64,000 nucleotides of DNA from positions 38,378,001 to 38,442,000 of the forward strand of contig NW_026262582.1 of NCBI RefSeq assembly GCF_021869535.1. The letters are read 5' to 3'. The notes below the pieces were generated by a model. That model did not search any database, was not told where the DNA came from, and was given only the letters and a program-made list of their open reading frames with translations. Made by a program: the position numbers and the translations under genes. Within the stretch, counting starts at the first letter, position 1; the number at the start of each line of letters is the position of its first letter. Source of the stretch: Mytilus californianus. Its lineage: Eukaryota. Below are positions 1 to 64,000 of the stretch, one piece after another.

Positions 1-56
1 ACAAACATTTATCGCAAGAACAAAATTTGGCGGAAGAAAAAAATAAATAGTTAAAA

Positions 57-1258
57 ACCAATTGTTCAAAGAACAATTGAAGGTCTTTCCACATCAATTT
101 TCTAAATAATTGATAGGAAGCTACTTCTCAGTTCTGGTTTACTCAAAGTTATTAATAGCGTCAAAGTATAGATTTCTTCATACTGATTCAATAAATAAAT
201 GGTTTCTATATACTTTTGCCTGAAATAAGGGAGATAATTGCCAACTTCCGGTTAAGACAATGTCACTTCCGGTCTCATATGATAGCTTTATTCACACTGA
301 TTCCAAAAATATATAGTTTGTATATACTTATGCCTGTAATAAGGAAGATGATATGCTACTGCCGGTTTATAAAATGTCACTTTCGGTCTCAAATGATAGG
401 TTAACCTATGATCATTCAAAAAATATATGGTTTCTAGGTACTTTTCCATGAAATAAGTGCAAAAAATACTACTTCCGGTTCACTCAAGGTCACTTCCGGT
501 TTCCTTTTTCCAAGGTCATATGTCAACCAACAGTTTGCAATAGACCCTATGGCTTTCTCATGTACCAAGTTGGAGTAATAATCAATTAACCTTAAATTGA
601 ATCATTTCAGGGACAATAACTCCTATAAGATATCATTGGATTGTTTCAGACCAAATGTATCATATCTTAATCACAATTAAGCAAACATTTTGCACTAGTT
701 CTTTAATTTGTAACTTTAAAAGTGACAGAGGAGATCAAATAACAAGGAAAAGTCAAAATTTAGAAAAGGACCTTGACCTTTGACCTTGGCCTCAATTTCA
801 TTTAAATGAACGAAGGAACTCAAATCAATATACTTTAGGTCTGTATCACTTACCATTCATGCTATACATTTATATATCCCTTATGTCAAATACAGAAGGG
901 GAAATAACTCTCCTATGGAGTTTACGTATCGCTTCGGTCAAAATTGGACAAAACATCCTGAGGATATAACGAGCAATTTGGTAAAAAAAATTTGTCGCTT
1001 TCTTTTACGGTTACGGAGGAGATGCATGCACAAGGAAAACAGTGTTCAGGGAGATAACTCCTACAAAGAAAAGTATTCGGTTAAGCAGGGTCAATTTCAA
1101 AGGCGCATAAACTGTTTGATATCATATACGAAACATCAAAGCGACATCTTGCGAAACAAAAATTTATCTCAAGAACAAAATTTGGCGGAAGAAAAAAAAA
1201 AAAAAATAATCAGAAGAAAACCAATAGGTCTTTCCACAGAAAAGTGGAAAGACCTAAT
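57..1258 (-). mobile_element. Complete HINE/DINE-1-like (Helentron-associated) non-autonomous element
   Basis: Inverted subterminal pair aggtctttccac (81-92) / gtggaaagacct (1244-1255). 13-bp stem hairpin at 1225-1256. Terminal stem-loop caattgttc-aaa-gaacaattg at 59-79. Internal tandem core repeat and A/AAT-rich tract. Confidence 0.75.
201..502. repeat. About 114-bp tandem core repeat (about 2.6 copies) inside the HINE
   Basis: Units start near 207, 321 and 435, each with tatatactt...aataag...acttccggtt...gtcacttccggt. Confidence 0.8.
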
Positions 1259-1324
1259 AATAATAATAATTATAATCAGAACAAATACAATAGGTCTTTC
1301 CACAGAAAAGTGGAAAGACCTAAT
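1259..1324 (-). mobile_element. 5' end of an older HINE of the same family (its body continues at 1-52 and off-window)
   Basis: Second identical hairpin at 1291-1322 plus an (AAT)n tract. Positions 1-45 match 1156-1200. Flanking DNA resumes as aatgaacacgctaac, matching the uninterrupted paralogous site near 20470. Confidence 0.65.
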
Positions 1325-1676
1325 AATGAACACGCTAACACCAAAGCTGTTTTTTATACCAATGTTCCTTTTGAATATTTGCTTCGTAACTTACGTCAAA
1401 AGTGACAGTGTCAATCACTGACCAATACGAATCGATATTTTTAATAATAGTCTTGATATTTCTCTTGACCAAAGGCGCTTGATAAATGGAACCCCTTATT
1501 ATTTTTTCTATTCCTATTGATGTTCATTTATTTCACTATTTGATGTTTTCTTACGATATTCAAATAACAGTAGCTTGCATATTTCTGTAACATTTTCTTT
1601 TCAATTTTCCCAAATTTAAGACAATCTTACTCGTCTTTTTGCTCCGAATATGATATATGATGTTTTATCCCCACCT

Positions 1677-1705
1677 CCCCCCCCCCCCCCCCCCCCCCCC
1701 CCCCC
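1677..1705. repeat. Poly-C homopolymer (29 C)
   Basis: Direct read. The paralogous position upstream of copy 3 (about 20820) has only cccc. Confidence 0.9.
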
Positions 1706-2051
1706 ACACACACCCGATGTATTTTTCCTGTATAGTTTTTTTTCAATTTCTTTATCTTGTAAAATATATTTTTTATGACACAAACTTTTATCCGTCTTCA
1801 TTAATGGATATTACGTTGGTACTCTTAGTGTGTTATATTTAGTTTTGACATCATCATCAATGCAATATATTTTTTTCTTGAAGACAACACTTTTAGATAT
1901 TACAACTATTTACTGCAGATATTCAGTCATTATCGGGTAAGGAATTTGGACAGTTCAGAGTGCTTTAAAAGAATGAAAATGTTTTGATATAATTTCTTTG
2001 GAACGATTGCGATAAAATAATAATGCATACGCTATGTATTTAAATTACAGA

Positions 2052-3550
2052 ATGACGGACAGTAAATTATGTGCTGGTTGTCAGCGTGGTGATGAAGATA
2101 TAAAAGCCATATCATGGTGCAGTGATTGCAGTGAACCTGTATGTAAGGCGTGTTCCAGAGTTCACGACAGATTGGTCCCGCCTCACAAGGTAGTACTGTT
2201 CCAATGCAAGAGATTCAACACCTCAGTTCTTCAATCCTTACATTGTCCAAGAACTGCCAGAATCATCCAGATCAAGCGATTTCACTGTACTTCTGTCAAC
2301 ATGACAAGGTAGTCTGCGTTTCATGTGTTCCGGTATCACATCAGAATTGCAAGCCTCTAATTTCAATTAAAAAAGCTGCTCGAGGCGTGAAAAATGGCAG
2401 CGCTATTTATGATCTAGAAAGAAGGATTTAAAACTTATGTCAAGTTACAGAGAACATACGGAGTCAAAGTGAGACAACACTTGTAGATTTGAAAAAAAAA
2501 TCGAAATTAAAATCAAGAAAAGGGTCTCGGAAATCAAGAAAAAAGTAATTGCTCATTTAGATACGTTAGAAACAGAGATACATAAAGACATTGATTCTAA
2601 GTATAAAACATGTACTGCGATGGCGTTCCAAAACAAAAAATAGCATCAAATCCAGATCAGAGTCGCTGTTTACATGGAAAAGTGATCTAAGATCACTGAA
2701 ACAACATATATCAGAAATCCATTTATTCAGAGTGGTAAAATTTCTAGATGCAAAAACTCACCGGAAAAAAATGGAAATCAGAGAAATCCAAACAGCTAAT
2801 GTTCCGATACTTAAATATCATCCATCAGAATCTGAGTCGAACATTCAGAAATTAGTCCAAGATTAGGTACAATAACGATAGAAAATGCTGAAGTCCAAAT
2901 GTCTGTACTAGATATCGACCAACAAGGTCAATTTCTCGTTAGGAACGACACATTCATTCCAGACCACGAAATTAGATAATGAAGTGAGTATCTATAGAGG
3001 TTGCTTTATTGCTGTTGGTGATGCAGGTATCTAGGTCATCGACCTGATATCATTGACGCCTGGTACGAGAATTGATGTTGAAGGATTCTGTAGTGGAATC
3101 ACATTTGTTAAGGACAAGATCTAGGTAGGAAATCAAGATCACACTATAACTATTATAGATATCAATGGTGAAGTTCTAAATATAAAACAAACAACATTTT
3201 GTCCTTATAAAATCTGTGCCAATCAGGACGGTGATGTCTATTGTACAGACAACAATAGTAATAACGTATACGTTGTTACATAGGATGGAAAAGAACGTGA
3301 GATATACAACAGTTCTGGCCTGAATGCTGCTATTGGTGTAGCTGTAGATGACCGTGGTGATGTGTACGTAGCAGGATATGAATCAAACAACATACATAGA
3401 ATATCTGATGATGGAAAGACACATGGCATTGTCTTGACAGCAGAAGATGGTATCAATGAACCGACCTGTTTATCTTACAACAATGAAACAAAAGAACTGT
3501 TAGTCTTAAATGACTATTCAAAATCTATCAATATCTATAAAACACAATAA
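2052..3550 (+). pseudogene. RING-less TRIM-like gene copy 1 (B-box x2, coiled coil, NHL-type propeller), pseudogene
   Basis: CAGC..C..C..C..C..H B-box and C..H..C.H..C..C..H..C motifs; propeller repeats (VAVDDRGDVYVAG). Acceptor ttacag lies just before ATG 2052. Lesions versus copy 3: 5-bp insertion near 2198, TAA near 2428, A-run indels near 2492 and 2640, internal deletions near 2950 and 3010, TAG 3032-3034 and further stops. Confidence 0.85.
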
Positions 3551-5194
3551 ACACCGGTTTAGGAACACTGACTCGTAGCATCGATAATAAGCCCAAAAGA
3601 TAAAACAAAAGTTTATATCTTAGTGAAAAATAAATTAATAACCGGGTTTTCAAATATTGCTTTAAACTTTTTATCAGATTTACCTTTTACTGACAAACTG
3701 AACCATACGGAAAGTAATCCAATAACTATTCAAATCTGAAGTGTAATGAATGTGACAACGTTTTTTCTTAAATACGAAGAATTAAAAAATCTAGAAAAAA
3801 TTTATTGATGGACTAGTTGTAAGTAATTTTCAAACTTGCACACTGAGCAAAAGAAGAGCATGAGGATGGGTTTGCATATTTCGGTCACACATTCTATATC
3901 AGTTCATGACAGATCAAAATTGTGTGTCAGTAAGTTTATTACAAAACCAATTATTAAAGAAAAACTTTATCTGAATGTTCCTTAGGGAATCTAGTTAAAA
4001 ACTACATCCGGGGAAATGATACATCAGTGAACATGGCACCAGTTGTTAATACTGATTTTTCTTTCAATTATTTTTATTATTTCAAACTGCGAAATAAACA
4101 TAGGGTATAAGGCTAGGATGAAACTTCGATGGTTTTATCCCTATGAGAATTGGTCAGACATCGTTACTTTTTTGGGAGAAGTACATTCCTAACGGACAAG
4201 AATGCTTCGAGAGAGGTATGAGGAAGAACGACTGAAATCGACACCACATCGTCACACTCACGAATCGTTTGCTCGTACCTACATGTCTGTGTCGCATCTT
4301 ACCAGCGACATGTTTCCGGAGTCTTACATCTTTAGATACAAAACAGATGTTAATAATGTCATTTTAGTAACTTTGTTATTCTTCAATGGAGTTTGTTCTT
4401 GATTTTGCACAAAAATCTTTCTGTATTGTTTATGACGTTGCTGAAAAATAATTACAGGACGAATTGAAAACAACAAACATATTCCTAACATTGTTCAAAA
4501 ATTCTGTGAAGAAAATGGTTGGTTAAATCTCATTTTATGCTTGCTAAATCTCCCATGGGTATTTAATTTGTTAATTAATAGTTCCGCTGCATTGATTAAA
4601 TTTGATGAACAACCCAGAGAAACACTATTGTTATAGTTCACTTATTGAACACCAAAGGAAAAGAGATGAGACTTTAACAATTTAGTTCAACCCGGATACC
4701 TTTTATGTTTATGTACCGATCCGAAGTCAAGAACCTCGTTGTTCGTCAAGTATCAAATCTTTATATGTTCGTTATTTTGAGGATCATATCTAATGGCAGA
4801 TATGTGATTATTTCTGTTTAATCGTTTGATCCTGCTAGATTTTAACCTTAAGATTGTATCGGTATAATGTCTACTGTGGATTCATTATGATTCGTTGGAT
4901 ACCAATTTTTGTGATTTTCGTGGGAACAGATCAACCACGAATTCAAATGTTCAATGAATTACACATTTTCTAAAGGCTTGGTATATAGAGATCGTAAAAC
5001 CACAAAATCAAATACCCAAGAAAATGAAAGTTCCCTCAATCCACGAAAATAAATGAATTTAGAGTACAATGTTGAGGATTAATTCATTCACTCTAACGGA
5101 GTTTAGTTTTTTTGTATTTAATACCAGTCTCGTGACCAAATATTATACATTTACACCACCTTTTATGAAACGCAGCAAGTACCGTATGTGTTAC

Positions 5195-6135
5195 ATAACA
5201 AAAACAAAGGATATGAGGTATCTATCCAGGACACAAAATCAACTCATGCACAGCAACAACAACAAAGAAAAGAATACAAAAAGCAAAGGAACAGCGCATT
5301 AATTGCTGTTTATCATCTCAAAATCACAGTGAAGAATTCAACACGGAGCTACAACTATGTTTACCTCACTACAAGTTTAACGCGACCCATAGCACGGCTT
5401 GAGCGGAATTATTTGCAAAAATAAATTTGGATAGACTGTGTAAGACGTAACACCTACTAATCAGGCCCGGTCAAAAAAGAACATTCTGGAAAGTAGTACA
5501 TATTTAAAACAAAATAGTTCCTACGCATAGTTGTAAATATGAAAGTATGTAGCATATATCTTAGTAATTAAGGTATCACATGAAAGTCGAAGGACTGGTG
5601 ATCCTTGTAGAACAAACAATTTACTGATAATTTTGAATAATACAAATATTATGAATTAGTTCCATAACTGAGGGCATATATAGTCTGTTTCTCAGATATT
5701 AAGTGCCTGGTTTGGTGTATCTAAAATTTCGGTAACCAGTGCAGTACGGTCTGGTGTATAAATACAGGGATATTAATCGTGCTTTCATCATATGTTTTGA
5801 AGTGAAAAAGTGAACGTTGATAGGAATGATGACCAATATTAGATGGTGTGTGTTAACATTTTATTGTATAAACTATCCTACAATTTAGAGAATGATGTGG
5901 CACACATAAGATAAATAATCTCAAGAATAAATAAATCATAACTCTAAAAATACAGAAAAGCATACATATCAAGCACGGGGAAACTTTCTATGGCCTCCAC
6001 ACAGCAATTACAACAAACTCTGTTAAAATTTAGTAGAATCAAATGATATGGGTATCTATCCATGAAACAAAATCGATACGGCAACAACAACACAAACAAA
6101 CAAACAAACAAACAAATAAAAAGCGAAGGGCTGTT
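5195..6135. mobile_element. Unclassified insertion in the copy-1 downstream flank
   Basis: Absent from the paralogous flank of copy 2 (gtgttac|tttgtttatgtca near 17710). Ends carry diverged direct repeats (gatatg..gtatctatcca..acaaaatc..gcaacaacaac at about 5208-5275 and 6046-6095). Confidence 0.55.
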
Positions 6136-6661
6136 TGCTTGCTTATGTCAGAAAATTTGCTCAAACATTTACAGTAATTAAGCATTGGGTCTCCTACTAT
6201 GAAGGCCACTCTTGATAAATGATAATTCAAATATAACACCATTTCAATAGAGATAAAGGCATTGAAGTAACAAGAAAGTAAGATCATAATCAAATCCTCA
6301 CATGAACAAACATCAAACAAAATTATTTTATTAGTTAATTTATGTTGCATTAAGACTGTAAACAGTAAGCTCAACCCTCTTATGTGGTAAGACGATATGA
6401 GTTAAATGTAACGTTCCTTGAGTATGTATGAGAATAGGGCAATCGACTCCGGTTCTCGTGTTCAATTGGAGATGATCGAACTTAACCATCTTCAATATTG
6501 CAATATTTGGTTTAAGCCTATACTCCAAAACATTGAGAGATATTTTGATGAAACTTAACACTAGTGCCCAAAAAGATCAATATACATTAATGAATATCGT
6601 TCCTTTCAAAAATATAAGTGTCCTAAAAGACATTTAGACATTTGTATCTAAAATATACTAC

Positions 6662-6990
6662 ATATAAATAAAGGCAACAGTAGTATACCGCTGTTCGAAA
6701 TTCATAAATCGATTGAGAAAAAAAAAAAATCCGGGTTACAAACTAAAACTGAGGGAAACACATCAAATATAAGAGGAGAACTACGACACAACAGAAACAC
6801 AACACTAAAATGTAACACACACAGAAACGAACTATAATATTATAATTGCCATTTCCTGACTTGGTACAGGACATTTTAAGAAAAAAATGGTGGGTTAAAC
6901 CTGGTTTTGTGGCTAGCCAAACCTCGCACTTTTATGGCAATGTTAAATATAACACTAAAATGACACCATTACATGACAGGAATACAGTAC
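6662..6990. repeat. Interspersed repeat fragment
   Basis: Shares cctgacttggtacagg...ggtgggttaaacctggtttt with 37190-37250 and 47680-47745, and with the inverted copy at 36370-36440. Confidence 0.55.
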
Positions 6991-7782
6991 AAAATAGCTG
7001 TGTTTTTTTTAAACAATTTTCTGTCTTTTGAAACTTTAGTGTCTGTACTGCACTGTTACAGTACGGACCACATGGAACCCAAACAATATGGGAAAAGGTA
7101 ACATTTTCCCTACGGAATGTATGAAAAGGTAAACGTTTTTAAAATATAAATTATTTGAAAAGGGTGGGGTGACAGAACCCAAATGGCACACTTGTGTATT
7201 TACAAAATGCCTTTACATACATCTGACGTTTATTTTAATTTTATTTGCCAAAAACACGTAGTTTATAGCTGGTTGCAAGTCAAAGTCAGCGTTTTTCATA
7301 GGAGTTATTTCCCTTTGATTACTTTGCGTAACGTCGCGTGAACATTGATGACGTAAATATATTCTCCAAAACAAAACATCTGGAAAAACATAGGCGACCA
7401 TTGCAATGGTAATTTCTAATAGAGAAATTTAAAATGCTACGTACACGCATTTAGACAGTTTCGGGATGACACGAGGTACTTGAAACGTGTTGTAATTCTA
7501 TTTTCTTTAAGAAAATCGCTGTTTGAAACATATGTCTGCACAAATAATAAAATAATCGCACTTTTTTTACGGACAGCAAAGCTTGAGCCAGACTATAAGA
7601 GTTCATATTTCGTTTCATAATACAGCTCTTCACGTTTTTACGTATTTAGACAATACTGGTGTTTAAATGTTTAGGTTAAAGCGTTCCTGGTTAATGTTAA
7701 TCAAGAAAAGTGCTTCAGAAGTAAGAAACTACTATTATTTTCATTAATTGATATCTCTTTTACAATTTACATGTAGATAAAT

Positions 7783-8734
7783 TTAAACGCTACTACAGTC
7801 TTTCCATGGATACTCTGCTCCATACTCACACACGAATTGAAGAAAGATATCTCGATAATTACTTGTAGGTTTGTATCCGTCAAAGTTGTACGTATATCTG
7901 TACCTGACTGCTTCGGCAATGTCGTCACCATACATCTAGGGTTCTTCTTTCGTCACTTCGATAACGCCGGAACACTTTTTATAAAAAAGTGTTTTGGACG
8001 ATCTGTCTATACACAGCGGCTGACAGACATGTCCGTGAAGATCATAAACACTCACATAAGACGTTTCAGATACACTTAGAGGATTTTTTACACCAACATA
8101 AGCGACTGTTTTGCATACCATATGTCGTGTATCGATGTATCGACCTTTGTTCGATATACCATCGGATTGTTCGAAAAACTTGGTTGCTCCAGATTGAGAA
8201 TCTGAAACCCGTATTTTGTCTACTCTTGGTTTAAAAAAATCCCATAATTTTGAGGTTTTGTCGTTTGAATAAATATTATCGTTGTCATCTATACTACCAT
8301 TTCGGACAGGGTTGCAACCGAAATGTTGTCCAATCGGTCTGATATACATCAAAGTGACTGGAATGAAGGCCCATTGACTTACATCAGCTTCTCCATCAAT
8401 CACAAAATTGTTCTGATTTGAACTGTCCATAACAGATTTATACCCGTCATCTTCGTATTCTACGTCACGTTTTCTTTTTCTACCAAAGGGTGATGACGAA
8501 CAAAGCAAAATTGGTATACAACGTCCAAATGAGCATCTAAAAATTGACGACTTTGACAGTCAGATTTACGTGTGCATGTGAGTTCTCCTGGAGATAGCGC
8601 AAAACTGGTTATTCTTTCATCGAACACTTTTAGATATCCCGTGCTATTTGTGAATTCATTTAAATTACACATTGGTCGATTCGGCTAATGAAATTGATCA
8701 GCGGTTACTGGATAATCGATATCGAAATCATTAC
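7783..8734 (-). pseudogene. Terminal coding exon of a bivalve tyrosinase-like gene (post-CuB region and C-terminal domain), pseudogenised
   Basis: Acceptor tttcag (8735-8740 on minus). Translation GNDFDIDYP..FH*PNRPM...CQS..FL/RC..GRC...WAFIPV...VAYVGVKNP...YDLHGHVCQPLC....CSGVIEVTKEEP*MYGDD...FLQFVCEYGAEYPW..* matches the C-terminal motifs I recall for bivalve tyrosinases. Stops at 8685-8687 and 7936-7938, frameshift near 8540, natural TAA at 7783-7785. No copper-binding exons were seen. Confidence 0.7.
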
Positions 8735-9891
8735 CTGAAACATAGATTTTGTAATGTCATTAATCGTGAAATACGACAAACAGTATATTTGCAATTTAGA
8801 AAATAGAAAAAAGTGTATCTAAGACTTAGATCGAATAAGACTTAAAAGAAGTAAATTTTTCTATTATAGAGAAGTCTAGGTTTTTTAAAAACAAATAACA
8901 TAAAAAAAAAAAACTCAATGACAAAACAAAACATACTCAAGTGTCCCAAAGTCGGTGAATAAGTAAGAGACAGTTATGTATGTGTGTTAAAGAGTAAAAC
9001 ATCGTTATTTGTGTCAGTGAACTACAATTGAATCTCAATTCACTGCAACAACTTCATCAAATAAATGTAAGCATAATTTACTTGACATTGTAGTTCTTAT
9101 ACATTTGTGTCTCTCCAAACTTTGTATGCCTTGATATGCTTTGCGTTTTATTGTGAAAGAAAAACGGCTAGCCTGATTAAAGACGATACATTCAATGTCT
9201 TTATGAAACGTATAAAATCGTTTACTTACAAAATGTACAAAGAAGCAGTAAAGTACTATGAGCTCGAAGAAATTGACTTCATGATAACGTGTCTGCTTGA
9301 TTGTTAGTTGCTAAACGTCCAGTGGCAATTGGTTTTAATGATTCAACATGATAAAAAGAGAAATCGGGAATGAAAAGACATACAATACAGTTCAATCAAG
9401 TTGAAAACTAAATATTTAGAAACACAAAATCAAACGAATCCAAAAACCCATACAGGTGATCACATTGAGCAGACAATGCCTAGTCAGCAAGTGACAATAG
9501 TTATGTTGCTTATGAGTCCCCTACTGATGAAGTCGAAGGGGACTTTCGGTTTGCATTCCGTCCGTCTGTCTGTCTGTCTGTCCATCCGTCAGTCCGGCAA
9601 ATCAGTTTTTCACACTTTTTTTCTTTGTTCTTGAAGATATTGATTTGATATTTGGTATACAGTTTTATCATAACAATTAAAAAATCAAGTTCGAATTTTG
9701 TTCCGGTTTGATGATTAAGTCCAGAGTTATGGTCCATACCTAATGTTAGAGTACTATGTTAAACCATATTTCTGTACAAAGGGAGATAACTCATTTTTTA
9801 AAAGATTTTTGAAAAACATTTTCCGTAAATTGTTTGAAGAATTTTGTGGCAGGTTTGTTTGTTATTTTGTTTTTTTTAATTTTCTGAATGC

Positions 9892-9932
<41 letters not shown>

Positions 9933-10081
9933 AAAAGTCAAATAGAATCCGTATGCTAGTAACATATAAGAAAAATAATATAAGATAATGACGGTTTCAA
10001 TTCATCACTTTTACTAGCGCTTTTACTGCTTTCACATATCTTCAGGTAATGTGACTTGTATACATAAATGTTATAAAACAA

Positions 10082-10684
10082 TTGATTGACGTTAACAATA
10101 GTATGACGTTATTACCACGAGATTATGATATATTTAGTTTCATGCGACAAATTGAAAATAATTTACACAAAAGTGAAAAAATGGACAAAGTATTACAAAA
10201 AAAGAAGATTATCAACAGCAAAAGACAGTCAAAAAGTCTAAAACGATATTTAACATCTTCAAAATTCGACTTTAATGAAACTTTGCCTATTGTTAGAAAA
10301 TGTACATATAAACGATGTATGACATGTCCAGATTTAATAGAAGAAAGTTCAATTTATTTCAAAAATGGAAAGCATTTCACAGTTAAACAAAATATGTCTT
10401 GTAAAAGTTCAAACGTCATTTATTCTCTCATATGTGCAAATTGTGAGGAAGTCTATATTGGAGAGACAAAAACAGAACTGCGGACTAGAATGACTGTACA
10501 TAGACAGCAAACCAACCATGAAGATTTAACAATCATCAGGGCTAACGACCATTTCCATCGTTGTTCTAATGGACGATTTAAAATATTTCCGTTGTATATG
10601 GTCAATCGTCAAAATGATTTTCTCCGGAAGAAGAAAGAAGAATTATTCATAAACATTCTCAATCCGGGATTAAATGATAAATAA
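10082..10684 (+). CDS. Penelope C-terminal GIY-YIG endonuclease fragment (true homology starts near 10112)
   Basis: C..KRC.TC motif, NVIYSLICANCEEVYIGET, RM..HR, NDHF and R..KE..FI..L.P.LN. The ORF start lies inside the inverted arm, so it is not a real start. Confidence 0.85.
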   Translation: MIDVNNSMTLLPRDYDIFSFMRQIENNLHKSEKMDKVLQKKKIINSKRQSKSLKRYLTSSKFDFNETLPIVRKCTYKRCMTCPDLIEESSIYFKNGKHFTVKQNMSCKSSNVIYSLICANCEEVYIGETKTELRTRMTVHRQQTNHEDLTIIRANDHFHRCSNGRFKIFPLYMVNRQNDFLRKKKEELFINILNPGLNDK

Positions 10685-10819
10685 TATTTTAATTTTTACG
10701 AAACATTTTAAAGACTTTACTCCAATTTTAAAATGACATTAGTAGTCCCCCTTGTATTTGTTAACGTCATACTATTGTTAACGTCAATCAATTGTTTTAT
10801 AACATTTATGTATACAAGT

Positions 10820-10867
10820 CACATTACCTGAAGATCTGTGAAAGCAGTGAAAGCGCTAGTAAAAGTG
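10820..10867 (+). ncRNA. Minimal type I hammerhead ribozyme motif in the pLTR
   Basis: CTGAAGA 10828-10834; stem II ctg/cag; GAAA 10849-10852; palindromic stem III AGCGCT; cleavage triplet CTA; stem I ttac/gtaa plus cac/gtg. Confidence 0.7.
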
Positions 10868-10908
10868 ATGAATTGAAACCGTCATTATCTTATATTATTT
10901 TTCTTACA

Positions 10909-10940
<32 letters not shown>

Positions 10941-12798
10941 TAAAGTGAAATTCTTTAAAAAGATAATAATCTATTTGTAGTAAGGTTTATATTTCATTAT
11001 ATTAGATTGCGTAGATAAAAGTTGTTGAAATTTTATAGATTAGTTACAAATCTATATTAGTTTTTGACAAATGTAAGAAAAAGTATTTGGAACTATAAAT
11101 GATATTTGATTATAATTTGAAAATAGATATACATTGTATTACATCATATCAAATTTTAGAGAAGTATTAATCATATCTGATGTTAGAGTGTTTTCCACAC
11201 TTTTTTTTTCATCATGCTTGAAGATATAGTTTTATCATGGCAAGTTACATATCAAGTTTGAATTTGTGTTTTGGTCTGATAATTGTGTACAGAGTTATGG
11301 TCCTTGGATTTGAAAAATTCACCCATATAATTATTTTCCGACGCTGCTTTTTGTCATGCTTGAAGATATTGACTTGATATTTTTTGTTTGCTTACACCAT
11401 TACAAGTTATAGAACAAGTTAGCATTTTGTTCCAGTATAATGAATTTTACCCGGTAGCGGACTATGTGTTGCCATGCAATACTCTCAGAATGCTTGTTTT
11501 GAGTAAAATCCTGCTTTCAGTTAATTTTTTAAATGATAAAAGTGAATGTCAGTATAGAATGAATATAAATGAATAAAACGACTATGACTTTATGAAACTA
11601 ATTTAATATGGTGGTTTTATTCAGTAAATCGATTTTATTCACATCAATTCGACATACATTTATGAAATCATAAAATGAAATCATTTCAAATCATCAAGCG
11701 TCTAAATGATTAAGAATGAGAAATTACGCAAAGCCAATATTGAATTCGACAATTTTAAAGTGTTTTTAAAATACCAAACACGGAACCAATTTTCGGCTAT
11801 TCACAAAACATTGAGTTGTAATATCTATTAGTTTTGATGTAAATTGTGTCTTAAACTTCCAGTTTTGATTATTCAACTTCGTGCAGTCGATGAAAAAATG
11901 ATACCTTTATCCAAAAAAAGTGATGAATTTGTCAAAATCTTATACAGAGATAAGGAATTCAGGTAGATTTCTGCTTATCCAAAACAAGTGATATTTTAGT
12001 CAAAAACATATACAGGGATGAAAACTTTGGTTAAAATTCTTTGTATGGGTAAGGTTGATGTGCATTGTTACATTTTACAAAACAAAAGTGATGTGGGACC
12101 AGATAGAAAGGAAATGTGTATCCAACATTTCAATATAGACATTTTTATAATGTCACAGTGACATTCATAAATCAAATATCAATCATCTTTTTCATTTATT
12201 ATAACAATGGCATTTGAGCATCTTACTTTTTGTGCAATACTTATGATGATCAAGCTTCGTTCAATAATTTGAGATACATTATATCAATATTTCAATTTAA
12301 AAGATGATCTTATGAAAACTTGATAGCGCAGTGGCCAGTGTGAATACTTAGCATAAATGAAAGCTTGGTTCATATCATTAACAATATGTCGTTTTATTGC
12401 TCTGTGTCTATTATTTTTTCCGTTTGGTTTCATTAAAACGAGGAACTGCATGGAGTTATACCATACGTCAACATGAAACACACAATGTTAGAACCGATAA
12501 ATACAGTATGTTTAAATTTTACTACTGTGTAAAATTTTCAATAATTAAGAATAATTTTAATATTCAAAAGATCAAGGTGTTTACATGAATAGTATATACA
12601 TGTATTGACTCTTATCATCCCTTTTTGTAGTGAGAAAGAACAATGTTCTGTGTCGTTATTGCCCTACGGATCATTCATCTATGGTCAAGTGAAATGTTTC
12701 TGTTTCGTGCTGTCGTTCAATTTTTACCATTGTTATCTATGGTAATATTAACAGATTTTCTGTTGTCTGTTATTACTCGTTGGCTGGTGCTTTAGAGC

Positions 12799-12928
12799 GA
12801 GTTTATGTTCCGTTATCACCTTTTCGGCATCCGTTTCTATAAGGAGATTGCACGAATTCATGTTCCGCTATTTATCTTTTCGGCATCCGTTTCTATAAGA
12901 AGATAGAACGAGTTTATGTGCTGCTATT
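12799..12928. repeat. 55/56-bp degenerate tandem repeat (2 copies plus a partial)
   Basis: cttttcggcatccgtttctataag occurs in both units (12799-12853, 12854-12909). Confidence 0.8.
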
Positions 12929-13249
12929 GCTCTAATAATCATACGTGTATTTCGGATGATATAGAATAATTTCTGTTGTCTTTATATTCTCTAGTTACAA
13001 TGTGTTACTTTGGTTTGATATAACTAGATTTTTTTTTTTTTGGTGTCTACTATTTCGGTCTTTATCGTTTGCTACTGTGCACGTTGTGAGCTAGCACGAG
13101 TTGTTGTTGTCTGTTATTACTGTCTTTATCATACGCTTCTGTTGTGAACTAGGATGATTTTTGTATGTGTATGTATCATCTATCGTTACTATTCGCTTCT
13201 TTAATGAGCTAGAACCAGTTTTTGGAGTCTGTAATTGTAACGTTATGAC

Positions 13250-13790
13250 TAAAAAAGAAAAAGACAAACATACAAACACTTGTACACAAAACACAACGTA
13301 CAAAACCAAAGACTAAACTCCGGAAGGGTAAGCAGATCCCCCTCCACATATGTGGCACACGTCGTGTTGCTCGTGTTAATACAAACCTGATAATAAGTCA
13401 AGGTAATAAGTAAAATTCGGTAAGTCGCATTCGGGGAAGAATTTACGAAGGGCTGCATTCCACTTCACCTCTTGAATCTCTTGGTTCAATAGCTTCGTTG
13501 AGAGCAGCAACCCCCTTTCCAGGAAATCATGATAGGAAATACAAGTCCTGGAATATCAACTCGAGATAAACATGATATAAATACCTCGTATTTAGGTGCT
13601 GCAGGAATATTGCCACATCGAAATGGAAAATACACAACTGGGAAGCTGCAATTATCTCTTTCGTGGTAATTTTTTTTACTGACCCTCATTGTCGATTTAT
13701 CAAGTCATGTTATAAGGCAGACTTAACTGTATCTGTTGTACCCTTTTTCTAAAGTTCGATGGGATATATGCAATCAACATAGTCACTAAA
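13250..13790 (-). mobile_element. Degenerate Penelope-like RT C-terminus plus 3' UTR fragment
   Basis: Minus-strand ERDNCSFPVVYFPFRCGNIPAAPKYEVFIS matches the RT-thumb motif in ORF 25623-26408. The UTR matches 18760-18960, 43700-43845 and 63040-63175. Confidence 0.75.
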
Positions 13791-14416
13791 TTTTGAATTT
13801 CGTGAGATGTAATATAATATGTTGGTCACCGAATGTCATTGACCAATGAGAAAAAAAGAATACTGTAATCTCAGTCATAAATTGCCCGACATGAAAAGTG
13901 TAACAATTTAAACTATAAAACTAATGACCTAAAGTATAGCAGAAAAATACGGAAAAACAAATATGAAAGACAAATATCAACGACAACTACTGAATTACAG
14001 GCTGTTGACTTATGAAAGATGAATAAAATAGTTTTACATGAAACAAGTAGCCAAGAGACACAAAAGGTAACATTCGGGTCGTGCTTATTCTGAGTGATTC
14101 ATTTATGGTAAGGAACTGCAATCTAAGGAAGAGAACTCAATCCTCGTAAAACAATTTTTGGTCGAGCACCAGTGATTAGTCTTCTGCATATGAAATGCGC
14201 ACTGGCGTACAAAATTATGAACCTATTACCTGCAATGAATCTTTGTAAAAGTGTATTAACTTATAAAATCTCATACTATATAGATTGAAAAAGAAAATTA
14301 CGGATTAGATGCTGAAACTTCAAGTTTTATATTATTATAGATTTTCTTGCATTTGCACAACTTTCAAGTCATTCACAGGTTTGTGAGGACTGATATAAAT
14401 TCGAAGTTGTTTTCAG

Positions 14417-16042
14417 TCCGAGAAAGCCTGTATTTTTGAGTATCCCGATATTATGTGCTGGTTGTCAGCGCGGTGATGAATACATATCAGTTGTATCTTG
14501 GTGCAGTGACTGCATTGAGCTTGTATGTAAGACGTGTTCCAGAGTTCACGAAAGGATGTCCCCACCTCACAACTCAGTTCTTCACTTCTCAAATTGTCCA
14601 AGAACTGCAAGAATCATCCAGATCACAAGATAGTACTGTACTGCTGTCAACATCACAAAGTAATCTGCGATTCATGTGTTCCGGTATCACACAAGAATTG
14701 CAAGTCTATCATTTCAATTGAAAAAACCGCAAGAGGCGTGAAAGATGGCACCGCTATTTCTGATCTAGAGAGAAGGATTATCAACCTATGTCAAGTTACA
14801 GAGAACATACTGAGTGAAGGGGGGACAACACTTGTAGATTTAGAAAAAAAATCGAAACAAAATCAAGAAAAGGGTTTCGTAAATCAAGCATAACATTATT
14901 GCTCATTTAAATAGGTTAGAAGCAGATATTCATAAGGACATGGATTCTAAGTATAAAACATGTACTGAGATGTTGTTCCGAAACAGTAACAGCATCCAAT
15001 CCAGCTTTGACTCGCTGTCTACATGGAAAAGTGATCTAAAATCACTGAAGCAACACACATCAGAAATCCGTTTATTCCAGGTGGTAAAATTTGTAGATGC
15101 AAAAACTTACAAGAAAGAATTGGAAATCAGAGAAATCCAAACAGCTACTGTTCCGATACTAAAATATCATCCGTCAGAATTTGAGTCGAACATTAAGAAA
15201 CTAGTCCCAGACTTAGGTAAAATAACGGTAGAAAATGTTCAAGTACCAATGCCTGTACTAGATATCGATCAACAAGGTCAATATAGAAGTTATCACAAGC
15301 ATATTCATTCCAGACCACGAAATTAGGTACTGGAGTAAGTATCTATAGAGGTTGCTTTATATCTGATGATAGGTTACTCCTCTGTCACAGCATGGACACA
15401 AAACTTTCTGTTTGTACACTTGATGGATCGAACTCCAACGTGATTGACTTGGATTATTCACCGTTAAAGATAAGCTTATATGACAAAACCCATGCTATAG
15501 TATCTGTTGGTGGTGAAGGTATCTAAATCATCGACCTGACAGCATTGACGCCTGGAAGGATAATTCAAGTTGATGAAATATGTTTTGGAATCACAAGTGT
15601 TAAGGATAAGATCTGGGTAAAAAATAAATCTTACATTCTCACAATTATAGATATCAATGGAAAAGTTCTAAAAGTAATTAAAACAACATTTGATCCTAAG
15701 GATATCTGTGCCAATCAAGACGGAGATGTGTATTGTACTGACTTAGATAGTAATAAAGTATATTTTGTTACAGTGAGCGGAAAAGAACGTGAGATATTCA
15801 ACAGTCCTGACCTTAAACATGCTACTGGTGTAACTGTAGATGACCGTGGTGATGTGTACGTAGCAGGATATAGATCTAACAACATACATAGAATATCAAA
15901 TGCTGGACAGAAACATGACATTGTCTTGATAGCAGACGACGGCTTCTATCAGCCGAGTGCTTTATCTTACAATAATGAAACAAAAGAACTGTTAGTCGTA
16001 AACGACGATTATAAATCTATCAAAATTTATAAAACCCAATGA
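14417..16042 (+). pseudogene. TRIM-like gene copy 2, pseudogene with a divergent 5' end
   Basis: Same B-box, coiled-coil and propeller content. 28-bp microhomology (acaa) deletion near 14572, +1 in the A-run near 14844, deletion near 15280, TAA 15524-15526. No ATG at the paralogous position; a tttcag acceptor ends at 14416. Confidence 0.85.
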
Positions 16043-16844
16043 ACACTGACTTAGGAACACTTCACATTTTAATGAAAAATTGATATATATATATAACCGG
16101 GTTATCAAATATTGCTTGAAACATTTTCAGATGTCGCTTCATACTTTTAAGTTGAACATTTCTGAAAATAATCTAATAATATTTTTATGAAAGTATCTAT
16201 TTTAAATCTGAATTCTAATGAATATGAGACCTTTTTACTGAAATATAACGAATTGCAAAATCTAGAAAAATAAAATGGTAGGCTTAATGTACTATATTAA
16301 GTAATGGTTCAAACTTGCACTGAGCAAGAGAAGGGCACTAAAGCGGATGGGTATGCATATTTTGGTCACAAGTTCTATTACAGTTCATGAAAGATCAACA
16401 TTGTGAGTCAGTTATAGAAAAAAATACCTGAATGTTTCCTTATGAATCTAGTTTAAAAATGATATCCCGAGAATTGATTTACCTGTAAAATGGCACCAGT
16501 TGTTAGAAATAGGGATAAAATGCTGACTTTTAAGAAAAATATATTTTAATTATTTCAAACTGCGGTTTGAACATAGGGTAAACGTTGGTGGTATTAACCC
16601 TATAACATGTATATTAATTGGTCAGACATTGTTACTTTATTATCGGAAGTATATTCCTAACATAAAAAAATACTTCAAAAGTGTTATAAGGAAGATCGAT
16701 TAAAATCGACACCACATCGTCACCATCACGAATCGTTTGCTTGATTCGATGCCTGTGTCTCAACTTACTAGCGACCGGAATCTTAGATCTTAGAACATTT
16801 TAGCAACAGTGTTTTCCTACAATGGGTACAGGGAAACAAAAATG

Positions 16845-17168
16845 TGTACTAGTTCAGTAAAAATGGACGTCATACTAAACTCCGAAATATATAAAAGAAA
16901 CTAATATTAAAAAATCTAAAAAGACTAATAAAGGCATGAGGCTCCTGACTTGGAACAGGCGCAAAAATGCAGCGGTGTTTAACATGTTTTTTTTTTTTAG
17001 ATTTCCACCCTCCCCCTATACCTCTTCTAATGAAAAAATAAACACACATCAATACGCACTGTTAAAAATATTTTAAAAAAAGTCCGATGTCAGAATAGGT
17101 AACAAAAGAAACTAAACAAATGACAATGCTACGTAAATTAACAAAGGACTACTAGCAGGTACTGAAAT
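16845..17168 (-). mobile_element. Penelope-like 3' UTR fragment
   Basis: Matches 25170-25490 and 54520-54850 (actagttcagt...gaggctcctgacttgg...ggactactagcag). Confidence 0.75.
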
Positions 17169-17936
17169 ACAATGCTAAATCAACCATTTGTATACAACTT
17201 GTTTCAAGTTCCGTTACATTGATTTAATTCAATATAATTAAATCAATTTAACGGAACTTGAAACAGCTTTTATTTGAATCAATTGGGTGAACAATTCAAA
17301 GAGACACAATTGGTAGAGAATTATTATTGCGAACACAATGAGAAGATTTGAAACTTTAACAATTTAGTTCAACCGACCACCTTTTTATGTACCTGTCCTA
17401 AGTCAAGAACCTCGCTGTAAGTCATATATCATCTTAATGTTTTTAGTTATTTTGAGAATAATGTTTTAACGACAGATGTGTGATTATTTGTATTTAATCG
17501 TTTGATCCTGTTATATTTAAAGCTTGGTATTGTAAAGGCATTTGCATAATGTTGAAGGTTGACTTACGCCCCTTCTTAATGTCCCCTTTTGTTTATGTTT
17601 TTTGGGTAGTTTGTTTGTTTTTTTTCGTTTTGTGTGTTAATGGACCATCTCGTGAACAAATACCCTGCAAGTACGTCTCCTTTTAGTAATCGCAGCAAGT
17701 ATCATATGTGTTACTTTGTTTATGTCATAAATATTGCTCAAACATATGCAGTAATAGACTATTAGGTCGTCCTACTATGATGGTCACTCTTGATAAAATG
17801 ATTATAAAACTATAACTTCATTTCAAACGAGATAAAGGAATTAAAATACTAAAAAAATTAAGACATGAACGAATAGTTTATCAAACAAAAATATATTTTT
17901 CGTTATGTATATTTTGCATTAAGACGTTTAAACAGT

Positions 17937-18100
17937 TTTACACTAGTAATTTTTGGGGCCCCATATAGCTTGCTCTTCGGTGTAAGCCAAGGCTCCGTGT
18001 TGAATACCGTACTTTGACCTATAATGGTTTACTTTTATAAATTGTGACTTGGATGGAGAGTTGTCTCGCTAGCACTCATACTACATCTTCTTATATCTAT
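17937..18100 (+). mobile_element. SINE-like / retroelement 3' tail fragment
   Basis: Reverse complement of 41515-41680. Ends ggagagttgtctc...acatcttcttatatct. Confidence 0.7.
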
Positions 18101-18375
18101 TTGAACGTAAATATAATTAAAAAAAACCCAGATTAATGCGATCTGTTAATTCATCGATATCATTAAGATTACTACATAGCATATCGCATATACAATATAT
18201 TGCAGGCACTTCCGTGCTTTTGTTTTTATGTTGGGTATGTTTTTTTTAGTTTTGAAACCAACAAATCGGAGTTTACCATGATACACAAAATGCAGGGAAA
18301 AGTATTACACATATGAGAGCAAAACATTGCCATGTGATGTATACACTGTATTCATGTATTTAGATAAGCAGTTAG

Positions 18376-18969
18376 AGATGATTTCAGCTGCCCCATTTGT
18401 GCACTTTCCATTTCTATGTAGCAAAATTCCAGCAGCGCCTGCATACGAAGTACATATCTCCCGAAGGATCCGATATTCCCGGGTTTGTATTAAATATCAT
18501 GATTTCCTTGATAGAGGGCTGCTGCTCACAAGGAATTAAAAAAAAAAAACAGCTCTAAATGGTGAAGTTGAAATCATCCCTTCGTAAATTTTACGGACGC
18601 CATCACGAGTTGGCCATGGTTGACCGTTATCGAATAACCGTTTCACAGATGATATTGGATATGTTCTTTCTGTCGCTACTGCAATCCTCTTTCATTTTCA
18701 CGAATGTGAACTACCGAATTTACCGGGTTTGTAATAACATTATTAACACGACGGGTGCCAAATGTGCAGCAGGATCTGCGTACCCTTCCGGAGCACCTGA
18801 GATCACCCCCGGTTTTTGGTGTGGTTCGTGTTGCTTAGTCTTTAGTTTTCAATGTTGTGTCTCTTGTACTATTATTTGTTTGTTTGTCTTTTTCTTTATT
18901 AGCCATGGCGTTGTCAGTTTATTTTCGATCTATGAGTTGACTGTCCCTCTGGTATCTTTCGCCCCTCTT
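18376..18969 (+). mobile_element. 5'-truncated Penelope-like RT fragment with TTAG target duplication
   Basis: FPFLCSKIPAAPAYEVHISRRIRYSR...VKLKSSLRKFYGRHHEL. TTAG at 18372-18375 and 18970-18973. The empty paralogous site gcagttag|tctgaagctgg is at 27623-27626. Confidence 0.85.
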
Positions 18970-20084
18970 TTAGTCTTGAGCTGGCATGTCAGTAACTGTT
19001 AGTAGTTCTTTGTTAATGTAATGATATGTGTGCCGCTTTCTCTAAAATGATCATCGTTGGTAATTTGTTTGACCATATGGTATATTTCTCATGACGGATG
19101 CATCAGAATCTCGTAAATTTTCTATTCCAATCAATTTTGATAATTCAATTAGGGAATTACGTTTTGTAATGTTTAACATGATTTAGTACTGCGGAGCAGG
19201 AAAACCGAAATTTGTAAAATGTATTATATATGTTATATGTACAGAGAAATATTTATTTATATTCGAATCCAACTGCTTACATAAGTAAACGAATTGGGAT
19301 CTAAAACGATAATTTTTGTGTGCACAACTAGATTTTAAAAGACTACTTAAGTATGTTCTACTCTTTCAATCTATTGGTAAATTCAGTACTGTTCAGACCA
19401 TCTGATTGCTGTCAATTAAGATCTGTTCAGTCTATGCCCATAAATTTTTTTAGTATCACACTGTTTTTAGTTGTAGACAACAACATTATTCTTAATTGCC
19501 TGAAAAGCATCTTATAAATACTGGATTGATTTCAAGCGAAGTGAACAAGACTGAACGAATTTATTGTTCGGACCTTTACATTATATCAGATAAAACTTGG
19601 TTCCCTGGCACAGAGGAACATGCACAGTAATCCAGGAATTTAATGTCCTTTTAATAAACTACTCATGGATTCGAAGATAAACGTAGATTGATTTGTTATT
19701 TACTTAGTTCTCTTTTCTTTTCACATGTTTTGGGTAGATGTGCATTGTACGCCCTCAACGCCGCTCTGAACACGCCTTGTCCGTGGGATCCTTGTGTATT
19801 AAGGATTTGTATAGTAATATGTACATCATTATACAAAGCCTTGGGTCACTTCAATTGTATCACAAGATATGTTGTGTCACCGGAAAAGCAAACATAACTA
19901 TATAAGCGACAATACATGTGTAGTTACCCACCTACTTGATCTACAATTTGGTTACCTACAGGGTCTAAAAATATCTTTAATTTCTTTATTTATCAACATA
20001 AACACGATAAATGTGATTTAAATTTTAGTGCCGATTCAGTCAAATCACCTTTGGAACATTTAGGCAGTTTTCCTTTAATCAAAT

Positions 20085-20181
20085 GAGAATTCCCACTAAA
20101 AACGGAAGTAATTTTAATGTGTCTAGGTTCATAACAAACAAAAGACACAGCTTTGTTTTAAAACAAACTGGATAGGTAAGT
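20085..20181 (+). promoter_or_regulatory. Candidate promoter and non-coding first exon of copy 3 (variant kB and ISRE sites, strong donor)
   Basis: GAGAATTCCC 20085-20094; AAAAACGGAAGT 20098-20109; TAG|GTAAGT donor at 20176, about 1 kb before the acceptor at 21171-21172. Confidence 0.45.
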
Positions 20182-21173
20182 TAATTCTAAAAATCATATT
20201 CAAAATAGAAAAGTAAAACTTCTAATGACAAGGATGACAATACAAAGTGTTTGTTTACGTCGGTAACCAAGATTATTTAAAATAATTACAAATCACAATT
20301 TCAAAAATAGAATCCGTTAAAGTATAATATGTGTTATGATTATTTGAAAATTACATTCTCAGGCATGTTGAGGTGTTTTTATATTTAATCAAGATACTTG
20401 TAGTATACGGACATTTTCAAGAAAGACGTTATTCGTTGCTGCATTATGATGATAAGAAATGAAGAAAAATAATGAACACGCTAACACTAAAGCTGTGTTC
20501 ATATACCAATTTTCCCTTTGAATTTGTTTATTTACTTAACTTCAAACGTGCCAGTGTTAATATCGGATAAATACGAATCGATGTTTTTAATAATTTTCTT
20601 GATATTTCTATGGACCAAAGGCGCTTGATGCATGGAACCCCCTTCTTTTTTTTATTCATATCCACGTTAATTATTTTCACTATTTGATGTTTTCTAACGA
20701 TATTAAAATGACAGTAGTTTGCACTTTTTTGTACTTTATCGTTCTCATTTCTATTTTCCAAAAGTTTTAAATACATTCTTATTCATTTTTTTATTCCGAC
20801 TGTTATATAGGATGTTTTATTTTCCCCTAAGATGTATTTTTCCTGTATCTTTTTTTTAAATTTCTTTATCTTGTGAAATATGTTTAGTTATCAGACATAC
20901 TATTATCTGTCGTAAGTAATGGTTAAGACTTTGATACTCTCTTGTTACATTTAGTTTTGACATAGTTATCAATGCACTTTTTTTTTTGAAGACAAAACTT
21001 TTAGATTACATTTCTGTTTTTTCTGGGGCTTTTCAGTCATTGTCGGATAAGGAGTTGAGACAGTACAGAGTGAACGCAATTGCTTTAAAAGAATGAAAAT
21101 GTTTTGATATAATTTCTTAGGAAAATATGCCATTTGATGAAATAAGGCATACGCTATGTATCTCTATTACAGA

Positions 21174-22827
21174 ATGGCAGACAGTAAATTCTGTGCTGGA
21201 TGTCAGCGTGGTGACGAAGACATAAAAGCCGTATCATGGTGCAGTGATTGCATTGAATATGTATGTAAGGCGTGTTCCAGAGTTCACACAAGGATGTCTC
21301 CGCCTCACAAGGTAGTACCAATGCAAGAGATGCAACAACTTAATTCTTCACTTCTTAAATTGTCCAAGAACTGTGACAATCATCCAGATCAAAATATTGT
21401 ACTGTACTGCTGTCAACATGACAAGCTAATCTGCGATTCATGTGTTCCGGTATCACATCAGAATTGCAAGTCTATCATTTCAATTGAAAAAGCTGCTAAA
21501 GGCGTGAAAGATGGCGCCGCTATTTCTGATCTAGAGAGGAGGATTTCCAACCTATGTCAAGTTACAGAGAACGTACGGAGTCAAAGGGAGACAACACTTG
21601 TAGATTTAGAAACAAATCGAAACAAAATCAAGAAAATGGTTTCGGAAATCAAGCATAACATTATTGCTCATTTAGATAGATTAGAAGCAGAGATAAATAA
21701 TGACATTGATTCTAAGTATAAAACCTGTTCTGCGGTGGTGTCCCAAAACAAAAAAAAGCATCCAATCCAGCTCAGACGCCCTGTCTACATGGAAAAGTGA
21801 TCTAAAATCACTGAAGCAACACACATCAGAAATTCATTTTTTTCAGGTGATGACATTTCTAGATGCAAAAACTTGCCTTAAAGAATTGGAAATCAGAGAA
21901 ATCCAAACAGCTACTGTTCCGATACTTAAATACTATCCGTCAGAATCTGCGCCAAACATTGAGAAACTAGTCCATGACTTAGGTACAATAACGGTAGAAA
22001 ATGTTCAAGTTCAAATGCCTGTACTAGCTATCGATCAACAAGGTCAATTTCTCGTTAGGGACGAAAGAAAGTTATCACTAGCACATTCATTCAGGACCAC
22101 GAAATTAGGTAATGGAGTCAGTATCTATAGAGGTTGCTTTATTTCTGGTGAAAGGTTACTCCTCGGTCACATCATGAAGAAACAACTTTTTGTTTGCGCG
22201 CTTGATGGATCGAACTCCAACGTGATTGATTTGGATTATAAACCACTTAATATAAGCTTATATGACAAAAACCATGCTGTAGTATCTGTTGGTGATGCTG
22301 GTATCCAGATCATCGACCTGACATCATTAAAGCTTGGTAGGAGAATTAAGGTTGAAGGATTCTGTGGAGGAATCACCAGTGTAAAGGATAAGATCTGGGT
22401 CAAAAATAAACCTGACACTCTCACCATTGTGGATGTTGACGGTAACGTTCTTAAAGTAATACAAACAACATTCGATCCTAGTGAAATCTGTTCCAATCAA
22501 GATGGTGATGTATATTGTACTGATAACAAAAATAGAAATAAAGTATACGCTGTTACATTTGACGGAAAAGAACGTGAAATATACAACAGTCCTGACCTGA
22601 AAAGTACTGCTGGTGTTGCTGTGGATGACCGTGGGGATGTGTATGTAGCAGGATTGTTATCAAACAACATACATAGAATATCTAATGATGGACAGAAACA
22701 TGGCATTGTCTTGACAGCAGACAATGGCATCAATGAACCGACCGGTATATCTATCAACAATGAAACAAAAAAACTGTCAGTCTTAAAAGACCTTTATAAA
22801 TCTATCAATATTTATAAAACTCAATGA
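21174..22827 (+). CDS. TRIM-like gene copy 3: 550 aa if one extra A at 21750-21757 is bypassed, otherwise a 208-aa B-box/coiled-coil protein
   Basis: ORFs 21156-21800 and 21700-22827 overlap at an A8 run. No other stops or frameshifts. Acceptor tattacag lies immediately before ATG 21174. All B-box Cys/His residues are present. Confidence 0.8.
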
Positions 22828-23759
22828 ACATTGGTTTAGGAACACTGTTGATTAGCGTATAAGTTTAAATATGACGAATAAAAAAATGTAGAAAAATATA
22901 TTGATATGCTAAATGTGCTAGTTGTAAGTAATTTTTCAAACTTGCACACAGAGCAAGAGAAGAGCCCTATAGCGCATGGGTTAACATATTTCGGTAACGC
23001 ATTCTATATCAGTTCATGAAAGATCGAAATTGTGAGTTAGTAATTTGGGACTTTATAATAAGACCAACATTTAAGAAAATATCTGAATGTTCCTTAGGGA
23101 ATCTAGTAGTTGCTTGATTCGATATGCCTGTGTCGGATCTTACTAGCGAAATGTTTCTGGAGTCTCAGATCTTAGAAAATTTTAGTAACTGTGTTTTTCT
23201 GCATTGGAATTATGTATTGTTTGTTCATGATTTTGCACAAGATTTTTACTTTATTTATTGTTTATGAAGTTGCTTAAAAAAATTACAGAAGAAATGCAAA
23301 ACAAAAAATAAATTTGTGATTTCTTACAGACATTTTTAAGAAAATGGTGGTTTAAACCTGGTTTTATGATTGCTAAATCTCTCATTTGTAAAAAAATAAG
23401 TTGTTTATAGTTCCGTTACATTGATTCAATTGGGTGAATATTTCAAAGAGACATAATTGGTTGAGTTCACTTCTTGTGCATAAACGGATAAGGGTTGTAA
23501 CTTAATCAATTTAGTTAAACCCGGCCACCTTTTAATGTACCTGTCCAAAGTCAAGAACCTCATTGTTCGTCAAGCATGCATAACTACATTAATCACAACA
23601 CATTTGTAACGACCCATCTACTATGGTACAAACATATTGGTTAGCTACAGGGTCTAAAAATATCTTTTTATCAACATCAACACTAATGCAATTTAAATTT
23701 TAGCGCTGATTCAGTCGAATCACTTTTGAAATATTTAGATAGTTTCCCTTTATTCAAAT

Positions 23760-23784
23760 GGGAATTCCCACTGAAAATGAAACT
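23760..23784 (+). promoter_or_regulatory. NF-kB site plus ISRE-like site in a gene-less remnant unit
   Basis: GGGAATTCCC 23760-23769 followed after 3 bp by GAAAATGAAACT 23773-23784. Confidence 0.5.
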
Positions 23785-24729
23785 AATTTAATTTACCTCG
23801 GTTGATAAAAAAAAAATGTCAGAATAGGCGAAAAAAGAAACTAAACAAATGACAATGATACGTAAATTAACAAAGGACTACTAGCAGGTACTGACATACA
23901 ATGCTAAATCTATCATTTGTATACATTTATTCAATTCAATATAATTGAATCAATGTAACGAAACTATAAACAACTTTTATTTAAATCAACATGATCAATT
24001 GGGTGAACAATTCAAAGTGACACAATTGGTAGAGTTCACTGATTGCGTACACAATGAGATAGGTTGAGACTTTGAAAATTTAGTTCAACCCTTCCACCTT
24101 TTTATGTACCTGTCCTAATTCAAGAACCTCGTTGTTAATCGTATATAACATCTTTAGGTTAATGTTTTTCGTTATTTTGAGAATCATGTTTTAATGGCAG
24201 ATGCGTGAGTTTTTCTGTTAAATCTTTTGATCTTGTTAGATTTAAAGCTTGACATTATATAGGCATTTGTATAATGTTGAAGGTTGAATTTGTTTTGAAT
24301 GTCTTCTTTTGGTTTTTGTTTTGTGTTAAAGACCAGTCTCGCAAAAAACATATCCTACCTGTACATCTCCTTTTAGTAATCGCAGAAAATATCATATGTG
24401 TTACTATGTTTATGTAATAAAAATTGCTCAAACAAATACAGTTATAAACTATTGGGTCTTCCTACTTTGATGGTGACTCTTGATAAAATGATAATAAATA
24501 TATACCTTCATTTCAATAAAGATAAAGGCACTAAAATATCAAAAAAAAATAATATCATAATCAAATCTTCACACGAACGAAGACATGCGAAGAGTTCATC
24601 AAACAAAACAATATTGTTCGTTATGTATGTGTTGCATTTTGAACGTACAAATAAAAAAAAAACAGATTAATTTCATCGGTTAATTTATCGATATCATCAA
24701 GATTACTACATTTCATATCGCATATACAT

Positions 24730-24876
24730 ATAGAATAATACATGTCAAAATCCGTATCGCATGCTGTATCACCATGGAAAACCAATATTAGTCCAGAGGG
24801 CCGAAGGTCCCGAGGGCTGATATTGGTCGAGTGGTGATACAGCATGCGATACGGATTTTGTCATGTATTGTTCTGT
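24730..24876. mobile_element. Small foldback (fully palindromic) MITE-like element
   Basis: 24737-24774 versus 24832-24869 match at 37/38 as inverted arms. Inner arms accaatattagtcc / gggctgatattggt; central gggcc-gaa-ggtccc hairpin. Confidence 0.8.
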
Positions 24877-25012
24877 TTATCATATGTTTTAATAATTAAA
24901 ATCAGATTCATGATATGTAAGCGGACAATCATTCGATGCTTACATGTCTTAGGCAGGGGCATGACAAATTTTAGAAATAAACATGATAAATATCCTTGCG
25001 TCCATTTTGTTG

Positions 25013-26400
25013 AAATAAAATTGAGAATGGAAATGGGGAATGTGTCAAAGAGACAACAACCCGACCATAGAACAGACAACAGCAGAAGGTCACCAACAGG
25101 TCTTCAATGCAGCGAGAAATTCCCGCACCCGGAGGCGTCCTTCAGCTGGCTCCTAAACAAATATATATACTAGTTCAGTGATAATGAACGCCATACTAAA
25201 CTCCAAATTGTACACAAGAAACTAAAATTAAAAATAGTACAAGACTAACAAAGGCTAGAGGCTCCTGACTTGGGACAGACGCAAAAATGCGGCGGGGTTA
25301 AACATGTTTATGAGATCTCACCCCTCCCCCTATACCTCTAGCCAATGTAGAAAAGTAAACGCATAACAATAAGCACATTAAAATTCAGTTCAAGAGAAGT
25401 CCGAGTCTGATGTCAGAAGATGTAACCAAAGAAAATAAACAAAATGACAATAATACATAAATAACAACAGACTACTAGCAGTTAACTGACATGCCAGCTC
25501 CAGACTTCAATTAAACTGATTGAAAGATGATGTCTTCATCATATGAATATCAGGCACAATCCTCCCCGTTAGGGGTTTAGTATCATACCATCATAACATA
25601 TATGAGAAGAACATAACCCGTGTCATGCCAACAACTGGTTTTTAAATAATTGTGTTGAGTGCCGATGCAAAGACCCTATAAGTGAATCAATATAAACGCC
25701 AAAATATGCAATCTTTAATGACCTGACAACAGTATCGTAACTATATCCCTTCTTAATAAGTCTATTTAAAGGTTTTGTTAGCTTCAGAGGTGAAAACTGA
25801 CATTTTTGTGCTTTATAAAGAATATTTCCATAAAAAATTGGATGTGAAATACCTGAACGTATAAGAAGTCTGCATGTTGAGCTATATTTACGAATGATGT
25901 CCTTATACCGATGATAAAATTTAGTAAATGTTTTGACTAGTTTGTGATATCGAAAACCCTGGTGTAATAATTTTTCAGTAATACATAAATTTCTCTCGTT
26001 AAAATCTAAAACATTGTTACATACACGAGCGAATCGTACAAGTTGAGATATATAAACACCGTAAGATGGTGACAAGGGAACGTCACCATCTAAAAATGGA
26101 TAATTAACGATAGGAAATGAAAAATCATCTCTTTTATCATATATTTTAGTATTAAGCTTTCCATTAATGATATAGATATCAAGATCGAGGAAAGGGCAGT
26201 GGTCATTGTTAGTATTAGCTTTATTTAAAGTAAGTTCAACAGGATAAATTTCTTTAGTATACATACTGAAGTCGTCATTATTGAGAGCCAAAATATCATC
26301 CAAATATCTAAAAGTATTATTAAATTTGTGTATCAGATGTTGTTTCGATGGGTCTTTGCTGATTTTTGTCATAAATTGTAACACATAGCAATACAAAAAA
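25013..26400 (-). mobile_element. 5'-truncated Penelope-like retroelement (RT C-terminal half plus about 600-bp 3' UTR)
   Basis: Contains the RT ORF below. The UTR ends ccccatttccattctcaattttattt on minus. Truncated UTR copies occur at 16845, 23810, 54368 and 63243. Confidence 0.85.
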
Positions 26401-26408
26401 AAATACAT
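25623..26408 (-). CDS. Penelope-like reverse transcriptase, C-terminal about 255 aa, uninterrupted
   Basis: FRYLDDIL (YLDD at 26295-26306), CPFLDL, TKIYDKRDDFSFPIVNYPFL, YGVYISQLVRFARVC. The ORF ends with no downstream GIY-YIG. Confidence 0.85.
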   Translation of the reverse strand: MYFFLYCYVLQFMTKISKDPSKQHLIHKFNNTFRYLDDILALNNDDFSMYTKEIYPVELTLNKANTNNDHCPFLDLDIYIINGKLNTKIYDKRDDFSFPIVNYPFLDGDVPLSPSYGVYISQLVRFARVCNNVLDFNERNLCITEKLLHQGFRYHKLVKTFTKFYHRYKDIIRKYSSTCRLLIRSGISHPIFYGNILYKAQKCQFSPLKLTKPLNRLIKKGYSYDTVVRSLKIAYFGVYIDSLIGSLHRHSTQLFKNQLLA

Positions 26409-26788
26409 ATATATTCTGGCCCAAATACATTTTTGTAATCATTTACAATGGTATCAACAATAAACAAAAAATCCGGAAAGAAGTATTATCAGTTTTTGTT
26501 TTGATGGATATACATGAACGTTCCCCTTACTTTTCGCCTAATAAAAATATAATTTCGTTCATGAAATCTTAAATAGTAAAAAAAAGAAAAGAAATTCTCG
26601 CTAATTTTACAATTTTGGATAATGATAGGCCTACTCCTCTTGTCGTGGACCCACCCTCGATTGTAATGGTATTTTATTGTATGTGTATCTTATAAAAAGC
26701 TGATCTGTATCCCAACAGATAAATTAATTTACGGTGTGAAAAGTTGATGCTGACGGATGGCGAAAAGGGGCATATTTGGAGTCAATTG

Positions 26789-26914
26789 CAGGGACGGATC
26801 CAGCCATTTTAAAAAAGGGGAGCGGGGCTCCAACTATATATATCCCCATTTAAATGCATTGTTCGTCAAAAAGGGAAGGTCCAACCCCCAGACCCCCTCC
26901 CGGATCCACCCCTG
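26789..26914. mobile_element. Short TIR MITE
   Basis: cagggacggatcc (26789-26801) / ggatccacccctg (26902-26914), 11/13 inverted match. No TSD is visible. Confidence 0.6.
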
Positions 26915-28523
26915 ATTTTGGGGATGGTCAGAAAATATATTCTTGCCCAGGCGGAGTGAACATAATAATAGGCCGTCTTCATGTTGGAAATAGATATGGA
27001 AATAAAGATATTGACCTCATCAAATTTGCTAGCTAGCCCAACCCCACCCAGCCCCTTCCAACTACATGGTCGTCCGCCAACAAATTGCTGCTAAGCCCTC
27101 TTGCTGATGGTTAAATTTCGTATCATGTAAGGAAATACGGCAACTGGACGTCAAATGTCGATATATGGCATCACATCTTGATGATCATGAGGTAACATTG
27201 GAGAGCTTGCAAAAATTAAAATATATAATATTTGGTCTTTTATTTGAAAGAAATGCTGTAATGAATAAGTACTTGCATATATAGATCAATAGTATAACAA
27301 CTGAGGAGTCCCGGAAACAATCTCGATATGTTCCAAAAGGGGTGCGATACGGGGTATGCGATACAGGGTAGATGATTTCAGACTGGAGTAAAGAACCTTT
27401 ATCAGATATACAAAATTTCTGTAATCAGTACTAAATATATGATAAAATCGTATATTGCAGGCACTTCCGTGTTTTATTTTTTGGGTACGTTTTTTTTCAG
27501 TTTTGAAACCAATAAATCGGAGTTTACCTATATACAAAAAATGCAGGGAAAAGTATTACACATATGAGAGCAAAACATTGCTGTGTGATATATACACTGC
27601 ATACATGTATTCAGATAAGCAGTTAGTCTGAAGCTGGCATGTTAGCAACTACTAGTAATTCTTGCTAATGTAATGTAATGTGTGCTGCTTTCTCTAAAAT
27701 CATCATCGTTGGTTAATTGTATAACTAGATGGTATACATGTATTTCTCAGGACGAATGCACAAACTTCTCGTAAATTTTCTATTACAATCAATTTTGATA
27801 ATTCAATTAAGTTTTGATAATTCAAATAAGGAATAACTTTTTGTAAATTTTAGCTTGATTCAGAATTGCGGAGCTGGAAAACTGAAACTTGTAAAAAATA
27901 TATTATATGTACAGAGAAATATTTTATTATATTTGAATCTAATTGCTACCATAAGTAAACGAATTTGGATCTGTAACGATAATTTTGGTCTAAACAACTG
28001 GATTGTTAAAGACTACTTAAAGTGATTTTTAGTCTTTCAATCTAGTGCCTCATCATTTGTTTTAGTTGTAGACAATTACACCATACTTAATTGTGTGAAA
28101 TGTATCTTATAAGTACTGGGTTGATTTCAAGCAAAGTGAACACGACTGAACAACTTTATTTTTCAAACTTTCACATGATTTTCAGATAACTTGGTTTCAT
28201 GGCACATATCCAAGCATTGAACGTCCTTATTATAAGCTACTATTTTTTTCAAAGAAAAACGAAATTGATTTGTTGACTTGGTTTCATTTTCTTTTCATAT
28301 GTTTTGGGTAGATGAACGCCCTATACGCCTTTCTTAACCCGCCGCTGATTTATCCCCGCCCCTTTCTCATGGGTTCCTTGTTTATTAAGGATTTGTATAG
28401 CAATATATACCTCACTATACAAAGCCTTGGTTCAATTTAATTGTATCTCAAGATATTTTGTGTATTAAAAACAAATATTTTCGTATTAAAAACAAATATT
28501 TTGGTACGAAAGACCATACAAAC

Positions 28524-29416
28524 CACAGGCACACGTCTCAGAAAAAAAAATTCCTATATATATACCTTAATATAACACAAGGTACTTAACTCGCATTTTT
28601 GAAAAATGTCAGCCGGTCGCAAAATTCCGTTATATGCCGATTTCTCGGTTGTCAACCCCACTTTAACTTGTTATGTCGTAAATTTAAATTGATTTATCTT
28701 CACAATTGTGTATAACAAGCCTACTTTTGTTGTTGGAATCATCCGTAGCAATCCTACCCAAGTATGTCAATCGTAATTATTTCGTCTACCGACGCCAAAT
28801 TGGAAACAAACGTCTCGCAGTAAAAGGTATCTTCCCACTTTCTTTATATATCTCGGTTTTCGATTGGTCAATTTTTATGGGAAAGTCTAAATGATTCTCG
28901 GAGTTATTTGATCTTATTTCATTTCATACATAAAGTCAAGTGAGAGTCTGAATGACATTAACGTAATGGGAAAATTTGTGTCTAAAAAAGGAAACTCGTA
29001 ACTTATTAGACATTTTTTTTTTACGGTATCTTATACAATTTTGCTAACTGGGTGATAAGTTCTTTTTCAGACAAAAACTAACAGTTTTTTCTGAAACAAT
29101 TTTTATAATTAATCAATTACTGCGAGATTTGTGTTTCCAATCTGACGTCGGTAGACGAAATAATTACGATTGACATACTTCGGTAGACCTGATACAGATT
29201 ATTCTGACAACAAAAGTAGGCTTGTTATACACCATTGTGTAGAAAAATCAATGTAGAATTACGGCATAACAAGTTTTAGATAGGTTGACAACTGAGAAAT
29301 AGACATACAACGGAATTTCGCAACCGGCTGACATTTTTCAAAAATGCGAGTTAAGTACCTTGTGTTATACATGTATTAAGGTATATGGGATTTTTTTTCT
29401 GAGACAAGTGCCTGTG
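28524..29416. mobile_element. 893-bp non-autonomous DNA transposon with about 300-bp TIRs and perfect 8-bp TSD
   Basis: 28524-28822 is inverted at 29117-29416. Ends CACAGGCAC / GTGCCTGTG. TSD atacaaac at 28516-28523 and 29417-29424. Confidence 0.9.
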
Positions 29417-29618
29417 ATACAAACATACATAACTCGTTATTGACAATATATTTGTAATGATGCACCTACTATGGTACACGCAAATTGGTTAGCTACATTG
29501 TCTAAAAGTATCTTTGATTTCTTTATTTATCAGCACAAACACACAAGCAATTTAAATATTAGCGTCGATTCAGTCAAATCACCTTTGGAAGATTTAGATA
29601 GTTTCCCATTAATCAAAA

Positions 29619-29713
29619 GGGAATTCCCACTGAAAACGAAAGTAATTCGAATGTGCCTGTGCTGATACAAAACAAAGACACAGTTCTGTTCAAAACAAAA
29701 AGGATACGTAAGT
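29619..29713 (+). promoter_or_regulatory. Candidate immune promoter of copy 4: NF-kB + ISRE, then first-exon donor
   Basis: GGGAATTCCC 29619-29628; GAAAACGAAAGT 29632-29643; GTAAGT 29708-29713, at the position paralogous to the donor at 20176. Confidence 0.55.
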
Positions 29714-30620
29714 TAAATCAAACAATCATATTTATAATAGAAAAGTACAACTTCTAATGATAAAGATGGCAATACAACTCGTTTGTTTACATTGGTAACC
29801 AAGTTCATTTAAAGAAGCTTACAAACCACAATTCCAAAAAAAGTATCCTTTAAAGAATGTATGTTATGATTAATTGAAAACTACATGAAATGGAATATTG
29901 AGGTGTTTTAATATTGACATTTTCAAGAAAGACGTTATTCGTTGCTGCATTATGATGAAAAGAAACGAAAAAAAAAAAACCACACAAAAACTAAAGCTGT
30001 GGTCATATACCAATTTTCCTTTGAATTTGCTTAGTTACCTAACTTCAAAAGTGACAGTGTTAATCTCTGATCAATACGAATCGATGTTTTTGATAATTTT
30101 TTTGATATTTCTCTGACTTAAGGCACGTATTTTTTATTCTTAATAATGTCCATTATTTTTACTATTGGATTTTTTTATTTCGATATTAAGATAACAGTAG
30201 TTTGCGTATATCATTGTACCATTTTTATTTTCTTTTTCCCAAATTTTTAGACATTCTTACTCATCTTTTTATTCCAACTGTAGTATGTAATGGTTTATTT
30301 TTTACACAAAATATTTATTCCTGGAAATTTTTAACACTTTTTATCTTGAGATATATTTTGTTGGTAACACAAACTATCAACCAGTTGTCGTATTTAATGT
30401 GGAGAACTTGGGGTACTGTAATTGTGTTACATTTAGTTTTTGAAACCATTCACGATTTCTTCTTTTTTTCTTGACGAAAAAGCTTATAGATACTACTTTT
30501 TTTTCTGCAGCTATTAGTTATCTGATAAGAAGTTGAGGCATTTCAGAGTGAATGATCCGGCTTTAAAAGACTAAAAATGTTTTGAAATGATTTTTTTTGA
30601 AAAATGTCATTAGTTAAAAT

Positions 30621-31489
30621 TAGAGATGTCAACTCGGTGATCATAAACCAATCGAGTACTCGTTGTATTTACCGAGCGATACGCGAGTACTCGCTCGGTA
30701 AAACATTAACAAAATTTGAAACTCAAAATTATGCCCATTTGAGGTATCGTTGGTCGTTGTCTTATCATGCTTATAGACGTATAAACCTCAACATTATTAC
30801 CTAGGACTAGATAATAGTCCACGGTATTTTATACCATAATAAATAGCTCATTTACAACATGTACTAATTATGTAAACTGGTAATACTAGTAATCTAATCA
30901 AGTAATTAATTAATATCTATAGAAAAATAATTACTCAAACAACAGTAGTTGGGAACCTTAAAAAACAGATTTAATAATCAACAAAGAGGTGATGATTAGA
31001 ACTTACTATAACAGTCTCTCTTATACTGATGCCTTTAATCATTTTCTGAGGTCGACACAGGGATTTGTTCTTATTTAACAGTTTTATCGTGCCAACTTTT
31101 TCTGGGACGAGGCGATTTCTTAACATTGTTTGGTAACTAACAGTCCTGCTGATGAAAATACACGTTCTGACGGTATAGAGCCAGGGTGATGACTAAGATT
31201 AGCTAAAAGTGTAAGATTTGGAAAGTGCTCTTGTTCATAGCCTACCTCTGTTGGGGCAGTATTTTAAATGACAGTTAAACGCAAACATTCGAATGGTATT
31301 TTTATTTCTATTTATTTGGATTAATATCTTATTTTCCGGGAGGCGCTCTCAATGAATATATTTTATGTTTAAGCTTAAAAAAGGAACAACATTCAAACAG
31401 GATACCGATTAGTCGAGTATCATTTTGGTATTCGATACTCGGTACTACCGAGCGATAATCGAGTACTCGAGTACTCGTTGACATCCCTA
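30621..31489. mobile_element. Non-autonomous hAT (Ac-like) element
   Basis: TIRs tagagatgtcaac / gttgacatcccta (12/13). 8-bp TSD gttaaaat / gttagaat (7/8). Subterminal cgagta repeats at both ends. Confidence 0.85.
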
Positions 31490-31624
31490 GTTAGAATACT
31501 ATTTATGTTTACATTTAACCGAAAATTATTTACAGACCATTTCAGGCCAAAGAAGTCCGCCACTGTTCATACTTTAAGTGAATGACTTTACTGCAGACGC
31601 CATTCTTTTTTTTATTCTTACAGA

Positions 31625-33282
31625 ATGACGGACAGTAAATTCTGTGCTAATTGTCAGTGTTTTGATAAAGACACAAAAGCCGTATCATGGTGCAGTAATT
31701 GCATTGAATTTGTATGAAAGGTGTGTTCCAGTGCTCACGAAATAATGTTCCCGCCTCACAAGGTAGTACCATTGCAACAGATGCAACAACTCAGTTCTTC
31801 ACTTCTTATATTGTCAAAGAACTGCGACAATCATTCAGATCAAAAGATTGTGCTGTACTGCTGTCAACATGACAAGGTAATCTGCGTTTCATGTGTACCG
31901 GTATCACATCGTAATTGTACGACCGTGTCCATTGAAAAAGCTGCTAGAGGCGTAAAAGATAGCACCGCTATTTTTTATCTAGAGAGAAGGATTTCTAACC
32001 TCTGTCAGGTTACAGAGAACATACGGAGTCAAAATGAGACAACACCTGTAGATTTAGAAAAAAATCGAAAAACAATCAAGTTAAAGGGTGTCGGAATTAA
32101 AGCAGACCATTATTGCTTATTTAAATACGTTAGAAGCAGCGATACATAAAGACATTGATTGCCATTATAAAAACTGTACTGAGAGTGTGGCCCGAAAGAA
32201 AAAATAGTATCCAATCCAGCTTAGACTCGCTGTCTACATGGAAAAGTGATATAACATCACTGAAGGAACACACATCTGAAATCCATTTATTCCAGTTCTT
32301 AAAATTTCTAGATGCAAATACATACCAGAAAGAATTGGAAATCAGAGAAATCCAAACAGCAGCTGTTCCGATACTCCGATATCATCCATCAGAATAAGAG
32401 TCGAACATTAAGAAACTATTCCTAGACTTGGGTACAATAACGGTAGAAAATGTTCAAGTACCAAAGCCTTTACTAGATATCGATCAACAAGGTCAATTTC
32501 TCGTTAGAAACGACAGAAAGTTATCACTAGCACATTCATTCAAAATCACGAAATTAAGTAAAAGAGTAAGTATTCCCAGAGGATGCTTTATTTCTGAGGA
32601 TAAGTTACTCATGTTACTCCTCGGTCACAACAATGACGAACAACGTTTTGTTTGTACACGTGATGGATCGAACTCCAACGTGATTGATTTAGATTATTCA
32701 TCACGAGATATAAGCTTATATGACAAAAACCATGCTTTAGTATCTGTTGGTGATTCAGGTATCCAGATTATCGACCTGACAGCATTGAAGCCTGGTAGGA
32801 TAATCAGAGTTGAAGGAAACTGTAGAGGAATCACCAGTGTAAAGGACAAGATCTGGGTAAAAAATCAATCTTAAGTTCTAACCATTATGAATATCAATAG
32901 TAAAGTTCTAAATACAATACAAACAACATTTAATCCTTATGAAATCTGGGCCAATCAAGATGGTGATGTCTATTGTACTGACAACAATAGTGTTAAAGTA
33001 TACGTTGTTACATCGGATGGAAAAGAACGTGAGAAATACAACCGTCCTGACCTGAAAAGTGCTAATGGTGTAGCTATAGATGACCAAGGTGATGTGTATG
33101 TAGCAGGATATATATCAAACAAAATACATAGAATATCTTACAATGGAAAGAAACATGGCATTGTCCTGACAGCAGACGATGGTATCAATGGACCGAGCGC
33201 TATATCTTACAACAATGAAACAAGAGAACTGTTAGTTTTTAACGACGGTTCGCAATGTTTCAACATCTATAAAACACAATGA
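31625..33282 (+). pseudogene. TRIM-like gene copy 4, pseudogene
   Basis: Acceptor ttcttacag before ATG 31625. TGA at a Cys codon 31715-31717, +1 near 32085, +1/TAG at 32205-32207, TAA 32395-32397, TAA 32872-32874. Confidence 0.85.
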
Positions 33283-35402
33283 ATACTAGCTAAGAGGCAC
33301 TTACTTAGTTAGTATGGATGGTTACCCTAAAGATAAACAAAAAAGTTTTTATATCTTAATGAAAAAATTGATATAAATATAACCGGGTTTTCAAATATTT
33401 ATTGAAACTTTTTCAGATTTACCTTTATACTGACAAATTGAACCATACCGAAATGATTAAATAATATTTGATGGAAGTATCTAACTAAATCTGAAGTCTT
33501 ATCAATATGAGACCTTTTTTCTTAAATACTACGAATTAGAAAATCTAGAAAAATATTTTGATTTGGACTACATTTTTGTATTTATACATTGCAAGTAATT
33601 TTTCAAACTTGCACACAATGCAAAACTAGAGCACTGTAGCGGATGGGTTTAAATATATATTGATAGGCTTTTTGTACTAGTTGTAAGTAATTTTTCAAAT
33701 TTGCACACTGAGCAAGAGAAGGACACTATAGCGGATGGGTTTGCATATTTCATTCCATTCTATTTCAGTTCAGGAAAGACCAAAATTGTGAGTCAGTGAT
33801 TTGGAACTTTATAATAAGACCAAATATTAAAAAAAAACTTTATCTACATGTTCCTTAGGGAATCAAGTTCAAAATGATATTCGGTGATTTGATACATCAG
33901 TAAACATGGCACCAGTTGTTAAAAATAGAAATAAAATGCTGATTTGTTTTTAATTAGTTTTATTATTTTAAATTTTGAAAAAAAAACATAGAGAAATATG
34001 TTAAGGGGGAAATTCAGTAGTATTACCCTTATGGTAATTGGTCAGACTTCGTTACTTTATTATCAAAAGTACATCACCATCATAAAAAAAATGCTTGAGA
34101 AGAGCTCTGAGGAAGAACGACTAAAATCGAAATCACATTGTCTCCATCACAAATTATTTGCTCGATTCCATAAGACTGTATCGCAATATACTATCGACAT
34201 GTTTCCGGAGTCTTAGATCTTAGAACATTTTAGCAACAGTGTTTTCCTGCAATGGGATTATGTACAGTTTGTTCCTGATTTTTATCAACATTTATCTTTC
34301 TGTAATGTGATGACTTTGCTGACAAAAAATATTACGGAACGATAGGAAAACAACAACAAAAAATCGTGATTTAGCACAGAAATTTTGTGAAGACAATGGT
34401 GGGTTTAACCTGGTTTTATACCTGCTATATCTCCCATATGTATTAAAATTGTTTATAGTTCCGTTACATCGATTCAATTCAATTCAATTGAATTAGCGTA
34501 ACGGAACTATAAACAACTTTTATTTGAATCAATTGTGTGAACAATTCAAAGAGACATAATTTGTACAGTTCACTTATTGCGTACAAAAGCCGAAGGGTTG
34601 AGACTTTAACAATTTAGTTCAACCCGGCCGCCTTTTTATGTACCTGTCCTAAGTCAAGAACCTCGTTGTGAATCGTATATCACATCTTAATGTTTTTCGT
34701 TATTTTGATAATCATGTTTTAACGGCAATGTGTGATTATTTCTGTTTAATCTTTTGAGCCTGCTAGATTTAAGTTGGCATTGCATTGAATTTGTATAATG
34801 TTGAAGGTTGACTTATGCCGCCTTTTGAATGTTTCTTTTGTTTGTTGTTTTTCTTAGGGGGTGACATATTGTTATTCTACGTTTCTTTTTTTTCTTTTTC
34901 TTATTTTTCTTTTTCATTGATTTGATTTAATTCAATGGCCATTGGATTGATATTATTTATCTCTTTTATTGGCGTTACTTTTTTTTTCTACAGAAAATAA
35001 TGCCCATTAATCTATTGAAGAGAGGACTATTTCAGTCAAATTAATCTTTGTTTTAATTGCATATTTTACAAAACTATCATTTTTTTTCTGACAAAAAGTA
35101 ATGAGTGATTTTAATGGATTCATGAGATTTAATGGTTTGTTAAGGTGAGAGGTACGTAAATGAACGCCTCTAGCGGAAAACGGGAAAATTTACGTTTGTT
35201 GTTATGAGAGTTATCTCCCGTACTCCAGAAAAATATTTTCAAGATGTCGGAAGATATTCCGCTTCTTCGGAATAATGGTCAATTCGGTGGAATGCACCTC
35301 ATCAAATAATAACAAAAATGGAAGTATGTAAATGAAATTTCTTTTCCGGGTTAAACATTGCTTTCCTCGAGCGCCAGCAATGAAAATGAAAGTAAATTGG
35401 CA

Positions 35403-35659
35403 TGTCGTGATGGTCGGAGAGTGATTGAGTTTGGTTTACTAGCTGACCAACTTAACGCTTGCAAGAACTGTATGCACCATTCGTTCTACAAAACTGTTTA
35501 AAAAACAAAGAACTGGTCTCGGAAGTATTTTGTATATACCTTGTGGTAAGTGTTCATACATTAACTTAACATGCATAATAAACGCTGGTAAACGGTACAT
35601 ATCAGAGACTTTAAAAATCTGTAATGTTGATATGGGACGTGAAACCAAATTTAGCATCG
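35403..35659 (+). pseudogene. Degenerate Mutator-like transposase N-terminal exon fragment
   Basis: CRDGRRVIEFGLLADQLNACKNC then, after a frameshift, TGLGSILYIPCGKCSYIN...GKR...ETKFSIG|gtaag. This resembles the recalled motif GRRIVELG.LA..L..C..C...GL.S.LYI.C..C. Confidence 0.5.
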
Positions 35660-37071
35660 GTAAGAATATAATAAACATTTGAATTACACACATACACTCG
35701 CACAATAACAAATTAAAGCTTACCCTATCACGTTTTATTTTTCATGTTATATATTGATATTCCATAGCAAATAAAGTCACAGATAATGTGATATACATTA
35801 GCATACAAAGAAATAAATTTATTTCTCAAAACAACTGTGAAAACAAGGAGATGTTCAATCCTCGACAAAAAAGGAAACATACTTTTGTATGCTTAATACT
35901 GATATTCTTGATTTGATAAAGATGTTAAAGAAATTAAAAAGATGTTAACTGTGTCAGCAGAAATAACTCTAACAAAAAAAAGTGTTCGGTTTAGCAGGGT
36001 CAGTTTCCAAGTTGCAATAAATGTAAATTATCATCTATTAAATATCTTATTGACCTGTTAAAAAGTGTGGTTGGAGATGAAACAAATAATTCTAAACAAA
36101 ATGTTCCCAGAAATTAAAGGTCTTCACTTCTTTTAATTCCTATCTGTTGACAAGAAAGTGAAAGACAAAATAGATATTCCCGATGTAAAAAAGTCACTAT
36201 TGTTGTAAGAAGATAACCTTACACTTATGTTATAAGAACATGAACTTTGAACTAGTTAAATATGACAAAAAAAAGGGAAATAATCAGTAAATTGTGGTTT
36301 ACATGAAACCACTTACTGCGATATATAAATGTATACTCAACACATATTCAATAAATACATTTGTACTTTCTAGATAGCTATAAAACCAGGTTTTAACTAA
36401 CAATTCGTCGTAAAATGTCTGTACCAAGTCAGAAATATATCAGTTGTTTTTCCCTTGTTCTGTTGATTGGTAGCATTTGATTTTGTCAGTTTTTAAGGAC
36501 TTCCCCTTACTCATGTTACTTGTGTTATACTTTTTCACTTGAATCAAGGGAGATGCTTACCTACTTCCGGTAAATTTAATACCATTTCAAGTTTCATATA
36601 ACGTTATTCTATCCTGAAAAATATGGCTTCAAGTAAGTATATTGTGACAAGGAGAAACTTAGCTTCTTTCGATTTATTGTAGGTCACTTCCTATATCATA
36701 CGATCGTTCACTTTTCATTACAAAAATATATGGCACTTTCTTGAATCAAGAATACAAAACTGCTTTCGTTGTATTAAGGTCACTTTTATATGACCTTCCA
36801 CACCTCCCAACGTTATACACGAGACCCACCGGCTTTGTCATGCCTCATTATACGGTTATAATCAAAACATCTTTAGATAAAACACTATACGTTAGATAAA
36901 CCTCAGAAGATTTCGTAGCATCCTTTTGGAAAAACTTATCAAATTTTAATCTCAATTAACAAACCATTTTGCAACAGTCTTTTACACCTATTGTTAATGC
37001 ATTCAGCAGAAATGCAAAAGCAAGCAAATGTCAAAATTTAGAACAATGACTATCGACCTTTACTTTATTTG

Positions 37072-38140
37072 CCAAAAAGTAAAATACCAAAAATACCGAA
37101 CTCCGAGGAAAATTCAAAACGGAAAGCCCCTAATCAAATGGCAAAATCAAAAGCTCAAACACATCAAACGAATGGATAACAACTGTCATATTCCTGACTT
37201 GGTACAGGCATTTTCTTATGTAGATGGTTTTTTTAGCTAGCGAAACCTCTCACTTGTATGACAGTCGCATAAAATTCCATTATATTGACAATGATGTGTG
37301 ACCAAAACAAACATACGTAATAGGTAAAAATGCCAAAATAGGGGTACAACAGTCAACATTGTGTTATAATCGTAATCACTATGAAAACAAACACATATGT
37401 AACAAATAAACACACAAAGGCATTTAGACAAAGCAGATAAGCAAAAATAAAAGACAAGAATAAAATATTTTACCATAGCACAATAGCACAATGACGGGAT
37501 GTTTAAGTACCGAGCCACGTCAAATGGATATCAGAAATAGACTAAACAGTAAAAGTAATATTCAAAAAGACAAATAAAAGAATACTATAACACGTTATTA
37601 AGATGATAAACAACGTCAATACCCAGAATCTATACTTCAGGACCATCGTGTATTATTTGTGAAGTTGATACGGAATATTTATTAACAAGGTCTTGGTACC
37701 TTCCGATGAACTTGTTTTAGAAAAAGGACGAGACGTTCTTTGACATATCCCTGGTACATCAACTTTCTGCTCAGACACTGGTGACGTTTAACAAAGTCTG
37801 AGTAGCAGCTGCAAGCTCTTGAATACCGAATAAGTTGGGAAATGTATATCCCATATGCAGGTGAAGTTGGTATATTGCTACTAAGGTGGAGGAAATTGAT
37901 AATTTCAAAATTAGAAACGTCTCATTTGTCATTGATTCTGGTACAGAGATGACCGTGTATGTCAAATTCGAGGTATAAGCCTAAAACTGAGGCGGAAGAA
38001 GCCGTGTCTGTTGTTTCTTTAATTTCTAGTTCTGGGGGATATATTAATGGAACCCAATCAGAAAAGTTTGGATTGTTAATTGAAAGAACATCATCAATAT
38101 ATCTGAATGTGAAAGTTTTTGCCAAACATTTTCAAATAAA
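37072..38140 (-). mobile_element. Degenerate Penelope-like RT fragment plus 3' UTR
   Basis: FTFRYIDDVLSINN (YIDD at 38090-38101), LEIKETTD, and a frameshifted IPTSPAYGIYISQLIRYSRAC. Confidence 0.8.
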
Positions 38141-40079
38141 AAATAAGGTATTGGGCATATCAGTAACACAAAAATACTTCGTAGTAAAAATTTGGGAGGT
38201 GACATAACTCCAATAAGATGTTCTTGAATCGCTTTGGTCAAAATTGACAAATATATTCTCAGGATATAACATACAAGTTTAAAGATTAGTTTGTCGATAT
38301 TTTCTTGGTAACGAAGGAAATGTGAAAAGGAACATGGCCTTAGGGGTGATACCTTAAAAAAAAGGGGTGTTTGGTTAAACAGGATATGTTTCAAAAGCGC
38401 AATGATAATTCGATATCATTTGCCAAATATTCTGTCGACATATTGAGAAAAATAAAGTGAATTTTGCAACATGACTGAATAACGAAACAACAATTACTTT
38501 TACGATACAAAGGGACAAAATATACAGAAAAAAGTAATCAGAAAAAATCTCAAAGTCTTTCAACAACAAGAAGGAGAGATATAACAAATAAGACGATTCT
38601 AGAATTAAAAGGTGGCAGTTAAAAAAATAACCAAAGAAAAACAGACAGACAAGACCATAACCAATAGAAGCAAACATTTTTAAAGCGAACAGACAAAAAA
38701 AAAACCAGTCTGTTAAACATCACAGAATTCTTAAGAAAGTACTACTCTGTCACACTCTGTTAGCAATGGCAAACAATCTTTGTGACATCAATATATACGT
38801 TCGTGTAACTAATAGAAACTATTAAGTCTCCTCCATGTTGTTTCCTCAACTTTGTTTTGAGGCAGGATATTCATATCCTTAACTTCTAAATGCCTCTATA
38901 AATATTCTGCTAAATTAATAAGCTTATTCAAGTTTGGCTGTTATCATTCGTTTCCATTGGTTTCGGATACAATAATGACATCACAGCAATATGATAATTT
39001 GTATTCATTTTTAACTTCTTGCAAACATAAAAAAAGCCCAAAGGTAACTCAGTCTGGTGCTTTAGGAAATATAGAATTAGCTTGAAGACATTTTGGATCA
39101 CCAAGCGAGACAAAATAATAAGTCATAGTGAAAAGATACAGAATAACTGGATTAGTAAATTGAAAGAAATAACCGGATAAGTGAATTGGATCCCATCATA
39201 CAAATTTAAAATAAACAAATTCAGGACTCGAAAAAAGATTTCATAAGTAGCCCTTCTAAATTTGAAAAGGATGTAGTTGGTATAATTTACCTTACCCACA
39301 CTCACCTAATTCTCTGATACTCGCTCAATATATCCAACCATAAATGACTTGAGACTATTGAGGGTAAATGAAGAACTATGTCATCGCTCCTTGAGTAAAT
39401 CTTTTTCTTGGGAATAGGTTTTGTAATAAAGGGATCTTTAAGGCTACTTTTTATATTTTTTTTGAAAATAATTGACCGTCATTTCGTAGAGTTTTGATGA
39501 AATGAAATCCAAAAATTTCTACCAGTGTTAAAGATCCCCACGAAATGTAAGTAAGTCTTGTTTGGAAAGTCTGTGATAAAAGTTTTAAGGTGGGTTAATC
39601 CTTCCTCAATTTTGATTTAGATATAAGTTTAAAAAAAGAAGGCAACTGTCGTCAAATTGATTATTAGGAGATGCTATTTAAATATAGAATATGCTATTTA
39701 AATATAGAATATACTATATTCGTTTTCGAAGCGTGTTATGTGTCCGTACTATAAATTAAATGCTTGTCTTCCAAGATCTTTATCTAGCCTCATAAGTGAT
39801 ATGCCTTAGAACGGGATTTTCGCTTATTGTTCATCCGCTAACGTTGACATTTTGAAAGTTGATCTAAAATAGATCTACATCAATGGAATCTATTAGCTAT
39901 TGATAATGTGGCCGTATTCCGGGTAAAGTTTTATGAAAACCCTTGGAAAGTCAACAAAAATAAGCTTTATTGAGTATAAATTCAACTATCTTTATATAAT
40001 ACTCATCATTATTTGTATTTACGTAAATTTCCAGATTTCAAAATGTAAAAAAATAATGATTTTAAACATGTACCGAACT

Positions 40080-41200
40080 TTTTGGAACGACCGTAACTGT
40101 CTTATAGTGTATATATATATATAAATAATGTGTTTTGTCGCTTTGTCTTTACGTCCTGTCATTTCTTTTATGATATGTGTAAGTGCCATTATTTCCTGAC
40201 AATGCATATATGTGTTATATCAAATTAATTATTTGTTTTGTCAAACAATTGTATGATATGTCATTGCTATTCTTTGTTATGTGCAACATGCATTACATTA
40301 TGTTGTAACTACTGTATATTCTGTGAATACCTCTAAACTTTATGAGCAACCACCTTTACGTTCTTTCACATTTCCTCTATGCTGTTTATAGATATAAGAA
40401 GATGTGGTATGAGTGCCAATGAGACAACTCTCCATCCAAGTAAAAATTTATAAAAGTAAACCATTGTTTATATTCTTCCATTAAGTATGTCACTTACTAA
40501 TTACGTCCTATCTCAAATGGGATTGTTATGTTGAATGTTCTAAATGTTTTGTTTGATACATCTTTGTTCTATAAAACCTCATGATATTACATTTTAATGG
40601 ATTTATGCTGTGTTTATACACATGTATCTTCTGTCAAAAATATAATATGTCATGGTATAGCTTATATGCTTTTTGCCAAACAATTGATATTTTCTGTTGA
40701 CATTCAAGATGTCGTGTGAATCTACTGGTACGTTATGTGTAAATACCTATTACATTATGTGCAAATACCTACTAGAGATTTCCAATAAAATGACATACGT
40801 ACGTAACTCGACGTACGGACCTAATGGGACTGGTTATTGCCAATCATTGAATTTGGTTGAATACGTCGCTCAAGTTTAAACCAAGTATTCCAAGCCTATT
40901 AAAACCATACACTGGAATTTTCGTCCATATCAAATAATTTTTACAGGATATAAAATGAAAGAAATAAGGTATTTTTTTATATATCACGTGGTTCTCCAGA
41001 TTCCCGCTTGAATTTTCTCTGACATAAGATCACGTATAGACACGTATCCCTTACCTATTATACGATCAATTTGAGTTATCTTTCATGGTTTTGATAATGA
41101 GATTTATGTTTCAATACACATTGCAGATGAACGCTCCATTATTCTATAACTGAAATGCAAACTTTTTTCGTTATCCGATGTTCTATCTTCTTTCTTTATC
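40080..41200. repeat. Left arm of an about 1.1-kb inverted duplication (partner 57690-58740)
   Basis: Collinear reverse-complement matches, e.g. aatacgtcgctcaagtttaaac 40860 / 57990, ccgtaactgtct 40091 / 58725, gacataagatcacgtata 41021 / 57835. Boundaries are approximate. Confidence 0.85.
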
Positions 41201-41510
41201 CATTTATTTATATTTTGTGGAGAAAATATATTTTCGAAGGATATTTTGCTGACAAGTTCAGAAATGTCGAAATCGTTGTTTGTTTGGATTTGACGTTTTT
41301 AATTAAAGTTGAAAATTGAGATAAAACTATCGCTTCCAATTCATTTCTAAGTTAAAGTATTTTCCATTCATTATAAAATAAATAAATAAAAAATGTATTT
41401 TAGAAGGTAACCTCGATTAAGGATTGTTCTGTGTTGTCTTGTTTTATGGGAACGACAGTTTAAAACTATATAGAGTCCAAATACAAAAGACATTTCCAGG
41501 GAAAATATGT

Positions 41511-41830
41511 TATATAGATATAAGAAGATGTGGTATGAGTGCCAATGAGACAACTCTCCATCCAAGTCAAAATTTATAAAAGTAAACCAATATAGGTCAA
41601 AGTACGGTCTTCAACACGGAGCCTTGGCTCACACCGAACAGCAAGCTATAAAGGGCCCCAAAAATTACTAGTGTAAAACCATTCAAACGGGAAAACCAAC
41701 GGTCTAATCTATATAAAAAACGAGAAACGAGAAACAATTATGAACCACATCAACAAACGACAACTACTAAACATCAGATTCCTGACTTAGGACAGGTGCA
41801 AACAATTGCAGCGGGTTTAAACGTTTTATA
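41511..41830 (-). mobile_element. SINE-like / retroelement 3' region (family also at 17937, 40388-40464 and, related, 57069-57200)
   Basis: aagaagatgtggtatgagtgccaatgagacaactctcca is shared among the copies. Confidence 0.75.
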
Positions 41831-43367
41831 TCCCTATAGTGCCTTTTATAGTGCCTTTACTATGTGTCGTAAGTCAGAAACATAGAAAAGAAATAAGATG
41901 CTATGATGTCGATGCGCAATGCAGTCCAAAGTCACGCTAATATTTTCCTTTTGGTGTTTTCTGTAAATATAGACAATAAAATTTCCCATAGGAACTCCCT
42001 TTGCGGCTATAACTGTGCCACTTTTACTATGAAGTTTCGTAAAAAATTATATCCTAGAAGGGAAAGTTGATATGCACTACTATTTTATTCAAAGGTCAAA
42101 ACATAGGGCTGTGCGGCATATTTTCAACATGTATATGCCCCGAAGTTGTTAGAGTTTAAACTTATACTAAAATTCTGTACTACCCCTACCTTCACTTTGG
42201 GCCTACTTCAGAATTCAATTTTCACCGCAATCATTTGTTTTTATACTGGTAACATTCCCAACATTACCAAAATATCTATGAATATTATATATCTCCCCAA
42301 AAGAGGCGTGGTTTGTGAAACAGCTGTATTTACAAAGTGCAACCTATACTAACATTTATTCAATTAGAAAACTCTTCAAAAACACTTTTTCTCACAACAA
42401 TACTTATTTATCAGAATTATAGCCTTAAAGAAATCACTGCATATACTCCAAGTTTTCTTTTACAGTAGATTTTATACCCCCATCCCTGTTTCAATTCTTT
42501 AAAGAATTTGAAAACAAGACTTTAATTTTAGCTAGCTTACCCTACTTGCATGTTTTCTGACATAAAATGTCTAGAACCTGTTTGAATCTATTCTGATAAC
42601 AAATTGAAAGCATTTCAGAATACTATAAATGTAAAGTTTAGTAGTTAATCATTTCAACATTCAAGATTATATAAAGTATGCAATCCTGCCTCTGTCTCCA
42701 ACCCACATCTTACTGTATGCCTATTTGTCAATGAAAGTTTACAATTTCTGCCTCAAATGGTCAGTTTATAAATCTTGTCACAACAGTATCATCTCTAACC
42801 ATATATCTAACATAATTTAGCTAATACATGAACTAGAAGTGTTTAAACAAAGTCATATTTGCAAAAGTTGTATGTATGAAGTTACCAGTCTGATGTATGA
42901 ATTCACTAAAGTTTTATAGAACTGACTGCTAACATCTGATTTTTGCGTAACTTCCAAGCACACTTATTGTTTTCTTTACAAAAGACCTTTAAAATAATAA
43001 AATCATAGCATTTACAGGTTTAATTATCTATTTTTTGACCCAGGGGGTAGGCATTTTTCCTTAGTTTTTTGCCACTGGGGCCTCAGATTTGCTAAATTAT
43101 TCTGCTGTTTCAAGGAATATGGAATATTTAGTACCTATTTAGGATAGAACACACTATTGTTAGTTTTATTGAGGTATTTCTGTATTTTTAGCTTGTAATT
43201 TTTTATACTACGGTCACAAAAAAGCACATTTAGGTGTTACGGCTTATTTTTGGGTTATCGACAGGACAGAAACACCCCACCAACAATATTCAGGAAGGAT
43301 CTATGAGTATATTATGAATTTATTTTGCATTCAGGGCTTTAAGTAAAGTATGCATACTGTTAACTGT

Positions 43368-43630
43368 GAATTCAATTTTCACCGCAACCATTTGTTTTAT
43401 ACTGGTTACATTCCCAAGTTATGTCTCTATGAGATGAAACATAGAGATCATATCTAGGAACCAGTATGTAAACAAACCAAAATATCTATGAATATTATAT
43501 ATCTCCCCAAAAGAGGCGTGGTTTGTGAAACAGCTGTATTTACAAAGTGCAACCTGAACCAGCCGAATATCGAACCCAGGACCTGACGCACCCAAGGCGA
43601 GCAAGCTACTATAGAACCACAGAGGCGGTT
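43368..43630 (-). mobile_element. Degenerate tRNA-headed SINE; body partly duplicated at 42211-42345
   Basis: Minus-strand head accgcctctgtggttct...tcgcc...gggttcgat with a B-box-like GGTTCGA (43570-43576). The last about 70 bp before 42345 and 43555 are identical. Confidence 0.55.
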
Positions 43631-44661
43631 ATGAATATTGAAGATACACATACATGTACATGTGTGCCCCCTGACAATATCACATTTCCATGTTCAGAAA
43701 ATCACTTAAAAAAGACAAACAGACAAACAACAGTACACAAAACACAACATTGAAAACCAAAGACTGAGCAACACGAACCCAACCAAAAACTGTGGGTGAT
43801 CTCAGATGCTCCAGAAGGGTAAGCAGATCCTGCTCTACATAAGTTGGCATAAAAATAAAAGAATCCTACTCAACAAAACTACAATAAAAATTTCCATACA
43901 TGTCTATGTCCGTTTTTCAGAAATATTTGTTTAAATTGCATTACAAACATTTAAAAAAAATGACGTTAAATTATACCCATGCATCTTTAAAAAAAGAAGG
44001 GGAAAATACTGATTTAGTTAAGTGTAATCATGTTTTTCTTGAAGATGCATTCAATTTTCGTTTTATTATATTCTACGGAAAGATGACAAAATGCTATCAG
44101 ATAGACGCATCTGTTATCTGTATTTTTGAGTCGGACAAAAGTATCTTGAAATAAATTATAGAATTATGCTAAAAAAAAAAGATATAATAGTCGGGTACAC
44201 CTTTAACATTCCGGCGTGTTTGAAACTCTTGTTTTAACATCATAACTTATAAAATCAACAATGAGAATATCATCTCACTTCAGATTTCATTATTTTTATT
44301 ATTTCAAGCCTAATTTTTATTTTAGTGGTTTTAAAACATTCCTCATTTGAGTACTAAATATATGGGTCAGTGATATGACCAAGTTATGATCGGTGCATTT
44401 GATTCCAGTTACTGGATTATTTATTCCCTTAATGGTCGTTGTCAATAAAATCTTCCAGAATTAGATTACAAAATATGTAAAGATTTAAAATAACATTGAG
44501 TTAATTTTTGAATAACATCTATTCCAACATAATATCTGTATTCAACGAGCAAAGAAAATCATGCAGTCCATGCTCCCTCAGTCATGCTTCAATGCAATAG
44601 GCCGGGATACGTTCAGAAACGTTGGTTATGTAGAGTAATGTCATTTTATTGGAAATATCTA

Positions 44662-44855
44662 CTACGTTATGTGCAAATACCTATGACATTATGTGCAAAC
44701 ACCTATTACGTTATGTGCAAACACCTTTTATGTTATGTGCAAACACCTATTACGTTATGTGCAAACATTTATTACGTTACGTGCAAACACCCTTTACATT
44801 ATTGGCATCACCTATAACGTTATGCGCAAACACCTATTACGTTATGGTAAACGCC
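44662..44855. repeat. 22-bp tandem repeat array (about 9 copies)
   Basis: Consensus ttacgttatgtgcaaacaccta. The same unit occurs at 40730-40772 (direct) and 58073-58160 (inverted). Confidence 0.9.
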
Positions 44856-44917
44856 TTTTTAACATAGATTAAAACAAAACGCTGTCGTGACATAGAAATA
44901 ATAGCAACGTTAAAAAT

Positions 44918-45134
44918 ATGGCGAATAACAGAATAACACATGTCCTCCAAAATATAGGTTTTGGAGCCTTAGCTGAAAATTTTGTAGATCAATAAATAGA
45001 CAATATTCAATTGTTGAATTCCCTAACTGACAACAAGCTAAATTCACTTGGGCTCAAAACGATTGGAGATCGGGCGACGTTTAGAAGCAACGTCCGAAAA
45101 GAATCAACATCCTCCAAAAATACTTGTGAGAGAG
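44918..45134 (+). pseudogene. Exon 1 of the SAM/HECT-like gene: SAM-like domain
   Basis: MANNRITHVLQNIGFGALAENFVDQ*IDNIQLLNSLTDNKLNSLGLKTIGDRATFR. TAA 44993-44995; donor gtaata at 45135. Confidence 0.6.
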
Positions 45135-45665
45135 GTAATAACATATTGTTTGTACATGTTCATATAAATATATACATGAAATTTTTTATATCGTCTGTTA
45201 GATTCGCGTGACGACTGTAACATATCACAGGAACAATTAAAAGGAGTCAATGACCAATCACATCCCCCCTCCAAAAAAAAATACAAAAAAAAAACAAAAA
45301 AAAACACACATACGAGTTCTCTGCTTATTGATAATGTATCAATGATATATACATTTACAGTAATCGAAAATTAAGGAAACCAAAAGAATGTTATATGTTA
45401 AAAACAAAATCCAACCGCATGTTTTTACGGAGGATAAATTGATGCCCTCATTCACGTCCGCCAACCGGGTCATTATAAAGTTCGCTATAGTTTGCATATA
45501 GATACATATGGTTTAGGAAGGCGGCTTACTTATATATATATAGATATAGAATAACTGCGCCTTAAATTCATAAAACATGTACATACACGTGTATATGCAT
45601 ATTATGTGTAGCCTATATACCTTGATTCCTCAATATGGTTTTAGTATTACTGTTAAACATTTTCA

Positions 45666-46047
45666 CGGGGGGGGGGGGGGGGGGGGGTAGGGGGTCTCAA
45701 CATGAGTTTTTGGGTACAGAAATGCAGCCGGGATTTCAAAAATACCCCCATTCATATATTGAAGTCTTGTAAAATCACGACCCATAAAAATATTGCATGG
45801 CATAACCAGTACCCATTCATATATTCCTCAGATATCACATATTCATTTTTTTTTAGATCTTTACTTGATTTTAAACGATAAATCAAAATTTATACAAAAA
45901 ATTAATCGAAAGATGAAAATTACTGACCCATTGACATATTCTCTTAGTGAAATCGCAACCCGTTGATATATTTATTGTATAAAAAAAAGTGACCCATTCC
46001 AGCGGCACGTATGTATATAACCTACATATAGGAAGAGACCCACCCCG
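45666..46047. mobile_element. MITE-like element with G-rich/C-rich ends
   Basis: cggggg(G21) start and ccaccccg end; internal acccatt(c/g)a(t/c)atatt repeats. Confidence 0.5.
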
Positions 46048-48407
46048 TAAACATTGAGGCGAGTAATTTTTGAACTATGACGGACAGGTCGACTGTGTTA
46101 CTTATAGTATAAAAGCAAAATCAAAAACTAAAAACAACCAATTGAAAGCCAAATCGAAAAAAAAAAAGACAAAACAAAAACAAAACAAAGCAAAAAACAA
46201 ATATTATTGTTTAGAAATTTTATCAGGTTGTTCACTTTTTGTCGTCCGTGATATAATTATAAAATTAAAGCATATCTTGATAAAACATTAGAATAAGGGT
46301 CCCCTATTTGAAAGATTTCTCGGTAAAATCCTACTTTTAATTGTGGATGTCTATACTTTATCCTGGTAAATGTTTTGCGGTAGTTTCCAAGAAGTGCAGC
46401 CGGAAGGAACAATAACAATTCCCATTGTTTTTCCCGACAGCACCCCCAAAATAGAAATATAACGGGTATAAGTATGATTAAGTATTTAATATTATTGATT
46501 ATTGGCGAATAAGAATTGAATATGGTTCCTAAATAACCCTCCCGGTATGCTATTCTAGCGAGAAACGTGTGTCAGTTTAATGCTACCAAAGTAATGACCT
46601 CTCCTACGATTGATGTAGCAGTTAATGAATCCTTTAAAGAATTTAGATCATTCCCCATAACAGTCGTGTATATTATTCTGAAAAAACATTCCAAAGACAT
46701 ACTGGTATTTAGTTATTCCTCCGTCCTGACGAGGAAAAAAACATTTCTGTCATCAGAGGCATATTGAGAGGGGCCAGGTGACCCGCTCCCTCTTATGTGG
46801 GATTTTTTTCTTTTTTTTTAAATTAACAAGGATTTTTGAAAAAAATTTGGTCCGAAAATTTATAAAAGTTTAGTTGTTTCAAAATTTACATTCTTGAAAG
46901 TCAGATTTCTCAGATGTGCAGCAAATCTCTTATATGAAAAGTTGCCTAAAAATGTGTATTAGGCTAAATTTATCAAACCATTCTCTTTCATAACTTAACG
47001 CATTGAAGCTAACCGTTAATACCGTATCTTTAATAATATTCATTAAATCTATGACTCTCCGTTCGGAAAAGTACGTAGATTTTTCAAATTTAAACAACGA
47101 TATTCGTTGAAATGATGAACAAAAAGATAAATTCATATCAACAACGGTGGAATAATGTCATGATTATATTTAAGCGATTTATTGATTTCTTAACCAAATG
47201 AATAAAATTATTTAACTGTAATCTTTTTTCTAAAAACTGGTGGAAAAATAAATTGGGGTCAACAAATAAATATACTAGTCAACAAAAGAAACGATACAAC
47301 ACTTTTATAAAAAAAAATATTTAACCGTTTGGTAGAAAACAATAACAATTATAGAATATGTATTTTTTTATCGTTCTTCATGACACAGTGCTACATAGAA
47401 TAACGTCTTGGACAGTTACTGGACCAAATACGGATGGACCAAAGTCATTATCCGGAATTTCAGTTTGCGGGATTTAATAGCGAGTATGACCAGTGAAGGT
47501 GATACAAGGATGATAACACCGTAAAGTTTACGACTGCAACAAATGAAAGAAAAAATAAAAAAGTAAAATAACCAAAATACCGAACTCAAATGAAAATTCG
47601 ATGTGAACAATCCAAAAAAACTTGCAAAACTTAAAACTAAAACACACCAACCAACGTAACGACTGTAAATCAACTGTGATACTCCTGACTTGGTACATGC
47701 ATTTTTCCAGCAGAAAATGGTGGGTTAAACCTTGTTTTACAGCTAAATCTCCTTTTGTTTAAAAATGGCAAAAAAAATAATACATGTGTTTCCGTTAACG
47801 TGCTGAAATAAATAGGGTAATTAGGTAGGCAATATCATTTTATTTTGTCAAACATTTTTTAGCTGTTTACTACTTGGGAATCAATCTGACTTTAACAGTT
47901 CAAAAATGGCATAAAAAGTGTTAGGGTAGGCACTTAAAATTAGGGTAGGTAGGGTTAACGGAAACACATGCATTATTTTGTTTGGCCTAATATTGGCTGC
48001 ACTGAGTGAGTAACAAAAACCGCCACAATAAATAAAAGTGAAAACAATTTGGACAGAGCAGTCATCACTAATCCTGAGAACCTTACAAATGATGTACAAA
48101 AAGAAGATGTGGTAAAATTCCAATGCGACACCTAGACATCGAAGAAATTTCGTTGATGTAAGCAACTATAGATTACGTTACAGCCGTAAAATACCTCATT
48201 AAGCAAAACAGAATGACACACACACAAGCCCCTAGGTTACACAAAATAAAATTAAACGTCATACATGATTTCTGGTTTGTTCTAATAAAAATACAGAATA
48301 TTTTTTGTACTTCGGAATAGTGATAATCTTTGACACTGTATTGACATAACGTGAAACTGTCATTTTACTGACTCCAAGTGCATTTTCATCTTTACAGCAA
48401 TGAGTCG

Positions 48408-48720
48408 ATACCTCTGCTGGTGGACTATCAGTCCCCGAGGGTATCATCAGCTCAGCAGTCAGTACTTCGGTACTGACATGATTTATAACAAACTATCTAA
48501 AATTGCCCGTTTATAAAAATTTTGAAATTACACAGAAACCAAGGTTTCAACACCCTCAGGCAAAGTTGGCCTTAGATGGATTTGGCTATTTTGGTTTATA
48601 GTTCTTCAACGTTTTCGGTCCTTATACATCCTTGGCTTTCAAATATTCGGCTTTGAGCGTTCCTGATGAAGGTAAATCCAGAAAAGCGCTTGGGACGCAT
48701 GAAATTTATAACGTGTTGTT
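48408..48720 (+). mobile_element. Non-autonomous pLTR-like element with a UUCG hairpin and a hammerhead motif
   Basis: gtcagtac-ttcg-gtactgac at 48458-48477; hammerhead at 48657-48698. Boundaries are approximate. Confidence 0.5.
48657..48698 (+). ncRNA. Minimal hammerhead ribozyme motif, cleavage site probably inactive
   Basis: Stem I gcgttc/ggacgc; CTGATGA 48663-48669; short stem II gg/cc; GAAA 48681-48684; palindromic stem III AAGCGCTT. Position 17 is G (48692), which violates the NUH rule. Confidence 0.6.
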
Positions 48721-49202
48721 TTTAATTTTTTTCAAAAACATTCTTTTAATAACTTTCACTGATGTAGTAACGTATGGCTATCATTACTTGATGTAACACG
48801 GACAGTTACAGTGATCTATGTGTTGATTTTTTCTGATCATCTTGCATTTCGTCACATAAATCCTATAAGCTATTTCTATCTAAATGATAGTTTTTAATAT
48901 TTTGTCCATCCGTTATAAAATCAAGAGGACTTGAGCAGTCACGGAAAAAACGCTATAGGGTTGGTTTGTGCTGCTGATGCTGTTGCTGAAGTGTCATTTA
49001 AATTACCTGAAGGGTTCTCGCTTCTCCTGTAGCTCTTGTCGTGCTCATTTCACTGTTTTGCAGCTACTGCTGCTGCTAATGGTGCTGTTGCTTAAGTCAT
49101 AAAAAGGTGTTCACATGAAGGGTTTTTGCTATTAAAGTATTTCGTAAAATTTACTGTTTTAAAAATTTCCATCAAACACCCTTAACCCCCCTCCCCCTTC
49201 AG

Positions 49203-49801
49203 AGAACTGCAACGCCTTACTTGTAAATGGAATGTTGAATCTCTACACAAAGTTATAGGCAGTCAAGCAAAAATATATATTCGTCCGATCCAGAGAAATT
49301 TGACAGTTACTACAAGTTCAGAGCCAGAAGCAACGTCAATGGAAGGAGAGTGTGAAAAATGTCACCAGAAATTTCTCTTAATTGAATAAAGGGAACACGT
49401 TAATGATTGTGAGAGCCACAATGATGAAGAGAATGATGTACAAGACGAGGAAATACAACCTGAAACCCCTCAACATTCAACTATTGAATATTTAGAGGAT
49501 GATGAGAATGCTGATGACATACATGTAGCAGACAACAAATCAGATGAAGCTGCAATAGAAGAAACAGTTGACGCAATTGTTACAACCTGCGAGCATTCAT
49601 GAACCCATAGATATTCTTAGAATTTGTCAAAACAAACTTGTTCAAGGCAGAAAACTGGACATTGTTGATAATTCCAATGTTCTGAATGGTGGAACTAATT
49701 ATATCATGGTCGATAGGGATGATATACTAAAATCAGCAATAACACAGATCAATGATATAGACAACCTTCGTTTATGTCTAGAAGTACAGTTTAATGGTGA
49801 G
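49203..49801 (+). pseudogene. Internal exon of the SAM/HECT-like gene: KIYIRPIQ motif, C2HC finger, acidic linker, HECT N-lobe start
   Basis: Acceptor cttcag and donor GAG|gtgag. CEKC..REHVNDC; VDRDDILKSA...LRLCLEVQFNGE. TAA 49387-49389; frameshift near 49595. Confidence 0.75.
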
Positions 49802-50961
49802 GTGAGCGTAAATAATTCGTGTTATTTAACGTCAGTAAAATAATTAATTAGTCTCTTATAAACAGTCCGCCAAAAGTTACAGCCGGCCGTTTGTTACCCA
49901 ATTGTTATCTTTATAGCAGAAATTCGTCGAAAATTTTCTCGAAAAAGAACTTGTATGTTAATGTAGCATTTATATTAGCATTCACCATGAACAAAACTAA
50001 AGTTTTGCACATTCAAAGAGATAGTACAAATTACACACATAAAAGTGAAATTTGAAATGAGTTCGATTTTATTTTGTTTTAAAATGTTATCAACCAATAC
50101 CGTTGGAACTCTTTACAAGTAATGCTTTGCATATTCGGCAAAGTTTATATTAATATTTGGACTGTATAAATGCTTACATCCCAGCTCCTTTGTTCTAACA
50201 AGGACAACTGGGATGTAAAATAGTCATCCAACTCGGACTTGGTGTTTAAGTTTCAGATCACCCATCAAGCATCCGGCCGTCGGAATGATCTTACACTGAC
50301 ACACCGCGTCCTCATGGGATAACTATTTCAGTACAATACTTCTTTTTATATCATCGCGTGAAAAGCGGCGGTGAATAGTGATCGTAGTGATTGTCCGTCT
50401 ACCCTTTGTGCTGTGACGAAACATTTGAGAAATGAATTAAACTGCACCTTGTAACTTTTGGTAGATTTTTTTTTCTTATGTTATTGGGAGTTTTGGTATC
50501 AAAGCGCGACGTATAAGTTAATCATTACTTTGCGCAATGGTTTGTCATTTTTAGGAGTTTATCGCATATGCCTTATTCTTACTACAACTCGTTTATTTAT
50601 AACATTTTTTTTTCATGAGGCAACGAACATTTGCATAAATAAAGATAATTCAACGCAATGCCTCAAAGATAAAGCAAATAGATAAAATAAACATCTTTTG
50701 ATCAATCTTCGAAAGACATGCTTATGGTCTATCCATATATTTAAACTTGTCCTATGCAATAAAGGAAAACAAATGCTAAAGTACTCTACTTTTTTAGACC
50801 ATACTTTCATACACAAATTTTAGTTCTTGTCCTAAATAAATTTCAAGCAGTTATCAGATAGTTTTCACAGGGGATGGGCTTAAACGAAGGATTTAAAAAA
50901 ATAATGATGAGAATTGCTTTCCTGATAAAATCAATATTCATTTTTTCTACGTAATTTGTAG

Positions 50962-51089
50962 ACTGCTGCTGACTTTAGTGGACCTCGAAAGGAGTTTTTT
51001 TGGTATAGTCCTTAGAGAAATGAAGGAGCCATATTTTGACAATTTCAAAGAATGGTCTCCCGATTACAAAGTTTTGGGGGGAAATAATG
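50962..51089 (+). pseudogene. HECT-like exon (TAADFSGPRKEFF)
   Basis: Acceptor tttgtag. Phase-0 join gives FNGE|TAADFSGPRKEFF, the HECT GE.A.D.GGP.REFF signature. Indels in the T and G runs. Confidence 0.75.
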
Positions 51090-52384
51090 GGTTTTTAAAA
51101 TATTCTATTCATTGTAATGCCATCGCCGTGAGGCGAACGTGCATTAAGTATTCCGAAGAATGTCAACCCATAAGTCCCGTATATGGTTTCCGTTGCATAA
51201 CATGAGACTGTCTTGACATAATGATGCATTTTTAAATTTTTTTAGCCCTGTCCCCAATTTACTTCCTGTACGGATACTTTGAATATGCATTATACCGTGT
51301 AAACCTACACCTATTTCAAAGTTGTCTGGGATTCTATTAGATATTGGATACAAGCTTAAGCTTTATCAAGGTGATTCTAATCTTGAAAGCTCTTTTCAGA
51401 TCTATCAGCTTCATGTTTTCTGTTTACCGGTATTTTGAATTTCACAAGATACAGAGTTGACATACAATTTTCGTCAAAGGGCATCTGTGTTCTTTAGTAT
51501 GGACACACTATTTCTGTATATTAAAGTCTTACCAATTAGAGATAAATCATCATTTGAATTTCACACAATGTCCGTCAGTCCGTCCGACCTTACGTCCAGA
51601 TTATTTTTATTTTTGTATTTATGTAAACTTCCGCATCTCTATAATACAGGACATCGTATAGAATTACTTAACCAGTGGAAATATTTCGGAAGGACAAGCG
51701 GGTTCAGCTTAATTATGTCACTTTGAGCTATATTTTGGGGGCTTAAGGGGTGAATTGATTCAGTTTATGCATTAAGATCCAGGTTTTGGTTAATCATTTG
51801 CTTTTAGATCCATATATAGATAACAACGATACTTCTCAAGTGAATAAATATCGGTGAATCCAACAGAGTTCAGAATTAGTTGAGTCATTGTGACCTGGTT
51901 AAGTCTTTGCATTTAGATCCATATCTCAAAATCTACAAATCGTATATCAACTATACTTGGCCAGTTAGATCTTGGGTAGAAAAAGAGGGTTCAATCTTTA
52001 TTATGTCACTGCGGCCTACACTGCTATTTGATCAGTATACGTAGATATTATCTTGTATTACTAAGTGAGTTCAACTTGACATAAGGTCACTATGTCTCTT
52101 ATTTTCTACTTGAGCGACTTGATAATTTTTGCGTTTAGGTCTTTTTCTTTGATATTAGATATTGATATAGTATAGCAATGATATCTCACCAGTTTATTGA
52201 TCCTGGAAAGTACAAGAGAGTATTCATTTGTCTTTGTGTCCTTTATTTATGCTAATTGGTCAATCCATAAAAATGAAATATGACTTTTTTTGTTGACTTT
52301 GGGATCCAAAAAATAAAAAAAAATATGTAAACTTCTTTCCTAAGTCGTGATGAAGTAAATTAAAAATAAACAATTATGTTCCAG

Positions 52385-52521
52385 CTCTGAGTTTGCTGCA
52401 AAATGAAAATCTTCCCAAAATACTTTCGGGTGATCTAGTGGAATGGGTATTCAAAAGCAACAGCATGATGCCTTGTGTAAAAGACCTCCGCAAAGGACTA
52501 GATTCTGTGGGTGTTTTCCAG
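52385..52521 (+). pseudogene. HECT-like exon (LSLLQNENLP...CVKDLRKGLDSVGVFQ)
   Basis: Acceptor ttccag and donor CAG|gtaaag. Open frame; phase fits the previous exon (ATG G|CT). Confidence 0.7.
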
Positions 52522-52863
52522 GTAAAGGACAACATCAAAAGATCGATATAAGATAAAAAAAAAAAACTTAATTCACATAGGTTTTTTTTCATATACCCTC
52601 TACCCCCGAAAAAAATTATTATCTGGTTAAAAAAAATGTATCCTACCTATTTCTGCAACCAAAAAATCAATTGAGGATAACAAAAACTTTACCCCCTACC
52701 CCCAAACTATGTGAATTGAGTTTTTAATCGATCTTTAATTTGATGTTTTCCCTAGATACAAGTAAATAAGATAAATTGTCTACGATTATTTTTGGGAAAT
52801 ATGTTAATAAATGGAATACAATTCTGCTCATTTTAATGTTTATTCGAATACTTAATGGACTGA

Positions 52864-53462
52864 TTATGCCCCCGCTTCAAAAAATGGGAGTATAATGTTT
52901 GACCCCTGTCTGTTCGCCAGTCCGTCCGTCCGTCCGTCAGTCATTCAGTCAGTCCGTCCTATGAAACTTTTGTCGAATGTTTTCCCAGGAACTGTTTATC
53001 CTCATTTTCTAAAACTTTTAATCAAGGTTCCAATGAGCAAGCTATACTGTGTGATAAGTTTTCAGATTTATCACTCAAATAATCTCTGTTTACCGAACAC
53101 TTATATATTCTTACATAATAGCCAAGTAGAAAACTTTCGTCGCATTTTGCTCAGGAACTACATATAAAGGCTTTCTGAAACATTGCATCAAGGTTCGTGT
53201 GAGCAAGCTTTACTCTTTGATACAATTTCAAATTTATCACTTAACAATTTTCTGTTTACCGAAAACTTTTATATTCTTACACATAAATGTTGATAGCAAA
53301 GCAGTATTTTTTCGTCACATTTAACTACACATCAGGGCTTCCTGAAATTTGGAATCAAGAGGTATACCATGTGATATGTTTCCAGTGCCATCACTTAACA
53401 ACTTTCTGTTTACCCTATAGCGGAGGTATCATGAGTGAGCAGTAGCTCACAGATCCACTTGT
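52864..53462 (+). mobile_element. Complete HINE/pearl-like element in an intron
   Basis: 5' atgcccccgct and 3' agcggaggtat (53419-53429) sub-TIRs; (GTCC/GTCA)n microsatellite; about 150-bp core repeats; 3' hairpin gtgagc-agta-gctcac 53435-53450; T-rich flank. Confidence 0.85.
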
Positions 53463-53650
53463 TTTTTGTTGATAGCATTACATATATCATAGACTTATCA
53501 TGATATTTGAGAAGAATGGCATCACGACTTCACGACTTTTCATATGATTATTAAGATGAATATGCCATAAACTCTGAATGAAAATAAGAAAGACTGTGAG
53601 CAAATTTAAATCTTCACCAACTTATTATCGCCTTTTTAACTTTTTTGATT

Positions 53651-53700
53651 CGAGCGTCACTGATGAGTCTTTTTTAGACGAAACCCGCGTCTGGCGTACA
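53651..53700 (+). ncRNA. Hammerhead-like motif
   Basis: CTGATGA 53660-53666; perfect stem II gtct/agac; GAAA 53680-53683; stem III with one mismatch ending in GTA. Stem I is not evident. Confidence 0.45.
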
Positions 53701-54087
53701 ACATTTCAATCCTGTTATCTATGACGAGATTATTTACTTAATTTTCACACTATTTACTTCAAATCAGAAAGGAATACTGTCTTTCAGTTTCAGTACGCAC
53801 AAGATCTGATCAATTTGTATTGTTCGAATGAAATGTATAACATTAAATCTAGAGCATATATTATTTGAAACAAAACCAAAAGACATCGCGATGTTTTAAG
53901 AATGTATAGGAAAAAAGAAAATTTCACATGTAAATGACATGATTTTTTTCCAGATGGGTTAAATTCATGGGAAATTATGCTTCCTTTCAGGTCTGTGAAA
54001 TTTTCTGGCATGTATCATTTTGTTCAAAATCGAAATTTGGTTTATTATTCTCGAAAGTGTGAAGCATTGTTGTTTTTATTTTAATAG

Positions 54088-54344
54088 GTGGTCGAAGAGG
54101 AATGGTTGATCTGCGGTGTATTTTGAGGTTTGCAACGGGAACGGAGGAAGACCCATCACTTGGTTACAGTATCAACCCGTAGATTTATTTTGTTGAGGGA
54201 TCGTCTTTCATGCCAACTGCAAATACCTGCATGAGCAAAATGAACTTGACAATCCCCGATTCCCATGAAGTGTCAGTTGGTAAAGACTTCCTTTTCAATT
54301 TGTTTGACTATGCCTTAAGTAATACATACTTTGGTATGAAGTAA
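54088..54344 (+). pseudogene. Last exon of the SAM/HECT-like gene: HECT C-lobe with catalytic Cys
   Basis: Acceptor ttaatag. LRCILRFATGTEEDPSLG...P*I.F...MPTANTC...LFDYALSNTYFGMK*. Cys at 54228-54230; premature TAG 54180-54182. Confidence 0.8.
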
Positions 54345-54367
54345 GCTGGGATATGTTCAAAAGTTCA

Positions 54368-54872
54368 AATAAAATTGAGAATAGAAATGGGGAATGTTGT
54401 AAAAAGACAACAAACCGACCGAAGAGCAGAAAACAGCCGAAGGCCACCAATCGGTCATTAACACACAGAGAGAAAATCCCACACCCGGAGGCGGGCTTCA
54501 GCTGGCCCCTAAACAAAAATGTGTACTAGTTCAGTGAAAATGGACTTCATACTAAACTCCAAAACATATAAATGAACTAAAAGTAAAAAACATACAAGAC
54601 TAACAAAGGCCAGAGGCTCCTGGCTTGAGACAGGCGCAAAAATGCGGCGGGGTTAAACATGTTTTGTCAGATCTCAACCCTCCCCCTATATCTCTAGCCA
54701 ATGTAGAATAAACAAACACACAGCAAAACGCACAGTAAAACTCATTTTAAAAGAAGTTCGAATTCGAGTCCGATGTCAGAATAGGTAACAAAAGAAGCTA
54801 AGCAAAATGACAATGATACAGACATTAACAAAGGACTACTAGCAGTTACTGATATGCCAGCTCCAGACCTCA
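54368..54872 (-). mobile_element. Penelope-like 3' UTR fragment
   Basis: Collinear with 25013-25510. Confidence 0.85.
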
Positions 54873-55424
54873 ATTTGTTTTTGTGTTCACTATAACGCCT
54901 GAGAACAGGATATTGTATGATTGATATAATCTTTTGTTTTGTATATTTTCTGTTACTTCCAAATCTTTTACTATTAGATACCAAAATTTTATTTGTTTTA
55001 ATTACTAGTAAGCATCTCACTACTTTCTTTTGACAACAAATATGAATATGGGAAATCACTGTCGTATTTTCGTATTTTTTCCTACCAAATTGTTGGAAAT
55101 CTGGTTAATAAACGTAATATGCATATCATAGTACTTTACTGTTTTCCAAATGCTATATATGAGTAAGGGTAAAATTTTCATTATATTTTGTATAAGTATA
55201 TGGTAAATGTCCATTGCACACACAATGAAAGAACAGTTATTTTTTATCCATCAATTCTTATATGCTATAGAAATCATTCAAGGTAGATGCATTACTATAA
55301 CTAATGCATTTTCCTTACAGGATAATGTCAAATCACAAATGACTTTCTATCATTAATTTTGCCTTTTCGTATAAATGGATTCCATAGTTAGACGATTCCA
55401 TATCTTTAGGGCATTAAGATCTCG

Positions 55425-56220
55425 TTAGCAGGTATCAGACAAAGCAAAGTTAGGGGGAAACAAATATGGTCTATGATTAGCTTCTTGGCTAATATCTTCA
55501 TCTGGATTTGGAACGTCGAAATAATCAACTTGGTGTACTGGGTTATTTACAAAACCAGCAGTAAACAAACAAACCGGTAAAGTTAAGACGGTTCTTATTC
55601 TATGTTGGATCCAGGCAAACCGCCACATTTTTAAATTGTGGTTAATTCTGTTTATGTAAACATAATGGAGTGCATAAAGATGTGAGTCTTTGATGGGGTC
55701 AAGGGAACCAATGTCTTCGAGAAAATAAAACAGATCATAGAAGAATGAAAGAACTCCATTAAATCCATCGCGCCATAATCCCTCGATCCTTAGATTGTGT
55801 GTGCTTTTCCCAGTTATTATGCCAGAATTTGAAAGACCTATTGTTTCTGCCATATATTCTGCAATTTTATAATTTTTGGTCTGATCGAACTTTCAAGGGC
55901 GTGCCATATTCGTCAACACCGATACGGAAACATTGATAAACAGTCTCTGCTTTGTTGTTGTTGGTGCATTTCATAAAGACAACACAACGACTAAAATCTT
56001 CATTACCCCCAGCTATAATAAAGTTCCACCTCATAAGCTTGTGGTTCGTGTCTACATGCCATAAATGATTTGGTGTCTGTACACTTTACTCTCTTCTTTG
56101 GAGTTTATATTTTGTTCATCATGTATCCCACCACTATCGATTCTGTGTAGAGATTCCCTCAAACAAAATGAATAACAAAATAAAAACTATAGATGGATAT
56201 TGTATTCCATGACCCCCTTC
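55425..56220 (-). pseudogene. Degenerate IS3-like (IS3EU-type) DDE integrase/transposase
   Basis: RESLHRID...PNHLWHVDTNHKLMRW...FSR...NNKAETV..F...YGTP.KVRSD / ITGKSTHNLRIEGLWRD...FY.LFYFLE...LDP....HLYALHYVY. D at 56050-56052, D at 55879-55881 and E at 55782-55784 are all retained. Several stops and frameshifts. Confidence 0.8.
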
Positions 56221-57689
56221 AGTTTGTTTGATTCATAACCAACTTGCAAATTAGGACTTATTGTCAAACCTTAGCTTAAGTTACAGAAGGAGAAAGCAGA
56301 GGTTTCAACTTCCTGAAAGCCTCCGAGACTCTTAAAGACAATTTTGTTCTAAAGTTCACCATTGCAATCATGATGATCAGATTTAGTTTATTTTAAGCCT
56401 GTTTAAATCTAGTATGGCTATAAGAATAACTTAAGACAATCTTATTTACAGCAAAAAGATTTTTCGTAGGCGATAATGATGTCCCGCAAGGCACTTTCTT
56501 GGGTACAACTATCAAATGGTAAATAATATACTGAACAAATAAAGTTTAGCAACACATTTTTGACCACATTGAAATATTCCTTAAACATGTTAAATAAAAA
56601 AAAAAGTTTACAAATTAGTTGTTTGTTTAAGTGTCTTCCATAAACTTCCCTAATTTTGTCAATAAAATATAGAACGACCCATAGAAAAGCTTGAAAAAAC
56701 AACATTGTCCAATTTTTCATGGGGATTGTTTTTTTCGTTCCATAAGTAAGACCAAAACAACTTTTTGTAATCGTTAGTTGACCAGTTGTGCTTTCCCAGC
56801 AAGTTTTACAGTCAAGGTTTTTCAAAACATGAAAACCTTCACATTTATAACTAACCCCCCTTTTTCGCTGTTTGTTGTAGTGACCCAAATTTGTTCATTC
56901 TGAACATTAGAAACACAAAAGTCAACAAATGTAAAGTTAATGTGTACGTTAAGCAACATTCGTAATTTGAATTCACTTAACATTAAAAATATAATTTTCT
57001 AGAATATAAACAAAAAGAAATGTCCTTAATTTATACCTTAAATGTTACTCAACTTGTTTTGTTGAGTATAAAAAAGAAGATGTGGTTTGAATGCCAATGA
57101 GACAACTCCCCACAAGAGACCAAATGACACAGAAATTAACAACTATAGGTCACCGTACGGCCTTCAACAATGAGCAAAGGCCATACCGCACAGTCAGCAT
57201 AGTTCATCATGTTCATTTTCTGATGTTCATGCAGATGGTAAAAAATTAAAAAAGGTACACATGAGGGAGTTGTGATGGACGAGCATACCTTTTGTTTTTT
57301 CGACTTTAACCGGTTGCACAAATATTTTTTTCCAAATTACGCACCTATGTTTTTTTGTAAAACCATTTGGAGTAATCTAATTTTAATTTTTACAAAAACA
57401 GTCAAAAAGCTAGTCATCACTCTATATCAAAAACAGCTACAATTCATCTGAAAAGTTCAAAATGATACCAGCAATGATTTGTTACATTTCAGTTGAAAGG
57501 TTTTGAATGGGAGTTATTACATGTTTGTCAAAAATTACCTTGACCTTTGAAAATGCACCTTGTTATCATTCTACCTAAGAAAACTTGAAAGATATAAGTA
57601 GACAATAAACGGGGGAAAATACATGTACTCGTTCTTCAAAGCAATCAATATATTGACAGTTCTTTAAATGCGCTACTTTTGTTTAATAA

Positions 57690-58740
57690 AAAGATAGACA
57701 AAGAAAGACAGAAAAAAGTATAATGAGGCGTTTATTTACAAAGAATATTGAAAAAAAAATTGTCATAATCAAAACCATGAAAGATAAGTTAAACTCAAAT
57801 CGTACATAAGATAGGTATGGGATACGTGTTATTATACGTGATCTTATGTCAGTGAAAATAAAGGCGGGAATATGGAAAACCACGTGATAATATAATAATG
57901 CTAGATTTCTATCATTTTTCGTCATGATGAAATTATTTTATATGGAAGAAAATTTCAGTGTGTGATTTTAAAAGTCTAGGAATACTTTGTTTAAACTTGA
58001 GCGACGTATTTAATCAAATTTAATGGTTGGCAATAACCAGTCCCATTCGACTTACGTACGTATGTCACATAATATAATAAGAGTTTCCACATAACGCAAT
58101 AGGTGTTTGCACACAACGCAATAAGTGTTTGCACTAATGTAATAGGTGTTTGCACACTATGAAATGGGTGTTTGAAAATAGCGTACCGGTTGATTGACAT
58201 AACATATTGGTTGTTAACGGAAAGAATCAATTACTTGGCATAACGCTTATAAGCTACACCATGACATATAACATTGTTCACAGAAGATACATGTACATAT
58301 GAATAACACAACATAAAGCCATTTTAATATAATATCATGATGTTTTCATAGAACAACGATCTATTAAAACAAAACGTTAAGAATACTAAGTATTCACCAT
58401 AACAAACCCATTTAAGACAAGACGCAATTATTAACTGACATACTGTAAGGAAGAATAGACACAACAAAGCGAAAATGTGAAAGAACGTAGATGTGGTTGA
58501 TTATACAGTTTAGAGGTTTTTACAGAATATGCAGCAGTAACAACATAATGTAATGCATATTCCAAATAACAAAGAATAGCAATGACATATCATACAAATA
58601 TTAAGTAATTTGACATAACACAGAGATGCAGTATCAGGAAATTAAGGCACTTACACATTACATAAAGAAGAAATGACAGGACGTAAAGACAAAGCGACAA
58701 AACACATTAAATATCAACACTATTAGACAGTTACGGCGTT
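57690..58740. repeat. Right arm of the inverted duplication (partner 40080-41200)
   Basis: See left arm. Contains inverted 22-bp repeats at 58073-58160 and lacks the SINE fragment present at 40388-40464. Confidence 0.85.
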
Positions 58741-59179
58741 CCATAGTTCTTCACTTCTGTAAAGTAACTGTTTTGTTTATACATGTACTTTAGAAATTGG
58801 ACACATATATTAGCCCCTATATAAACACGTGACATGACTATCAAAGATATAATGTTTACATTGTACATTGAACTGCTTATCATATGGTTTTTAGATATTG
58901 AAATAGTTTTTGCACCACTAATAACATAAGGATACGGATAGATCATGGTTTCTAGTCATTGGTAAGTAGCAATACTATAATTTACATAGAGTGCTAGTTA
59001 TTTTTTTTTTATATGCAATGACATTTTATGTGAAATTTTGTCTATAGTACTGAACAGTATAAAATTTTACTTATGCCAATTGTTTCTATATTTGAAACAA
59101 AGATTAATTCTGCACAATTTTTAAAGGTCCAAATTCAACAAAGAATAATAGTAGAAAATCAATTGTGGTATTACACCTT

Positions 59180-59950
59180 TCCATGTGGCATTTAGACTAA
59201 TGACCGATGAAAGTGATCAAGTCTTCAATATAAAGAACTTACTTCCATTGGTCTATACAAAAAAAAATGCCAACAATAACAACTTCTTAGCTTTTAATGT
59301 GTTTTCTACATTTAGTCAATCGTTCATCATCAATTTCTTCGTCTGTTGTCCCAGCGAAACGTTTTAATGTTTTCTTCAACGCCCTGTTGTTTTTTTTTAT
59401 AAAGGGACGTAACACCACTAATAACCGTGTATTGATTTAAACCACGCCTTCTTATCCCGTATGAAATATACACGGTATTCCCGCTGTCGCTTTTAAAGAT
59501 ATTCCTAGAAATGTATACTAGGAGGTTAGATAATATCAGTTTCACAGTGCTACTGACATAATACGATACATATGTAATTTACTGACCCCATATATATCGT
59601 ACTAGGCCACTAACACACTGTGTAACGAATTTATCTTACCGACTATCTTAACATGCTGCATTTTGGAATAGTGGCCTATCAAAGTGATTAAGTCTTCAAT
59701 ATTAAAAACCTACTTATATTGGTCTATAAAAAATCATATGCCAACAATAACCACTTGTTAGCTTGTTAGCTTTAATATATTTTTTTGGCTTTATTTTCCT
59801 TTGTTCATCATCAATTTCAATATCTGTTGTTTTGTCGAAACGTTTCAGATGTTTCTTCAACGTCATGTTGTTTTTACAAAGAGACGTAACACTGCTACTA
59901 ACCCAATATAAAAAAACAACGCTCACTAACCCCATATCTAATGCACAGGG
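59180..59950. repeat. Degenerate tandem duplication (period about 480 bp)
   Basis: aagtcttcaatat...ttggtctata...atgccaacaataac...gttcatcatcaatttc...cttcaacg...gacgtaacac at about 59220-59420 and about 59690-59895. Confidence 0.8.
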
Positions 59951-60237
59951 TCTCCACGTGTGAGCTTTTAACCAATGGTATTCCTAGAAATGAATAGGAG
60001 TTAATATAAAGTAATTTGTCTGATGGTAAAAAGTAAGTTACCTTTCAATACAGCAACGATACAGCGCACGATACTCAATATTGTCATTATTTTTTCATGT
60101 TCAATTCTCGCCAAAAAGCGTGAAAATATGGGTCAACTATCCAAAGTTACCTTTGTATGTTGAGCCATTTTGTTTACCTACATTCACATTGTGAATTAAT
60201 TTTACACAATTTGGTGCTATACGAGGGGATCTATATA

Positions 60238-60703
60238 GGTGTTATACCACCATTGATTTTCCCCTATTAGTCTTTGTTAAATTTGCACTTTTCAAAAAAT
60301 TGTGCAGAACTTATCTTTGTTTTAAATAAAGAAATACTTGGCATGAGTAAAGTTTTATCCTCTCCAGTACTATAGAAAAAATTTCACTTAACATTTCATT
60401 GCATATAAAAAAATAACTATCACTGGAAGTTAACCAATCAAATGTTCCCCCTCTTTTAACCTGTGTACAAGCTTTAGTAACCATGTAACCTCAAGTTTTC
60501 AAAATATTCTACAGAAACCCCAAATAAAAAAATAATGGTGTTTTGAAATACCCAAGATATATGTTTATGACACAGAAATGTTTTACTGCAATGAAATGTA
60601 GGATCAATTACCTACAACTGTCAAATTCAAGGGAATATTTTTTTTTCGACCTATTTTCGTATGCAACCGGATGTGACGTACTATGATTTGGTGGTATTAC
60701 ACC
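60238..60703. mobile_element. TA-flanked MITE, copy A
   Basis: TIR ggtgttataccacca / tggtggtattacacc; TA on both sides. Confidence 0.85.
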
Positions 60704-61604
60704 TAAAGAAGACTTTTTTGTTAAATAAACTGAATGTGACTTTTTTCCTTTGCAATGCTGGTTATTTCAAGCATTCCTGTCAAGTTTTGTCATAATTAGT
60801 TCAATGGTTTGAGAAAAATCTAGTATAATGTAAGACGACATCTACAGCGATTCGAGCAAAATTTCTTCGAAAAGCCAAACCAAGCCGCATCTAATAGAAT
60901 ATAGTGTGGACCAATAAATGATCAAATATTTATCTCATCTGCCTACAAACAGTTGAATATGATACAAAAGATGACTTTAGGATGACAAATACTACTAATG
61001 GACCTCTTTGTCTTCCTTATAAGGTCTCTTTTGGTCCATTTATACCTTTCATTTTCTCAAAATTTCTACTTTTTAGGCCAATAAATAAATATTTTAGGGT
61101 AACATACACTCATTTATGATAGAAATGTTATAATAGATGATTAATTGAAGTATGCAAGCTGAATGAACTATCCGTATAAAAGTTTACTGTCTCCAAGGAG
61201 GTTTCGATAAGTCCTTACGTAAAACTTAAATTTACGTCGCGTTCCAGAGAGGGACATAAAAAGCTTCTATTTTGGTGAATAATTTGTTGTTACTGCTTTA
61301 AAAATAAAATCATTTGCCTAAAACTATATATTTATTGAAGTATTTCTTAGGAAAAATTTTCTAGTATAGCAGAATATAAGAAATAAGGAGAAAAAGCTCC
61401 CCAAAATTCTAAGTATGGCTTGTTCTGTCAACTAATATGCATGGTTAAGTCCTATTTCAAGGACATTTTCTCATAAAATGTGTTTTGGAGACTCAATCCA
61501 CTCAGAATATTTTATTATTTGTAATATTTCACTTAAATAGCAAGAAATTTTAACACATGAGAGTACTCACAAGGTCAAAGGTGCATGTACAGCTTCCCAT
61601 ATTA

Positions 61605-62078
61605 GGTGTAATACCACCATTGATTTTCCCCTATTAGTCTTTGTTAAATTTGCACTTTTCAAAAAAATGTGCAGAATTTATCTTTGTTTCAAATAAAGAA
61701 ATACTTGCCATGAGTAAAGTTTTATCCTGTCCAGTACTATAGAAAAAATTTCCCATAACATTATAACATTTCATTATATATAAGAAAATAACCATCACTG
61801 GAAGTTAACCAATCAAATTTTCCCCCTTTTTAACCTGTGTACAAGCTTAATTAGTAACCATGTAACCTCGCATTTTCAAAATATTCTATAAAAACCCCAA
61901 ATAAAAAATTATGGTGCTTTGAAATACCCAAGATATATGTTTATGACCCAGAAATGTTTTACTGCAATGAAATGTAGGATCAATTACCTACAACTGTCAA
62001 ATTCAAGGGAATATTTTTTTTCGATCTATTTTTGTATGCAACCGGATGTGACGTACTATGATTTGGTGGTATTACACC
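61605..62078. mobile_element. TA-flanked MITE, copy B
   Basis: Perfect 15-bp TIR ggtgtaataccacca / tggtggtattacacc; TA on both sides; near-identical to copy A. Confidence 0.9.
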
Positions 62079-63039
62079 TATAAGGACAACAAGTTTGTAT
62101 AATAACGAAATATTTTACAATTCTATGCATACTCCAGTGAGGACGAATCCTAATCAATATCCTTTAAAGCGGTCATCTGTCAATATTGACACTGGAGAGA
62201 GCATAACCTTTTGCTACGATATTAGCCACATATTGTATATCCGTTCCATACGTGCTCTGCAACACTCTATTTAATATATCCAACCATATAAGTAGTGTTA
62301 TAATAACAATCTGTACAAAACAGTTATGTCTGAAATCAGAATTTATTATTCTGTTTTCGAATTTGAAGTCAAATGGTGGCATCGGGGTGGGGTTGGGTGG
62401 GGATGGACTTGGGGTGACTTATTCCAACTACCTCCACCTTACTCACAATTCCCTCTGACCTAATCCTTCTTTCCTTCCCCTCACTCTAAGAGAAAAAACT
62501 TGTCTACAAAATATTCTAATCCCGCCTAAATCCCCTGACTCTCGCGTCCCGCCCCCTCATTCCTATGTTCCACTATCCCTGTCCACTCCAACATCTTTAA
62601 AACATAACTGCTTGTTTTAGAAGGGAGACACGTTTCCCCTATAATGATTTTTTTTTTTGTATCTAAACGGATATAGTCCCGAAGTCGGAGATGTTTTGCC
62701 ATCACCATCACAATACTATTTATATCACTATTCAATTAAACGGTTAAGTTTCGACTTGACCTTTCAAAGGTTAAGATTAAGATTGAAAGCATTTTGCGAA
62801 AATGTTGTTTCATGACAAAAGTCATTTTGTGAACACAAAGTTATCAGTATCGGGAGAAGTATACAAAACAAAGTTTACAGCTTCCACGTTAGCTCAAATG
62901 GAAACAACAAAATACCAGTCAAAAAAATAACTCAAGCTCTATCAATTCTGTTTTCAGTCATATGAAAGGTAGGCAAAAGACACTAAAGGGACTTTCAAAC
63001 TCAAAAAAGTCGAAAATAAGATGACAATGCCATCACAAA

Positions 63040-63493
63040 AAGAAAAAAAAAAAAAAAATCAAAAGACAAACAACAGTTCACAAAAGAAAATATAGGAAAC
63101 AACTTAAAAGACCTGGGGATGATCTCAGATGCCCCGGAAAGGTAAGAAGATCCTGCTCCACATGTTGCACATGTCGTTTGAATTTGAAGTGGGTAGTCGA
63201 TTAGTTATTCATATTTCGATATGTAATATCATACATGCAAAAGCCTCTGGCCTTTGTCAGTCTTGTATCATTTTAAATTTTAGTTTATTGTGTATAATTT
63301 GGAGTTTAGTATGACGTCCATTATCACTGAACTAGTATATATACATATTTGTTTAGGGGCCAACTGAAGGACGCCTCCGGGTGCGGGAGTTTCTCGCTGC
63401 GTTGAAGACCCATTGATGGACTTCGTCTGTTGTCTGCTCTATGGTCGGGTTGTTGTCTCTTTGACACATTCCCCATTTCCATTCTCAATTTTA
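63040..63493. mobile_element. Two Penelope-like UTR fragments (63040-63175 minus; 63243-63493 plus)
   Basis: The first matches 13260-13375 and 43700-43845. The second is the reverse complement of 25013-25270. Confidence 0.75.
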
Positions 63494-64000
63494 ATATATA
63501 TTCAAACTTTATAAGTGAAAAATAATAAGAATAATATTTCTTTTAACACTCATAAATTCTCAATTAGCCTTCTTGCTGTTTTAACAAAATACTTGATGTA
63601 CAGCATTCCATTAAGTATCCCTGTTACATTTATACTGAATATACAGGAAGGAAATTCAGTAAAACTTATTTAATTCTATATAAGTCATCTATAATTACAT
63701 AATAAGCATGATACCATATAAGATAAAAAAAAAATATAAAGATGTTACACACGCTGCATCCTGAAATATACGGAAAATGATTGTTTGTTATACCGTTATC
63801 GATTCTTTGAATATTTGATAACTTAAATCAGTAAATTGAGATATAAATCGATATAAGAAATCTTTTCGTTACCAATGCAGATTAGGGTAAATAATCATTG
63901 TCCTGTATTACACCTTACAAGATTACAATTTTTTTTAATAGTTTATCACTCTTTATCGGTACAATTTAATAAAATTGTTATTTTAGAGCATATCTTTAGA

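What the first reader, a model, noticed from the sequence alone, without database searches (positions are those of the whole stretch)
20085..29713. Composite NF-kB + ISRE module in each array unit, eroded in front of the best-preserved gene
A perfect palindromic kB site (GGGAATTCCC) is followed 3 bp later by GAAANNGAAA(C/G)T, at 23760-23784 and 29619-29643. About 65 bp downstream is a conserved GTAAGT donor, roughly 1 kb of unit sequence upstream of the acceptor abutting the ATG. This resembles vertebrate antiviral Rel/IRF enhancers and suggests an infection-inducible TRIM family. The version before copy 3 is mutated (GAGAATTCCC; AAAAACGGAAGT, now with an ETS-like GGAAGT), hinting at regulatory divergence. 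The copies are duplicates, so this counts as one observation, not three.
Basis: partly seen in the sequence, partly recalled or inferred. Interest (0 to 1): 0.7.

Follow-up and report, generated by a model that had tools for sequence, protein, structure and literature searches.

The report
Conserved kB/ISRE-like mussel promoter block
A short DNA block carrying textbook-looking NF-kB and interferon-factor sites is kept upstream of a family of TRIM-like genes in several mussel species, but the one working gene copy here has a mutated block and is transcribed from a different, further-upstream exon, and no infection response has been shown.

Summary
GGGAATTCCC, then 3 nt, then GAAANNGAAA(C/G)T stands at 23760-23784 and 29619-29643. 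A mutated version stands at 20085-20109. All three lie in one ~250-300-bp block of a four-copy array of RING-less B-box/NHL genes in a mussel.

New here:
- A profile search finds the block upstream of homologous genes in M. edulis, M. trossulus, M. galloprovincialis and M. californianus, including a 62%-identical paralog on another chromosome.
- The ISRE-like 12-mer is among the slowest-evolving parts of the block. The kB-like 10-mer evolves at the block's ordinary rate, is broken in M. californianus, and is otherwise always 3 nt from the ISRE.
- GTAAG follows in 17 of 18 copies.

RNA-like contigs from two runs join window 17353-17416 (donor GTAAGT) to the acceptor at 21173, so the mutated block lies inside a 3.76-kb intron.

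Those contigs also lack one A at 21752, which gives an intact 550-aa reading frame. The two intact motif pairs precede nothing (23760) or a pseudogene (29619).

The "erosion" in front of copy 3 is no more than ordinary drift. Binding and inducibility are untested.

Unchecked notes of this scan record similar ISRE/kB modules on other DNA of this genome.

The parts
19886..20175 (+). Block copy before gene copy 3. It holds TTTAAAT 20017-20023, mutated kB-like GAGAATTCCC 20085-20094, mutated ISRE-like AAAAACGGAAGT 20098-20109, and the putative exon end at 20175 with GTAAGT at 20176-20181.
   Evidence: No RNA-contig depth lies over it and it sits inside the observed intron.
23571..23816 (+). Orphan, 3'-truncated block copy with kB 23760-23769 and ISRE-like 23773-23784. 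It has no donor. It is flanked by a duplicated 'X' piece (23418-23567) and a high-copy repeat (23816-23925).
   Evidence: Low-depth contigs run straight through it.
29420..29707 (+). Block copy before pseudogene copy 4. It holds TTTAAAT 29551-29557, ATTCAGTC 29568-29575, kB 29619-29628, ISRE-like 29632-29643, and GTAAGT at 29708-29713.
17350..17416 (+). The non-coding 5' exon actually joined to copy 3 in RNA contigs (at least 67 nt). GTAAGT follows at 17417-17422.
   Evidence: the contig's 5' piece plus 'CT' is joined to 21173. Its 5 mismatches and 1 gap against 24069-24131 are exactly the differences between that stretch and 17353-17414. Only this copy reads ...CCTCGCT|GTAAGT.
17417..21172 (+). 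Observed 3756-nt intron of copy 3. It contains the mutated block.
21173..22827 (+). Coding exon of gene copy 3 (B-box, NHL). ATG is at 21174 and the stop ends at 22827. The assembly carries one extra A in the run ending at 21752.
   Evidence: RNA contigs run from 21173 to about 23240 and lack one nt at 21752. Leaving it out gives 550 aa with no stop.
31618..33283 (+). Gene copy 4, broken into ORFs of 142, 148 and 131 aa (pseudogene). It lies 1.9 kb after the intact block at 29619.
14450..16061 (+). Gene copy 2, 5'-truncated and broken. No block lies upstream.
2034..3570 (+). Gene copy 1, broken into short ORFs. Upstream homology to the unit starts only at 1322, and no block is present.

Best explanation
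The ~250-300-bp block is the ancestral proximal promoter plus non-coding first exon of a Mytilus family of single-coding-exon, RING-less B-box/coiled-coil/NHL genes. It carries, in fixed order, a TATA-like TTTAAAT, a block TTTCCCTTTAATCAAA, a kB-like decamer, exactly 3 nt, an IRF-type element GAAAACGAAAGT, and 20-75 nt later a GTAAG donor. That donor pairs with the acceptor one base before the ATG.

Shown here: the block is kept in 18 copies from five genomes, the IRF-type element is among its slowest-evolving parts, the donor is kept, and the acceptor is used.

Inferred: IRF-family (and perhaps Rel) proteins bind it and make the family inducible. It is not known whether transcription starts before or after the two sites.

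In this window the system is mostly dead. Copies 1, 2 and 4 are pseudogenes and the middle block is an orphan fragment. The only working gene, copy 3, has a block that lost the IRF core. In the RNA available, copy 3 is transcribed from a lineage-specific exon at 17350-17416, 3.76 kb upstream, bypassing the block.
For: - Motifs are present as described.
- Block plus about 1 kb of intron lies directly upstream of homologous genes in M. edulis and M. trossulus (L001, L002, L007, L010); in M. galloprovincialis (L008) the block lies about 4.1 kb upstream of the coding exon.
- In the more distant M. californianus (L003) and in the paralogs L009 and L012, only the block and about 100 bp before the ATG remain alignable, while the intron is not.
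- L012 is a 62%-identical paralog on another chromosome. It reads GGAAAATCCC-ACT-GAAAACGAAAGT with a donor 21 nt later.
- Parsimony counts on 18 copies: the ISRE 12-mer has 0.58 changes per column against a mean of 1.98, and only 8 of 190 windows are as low. The 25-mer composite ranks within the lowest 5 of 177 windows.
- The IRF core AANNGAAA is kept in 17 of 18 copies. kB-like sites with at most 1 mismatch occur in 13 of 14 non-californianus copies, in several sequence variants, always 3 nt from the ISRE.
- The acceptor at 21173 is used, and the junction 17416->21173 appears in contigs of two runs.
- Bivalve IRFs act on or bind vertebrate-type ISREs (PMC5557890; PMC13524488).
Against: - No transcript that starts in or splices from the block was seen in any species. 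RNA depth over 19992-20175 is zero.
- Between the window and M. edulis or M. trossulus, the intron is nearly as conserved (about 0.72) as the block (about 0.8). Much of the 'conservation' is therefore simply young age.
- The kB decamer evolves at an ordinary rate, with 69 of 192 windows as low, and is broken in all four M. californianus copies.
- ISRE-like 12-mers arise by chance three more times in this window.
- If TTTAAAT is a true TATA box, both sites would lie about +36 to +60 inside the transcript, which is unusual for an enhancer.
- A 59%-identical paralog (L011) has no block.
- The copies are related by duplication, so the counts are not independent.
Confidence: 0.55

Rival explanations
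1. The block is a real promoter and first exon, but the two motifs are chance look-alikes. The constraint on GAAAACGAAAGT would then serve another factor (for example a PRDM1/Blimp-type or other GAAA-binding protein), or an RNA-level function in the 5' UTR. The genes would not be infection-inducible through Rel or IRF.
For: - The kB decamer shows no rate constraint and is lost in M. californianus.
- Neighbouring blocks without any immune-factor reading (TTTAAAT, TTTCCCTTTAATCAAA) are as conserved as the ISRE, at 0.7-0.8 changes per column.
- In L012 only 21 nt separate the ISRE from the donor, which favours a transcription start upstream of both sites, so they would be transcribed.
- No expression data link the family to infection.
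Against: - The 12-mer fits the ISRE/IRF-E consensus perfectly in 15 of 18 copies.
- A kB-compatible decamer recurs in several different spellings at a fixed 3-nt distance.
- Bivalves have IRFs that act on such elements.
Confidence: 0.25
2. There is no function at all. The block is neutral unit sequence carried along by recent tandem and segmental duplication, and the motif pair is a post-hoc pattern match.
For: - The three window copies are duplicates.
- The intron is about as conserved as the block among close species.
- The intact pairs stand before nothing or before a pseudogene.
- The working gene does not use the block.
Against: - The block survives where the intron has become unalignable or has grown up to ten-fold: M. 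californianus (block 4-13 kb from the coding exon), L009 and L012.
- The donor is kept in 17 of 18 copies.
- The ISRE is in the lowest ~4% of windows for change.
Confidence: 0.12
3. The block is part of a mobile element, such as an LTR-like or MITE-like promoter, that spread among the genes.
For: - The homology has a sharp 5' edge near 19886-19900.
- The orphan fragment at 23571-23816 sits between a split palindrome (23391-23431 and 23943-23982) and beside a high-copy repeat.
Against: - The profile finds it only next to family genes: three copies in 64 kb, about one per gene unit in the loci, always on the gene's strand and upstream.
- No contig depth excess lies over it, whereas the true repeats at 23272-23435 and 23764-23927 reach depths of 200-600.
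- No Rfam family matches it.
Confidence: 0.05

Closest known systems
Vertebrate MHC class I promoter: Enhancer A (kB sites) directly followed by an ISRE (my own knowledge, not tested here)
   Same: A kB-type decamer and a GAAANNGAAA-type element sit a few bases apart, close to the start of the gene.
   Different: This is a mollusc with an unrelated gene family. No binding or induction is shown. The kB half is not under measurable constraint. The sites may lie downstream of the transcription start.
IFN-beta enhanceosome (PRDII kB site next to PRDI/III IRF sites) and virus-inducible ISG promoters such as CXCL10 (my own knowledge)
   Same: Rel and IRF sites are juxtaposed as a composite.
   Different: There is no ATF/Jun part, no evidence of cooperative binding, and the order and spacing differ.
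Interferon-inducible vertebrate TRIM genes (TRIM5/21/22/25 and others; my own knowledge)
   Same: An expanded, tandemly duplicated B-box gene family with ISRE-like promoter elements.
   Different: The mussel proteins lack a scoring RING and end in an NHL propeller, not SPRY. Inducibility is untested. In M. galloprovincialis hemocytes only TRIM56- and TRIM33-annotated contigs are reported as responsive (TRIM56 after poly I:C) (PMC7773633), and these are not shown to be this family.
Bivalve IRF/ISRE axis (oyster CgIRF2/8 activate human ISRE and IFN-beta reporters, PMC5557890; CgIRF1 and scallop IRFs bind ISRE, PMC13524488)
   Same: It supplies trans-factors in bivalves with vertebrate-like specificity that could read GAAAACGAAAGT.
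   Different: Those studies used mammalian reporters or the CgIFNLP promoter. No native Mytilus target element of this kind appears in the papers I could search.
Other ISRE/kB promoter modules noted by this scan on other pieces of the same genome (s1-302532, s1-302602, s1-288026)
   Same: Short ISRE-like plus kB-like modules upstream of RING or TRIM-like propeller genes, said to be kept in several mussel species.
   Different: They concern other genes on other DNA. I could not read their sequences, and a search by sequence gave nothing. They are unchecked AI notes.

Membership tests
NF-kB/Rel binding site | 10-mer fits GGGRNWYYCC | tested here: met
   It fits at 23760 and 29619. 20085 has 1 mismatch. 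8 of 14 non-californianus copies are perfect and 5 more have 1 mismatch.
NF-kB/Rel binding site | Evolves more slowly than neighbouring non-coding DNA | tested here: not met
   1.5 changes per column against a mean of 1.98. 69 of 192 windows are as low, and the site is broken in all four M. californianus copies.
NF-kB/Rel binding site | Bound by a Rel protein; mediates induction | not testable with these tools
   Needs EMSA, DAP-seq or reporter assays.
ISRE / IRF-E | Fits GAAANNGAAA(C/G)T, with minimal IRF core AANNGAAA | tested here: met
   It fits at 23773 and 29632. 20098 has 2 mismatches and has lost the core. 15 of 18 copies are perfect and 17 of 18 keep the core.
ISRE / IRF-E | Evolves more slowly than neighbouring non-coding DNA | tested here: met
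   0.58 changes per column against 1.98, with 8 of 190 windows as low. The copies are related, so this is a rank, not a probability.
ISRE / IRF-E | Bound by IRF; gene induced by virus, dsRNA or an interferon-like signal | not testable with these tools
   The sequencing runs are coded, with no challenge metadata. One true RNA run (X6) shows almost no reads on copy 3.
Core promoter plus non-coding first exon | Splice donor kept at the 3' end of the block | tested here: met
   GTAAG follows in 17 of 18 copies, including the deep paralogs L009 and L012. It is missing only in the truncated 23571-23816 copy.
Core promoter plus non-coding first exon | Junction from that donor to the acceptor seen in RNA | tested here: not met
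   For copy 3 the contigs join 17416, not 20175, to 21173. Contigs can miss rare forms.
Core promoter plus non-coding first exon | Transcription start mapped in the block | not testable with these tools
   No reads start there. The three Logan/ENA contigs fetched (L004-L006) are unspliced.
TRIM (RING/B-box/coiled-coil) proteins | RING finger | tested here: not met
   Only PF25080 zf_RING-like at 19 bits, below its cut-off of 27.
TRIM (RING/B-box/coiled-coil) proteins | B-box | tested here: met
   PF00643 at E 4.5e-10, 40 bits against a cut-off of 24.1.
TRIM (RING/B-box/coiled-coil) proteins | Coiled coil | not tested
   No coiled-coil prediction was run.
TRIM-NHL subgroup | C-terminal NHL propeller | tested here: met
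   PF01436 at 25 bits against a cut-off of 20, with related six-blade propeller families below their cut-offs.

The most novel reading that the evidence does not exclude
A compact Rel/IRF-responsive promoter (kB, 3 nt, ISRE, a few tens of bases from the first-exon donor) is the shared switch of a large, fast-duplicating family of TRIM-like genes in mussels. It would be old enough to be kept between paralogs that are only 62% identical. This would be a native cis-regulatory signature of an interferon-like, 'ISG-type' regulon in a mollusc. This window would then show a live case of promoter replacement: the only functional copy lost the IRF core and now starts from a lineage-specific upstream exon.
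Probability: 0.3. Interest if true: 0.65.

Novelty: new member of a known kind. Interest (0 to 1): 0.4.

Why it matters
Whether molluscs run an interferon-like, IRF-driven gene programme is argued mostly from trans-factors tested on mammalian reporters. A native element kept across a whole expanded gene family would give a concrete sequence to mutate, to use as bait, and to search for genome-wide. It would also link the large bivalve TRIM-like expansions to a defined regulatory input. The window offers a natural contrast as well: intact element, mutated element and replaced first exon, all within one array. As it stands, the evidence is comparative only.

Tried and rejected
- Transcripts with a 5' UTR. 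The three Logan/ENA contigs that encode relatives (L004, L005, L006) are unspliced or unrelated upstream, so they say nothing about the first exon.
- A second protein search with the N-terminal piece gave only one Logan hit.
- A metagenome scan for a 21-nt core of the element found nothing.
- Other ISRE-like matches at 5020, 18403 and 35382 are not homologous to the block and are chance hits.
- Heat-shock element reading of GGGAATTCCC: rejected by eye, because GAA and TTC are not spaced as nGAAnnTTCn.
- Known RNA family or SINE reading: no Rfam match on the block. The only hits are sub-threshold ones on the 17199-17266 palindrome and at 25540.
- 'Erosion beyond drift' in the copy-3 block: rejected.
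- The 'X' exon as an ancestral first exon: rejected. It has five copies in the window but is absent from the M. edulis and M. trossulus loci.
- Literature on Mytilus TRIM-NHL promoters: none found.
Full report
**What is in the window.**
The region holds four tandem, same-strand copies of a single-coding-exon gene. Its product has a B-box (PF00643, E 4.5e-10) and an NHL-type propeller (PF01436, 25 bits), but no scoring RING. The copies lie at about 2034-3570, 14450-16061, 21173-22827 and 31618-33283. Relatives are numerous in M. edulis, M. trossulus, M. galloprovincialis, M. californianus and M. coruscus, at 50-77% identity, so the window is from a Mytilus-lineage mussel. Copies 1, 2 and 4 are broken into short ORFs. 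Copy 3 has two overlapping ORFs, 21156-21800 and 21700-22827.

**The observation.**
- GGGAATTCCC occurs exactly at 23760 and 29619, and as GAGAATTCCC at 20085.
- Three bases later stand GAAAATGAAACT (23773), GAAAACGAAAGT (29632) and AAAAACGGAAGT (20098).
- The composite pattern matches twice, against none in 100 shuffles. The copies are duplicates, so this is one event.
- The motifs lie in a block present three times: 19886-20187, 23571-23816 and 29420-29720.
- GTAAGT follows at 20176 and 29708.
- The middle copy is cut off at 23816 by a high-copy repeat and has no donor.
- The acceptor TTACAG|A-ATG is shared by copies 1, 3 and 4.

**Conservation elsewhere.**
I fetched the genomic loci of nine homologs.
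- In M. edulis (L001, L007) and M. trossulus (L002, L010), the block and the about 1-kb stretch down to the ATG lie directly upstream of the genes. In M. galloprovincialis (L008) the block is present about 4.1 kb upstream of the coding exon.
- L002 carries two tandem copies of block plus intron before one gene.
- In M. californianus (L003) there is about one block per gene unit, 4-13 kb from the coding exon. Only the block and about 100 bp before the ATG still align.
- A profile built from 17 copies also finds the block 1.6 kb upstream of a 62%-identical paralog on another M. trossulus chromosome (L012) and upstream of a paralog on another M. edulis chromosome (L009). It finds none near a 59% paralog, L011.
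- The L012 sequence reads GGAAAATCCC-ACT-GAAAACGAAAGT, with a donor 21 nt later.

**How constrained are the motifs?**
- Between the window and M. edulis or M. trossulus, the intron is almost as similar (about 0.72) as the block (about 0.8). Close-species identity therefore proves little.
- Parsimony counts on a tree of 18 copies give 1.98 changes per column on average.
- The ISRE 12-mer has 0.58 changes per column, and only 8 of 190 windows are as low.
- The 25-nt composite ranks within the lowest 5 of 177 windows.
- The TATA-like block and the TTTCCCTTTAATCAAA block have 0.7-0.8 changes per column.
- The kB decamer has 1.5 changes per column, which is ordinary: 69 of 192 windows are as low.
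- Even so, 13 of 14 non-californianus copies keep a decamer within one mismatch of GGGRNWYYCC, in several spellings, always exactly 3 nt from the ISRE.
- All four M. californianus copies have the kB broken by a deletion or a 4-nt insertion.
- The ISRE consensus is perfect in 15 of 18 copies, and the minimal IRF core AANNGAAA is present in 17 of 18. The exception is the copy at 20098.
- The copies are related by descent, so all these figures are ranks, not probabilities.

**RNA evidence.**
- One run search and one read-laying run were allowed.
- Three runs (X1-X3) are kept as contigs and labelled 'RNA?'. They behave as RNA. Depth is zero from 19500 to 21139 apart from a repeat, and contigs begin exactly at 21173 and run to about 23240.
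- In X2 and X3 a contig joins a 5' piece plus 'CT' to 21173. The tool laid that piece on 24069-24131 with 5 mismatches and 1 gap.
- Those are exactly the differences between 24069-24131 and window 17353-17414.
- Of the five copies of this 'X' sequence, only the one at 17386 reads ...CCTCGCT|GTAAGT.
- So the copy-3 mRNA seen here uses a non-coding exon of at least 67 nt ending at 17416 and an intron 17417-21172, which swallows the mutated block.
Contigs can drop rare forms, so this is not proof of absence.
- The X exon is absent from the M. edulis and M. trossulus loci, so it is a lineage-specific addition.
- A true RNA run of the same species label (X6, 6% of it read) has almost no reads on copy 3.

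**Side result on the frameshift.**
All three contig runs lack one base at 21752, in an A-run. Leaving it out gives one open frame of 550 aa. Copy 3 is therefore a working, expressed gene in other individuals. The frameshift is either an allele or a homopolymer error of the assembly.

**Is the copy-3 block 'eroded'?**
Descriptively yes: one change in the kB and two in the ISRE, creating CGGAAGT. But this copy departs from the family consensus at only 13 of 163 well-conserved columns, fewer than most copies. Three of those fall in the 22 motif positions, against 1.75 expected. That is compatible with drift. Its nearest relative in the tree, a M. edulis copy (L007b), keeps the ISRE, so the loss is specific to this lineage. 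The coincidence with the use of another first exon is suggestive only.

**Where does transcription start in the block?**
This is unknown. TTTAAAT lies 68 nt before the kB in most copies. If it is a TATA box, the start would fall near ...AATCACC, and both sites would sit at about +36 to +60 of a 90-125-nt first exon. The 21-nt gap between ISRE and donor in L012 favours that reading. Alternatively the start lies just after the ISRE. I could not settle this.

**Background.**
- Oyster IRF2 and IRF8 activate human ISRE and IFN-beta reporters, and oyster TRAF6 activates an NF-kB reporter (PMC5557890).
- Oyster and scallop IRF1-type proteins are reported to bind ISRE (PMC13524488).
- In M. galloprovincialis hemocytes, TRIM56- and TRIM33-annotated contigs are among the few ubiquitin ligases raised by the stimuli (TRIM56 listed among poly I:C DEGs) (PMC7773633). 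These are not shown to be this family.
- I found no paper on a native Mytilus ISRE.
- Unchecked notes of this scan record similar ISRE/kB modules upstream of other RING or TRIM-like genes on other DNA of this genome.

**Verdict.**
The block is best read as the family's ancestral promoter and first exon, with a constrained IRF-type element and an adjacent kB-like site that is less secure. Its function is plausible but untested. In this window the intact copies are relics, and the only live gene bypasses its own mutated block.

Noticed in passing
window 21744-21752: The single frameshift of gene copy 3 lies in an A-run. RNA-like contigs of three runs lack one base there (and read G at 21751), which gives an intact 550-aa frame. 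The frameshift is an allele or an assembly homopolymer error, not a fixed defect.
   Followed up: yes
window 17087-17562, 23816-24287, 34465-34851, 4599-4859: A composite 3'-flank element recurs after each gene copy: a high-copy repeat, an AT-rich palindrome and the 'X' piece. Only the 17386 copy of X has a GTAAGT donor, and it serves as the first exon of copy 3. The X' copy at 23965-24124 is also covered by exact low-depth contigs.
   Followed up: partly
window 23816-23897 (also 17087-17196, 25410-25492, 54773-54852) and 23272-23435: Two short repeats have very high depth in RNA contigs (200-600, against 12-40 for the gene). Many raw RNA reads of run X6 run on into unlike sequence there. They are probably abundant transcribed mobile-element pieces.
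   Followed up: no
window 23391-23431 and 23943-23982: A 41-nt inverted pair (92% identity) brackets the about 490-bp segment that holds the duplicated X piece, the orphan block fragment and the repeat. The flank of copy 4 has the undivided palindrome instead. This looks like a rearrangement at a palindrome.
   Followed up: partly
window 25623-26408 (-): A 261-aa ORF with an RYLDDIL motif (reverse-transcriptase-like) and no Pfam hit lies in the spacer between copy 3 and the 29619 block. It is probably a retroelement remnant.
   Followed up: no
L002 6547-7567 and 8783-9834: In M. trossulus one gene has two tandem copies of block plus intron upstream. These are possible alternative first exons.
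   Followed up: no
window 25540-25604 (-): A SECIS_1 match just under threshold (33.2 bits against 35). It is probably chance.
   Followed up: no

What the first reader, a model, noticed from the sequence alone, without database searches (positions are those of the whole stretch)
21735..21800. Same +1 frameshift between coiled coil and propeller in three of four copies; the only defect in copy 3
Copy 1 reads CAA AAC AAA AAA TAG (stop 2641), copy 4 reads CGA AAG AAA AAA TAG (stop 32205) and copy 3 reads CAA AAC AAA AAA AAG. Copy 2 reads through (CGA AAC AGT AAC AGC). The copies are visibly diverged, yet copy 3 is open for 208 codons before and about 355 after the site, which is unexpected if it had been dead since the common ancestor. 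Options: (a) functional recoding by +1 ribosomal shift or polymerase slippage, giving a short B-box/coiled-coil isoform and a 550-aa full isoform (AAA-TAR is the known Euplotes +1 signal; not established in molluscs); (b) a selected truncated dominant-negative protein; (c) a recurrent slippage hotspot or homopolymer sequencing error. Other A-runs here also gain an A, so (c) is a serious alternative.
Basis: partly seen in the sequence, partly recalled or inferred. Interest (0 to 1): 0.8.

Follow-up and report, generated by a model that had tools for sequence, protein, structure and literature searches.

The report
Segregating frameshift allele in mussel gene
The extra A that breaks the best-preserved of four tandem mussel B-box/coiled-coil/NHL genes is real, but it is a broken allele carried by the reference animal: other mussels carry, and one transcribes, an in-frame version, so no ribosomal recoding is needed.

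Summary
The sequence observation is correct. Copies 1, 3 and 4 of a tandem Mytilus B-box/coiled-coil/NHL gene each carry one base more than copy 2 in the same A-rich stretch. This is the only lesion in copy 3 (A8 at 21750-21757).

Read-derived contigs settle what it is.
- X1 is a DNA run identical to the window everywhere, so it is probably the assembled animal. It confirms A8 at about 32x depth, which makes a homopolymer sequencing error unlikely.
- A DNA run from another study (X3) and an apparent RNA run (X2) carry G at 21751 and one base fewer. That reads AAC AGA AAA AGC, in frame, as in copy 2 and in all 40 full-length Mytilus homologues examined.
- The X3 haplotype has a different null, a CGA>TGA nonsense change at 21618.
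- The X2 transcript is intact over the part seen, 21222 to the stop.

Copy 3 has evolved under constraint (terminal-branch omega 0.44; 0.37 downstream of the site). Copies 1, 2 and 4 carry 5-9 other disabling lesions each.

The best reading is a polymorphic loss-of-function allele: G>A lengthened an A-run and one A was then added, in a dispensable, fast-evolving gene family. Programmed +1 recoding is not supported. Still untested: allele frequencies, and RNA from an A8 carrier.

The scan's index lists this same stretch once (s1-342874) and no comparable note elsewhere in the genome.

The parts
21174..21800 (+). Copy 3, upstream reading frame on the reference haplotype. It holds 192 native codons (two B-box-type zinc fingers and most of the long coiled-coil helix), then 16 out-of-frame codons and TGA.
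   Evidence: ORF list. Pfam zf-B_box at 40.1 bits, cut-off 24.1. Translation. A likely splice acceptor, tattacag, lies just before the ATG; this is read from the sequence, not tested.
21750..21757 (+). A8 run holding the one-base excess. It is the only disabling lesion of copy 3 in the reference.
   Evidence: X1 read-derived contig 21469-21810 is identical to the window at depth 32.5, with no alternative. X3 and X2 contigs have 21751 A>G plus one base left out at 21752, which is in frame.
21751..22827 (+). Copy 3, downstream frame (358 codons): the rest of the coiled coil, a linker and a six-bladed NHL beta-propeller.
   Evidence: Pfam NHL at 25 bits, cut-off 20. 88 Mytilus homologues. The homologue model matches the NHL domains of Brat, TRIM71, TRIM2 and Mei-P26. 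Terminal-branch omega 0.37, p=0.003.
21618..21620 (+). Arg149 codon CGA. The X3 haplotype has TGA here: a second, independent null allele, at a CpG.
   Evidence: 21618 C>T, 9.73 of 9.73 depth in X3; absent from X1 and X2. Codon assignment. Arg in 36 of 40 homologues.
21854..21854 (+). Replacement derived on the reference haplotype: Lys227 (AAA) to Thr (ACA).
   Evidence: X2 and X3 have A, as do copies 1, 2 and 4. Lys in 39 of 39 aligned homologues.
22778..22778 (+). Replacement derived on the reference haplotype: Leu535 (TTA) to Ser (TCA), in the last propeller blade.
   Evidence: X2 and X3 have T, as do copies 1, 2 and 4. Leu in 37 of 39 aligned homologues.
21222..23237 (+). Stretch covered by contigs of the apparent RNA run X2: the copy-3 transcript of the in-frame allele, coding region plus about 400 nt of 3' UTR.
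   Evidence: tables 2 and 8. X2 depth is 4.6-16 here and zero over the unique intergenic 19086-21076, which the DNA runs cover evenly.
2052..3547 (+). Copy 1, a pseudogene. A6-TAG at 2629-2643, four in-register stops, five other frame-breaking indels and a 141-nt deletion in the propeller.
   Evidence: Terminal-branch omega 1.0.
14451..16039 (+). Copy 2, a pseudogene that is in frame at the site (14979-14993). Start codon lost (ATC), two in-register stops, three frame-breaking indels.
31625..33279 (+). Copy 4, a pseudogene. A6-TAG at 32193-32207, four in-register stops and one more 1-nt insertion.
   Evidence: Terminal-branch omega 0.76.

Best explanation
Copy 3 is a live, transcribed member of the large Mytilus family of RING-less B-box/coiled-coil/NHL (TRIM-NHL-like) genes. 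The assembled individual carries a loss-of-function allele of it.

The ancestral copy-3 sequence at the site is AAC AGA AAA AGC (Asn-Arg-Lys-Ser). On the reference haplotype the G became A, which fused the neighbouring A's into a run of seven, and replication slippage added one more A to give A8. This order of steps is inferred, not shown.

The allele should encode a 208-residue B-box/partial-coiled-coil stub, or be removed by nonsense-mediated decay. At least one other null allele (Arg149 to stop) and one allele intact over the part seen segregate in the species.

The one-base excess at the same place in copies 1 and 4 is an expansion of an A5 run to A6. The stretch is A-rich because it encodes a conserved Asn-Lys/Arg-Asn/Lys-Ser motif. 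Those copies are long dead, so their shift has no function. No recoding is involved.
For: Shown:
1. A8 is present in read-derived contigs of X1 at depth 32.5 with no alternative branch.
2. X3 (DNA, a different study) and X2 carry 21751 G and one base fewer, which restores the frame. G at this position is the state in copy 2 and in 4 of 6 sampled homologous loci, codon AGA. All 40 full-length homologues align through the site without a gap.
3. X2 covers only 21222-23237 and not the unique intergenic DNA. It therefore behaves as RNA, and its contigs carry neither null lesion.
4. X3 carries CGA>TGA at 21618.
5. On the copy-3 terminal branch omega is 0.44 (p=0.003), and 0.37 (p=0.003) for the part downstream of the site. 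For copy 1 it is 1.0.
6. Copies 1, 2 and 4 have 9, 5 and 5 other disabling lesions. The Poisson chance of none in copy 3 at that rate is about 0.002.
7. The reference haplotype also carries two derived replacements at residues conserved in 39/39 and 37/39 homologues.
8. Three of four 1-nt indel positions among the copies lie in A-runs.

Context: about a third of Mytilus galloprovincialis genes are dispensable and often hemizygous (PMC7653742).
Against: - Only three individuals or samples could be laid, because one read-laying run was allowed. Allele frequencies are unknown, and A8 was seen only in X1, which is probably the assembled animal.
- X2 is labelled RNA only by a guess; I infer RNA from its coverage pattern.
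- At 21751, X3 shows total depth 16.7 against 9.73 for the in-frame contig, so a second, reference-like sequence may be present there. This is unresolved.
- The first 48 nt of the coding region are not covered by X2, so 'intact' holds for 21222 onward.
- No RNA from an A8 carrier was available: the raw-read RNA run X21 has no reads on copy 3. Low-level rescue by slippage on the A8 allele is therefore untested.
- The four copies form a star tree (15/12/17 informative sites). Whether copies 1 and 4 share their shift by descent, by conversion or by recurrence cannot be told.
Confidence: 0.8

Rival explanations
1. Programmed recoding. The A8 (and the A6-TAG in copies 1 and 4) is a functional +1 ribosomal frameshift or transcriptional slippage site. 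It would yield a short B-box/coiled-coil isoform and a full-length 550-aa isoform.
For: Three of four copies have the extra base at one place. Copy 3 is open on both sides. The downstream part shows purifying selection. Poly(A) runs can make ribosomes and polymerases slip (PMC4363877 and PMC4552401).
Against: - An in-frame allele exists and is the transcribed one, which by itself explains the conserved downstream frame.
- 40 of 40 homologues and 6 of 6 sampled loci in two other species are in frame.
- C-terminal-only gene models in M. edulis and M. trossulus are broken elsewhere, not here.
- Copies 1 and 4 have many other lesions.
- Copy 3 has no stop or rare codon at the site. The downstream RNA fold is unremarkable, z=-1.75.
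- A8 is below the 11-12 A's with measurable effect.
Confidence: 0.03
2. Selected truncation. The A8 allele is kept because the 208-residue B-box/partial-coiled-coil product acts as a dominant-negative or decoy partner of full-length family members.
For: The stub keeps both zinc fingers and about 77 of the roughly 100 residues of the dimerising helix. Two of the dead copies truncate at the same point. More than one null allele segregates, which could reflect balancing selection.
Against: - There is no evidence that the A8 allele is expressed or frequent.
- The same haplotype carries replacements of two highly conserved residues downstream of the shift, as expected of plain decay.
- The X3 null truncates elsewhere, at codon 149.
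- Copies 1 and 4 are already broken upstream of the site, so they cannot make such a product.
Confidence: 0.05
3. Artefact. The A8 is a homopolymer-length error of the assembly, and the animal really has an in-frame run.
For: A-run length errors are common in long-read assemblies. X1 may be the data set used for the assembly, in which case it is not fully independent.
Against: X1 k-mer contigs give A8 at depth 32.5 with no contig carrying a shorter run, and they match the window perfectly over 5.4 kb. The other allele differs by a base substitution as well as by length, so the difference is not simply a miscounted run.
Confidence: 0.03
4. Same verdict, different mutational route. The reference allele arose by a very short gene conversion from a copy-1/4-like paralogue carrying the expanded A-run, followed by T>A, rather than by G>A plus slippage.
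For: The reference allele differs from copy 1 at the site by a single T>A, but from the in-frame allele by two changes. The X3 haplotype has an adjacent TC>CA change at 21458-21459 that matches copy 2, so micro-conversion between copies may occur. Shared lesions in a star tree also hint at exchange.
Against: The tract would have to be under about 20 nt, because flanking copy-1 and copy-4 differences at 21742, 21745 and 21764 were not transferred. The nearby reference-derived changes at 21854 and 22778 do not match any paralogue.
Confidence: 0.09

Closest known systems
Polymorphic pseudogenes and dispensable genes of the Mytilus open pan-genome (Gerdol et al. 2020, PMC7653742)
   Same: A member of an expanded, probably defence-related family that is functional in some individuals and null in others, sitting in a tandem array with dead copies.
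   Different: Here the null state is a point lesion (a frameshift in one haplotype, a nonsense codon in another) rather than absence of the gene. Whether the region is hemizygous in the reference was not determined.
TRIM-NHL proteins (TRIM2, TRIM3, TRIM71/LIN-41, Brat, Mei-P26, NHL-2)
   Same: B-box zinc finger, a long coiled-coil helix and a C-terminal six-bladed NHL propeller. The homologue model matches the NHL domains of Brat, TRIM71, TRIM2 and Mei-P26.
   Different: No RING domain reaches threshold, so E3 ligase activity is not implied. There is no filamin domain. Sequence identity to solved NHL domains is only 15-18%. The gene belongs to a lineage-specific family restricted to Mytilus in the search.
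Frameshifts in coding mononucleotide runs (slippage hotspots, as in microsatellite-unstable tumours and in decaying gene copies)
   Same: A one-base gain in an A-run created by Lys/Asn codons; recurrence at the same run in paralogues; other A-runs in the same genes also vary by one A.
   Different: This is germline and segregating. The run first had to be lengthened by a G>A substitution.
Programmed +1 frameshifting (antizyme, Ty1, Euplotes AAA-TAR) and poly(A)-track sliding
   Same: An A-rich slippery string, with an open +1 frame encoding the rest of the protein.
   Different: The shift is not conserved across homologues, no stimulatory element was found, an in-frame allele exists, and the run is shorter than experimentally effective tracks.

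Membership tests
TRIM-NHL (class VII TRIM) proteins | N-terminal RING finger | tested here: not met
   Only PF25080 zf_RING-like at 19.1 bits, below its 27-bit cut-off, on residues 6-41. The first Cys/His cluster scores as a second B-box stretch.
TRIM-NHL (class VII TRIM) proteins | B-box zinc finger(s) | tested here: met
   PF00643 at 40.1 bits against a cut-off of 24.1, two stretches, the best at residues 65-97.
TRIM-NHL (class VII TRIM) proteins | Coiled coil after the B-box | tested here: met
   The AlphaFold model of homologue P0002 (40-sequence alignment, mean pLDDT 84.5) has helices 116-216 and 219-245. This was tested on the homologue, not on copy 3 itself.
TRIM-NHL (class VII TRIM) proteins | C-terminal six-bladed NHL beta-propeller | tested here: met
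   PF01436 at 25 bits against a cut-off of 20. Foldseek hits to Brat, TRIM71, TRIM2, Mei-P26 and NHL-2 NHL domains, E 1e-11 to 1e-13, target TM 0.7-0.8.
Programmed +1 ribosomal frameshift site | The shifted arrangement is conserved among orthologues and paralogues that are otherwise intact | tested here: not met
   40 of 40 full-length homologues and 6 of 6 sampled loci are in frame. The only other shifted copies are multiply broken. An in-frame allele of the same gene exists.
Programmed +1 ribosomal frameshift site | Slow-to-decode 0-frame codon (stop or rare codon) at the shift site, and/or a stimulatory RNA structure | tested here: not met
   Copy 3 reads AAA AAA AAG CAT, and the 0-frame stop lies 14 codons downstream. 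The downstream fold has z=-1.75, and 9 of 200 shuffles fold as well.
Programmed +1 ribosomal frameshift site | A frame-restored protein or RNA is produced from the shifted allele | not testable with these tools
   No RNA run from an A8 carrier was available.
Polymorphic (segregating) pseudogene | Both disabled and intact alleles of one locus occur in the species | tested here: met
   X1 carries the A8 frameshift. X3 is in frame at the run but has TGA at 21618. X2 carries neither lesion over 21222-22827. All are at least 99% identical to copy 3, whereas the paralogues in the window are about 83% identical.
Polymorphic (segregating) pseudogene | Evidence of past or present constraint on the locus | tested here: met
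   Omega 0.44 overall and 0.37 downstream of the site. There are no other lesions, against 5-9 in the sister copies. A private 3-nt in-frame insertion lies at 22528.

The most novel reading that the evidence does not exclude
The A8 allele is not simply null. It might be kept at appreciable frequency because it makes a B-box/coiled-coil stub that modulates full-length family members, or because polymerase or ribosome slippage on A8 gives a low, tunable dose of full-length protein. Either would make run-length changes in this conserved Lys/Asn-coding stretch a recurrent on/off or dosage switch in a mussel defence-gene array.
Probability: 0.05. Interest if true: 0.7.

Novelty: new member of a known kind. 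Interest (0 to 1): 0.2.

Why it matters
It removes a candidate case of programmed +1 frameshifting in a mollusc, which would have been remarkable. The replacement is ordinary: the reference genome carries a null allele of a gene that is intact elsewhere in the species.

The practical lesson applies to highly polymorphic genomes such as Mytilus. A single lesion in an otherwise constrained ORF should first be checked against other individuals.

The locus itself is a compact illustration of birth-and-death turnover. One array holds three dead copies and one gene with two independent null alleles plus an allele that is intact over the part seen and transcribed.

Tried and rejected
- **Sequencing error.** Judged unlikely from the X1 contigs and from the substitution that accompanies the length change.
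- **A family-wide hotspot or conserved shift.** I fetched DNA for two intact homologues and for four homologues annotated as C-terminal-only proteins of 361-376 aa, which might have been broken at the same place. All six are in frame at the site and the short ones are broken elsewhere. The shift is therefore neither conserved nor a general hotspot. It needs the prior G>A that lengthens the run.
- **Phylogeny of the four copies,** to decide whether the shift is shared by descent. The tree is a star (15/12/17 informative sites), so this is unresolved.
- **A stimulatory RNA structure downstream.** Nothing notable.
- **Raw RNA reads for A7/A8 heterogeneity.** X21 has no reads on copy 3 in the 6% of the run that was read.
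- **The scan's earlier notes by words.** Nothing relevant.
- **Orthologue in annotated Mytilus proteomes.** The best hit is 77% identical, so no orthologue of copy 3 is annotated.
- **Species of the window.** Not determined beyond Mytilus.

Full report
**What is there**

The window (GC 33%) holds four tandem, same-strand copies of one gene, 82-85% identical in DNA:
- copy 1 at about 2052-3547
- copy 2 at about 14451-16039
- copy 3 at 21174-22827
- copy 4 at about 31625-33279

The copy-3 product has a B-box zinc finger (PF00643, 40.1 bits) in its first part and NHL repeats (PF01436, 25 bits) in its second. No RING domain reaches threshold.

A word-based protein search found 88 relatives at E<=1e-20: the window's own ORF plus hits that, where a source names them, are all from Mytilus (M. 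edulis, M. trossulus, M. galloprovincialis, M. californianus, M. coruscus). Most are 548-551 residues long, and the best is 77% identical. The window is therefore from a Mytilus genome. No orthologue of copy 3 is annotated elsewhere.

I made an AlphaFold model of the best homologue from a 40-sequence alignment (mean pLDDT 84.5). It shows two small zinc-finger modules, a helix spanning residues 116-216, a second helix at 219-245 and a beta domain at 300-550. Foldseek matches the beta domain to the six-bladed NHL propellers of Brat, TRIM71, TRIM2, Mei-P26 and NHL-2. The family is best called RING-less TRIM-NHL-like.

**The observation**

Relative to copy 2 (AAC AGT AAC AGC, in frame), the other three copies each have one more base in the same 10-nt stretch:
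- copy 1: AAC AAA AAA TAG C
- copy 4: AAG AAA AAA TAG T
- copy 3: AAC AAA AAA AAG C

Copy 3 has 208 open codons before its 0-frame stop (21798-21800). Its +1 frame is open from 21697 to 22827. It has no other stop or frame-breaking indel.

The other copies are clearly dead:
- Copy 1 has four in-register stops, five other frame-breaking indels and a 141-nt deletion.
- Copy 2 has lost its ATG and has two stops and three frame-breaking indels.
- Copy 4 has four stops and one more 1-nt insertion.

One correction is needed. The site aligns to residue 193, inside the long coiled-coil helix, not between the coiled coil and the propeller.

**The decisive evidence: reads**

I laid 18000-23400 on four runs.

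- **X1** is DNA. It has zero differences from the window over all unique sequence, so it is probably the assembled animal. Its contig covering 21469-21810 is identical to the window at k-mer depth 32.5, with no alternative. A8 is therefore in the reads.
- **X3** is DNA from another study and differs from the window at about 0.8% of sites. **X2** comes from a third study. Both carry 21751 A>G together with one base left out at 21752. This gives C-AGAAAAA-GC, that is AAC AGA AAA AGC, which is in frame.
- **X2** has depth only over 21222-23237 and none over the unique intergenic stretch 19086-21076, which both DNA runs cover evenly. It therefore behaves as RNA. Its contigs differ from the window only at 21751/21752, 21854, 22778 and one 3' UTR site. 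Over the part seen, it is a transcript of an intact allele.
- **X3** additionally has 21618 C>T. This turns Arg149 (CGA, a CpG) into TGA, an independent null allele.
- **X21**, raw RNA reads, had no reads on copy 3 in the 6% of the run that was read.

**Which allele is ancestral**

- G at 21751 is the state of copy 2 and of four of six homologous loci fetched from M. edulis and M. trossulus, where the codon is AGA.
- All 40 full-length homologues align through the site without a gap. The consensus there is VSRN[KR][ND]SIQSS.
- At 21854 and 22778 the X2/X3 bases equal those of copies 1, 2 and 4. The reference bases are therefore derived. They replace Lys227 (Lys in 39 of 39 homologues) and Leu535 (Leu in 37 of 39).

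The reference haplotype is thus the derived, decaying one. The opposite reading would have copy 3 dead since the common ancestor and the in-frame allele a revertant. That would require a neutral sequence to escape every other lesion, with a Poisson chance of about 0.002 at the rate seen in the sister copies. It would also require the reversion to recreate the family's AGA codon.

**Constraint**

I assigned singleton differences among the four copies to their terminal branches.

| Branch | Synonymous | Replacement | Omega | p against neutrality |
|---|---|---|---|---|
| Copy 3, whole gene | 22 | 36 | 0.44 | 0.003 |
| Copy 3, downstream of the site | 17 | 23 | 0.37 | 0.003 |
| Copy 1 | 15 | 56 | 1.0 | not significant |
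| Copy 4 | 25 | 71 | 0.76 | not significant |

The in-frame allele fully explains that result. Copy 3 also has a private 3-nt (AAA) in-frame insertion at 22528.

**Why the same place in three copies**

The stretch encodes a conserved Asn-Lys/Arg-Asn/Lys-Ser motif, so it is intrinsically A-rich.
- Where the second codon is AGA, the run is short. All sampled loci of that type are in frame.
- Where it is AAA (for example AAT AAA AAT AGC in an intact M. trossulus gene), there is an A5 run.
- Copies 1 and 4 show that run expanded to A6, which creates an immediate TAG.
- The copy-3 reference allele is explained by G>A (giving an in-frame A7) followed by a gain of one A. This order is inferred.
- A conversion tract of under 20 nt from a copy-1-like donor, followed by T>A, cannot be excluded.

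One-base length changes in A-runs are the usual small lesion in this array. Three of the four 1-nt indel positions are in A-runs, and each is shared by two or three copies. The four copies form a star tree (15/12/17 informative sites), so descent, conversion and recurrence cannot be separated for copies 1 and 4.

The site is not a family-wide hotspot. Four homologues annotated as C-terminal-only proteins of 361-376 aa are broken elsewhere.

**Recoding**

Nothing supports it.
- The shifted arrangement is not conserved, and an in-frame allele exists.
- Copy 3 lacks the AAA-TAR motif.
- There is no slow codon at the site.
- The downstream RNA fold is unremarkable, with z=-1.75.
- In human-cell reporters, poly(A) tracks need about 11-12 A's for a measurable effect (PMC4552401); A8 is shorter.
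- Low-level slippage on the A8 allele remains untested, because no RNA from a carrier was available.

**Context and verdict**

Mytilus galloprovincialis has a very large dispensable gene fraction, often hemizygous and enriched in defence functions (PMC7653742). B-box families are among those expanded in bivalves (PMC8382680).

The finding is a real mutation. Its most likely nature is a segregating loss-of-function allele of a live gene, in an array where the other three copies are already dead. It is ordinary biology and a useful caution, not a new mechanism.

**Limits**

- Only three samples were examined, so allele frequencies are unknown.
- X2's RNA status is inferred from its coverage pattern.
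- Extra depth in X3 at 21751 (16.7 against 9.73) is unresolved.
- Zygosity of the reference animal is unknown.

Noticed in passing
window:21458-21459: The X3 haplotype has an adjacent TC>CA change (His synonymous, Gln96>Lys) that exactly matches copy 2 at the aligned positions. This is a candidate micro gene conversion between array copies.
   Followed up: partly
window:18000-19085 and 23249-23400: K-mer depths of 1e5-1e6 in the DNA runs, and abundant raw RNA reads (X21) with many loose ends and joints. These are very high-copy, transcribed repeats flanking the copy-3 unit.
   Followed up: no
window: copy 1 and copy 2, aligned to copy-3 positions 22306 and 21610: Copies 1 and 2 share a TAG where copies 3 and 4 have CAG, and share a one-A gain in the A-run at 21610. 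Copies 1 and 4 share another 1-nt gain at 21623. The substitution tree is nevertheless a star. This suggests a mosaic history (conversion or unequal exchange) or recurrent A-run slippage.
   Followed up: partly
window:14430-14460: Copy 2 has ATC in place of the start ATG, GAG in place of the CAG acceptor just upstream, and a 6-nt deletion after it.
   Followed up: no
L001, L005, L003 (M. edulis OY782969.1, 39.32-39.36 Mb): A comparable array in M. edulis, next to a tyrosinase gene. One intact 551-aa gene (P0002) is followed within 25 kb by two copies annotated only as fragments (a 134-aa B-box piece plus 362 aa; 376 aa), broken at places other than the A-run.
   Followed up: partly
window:22528-22530: Copy 3 alone has an extra AAA codon (in-frame Lys) in a propeller loop. 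Copies 1, 2 and 4 lack it.
   Followed up: no
window:25623-26408 (-): A 261-aa ATG ORF lies on the minus strand between copies 3 and 4. It was not examined.
   Followed up: no
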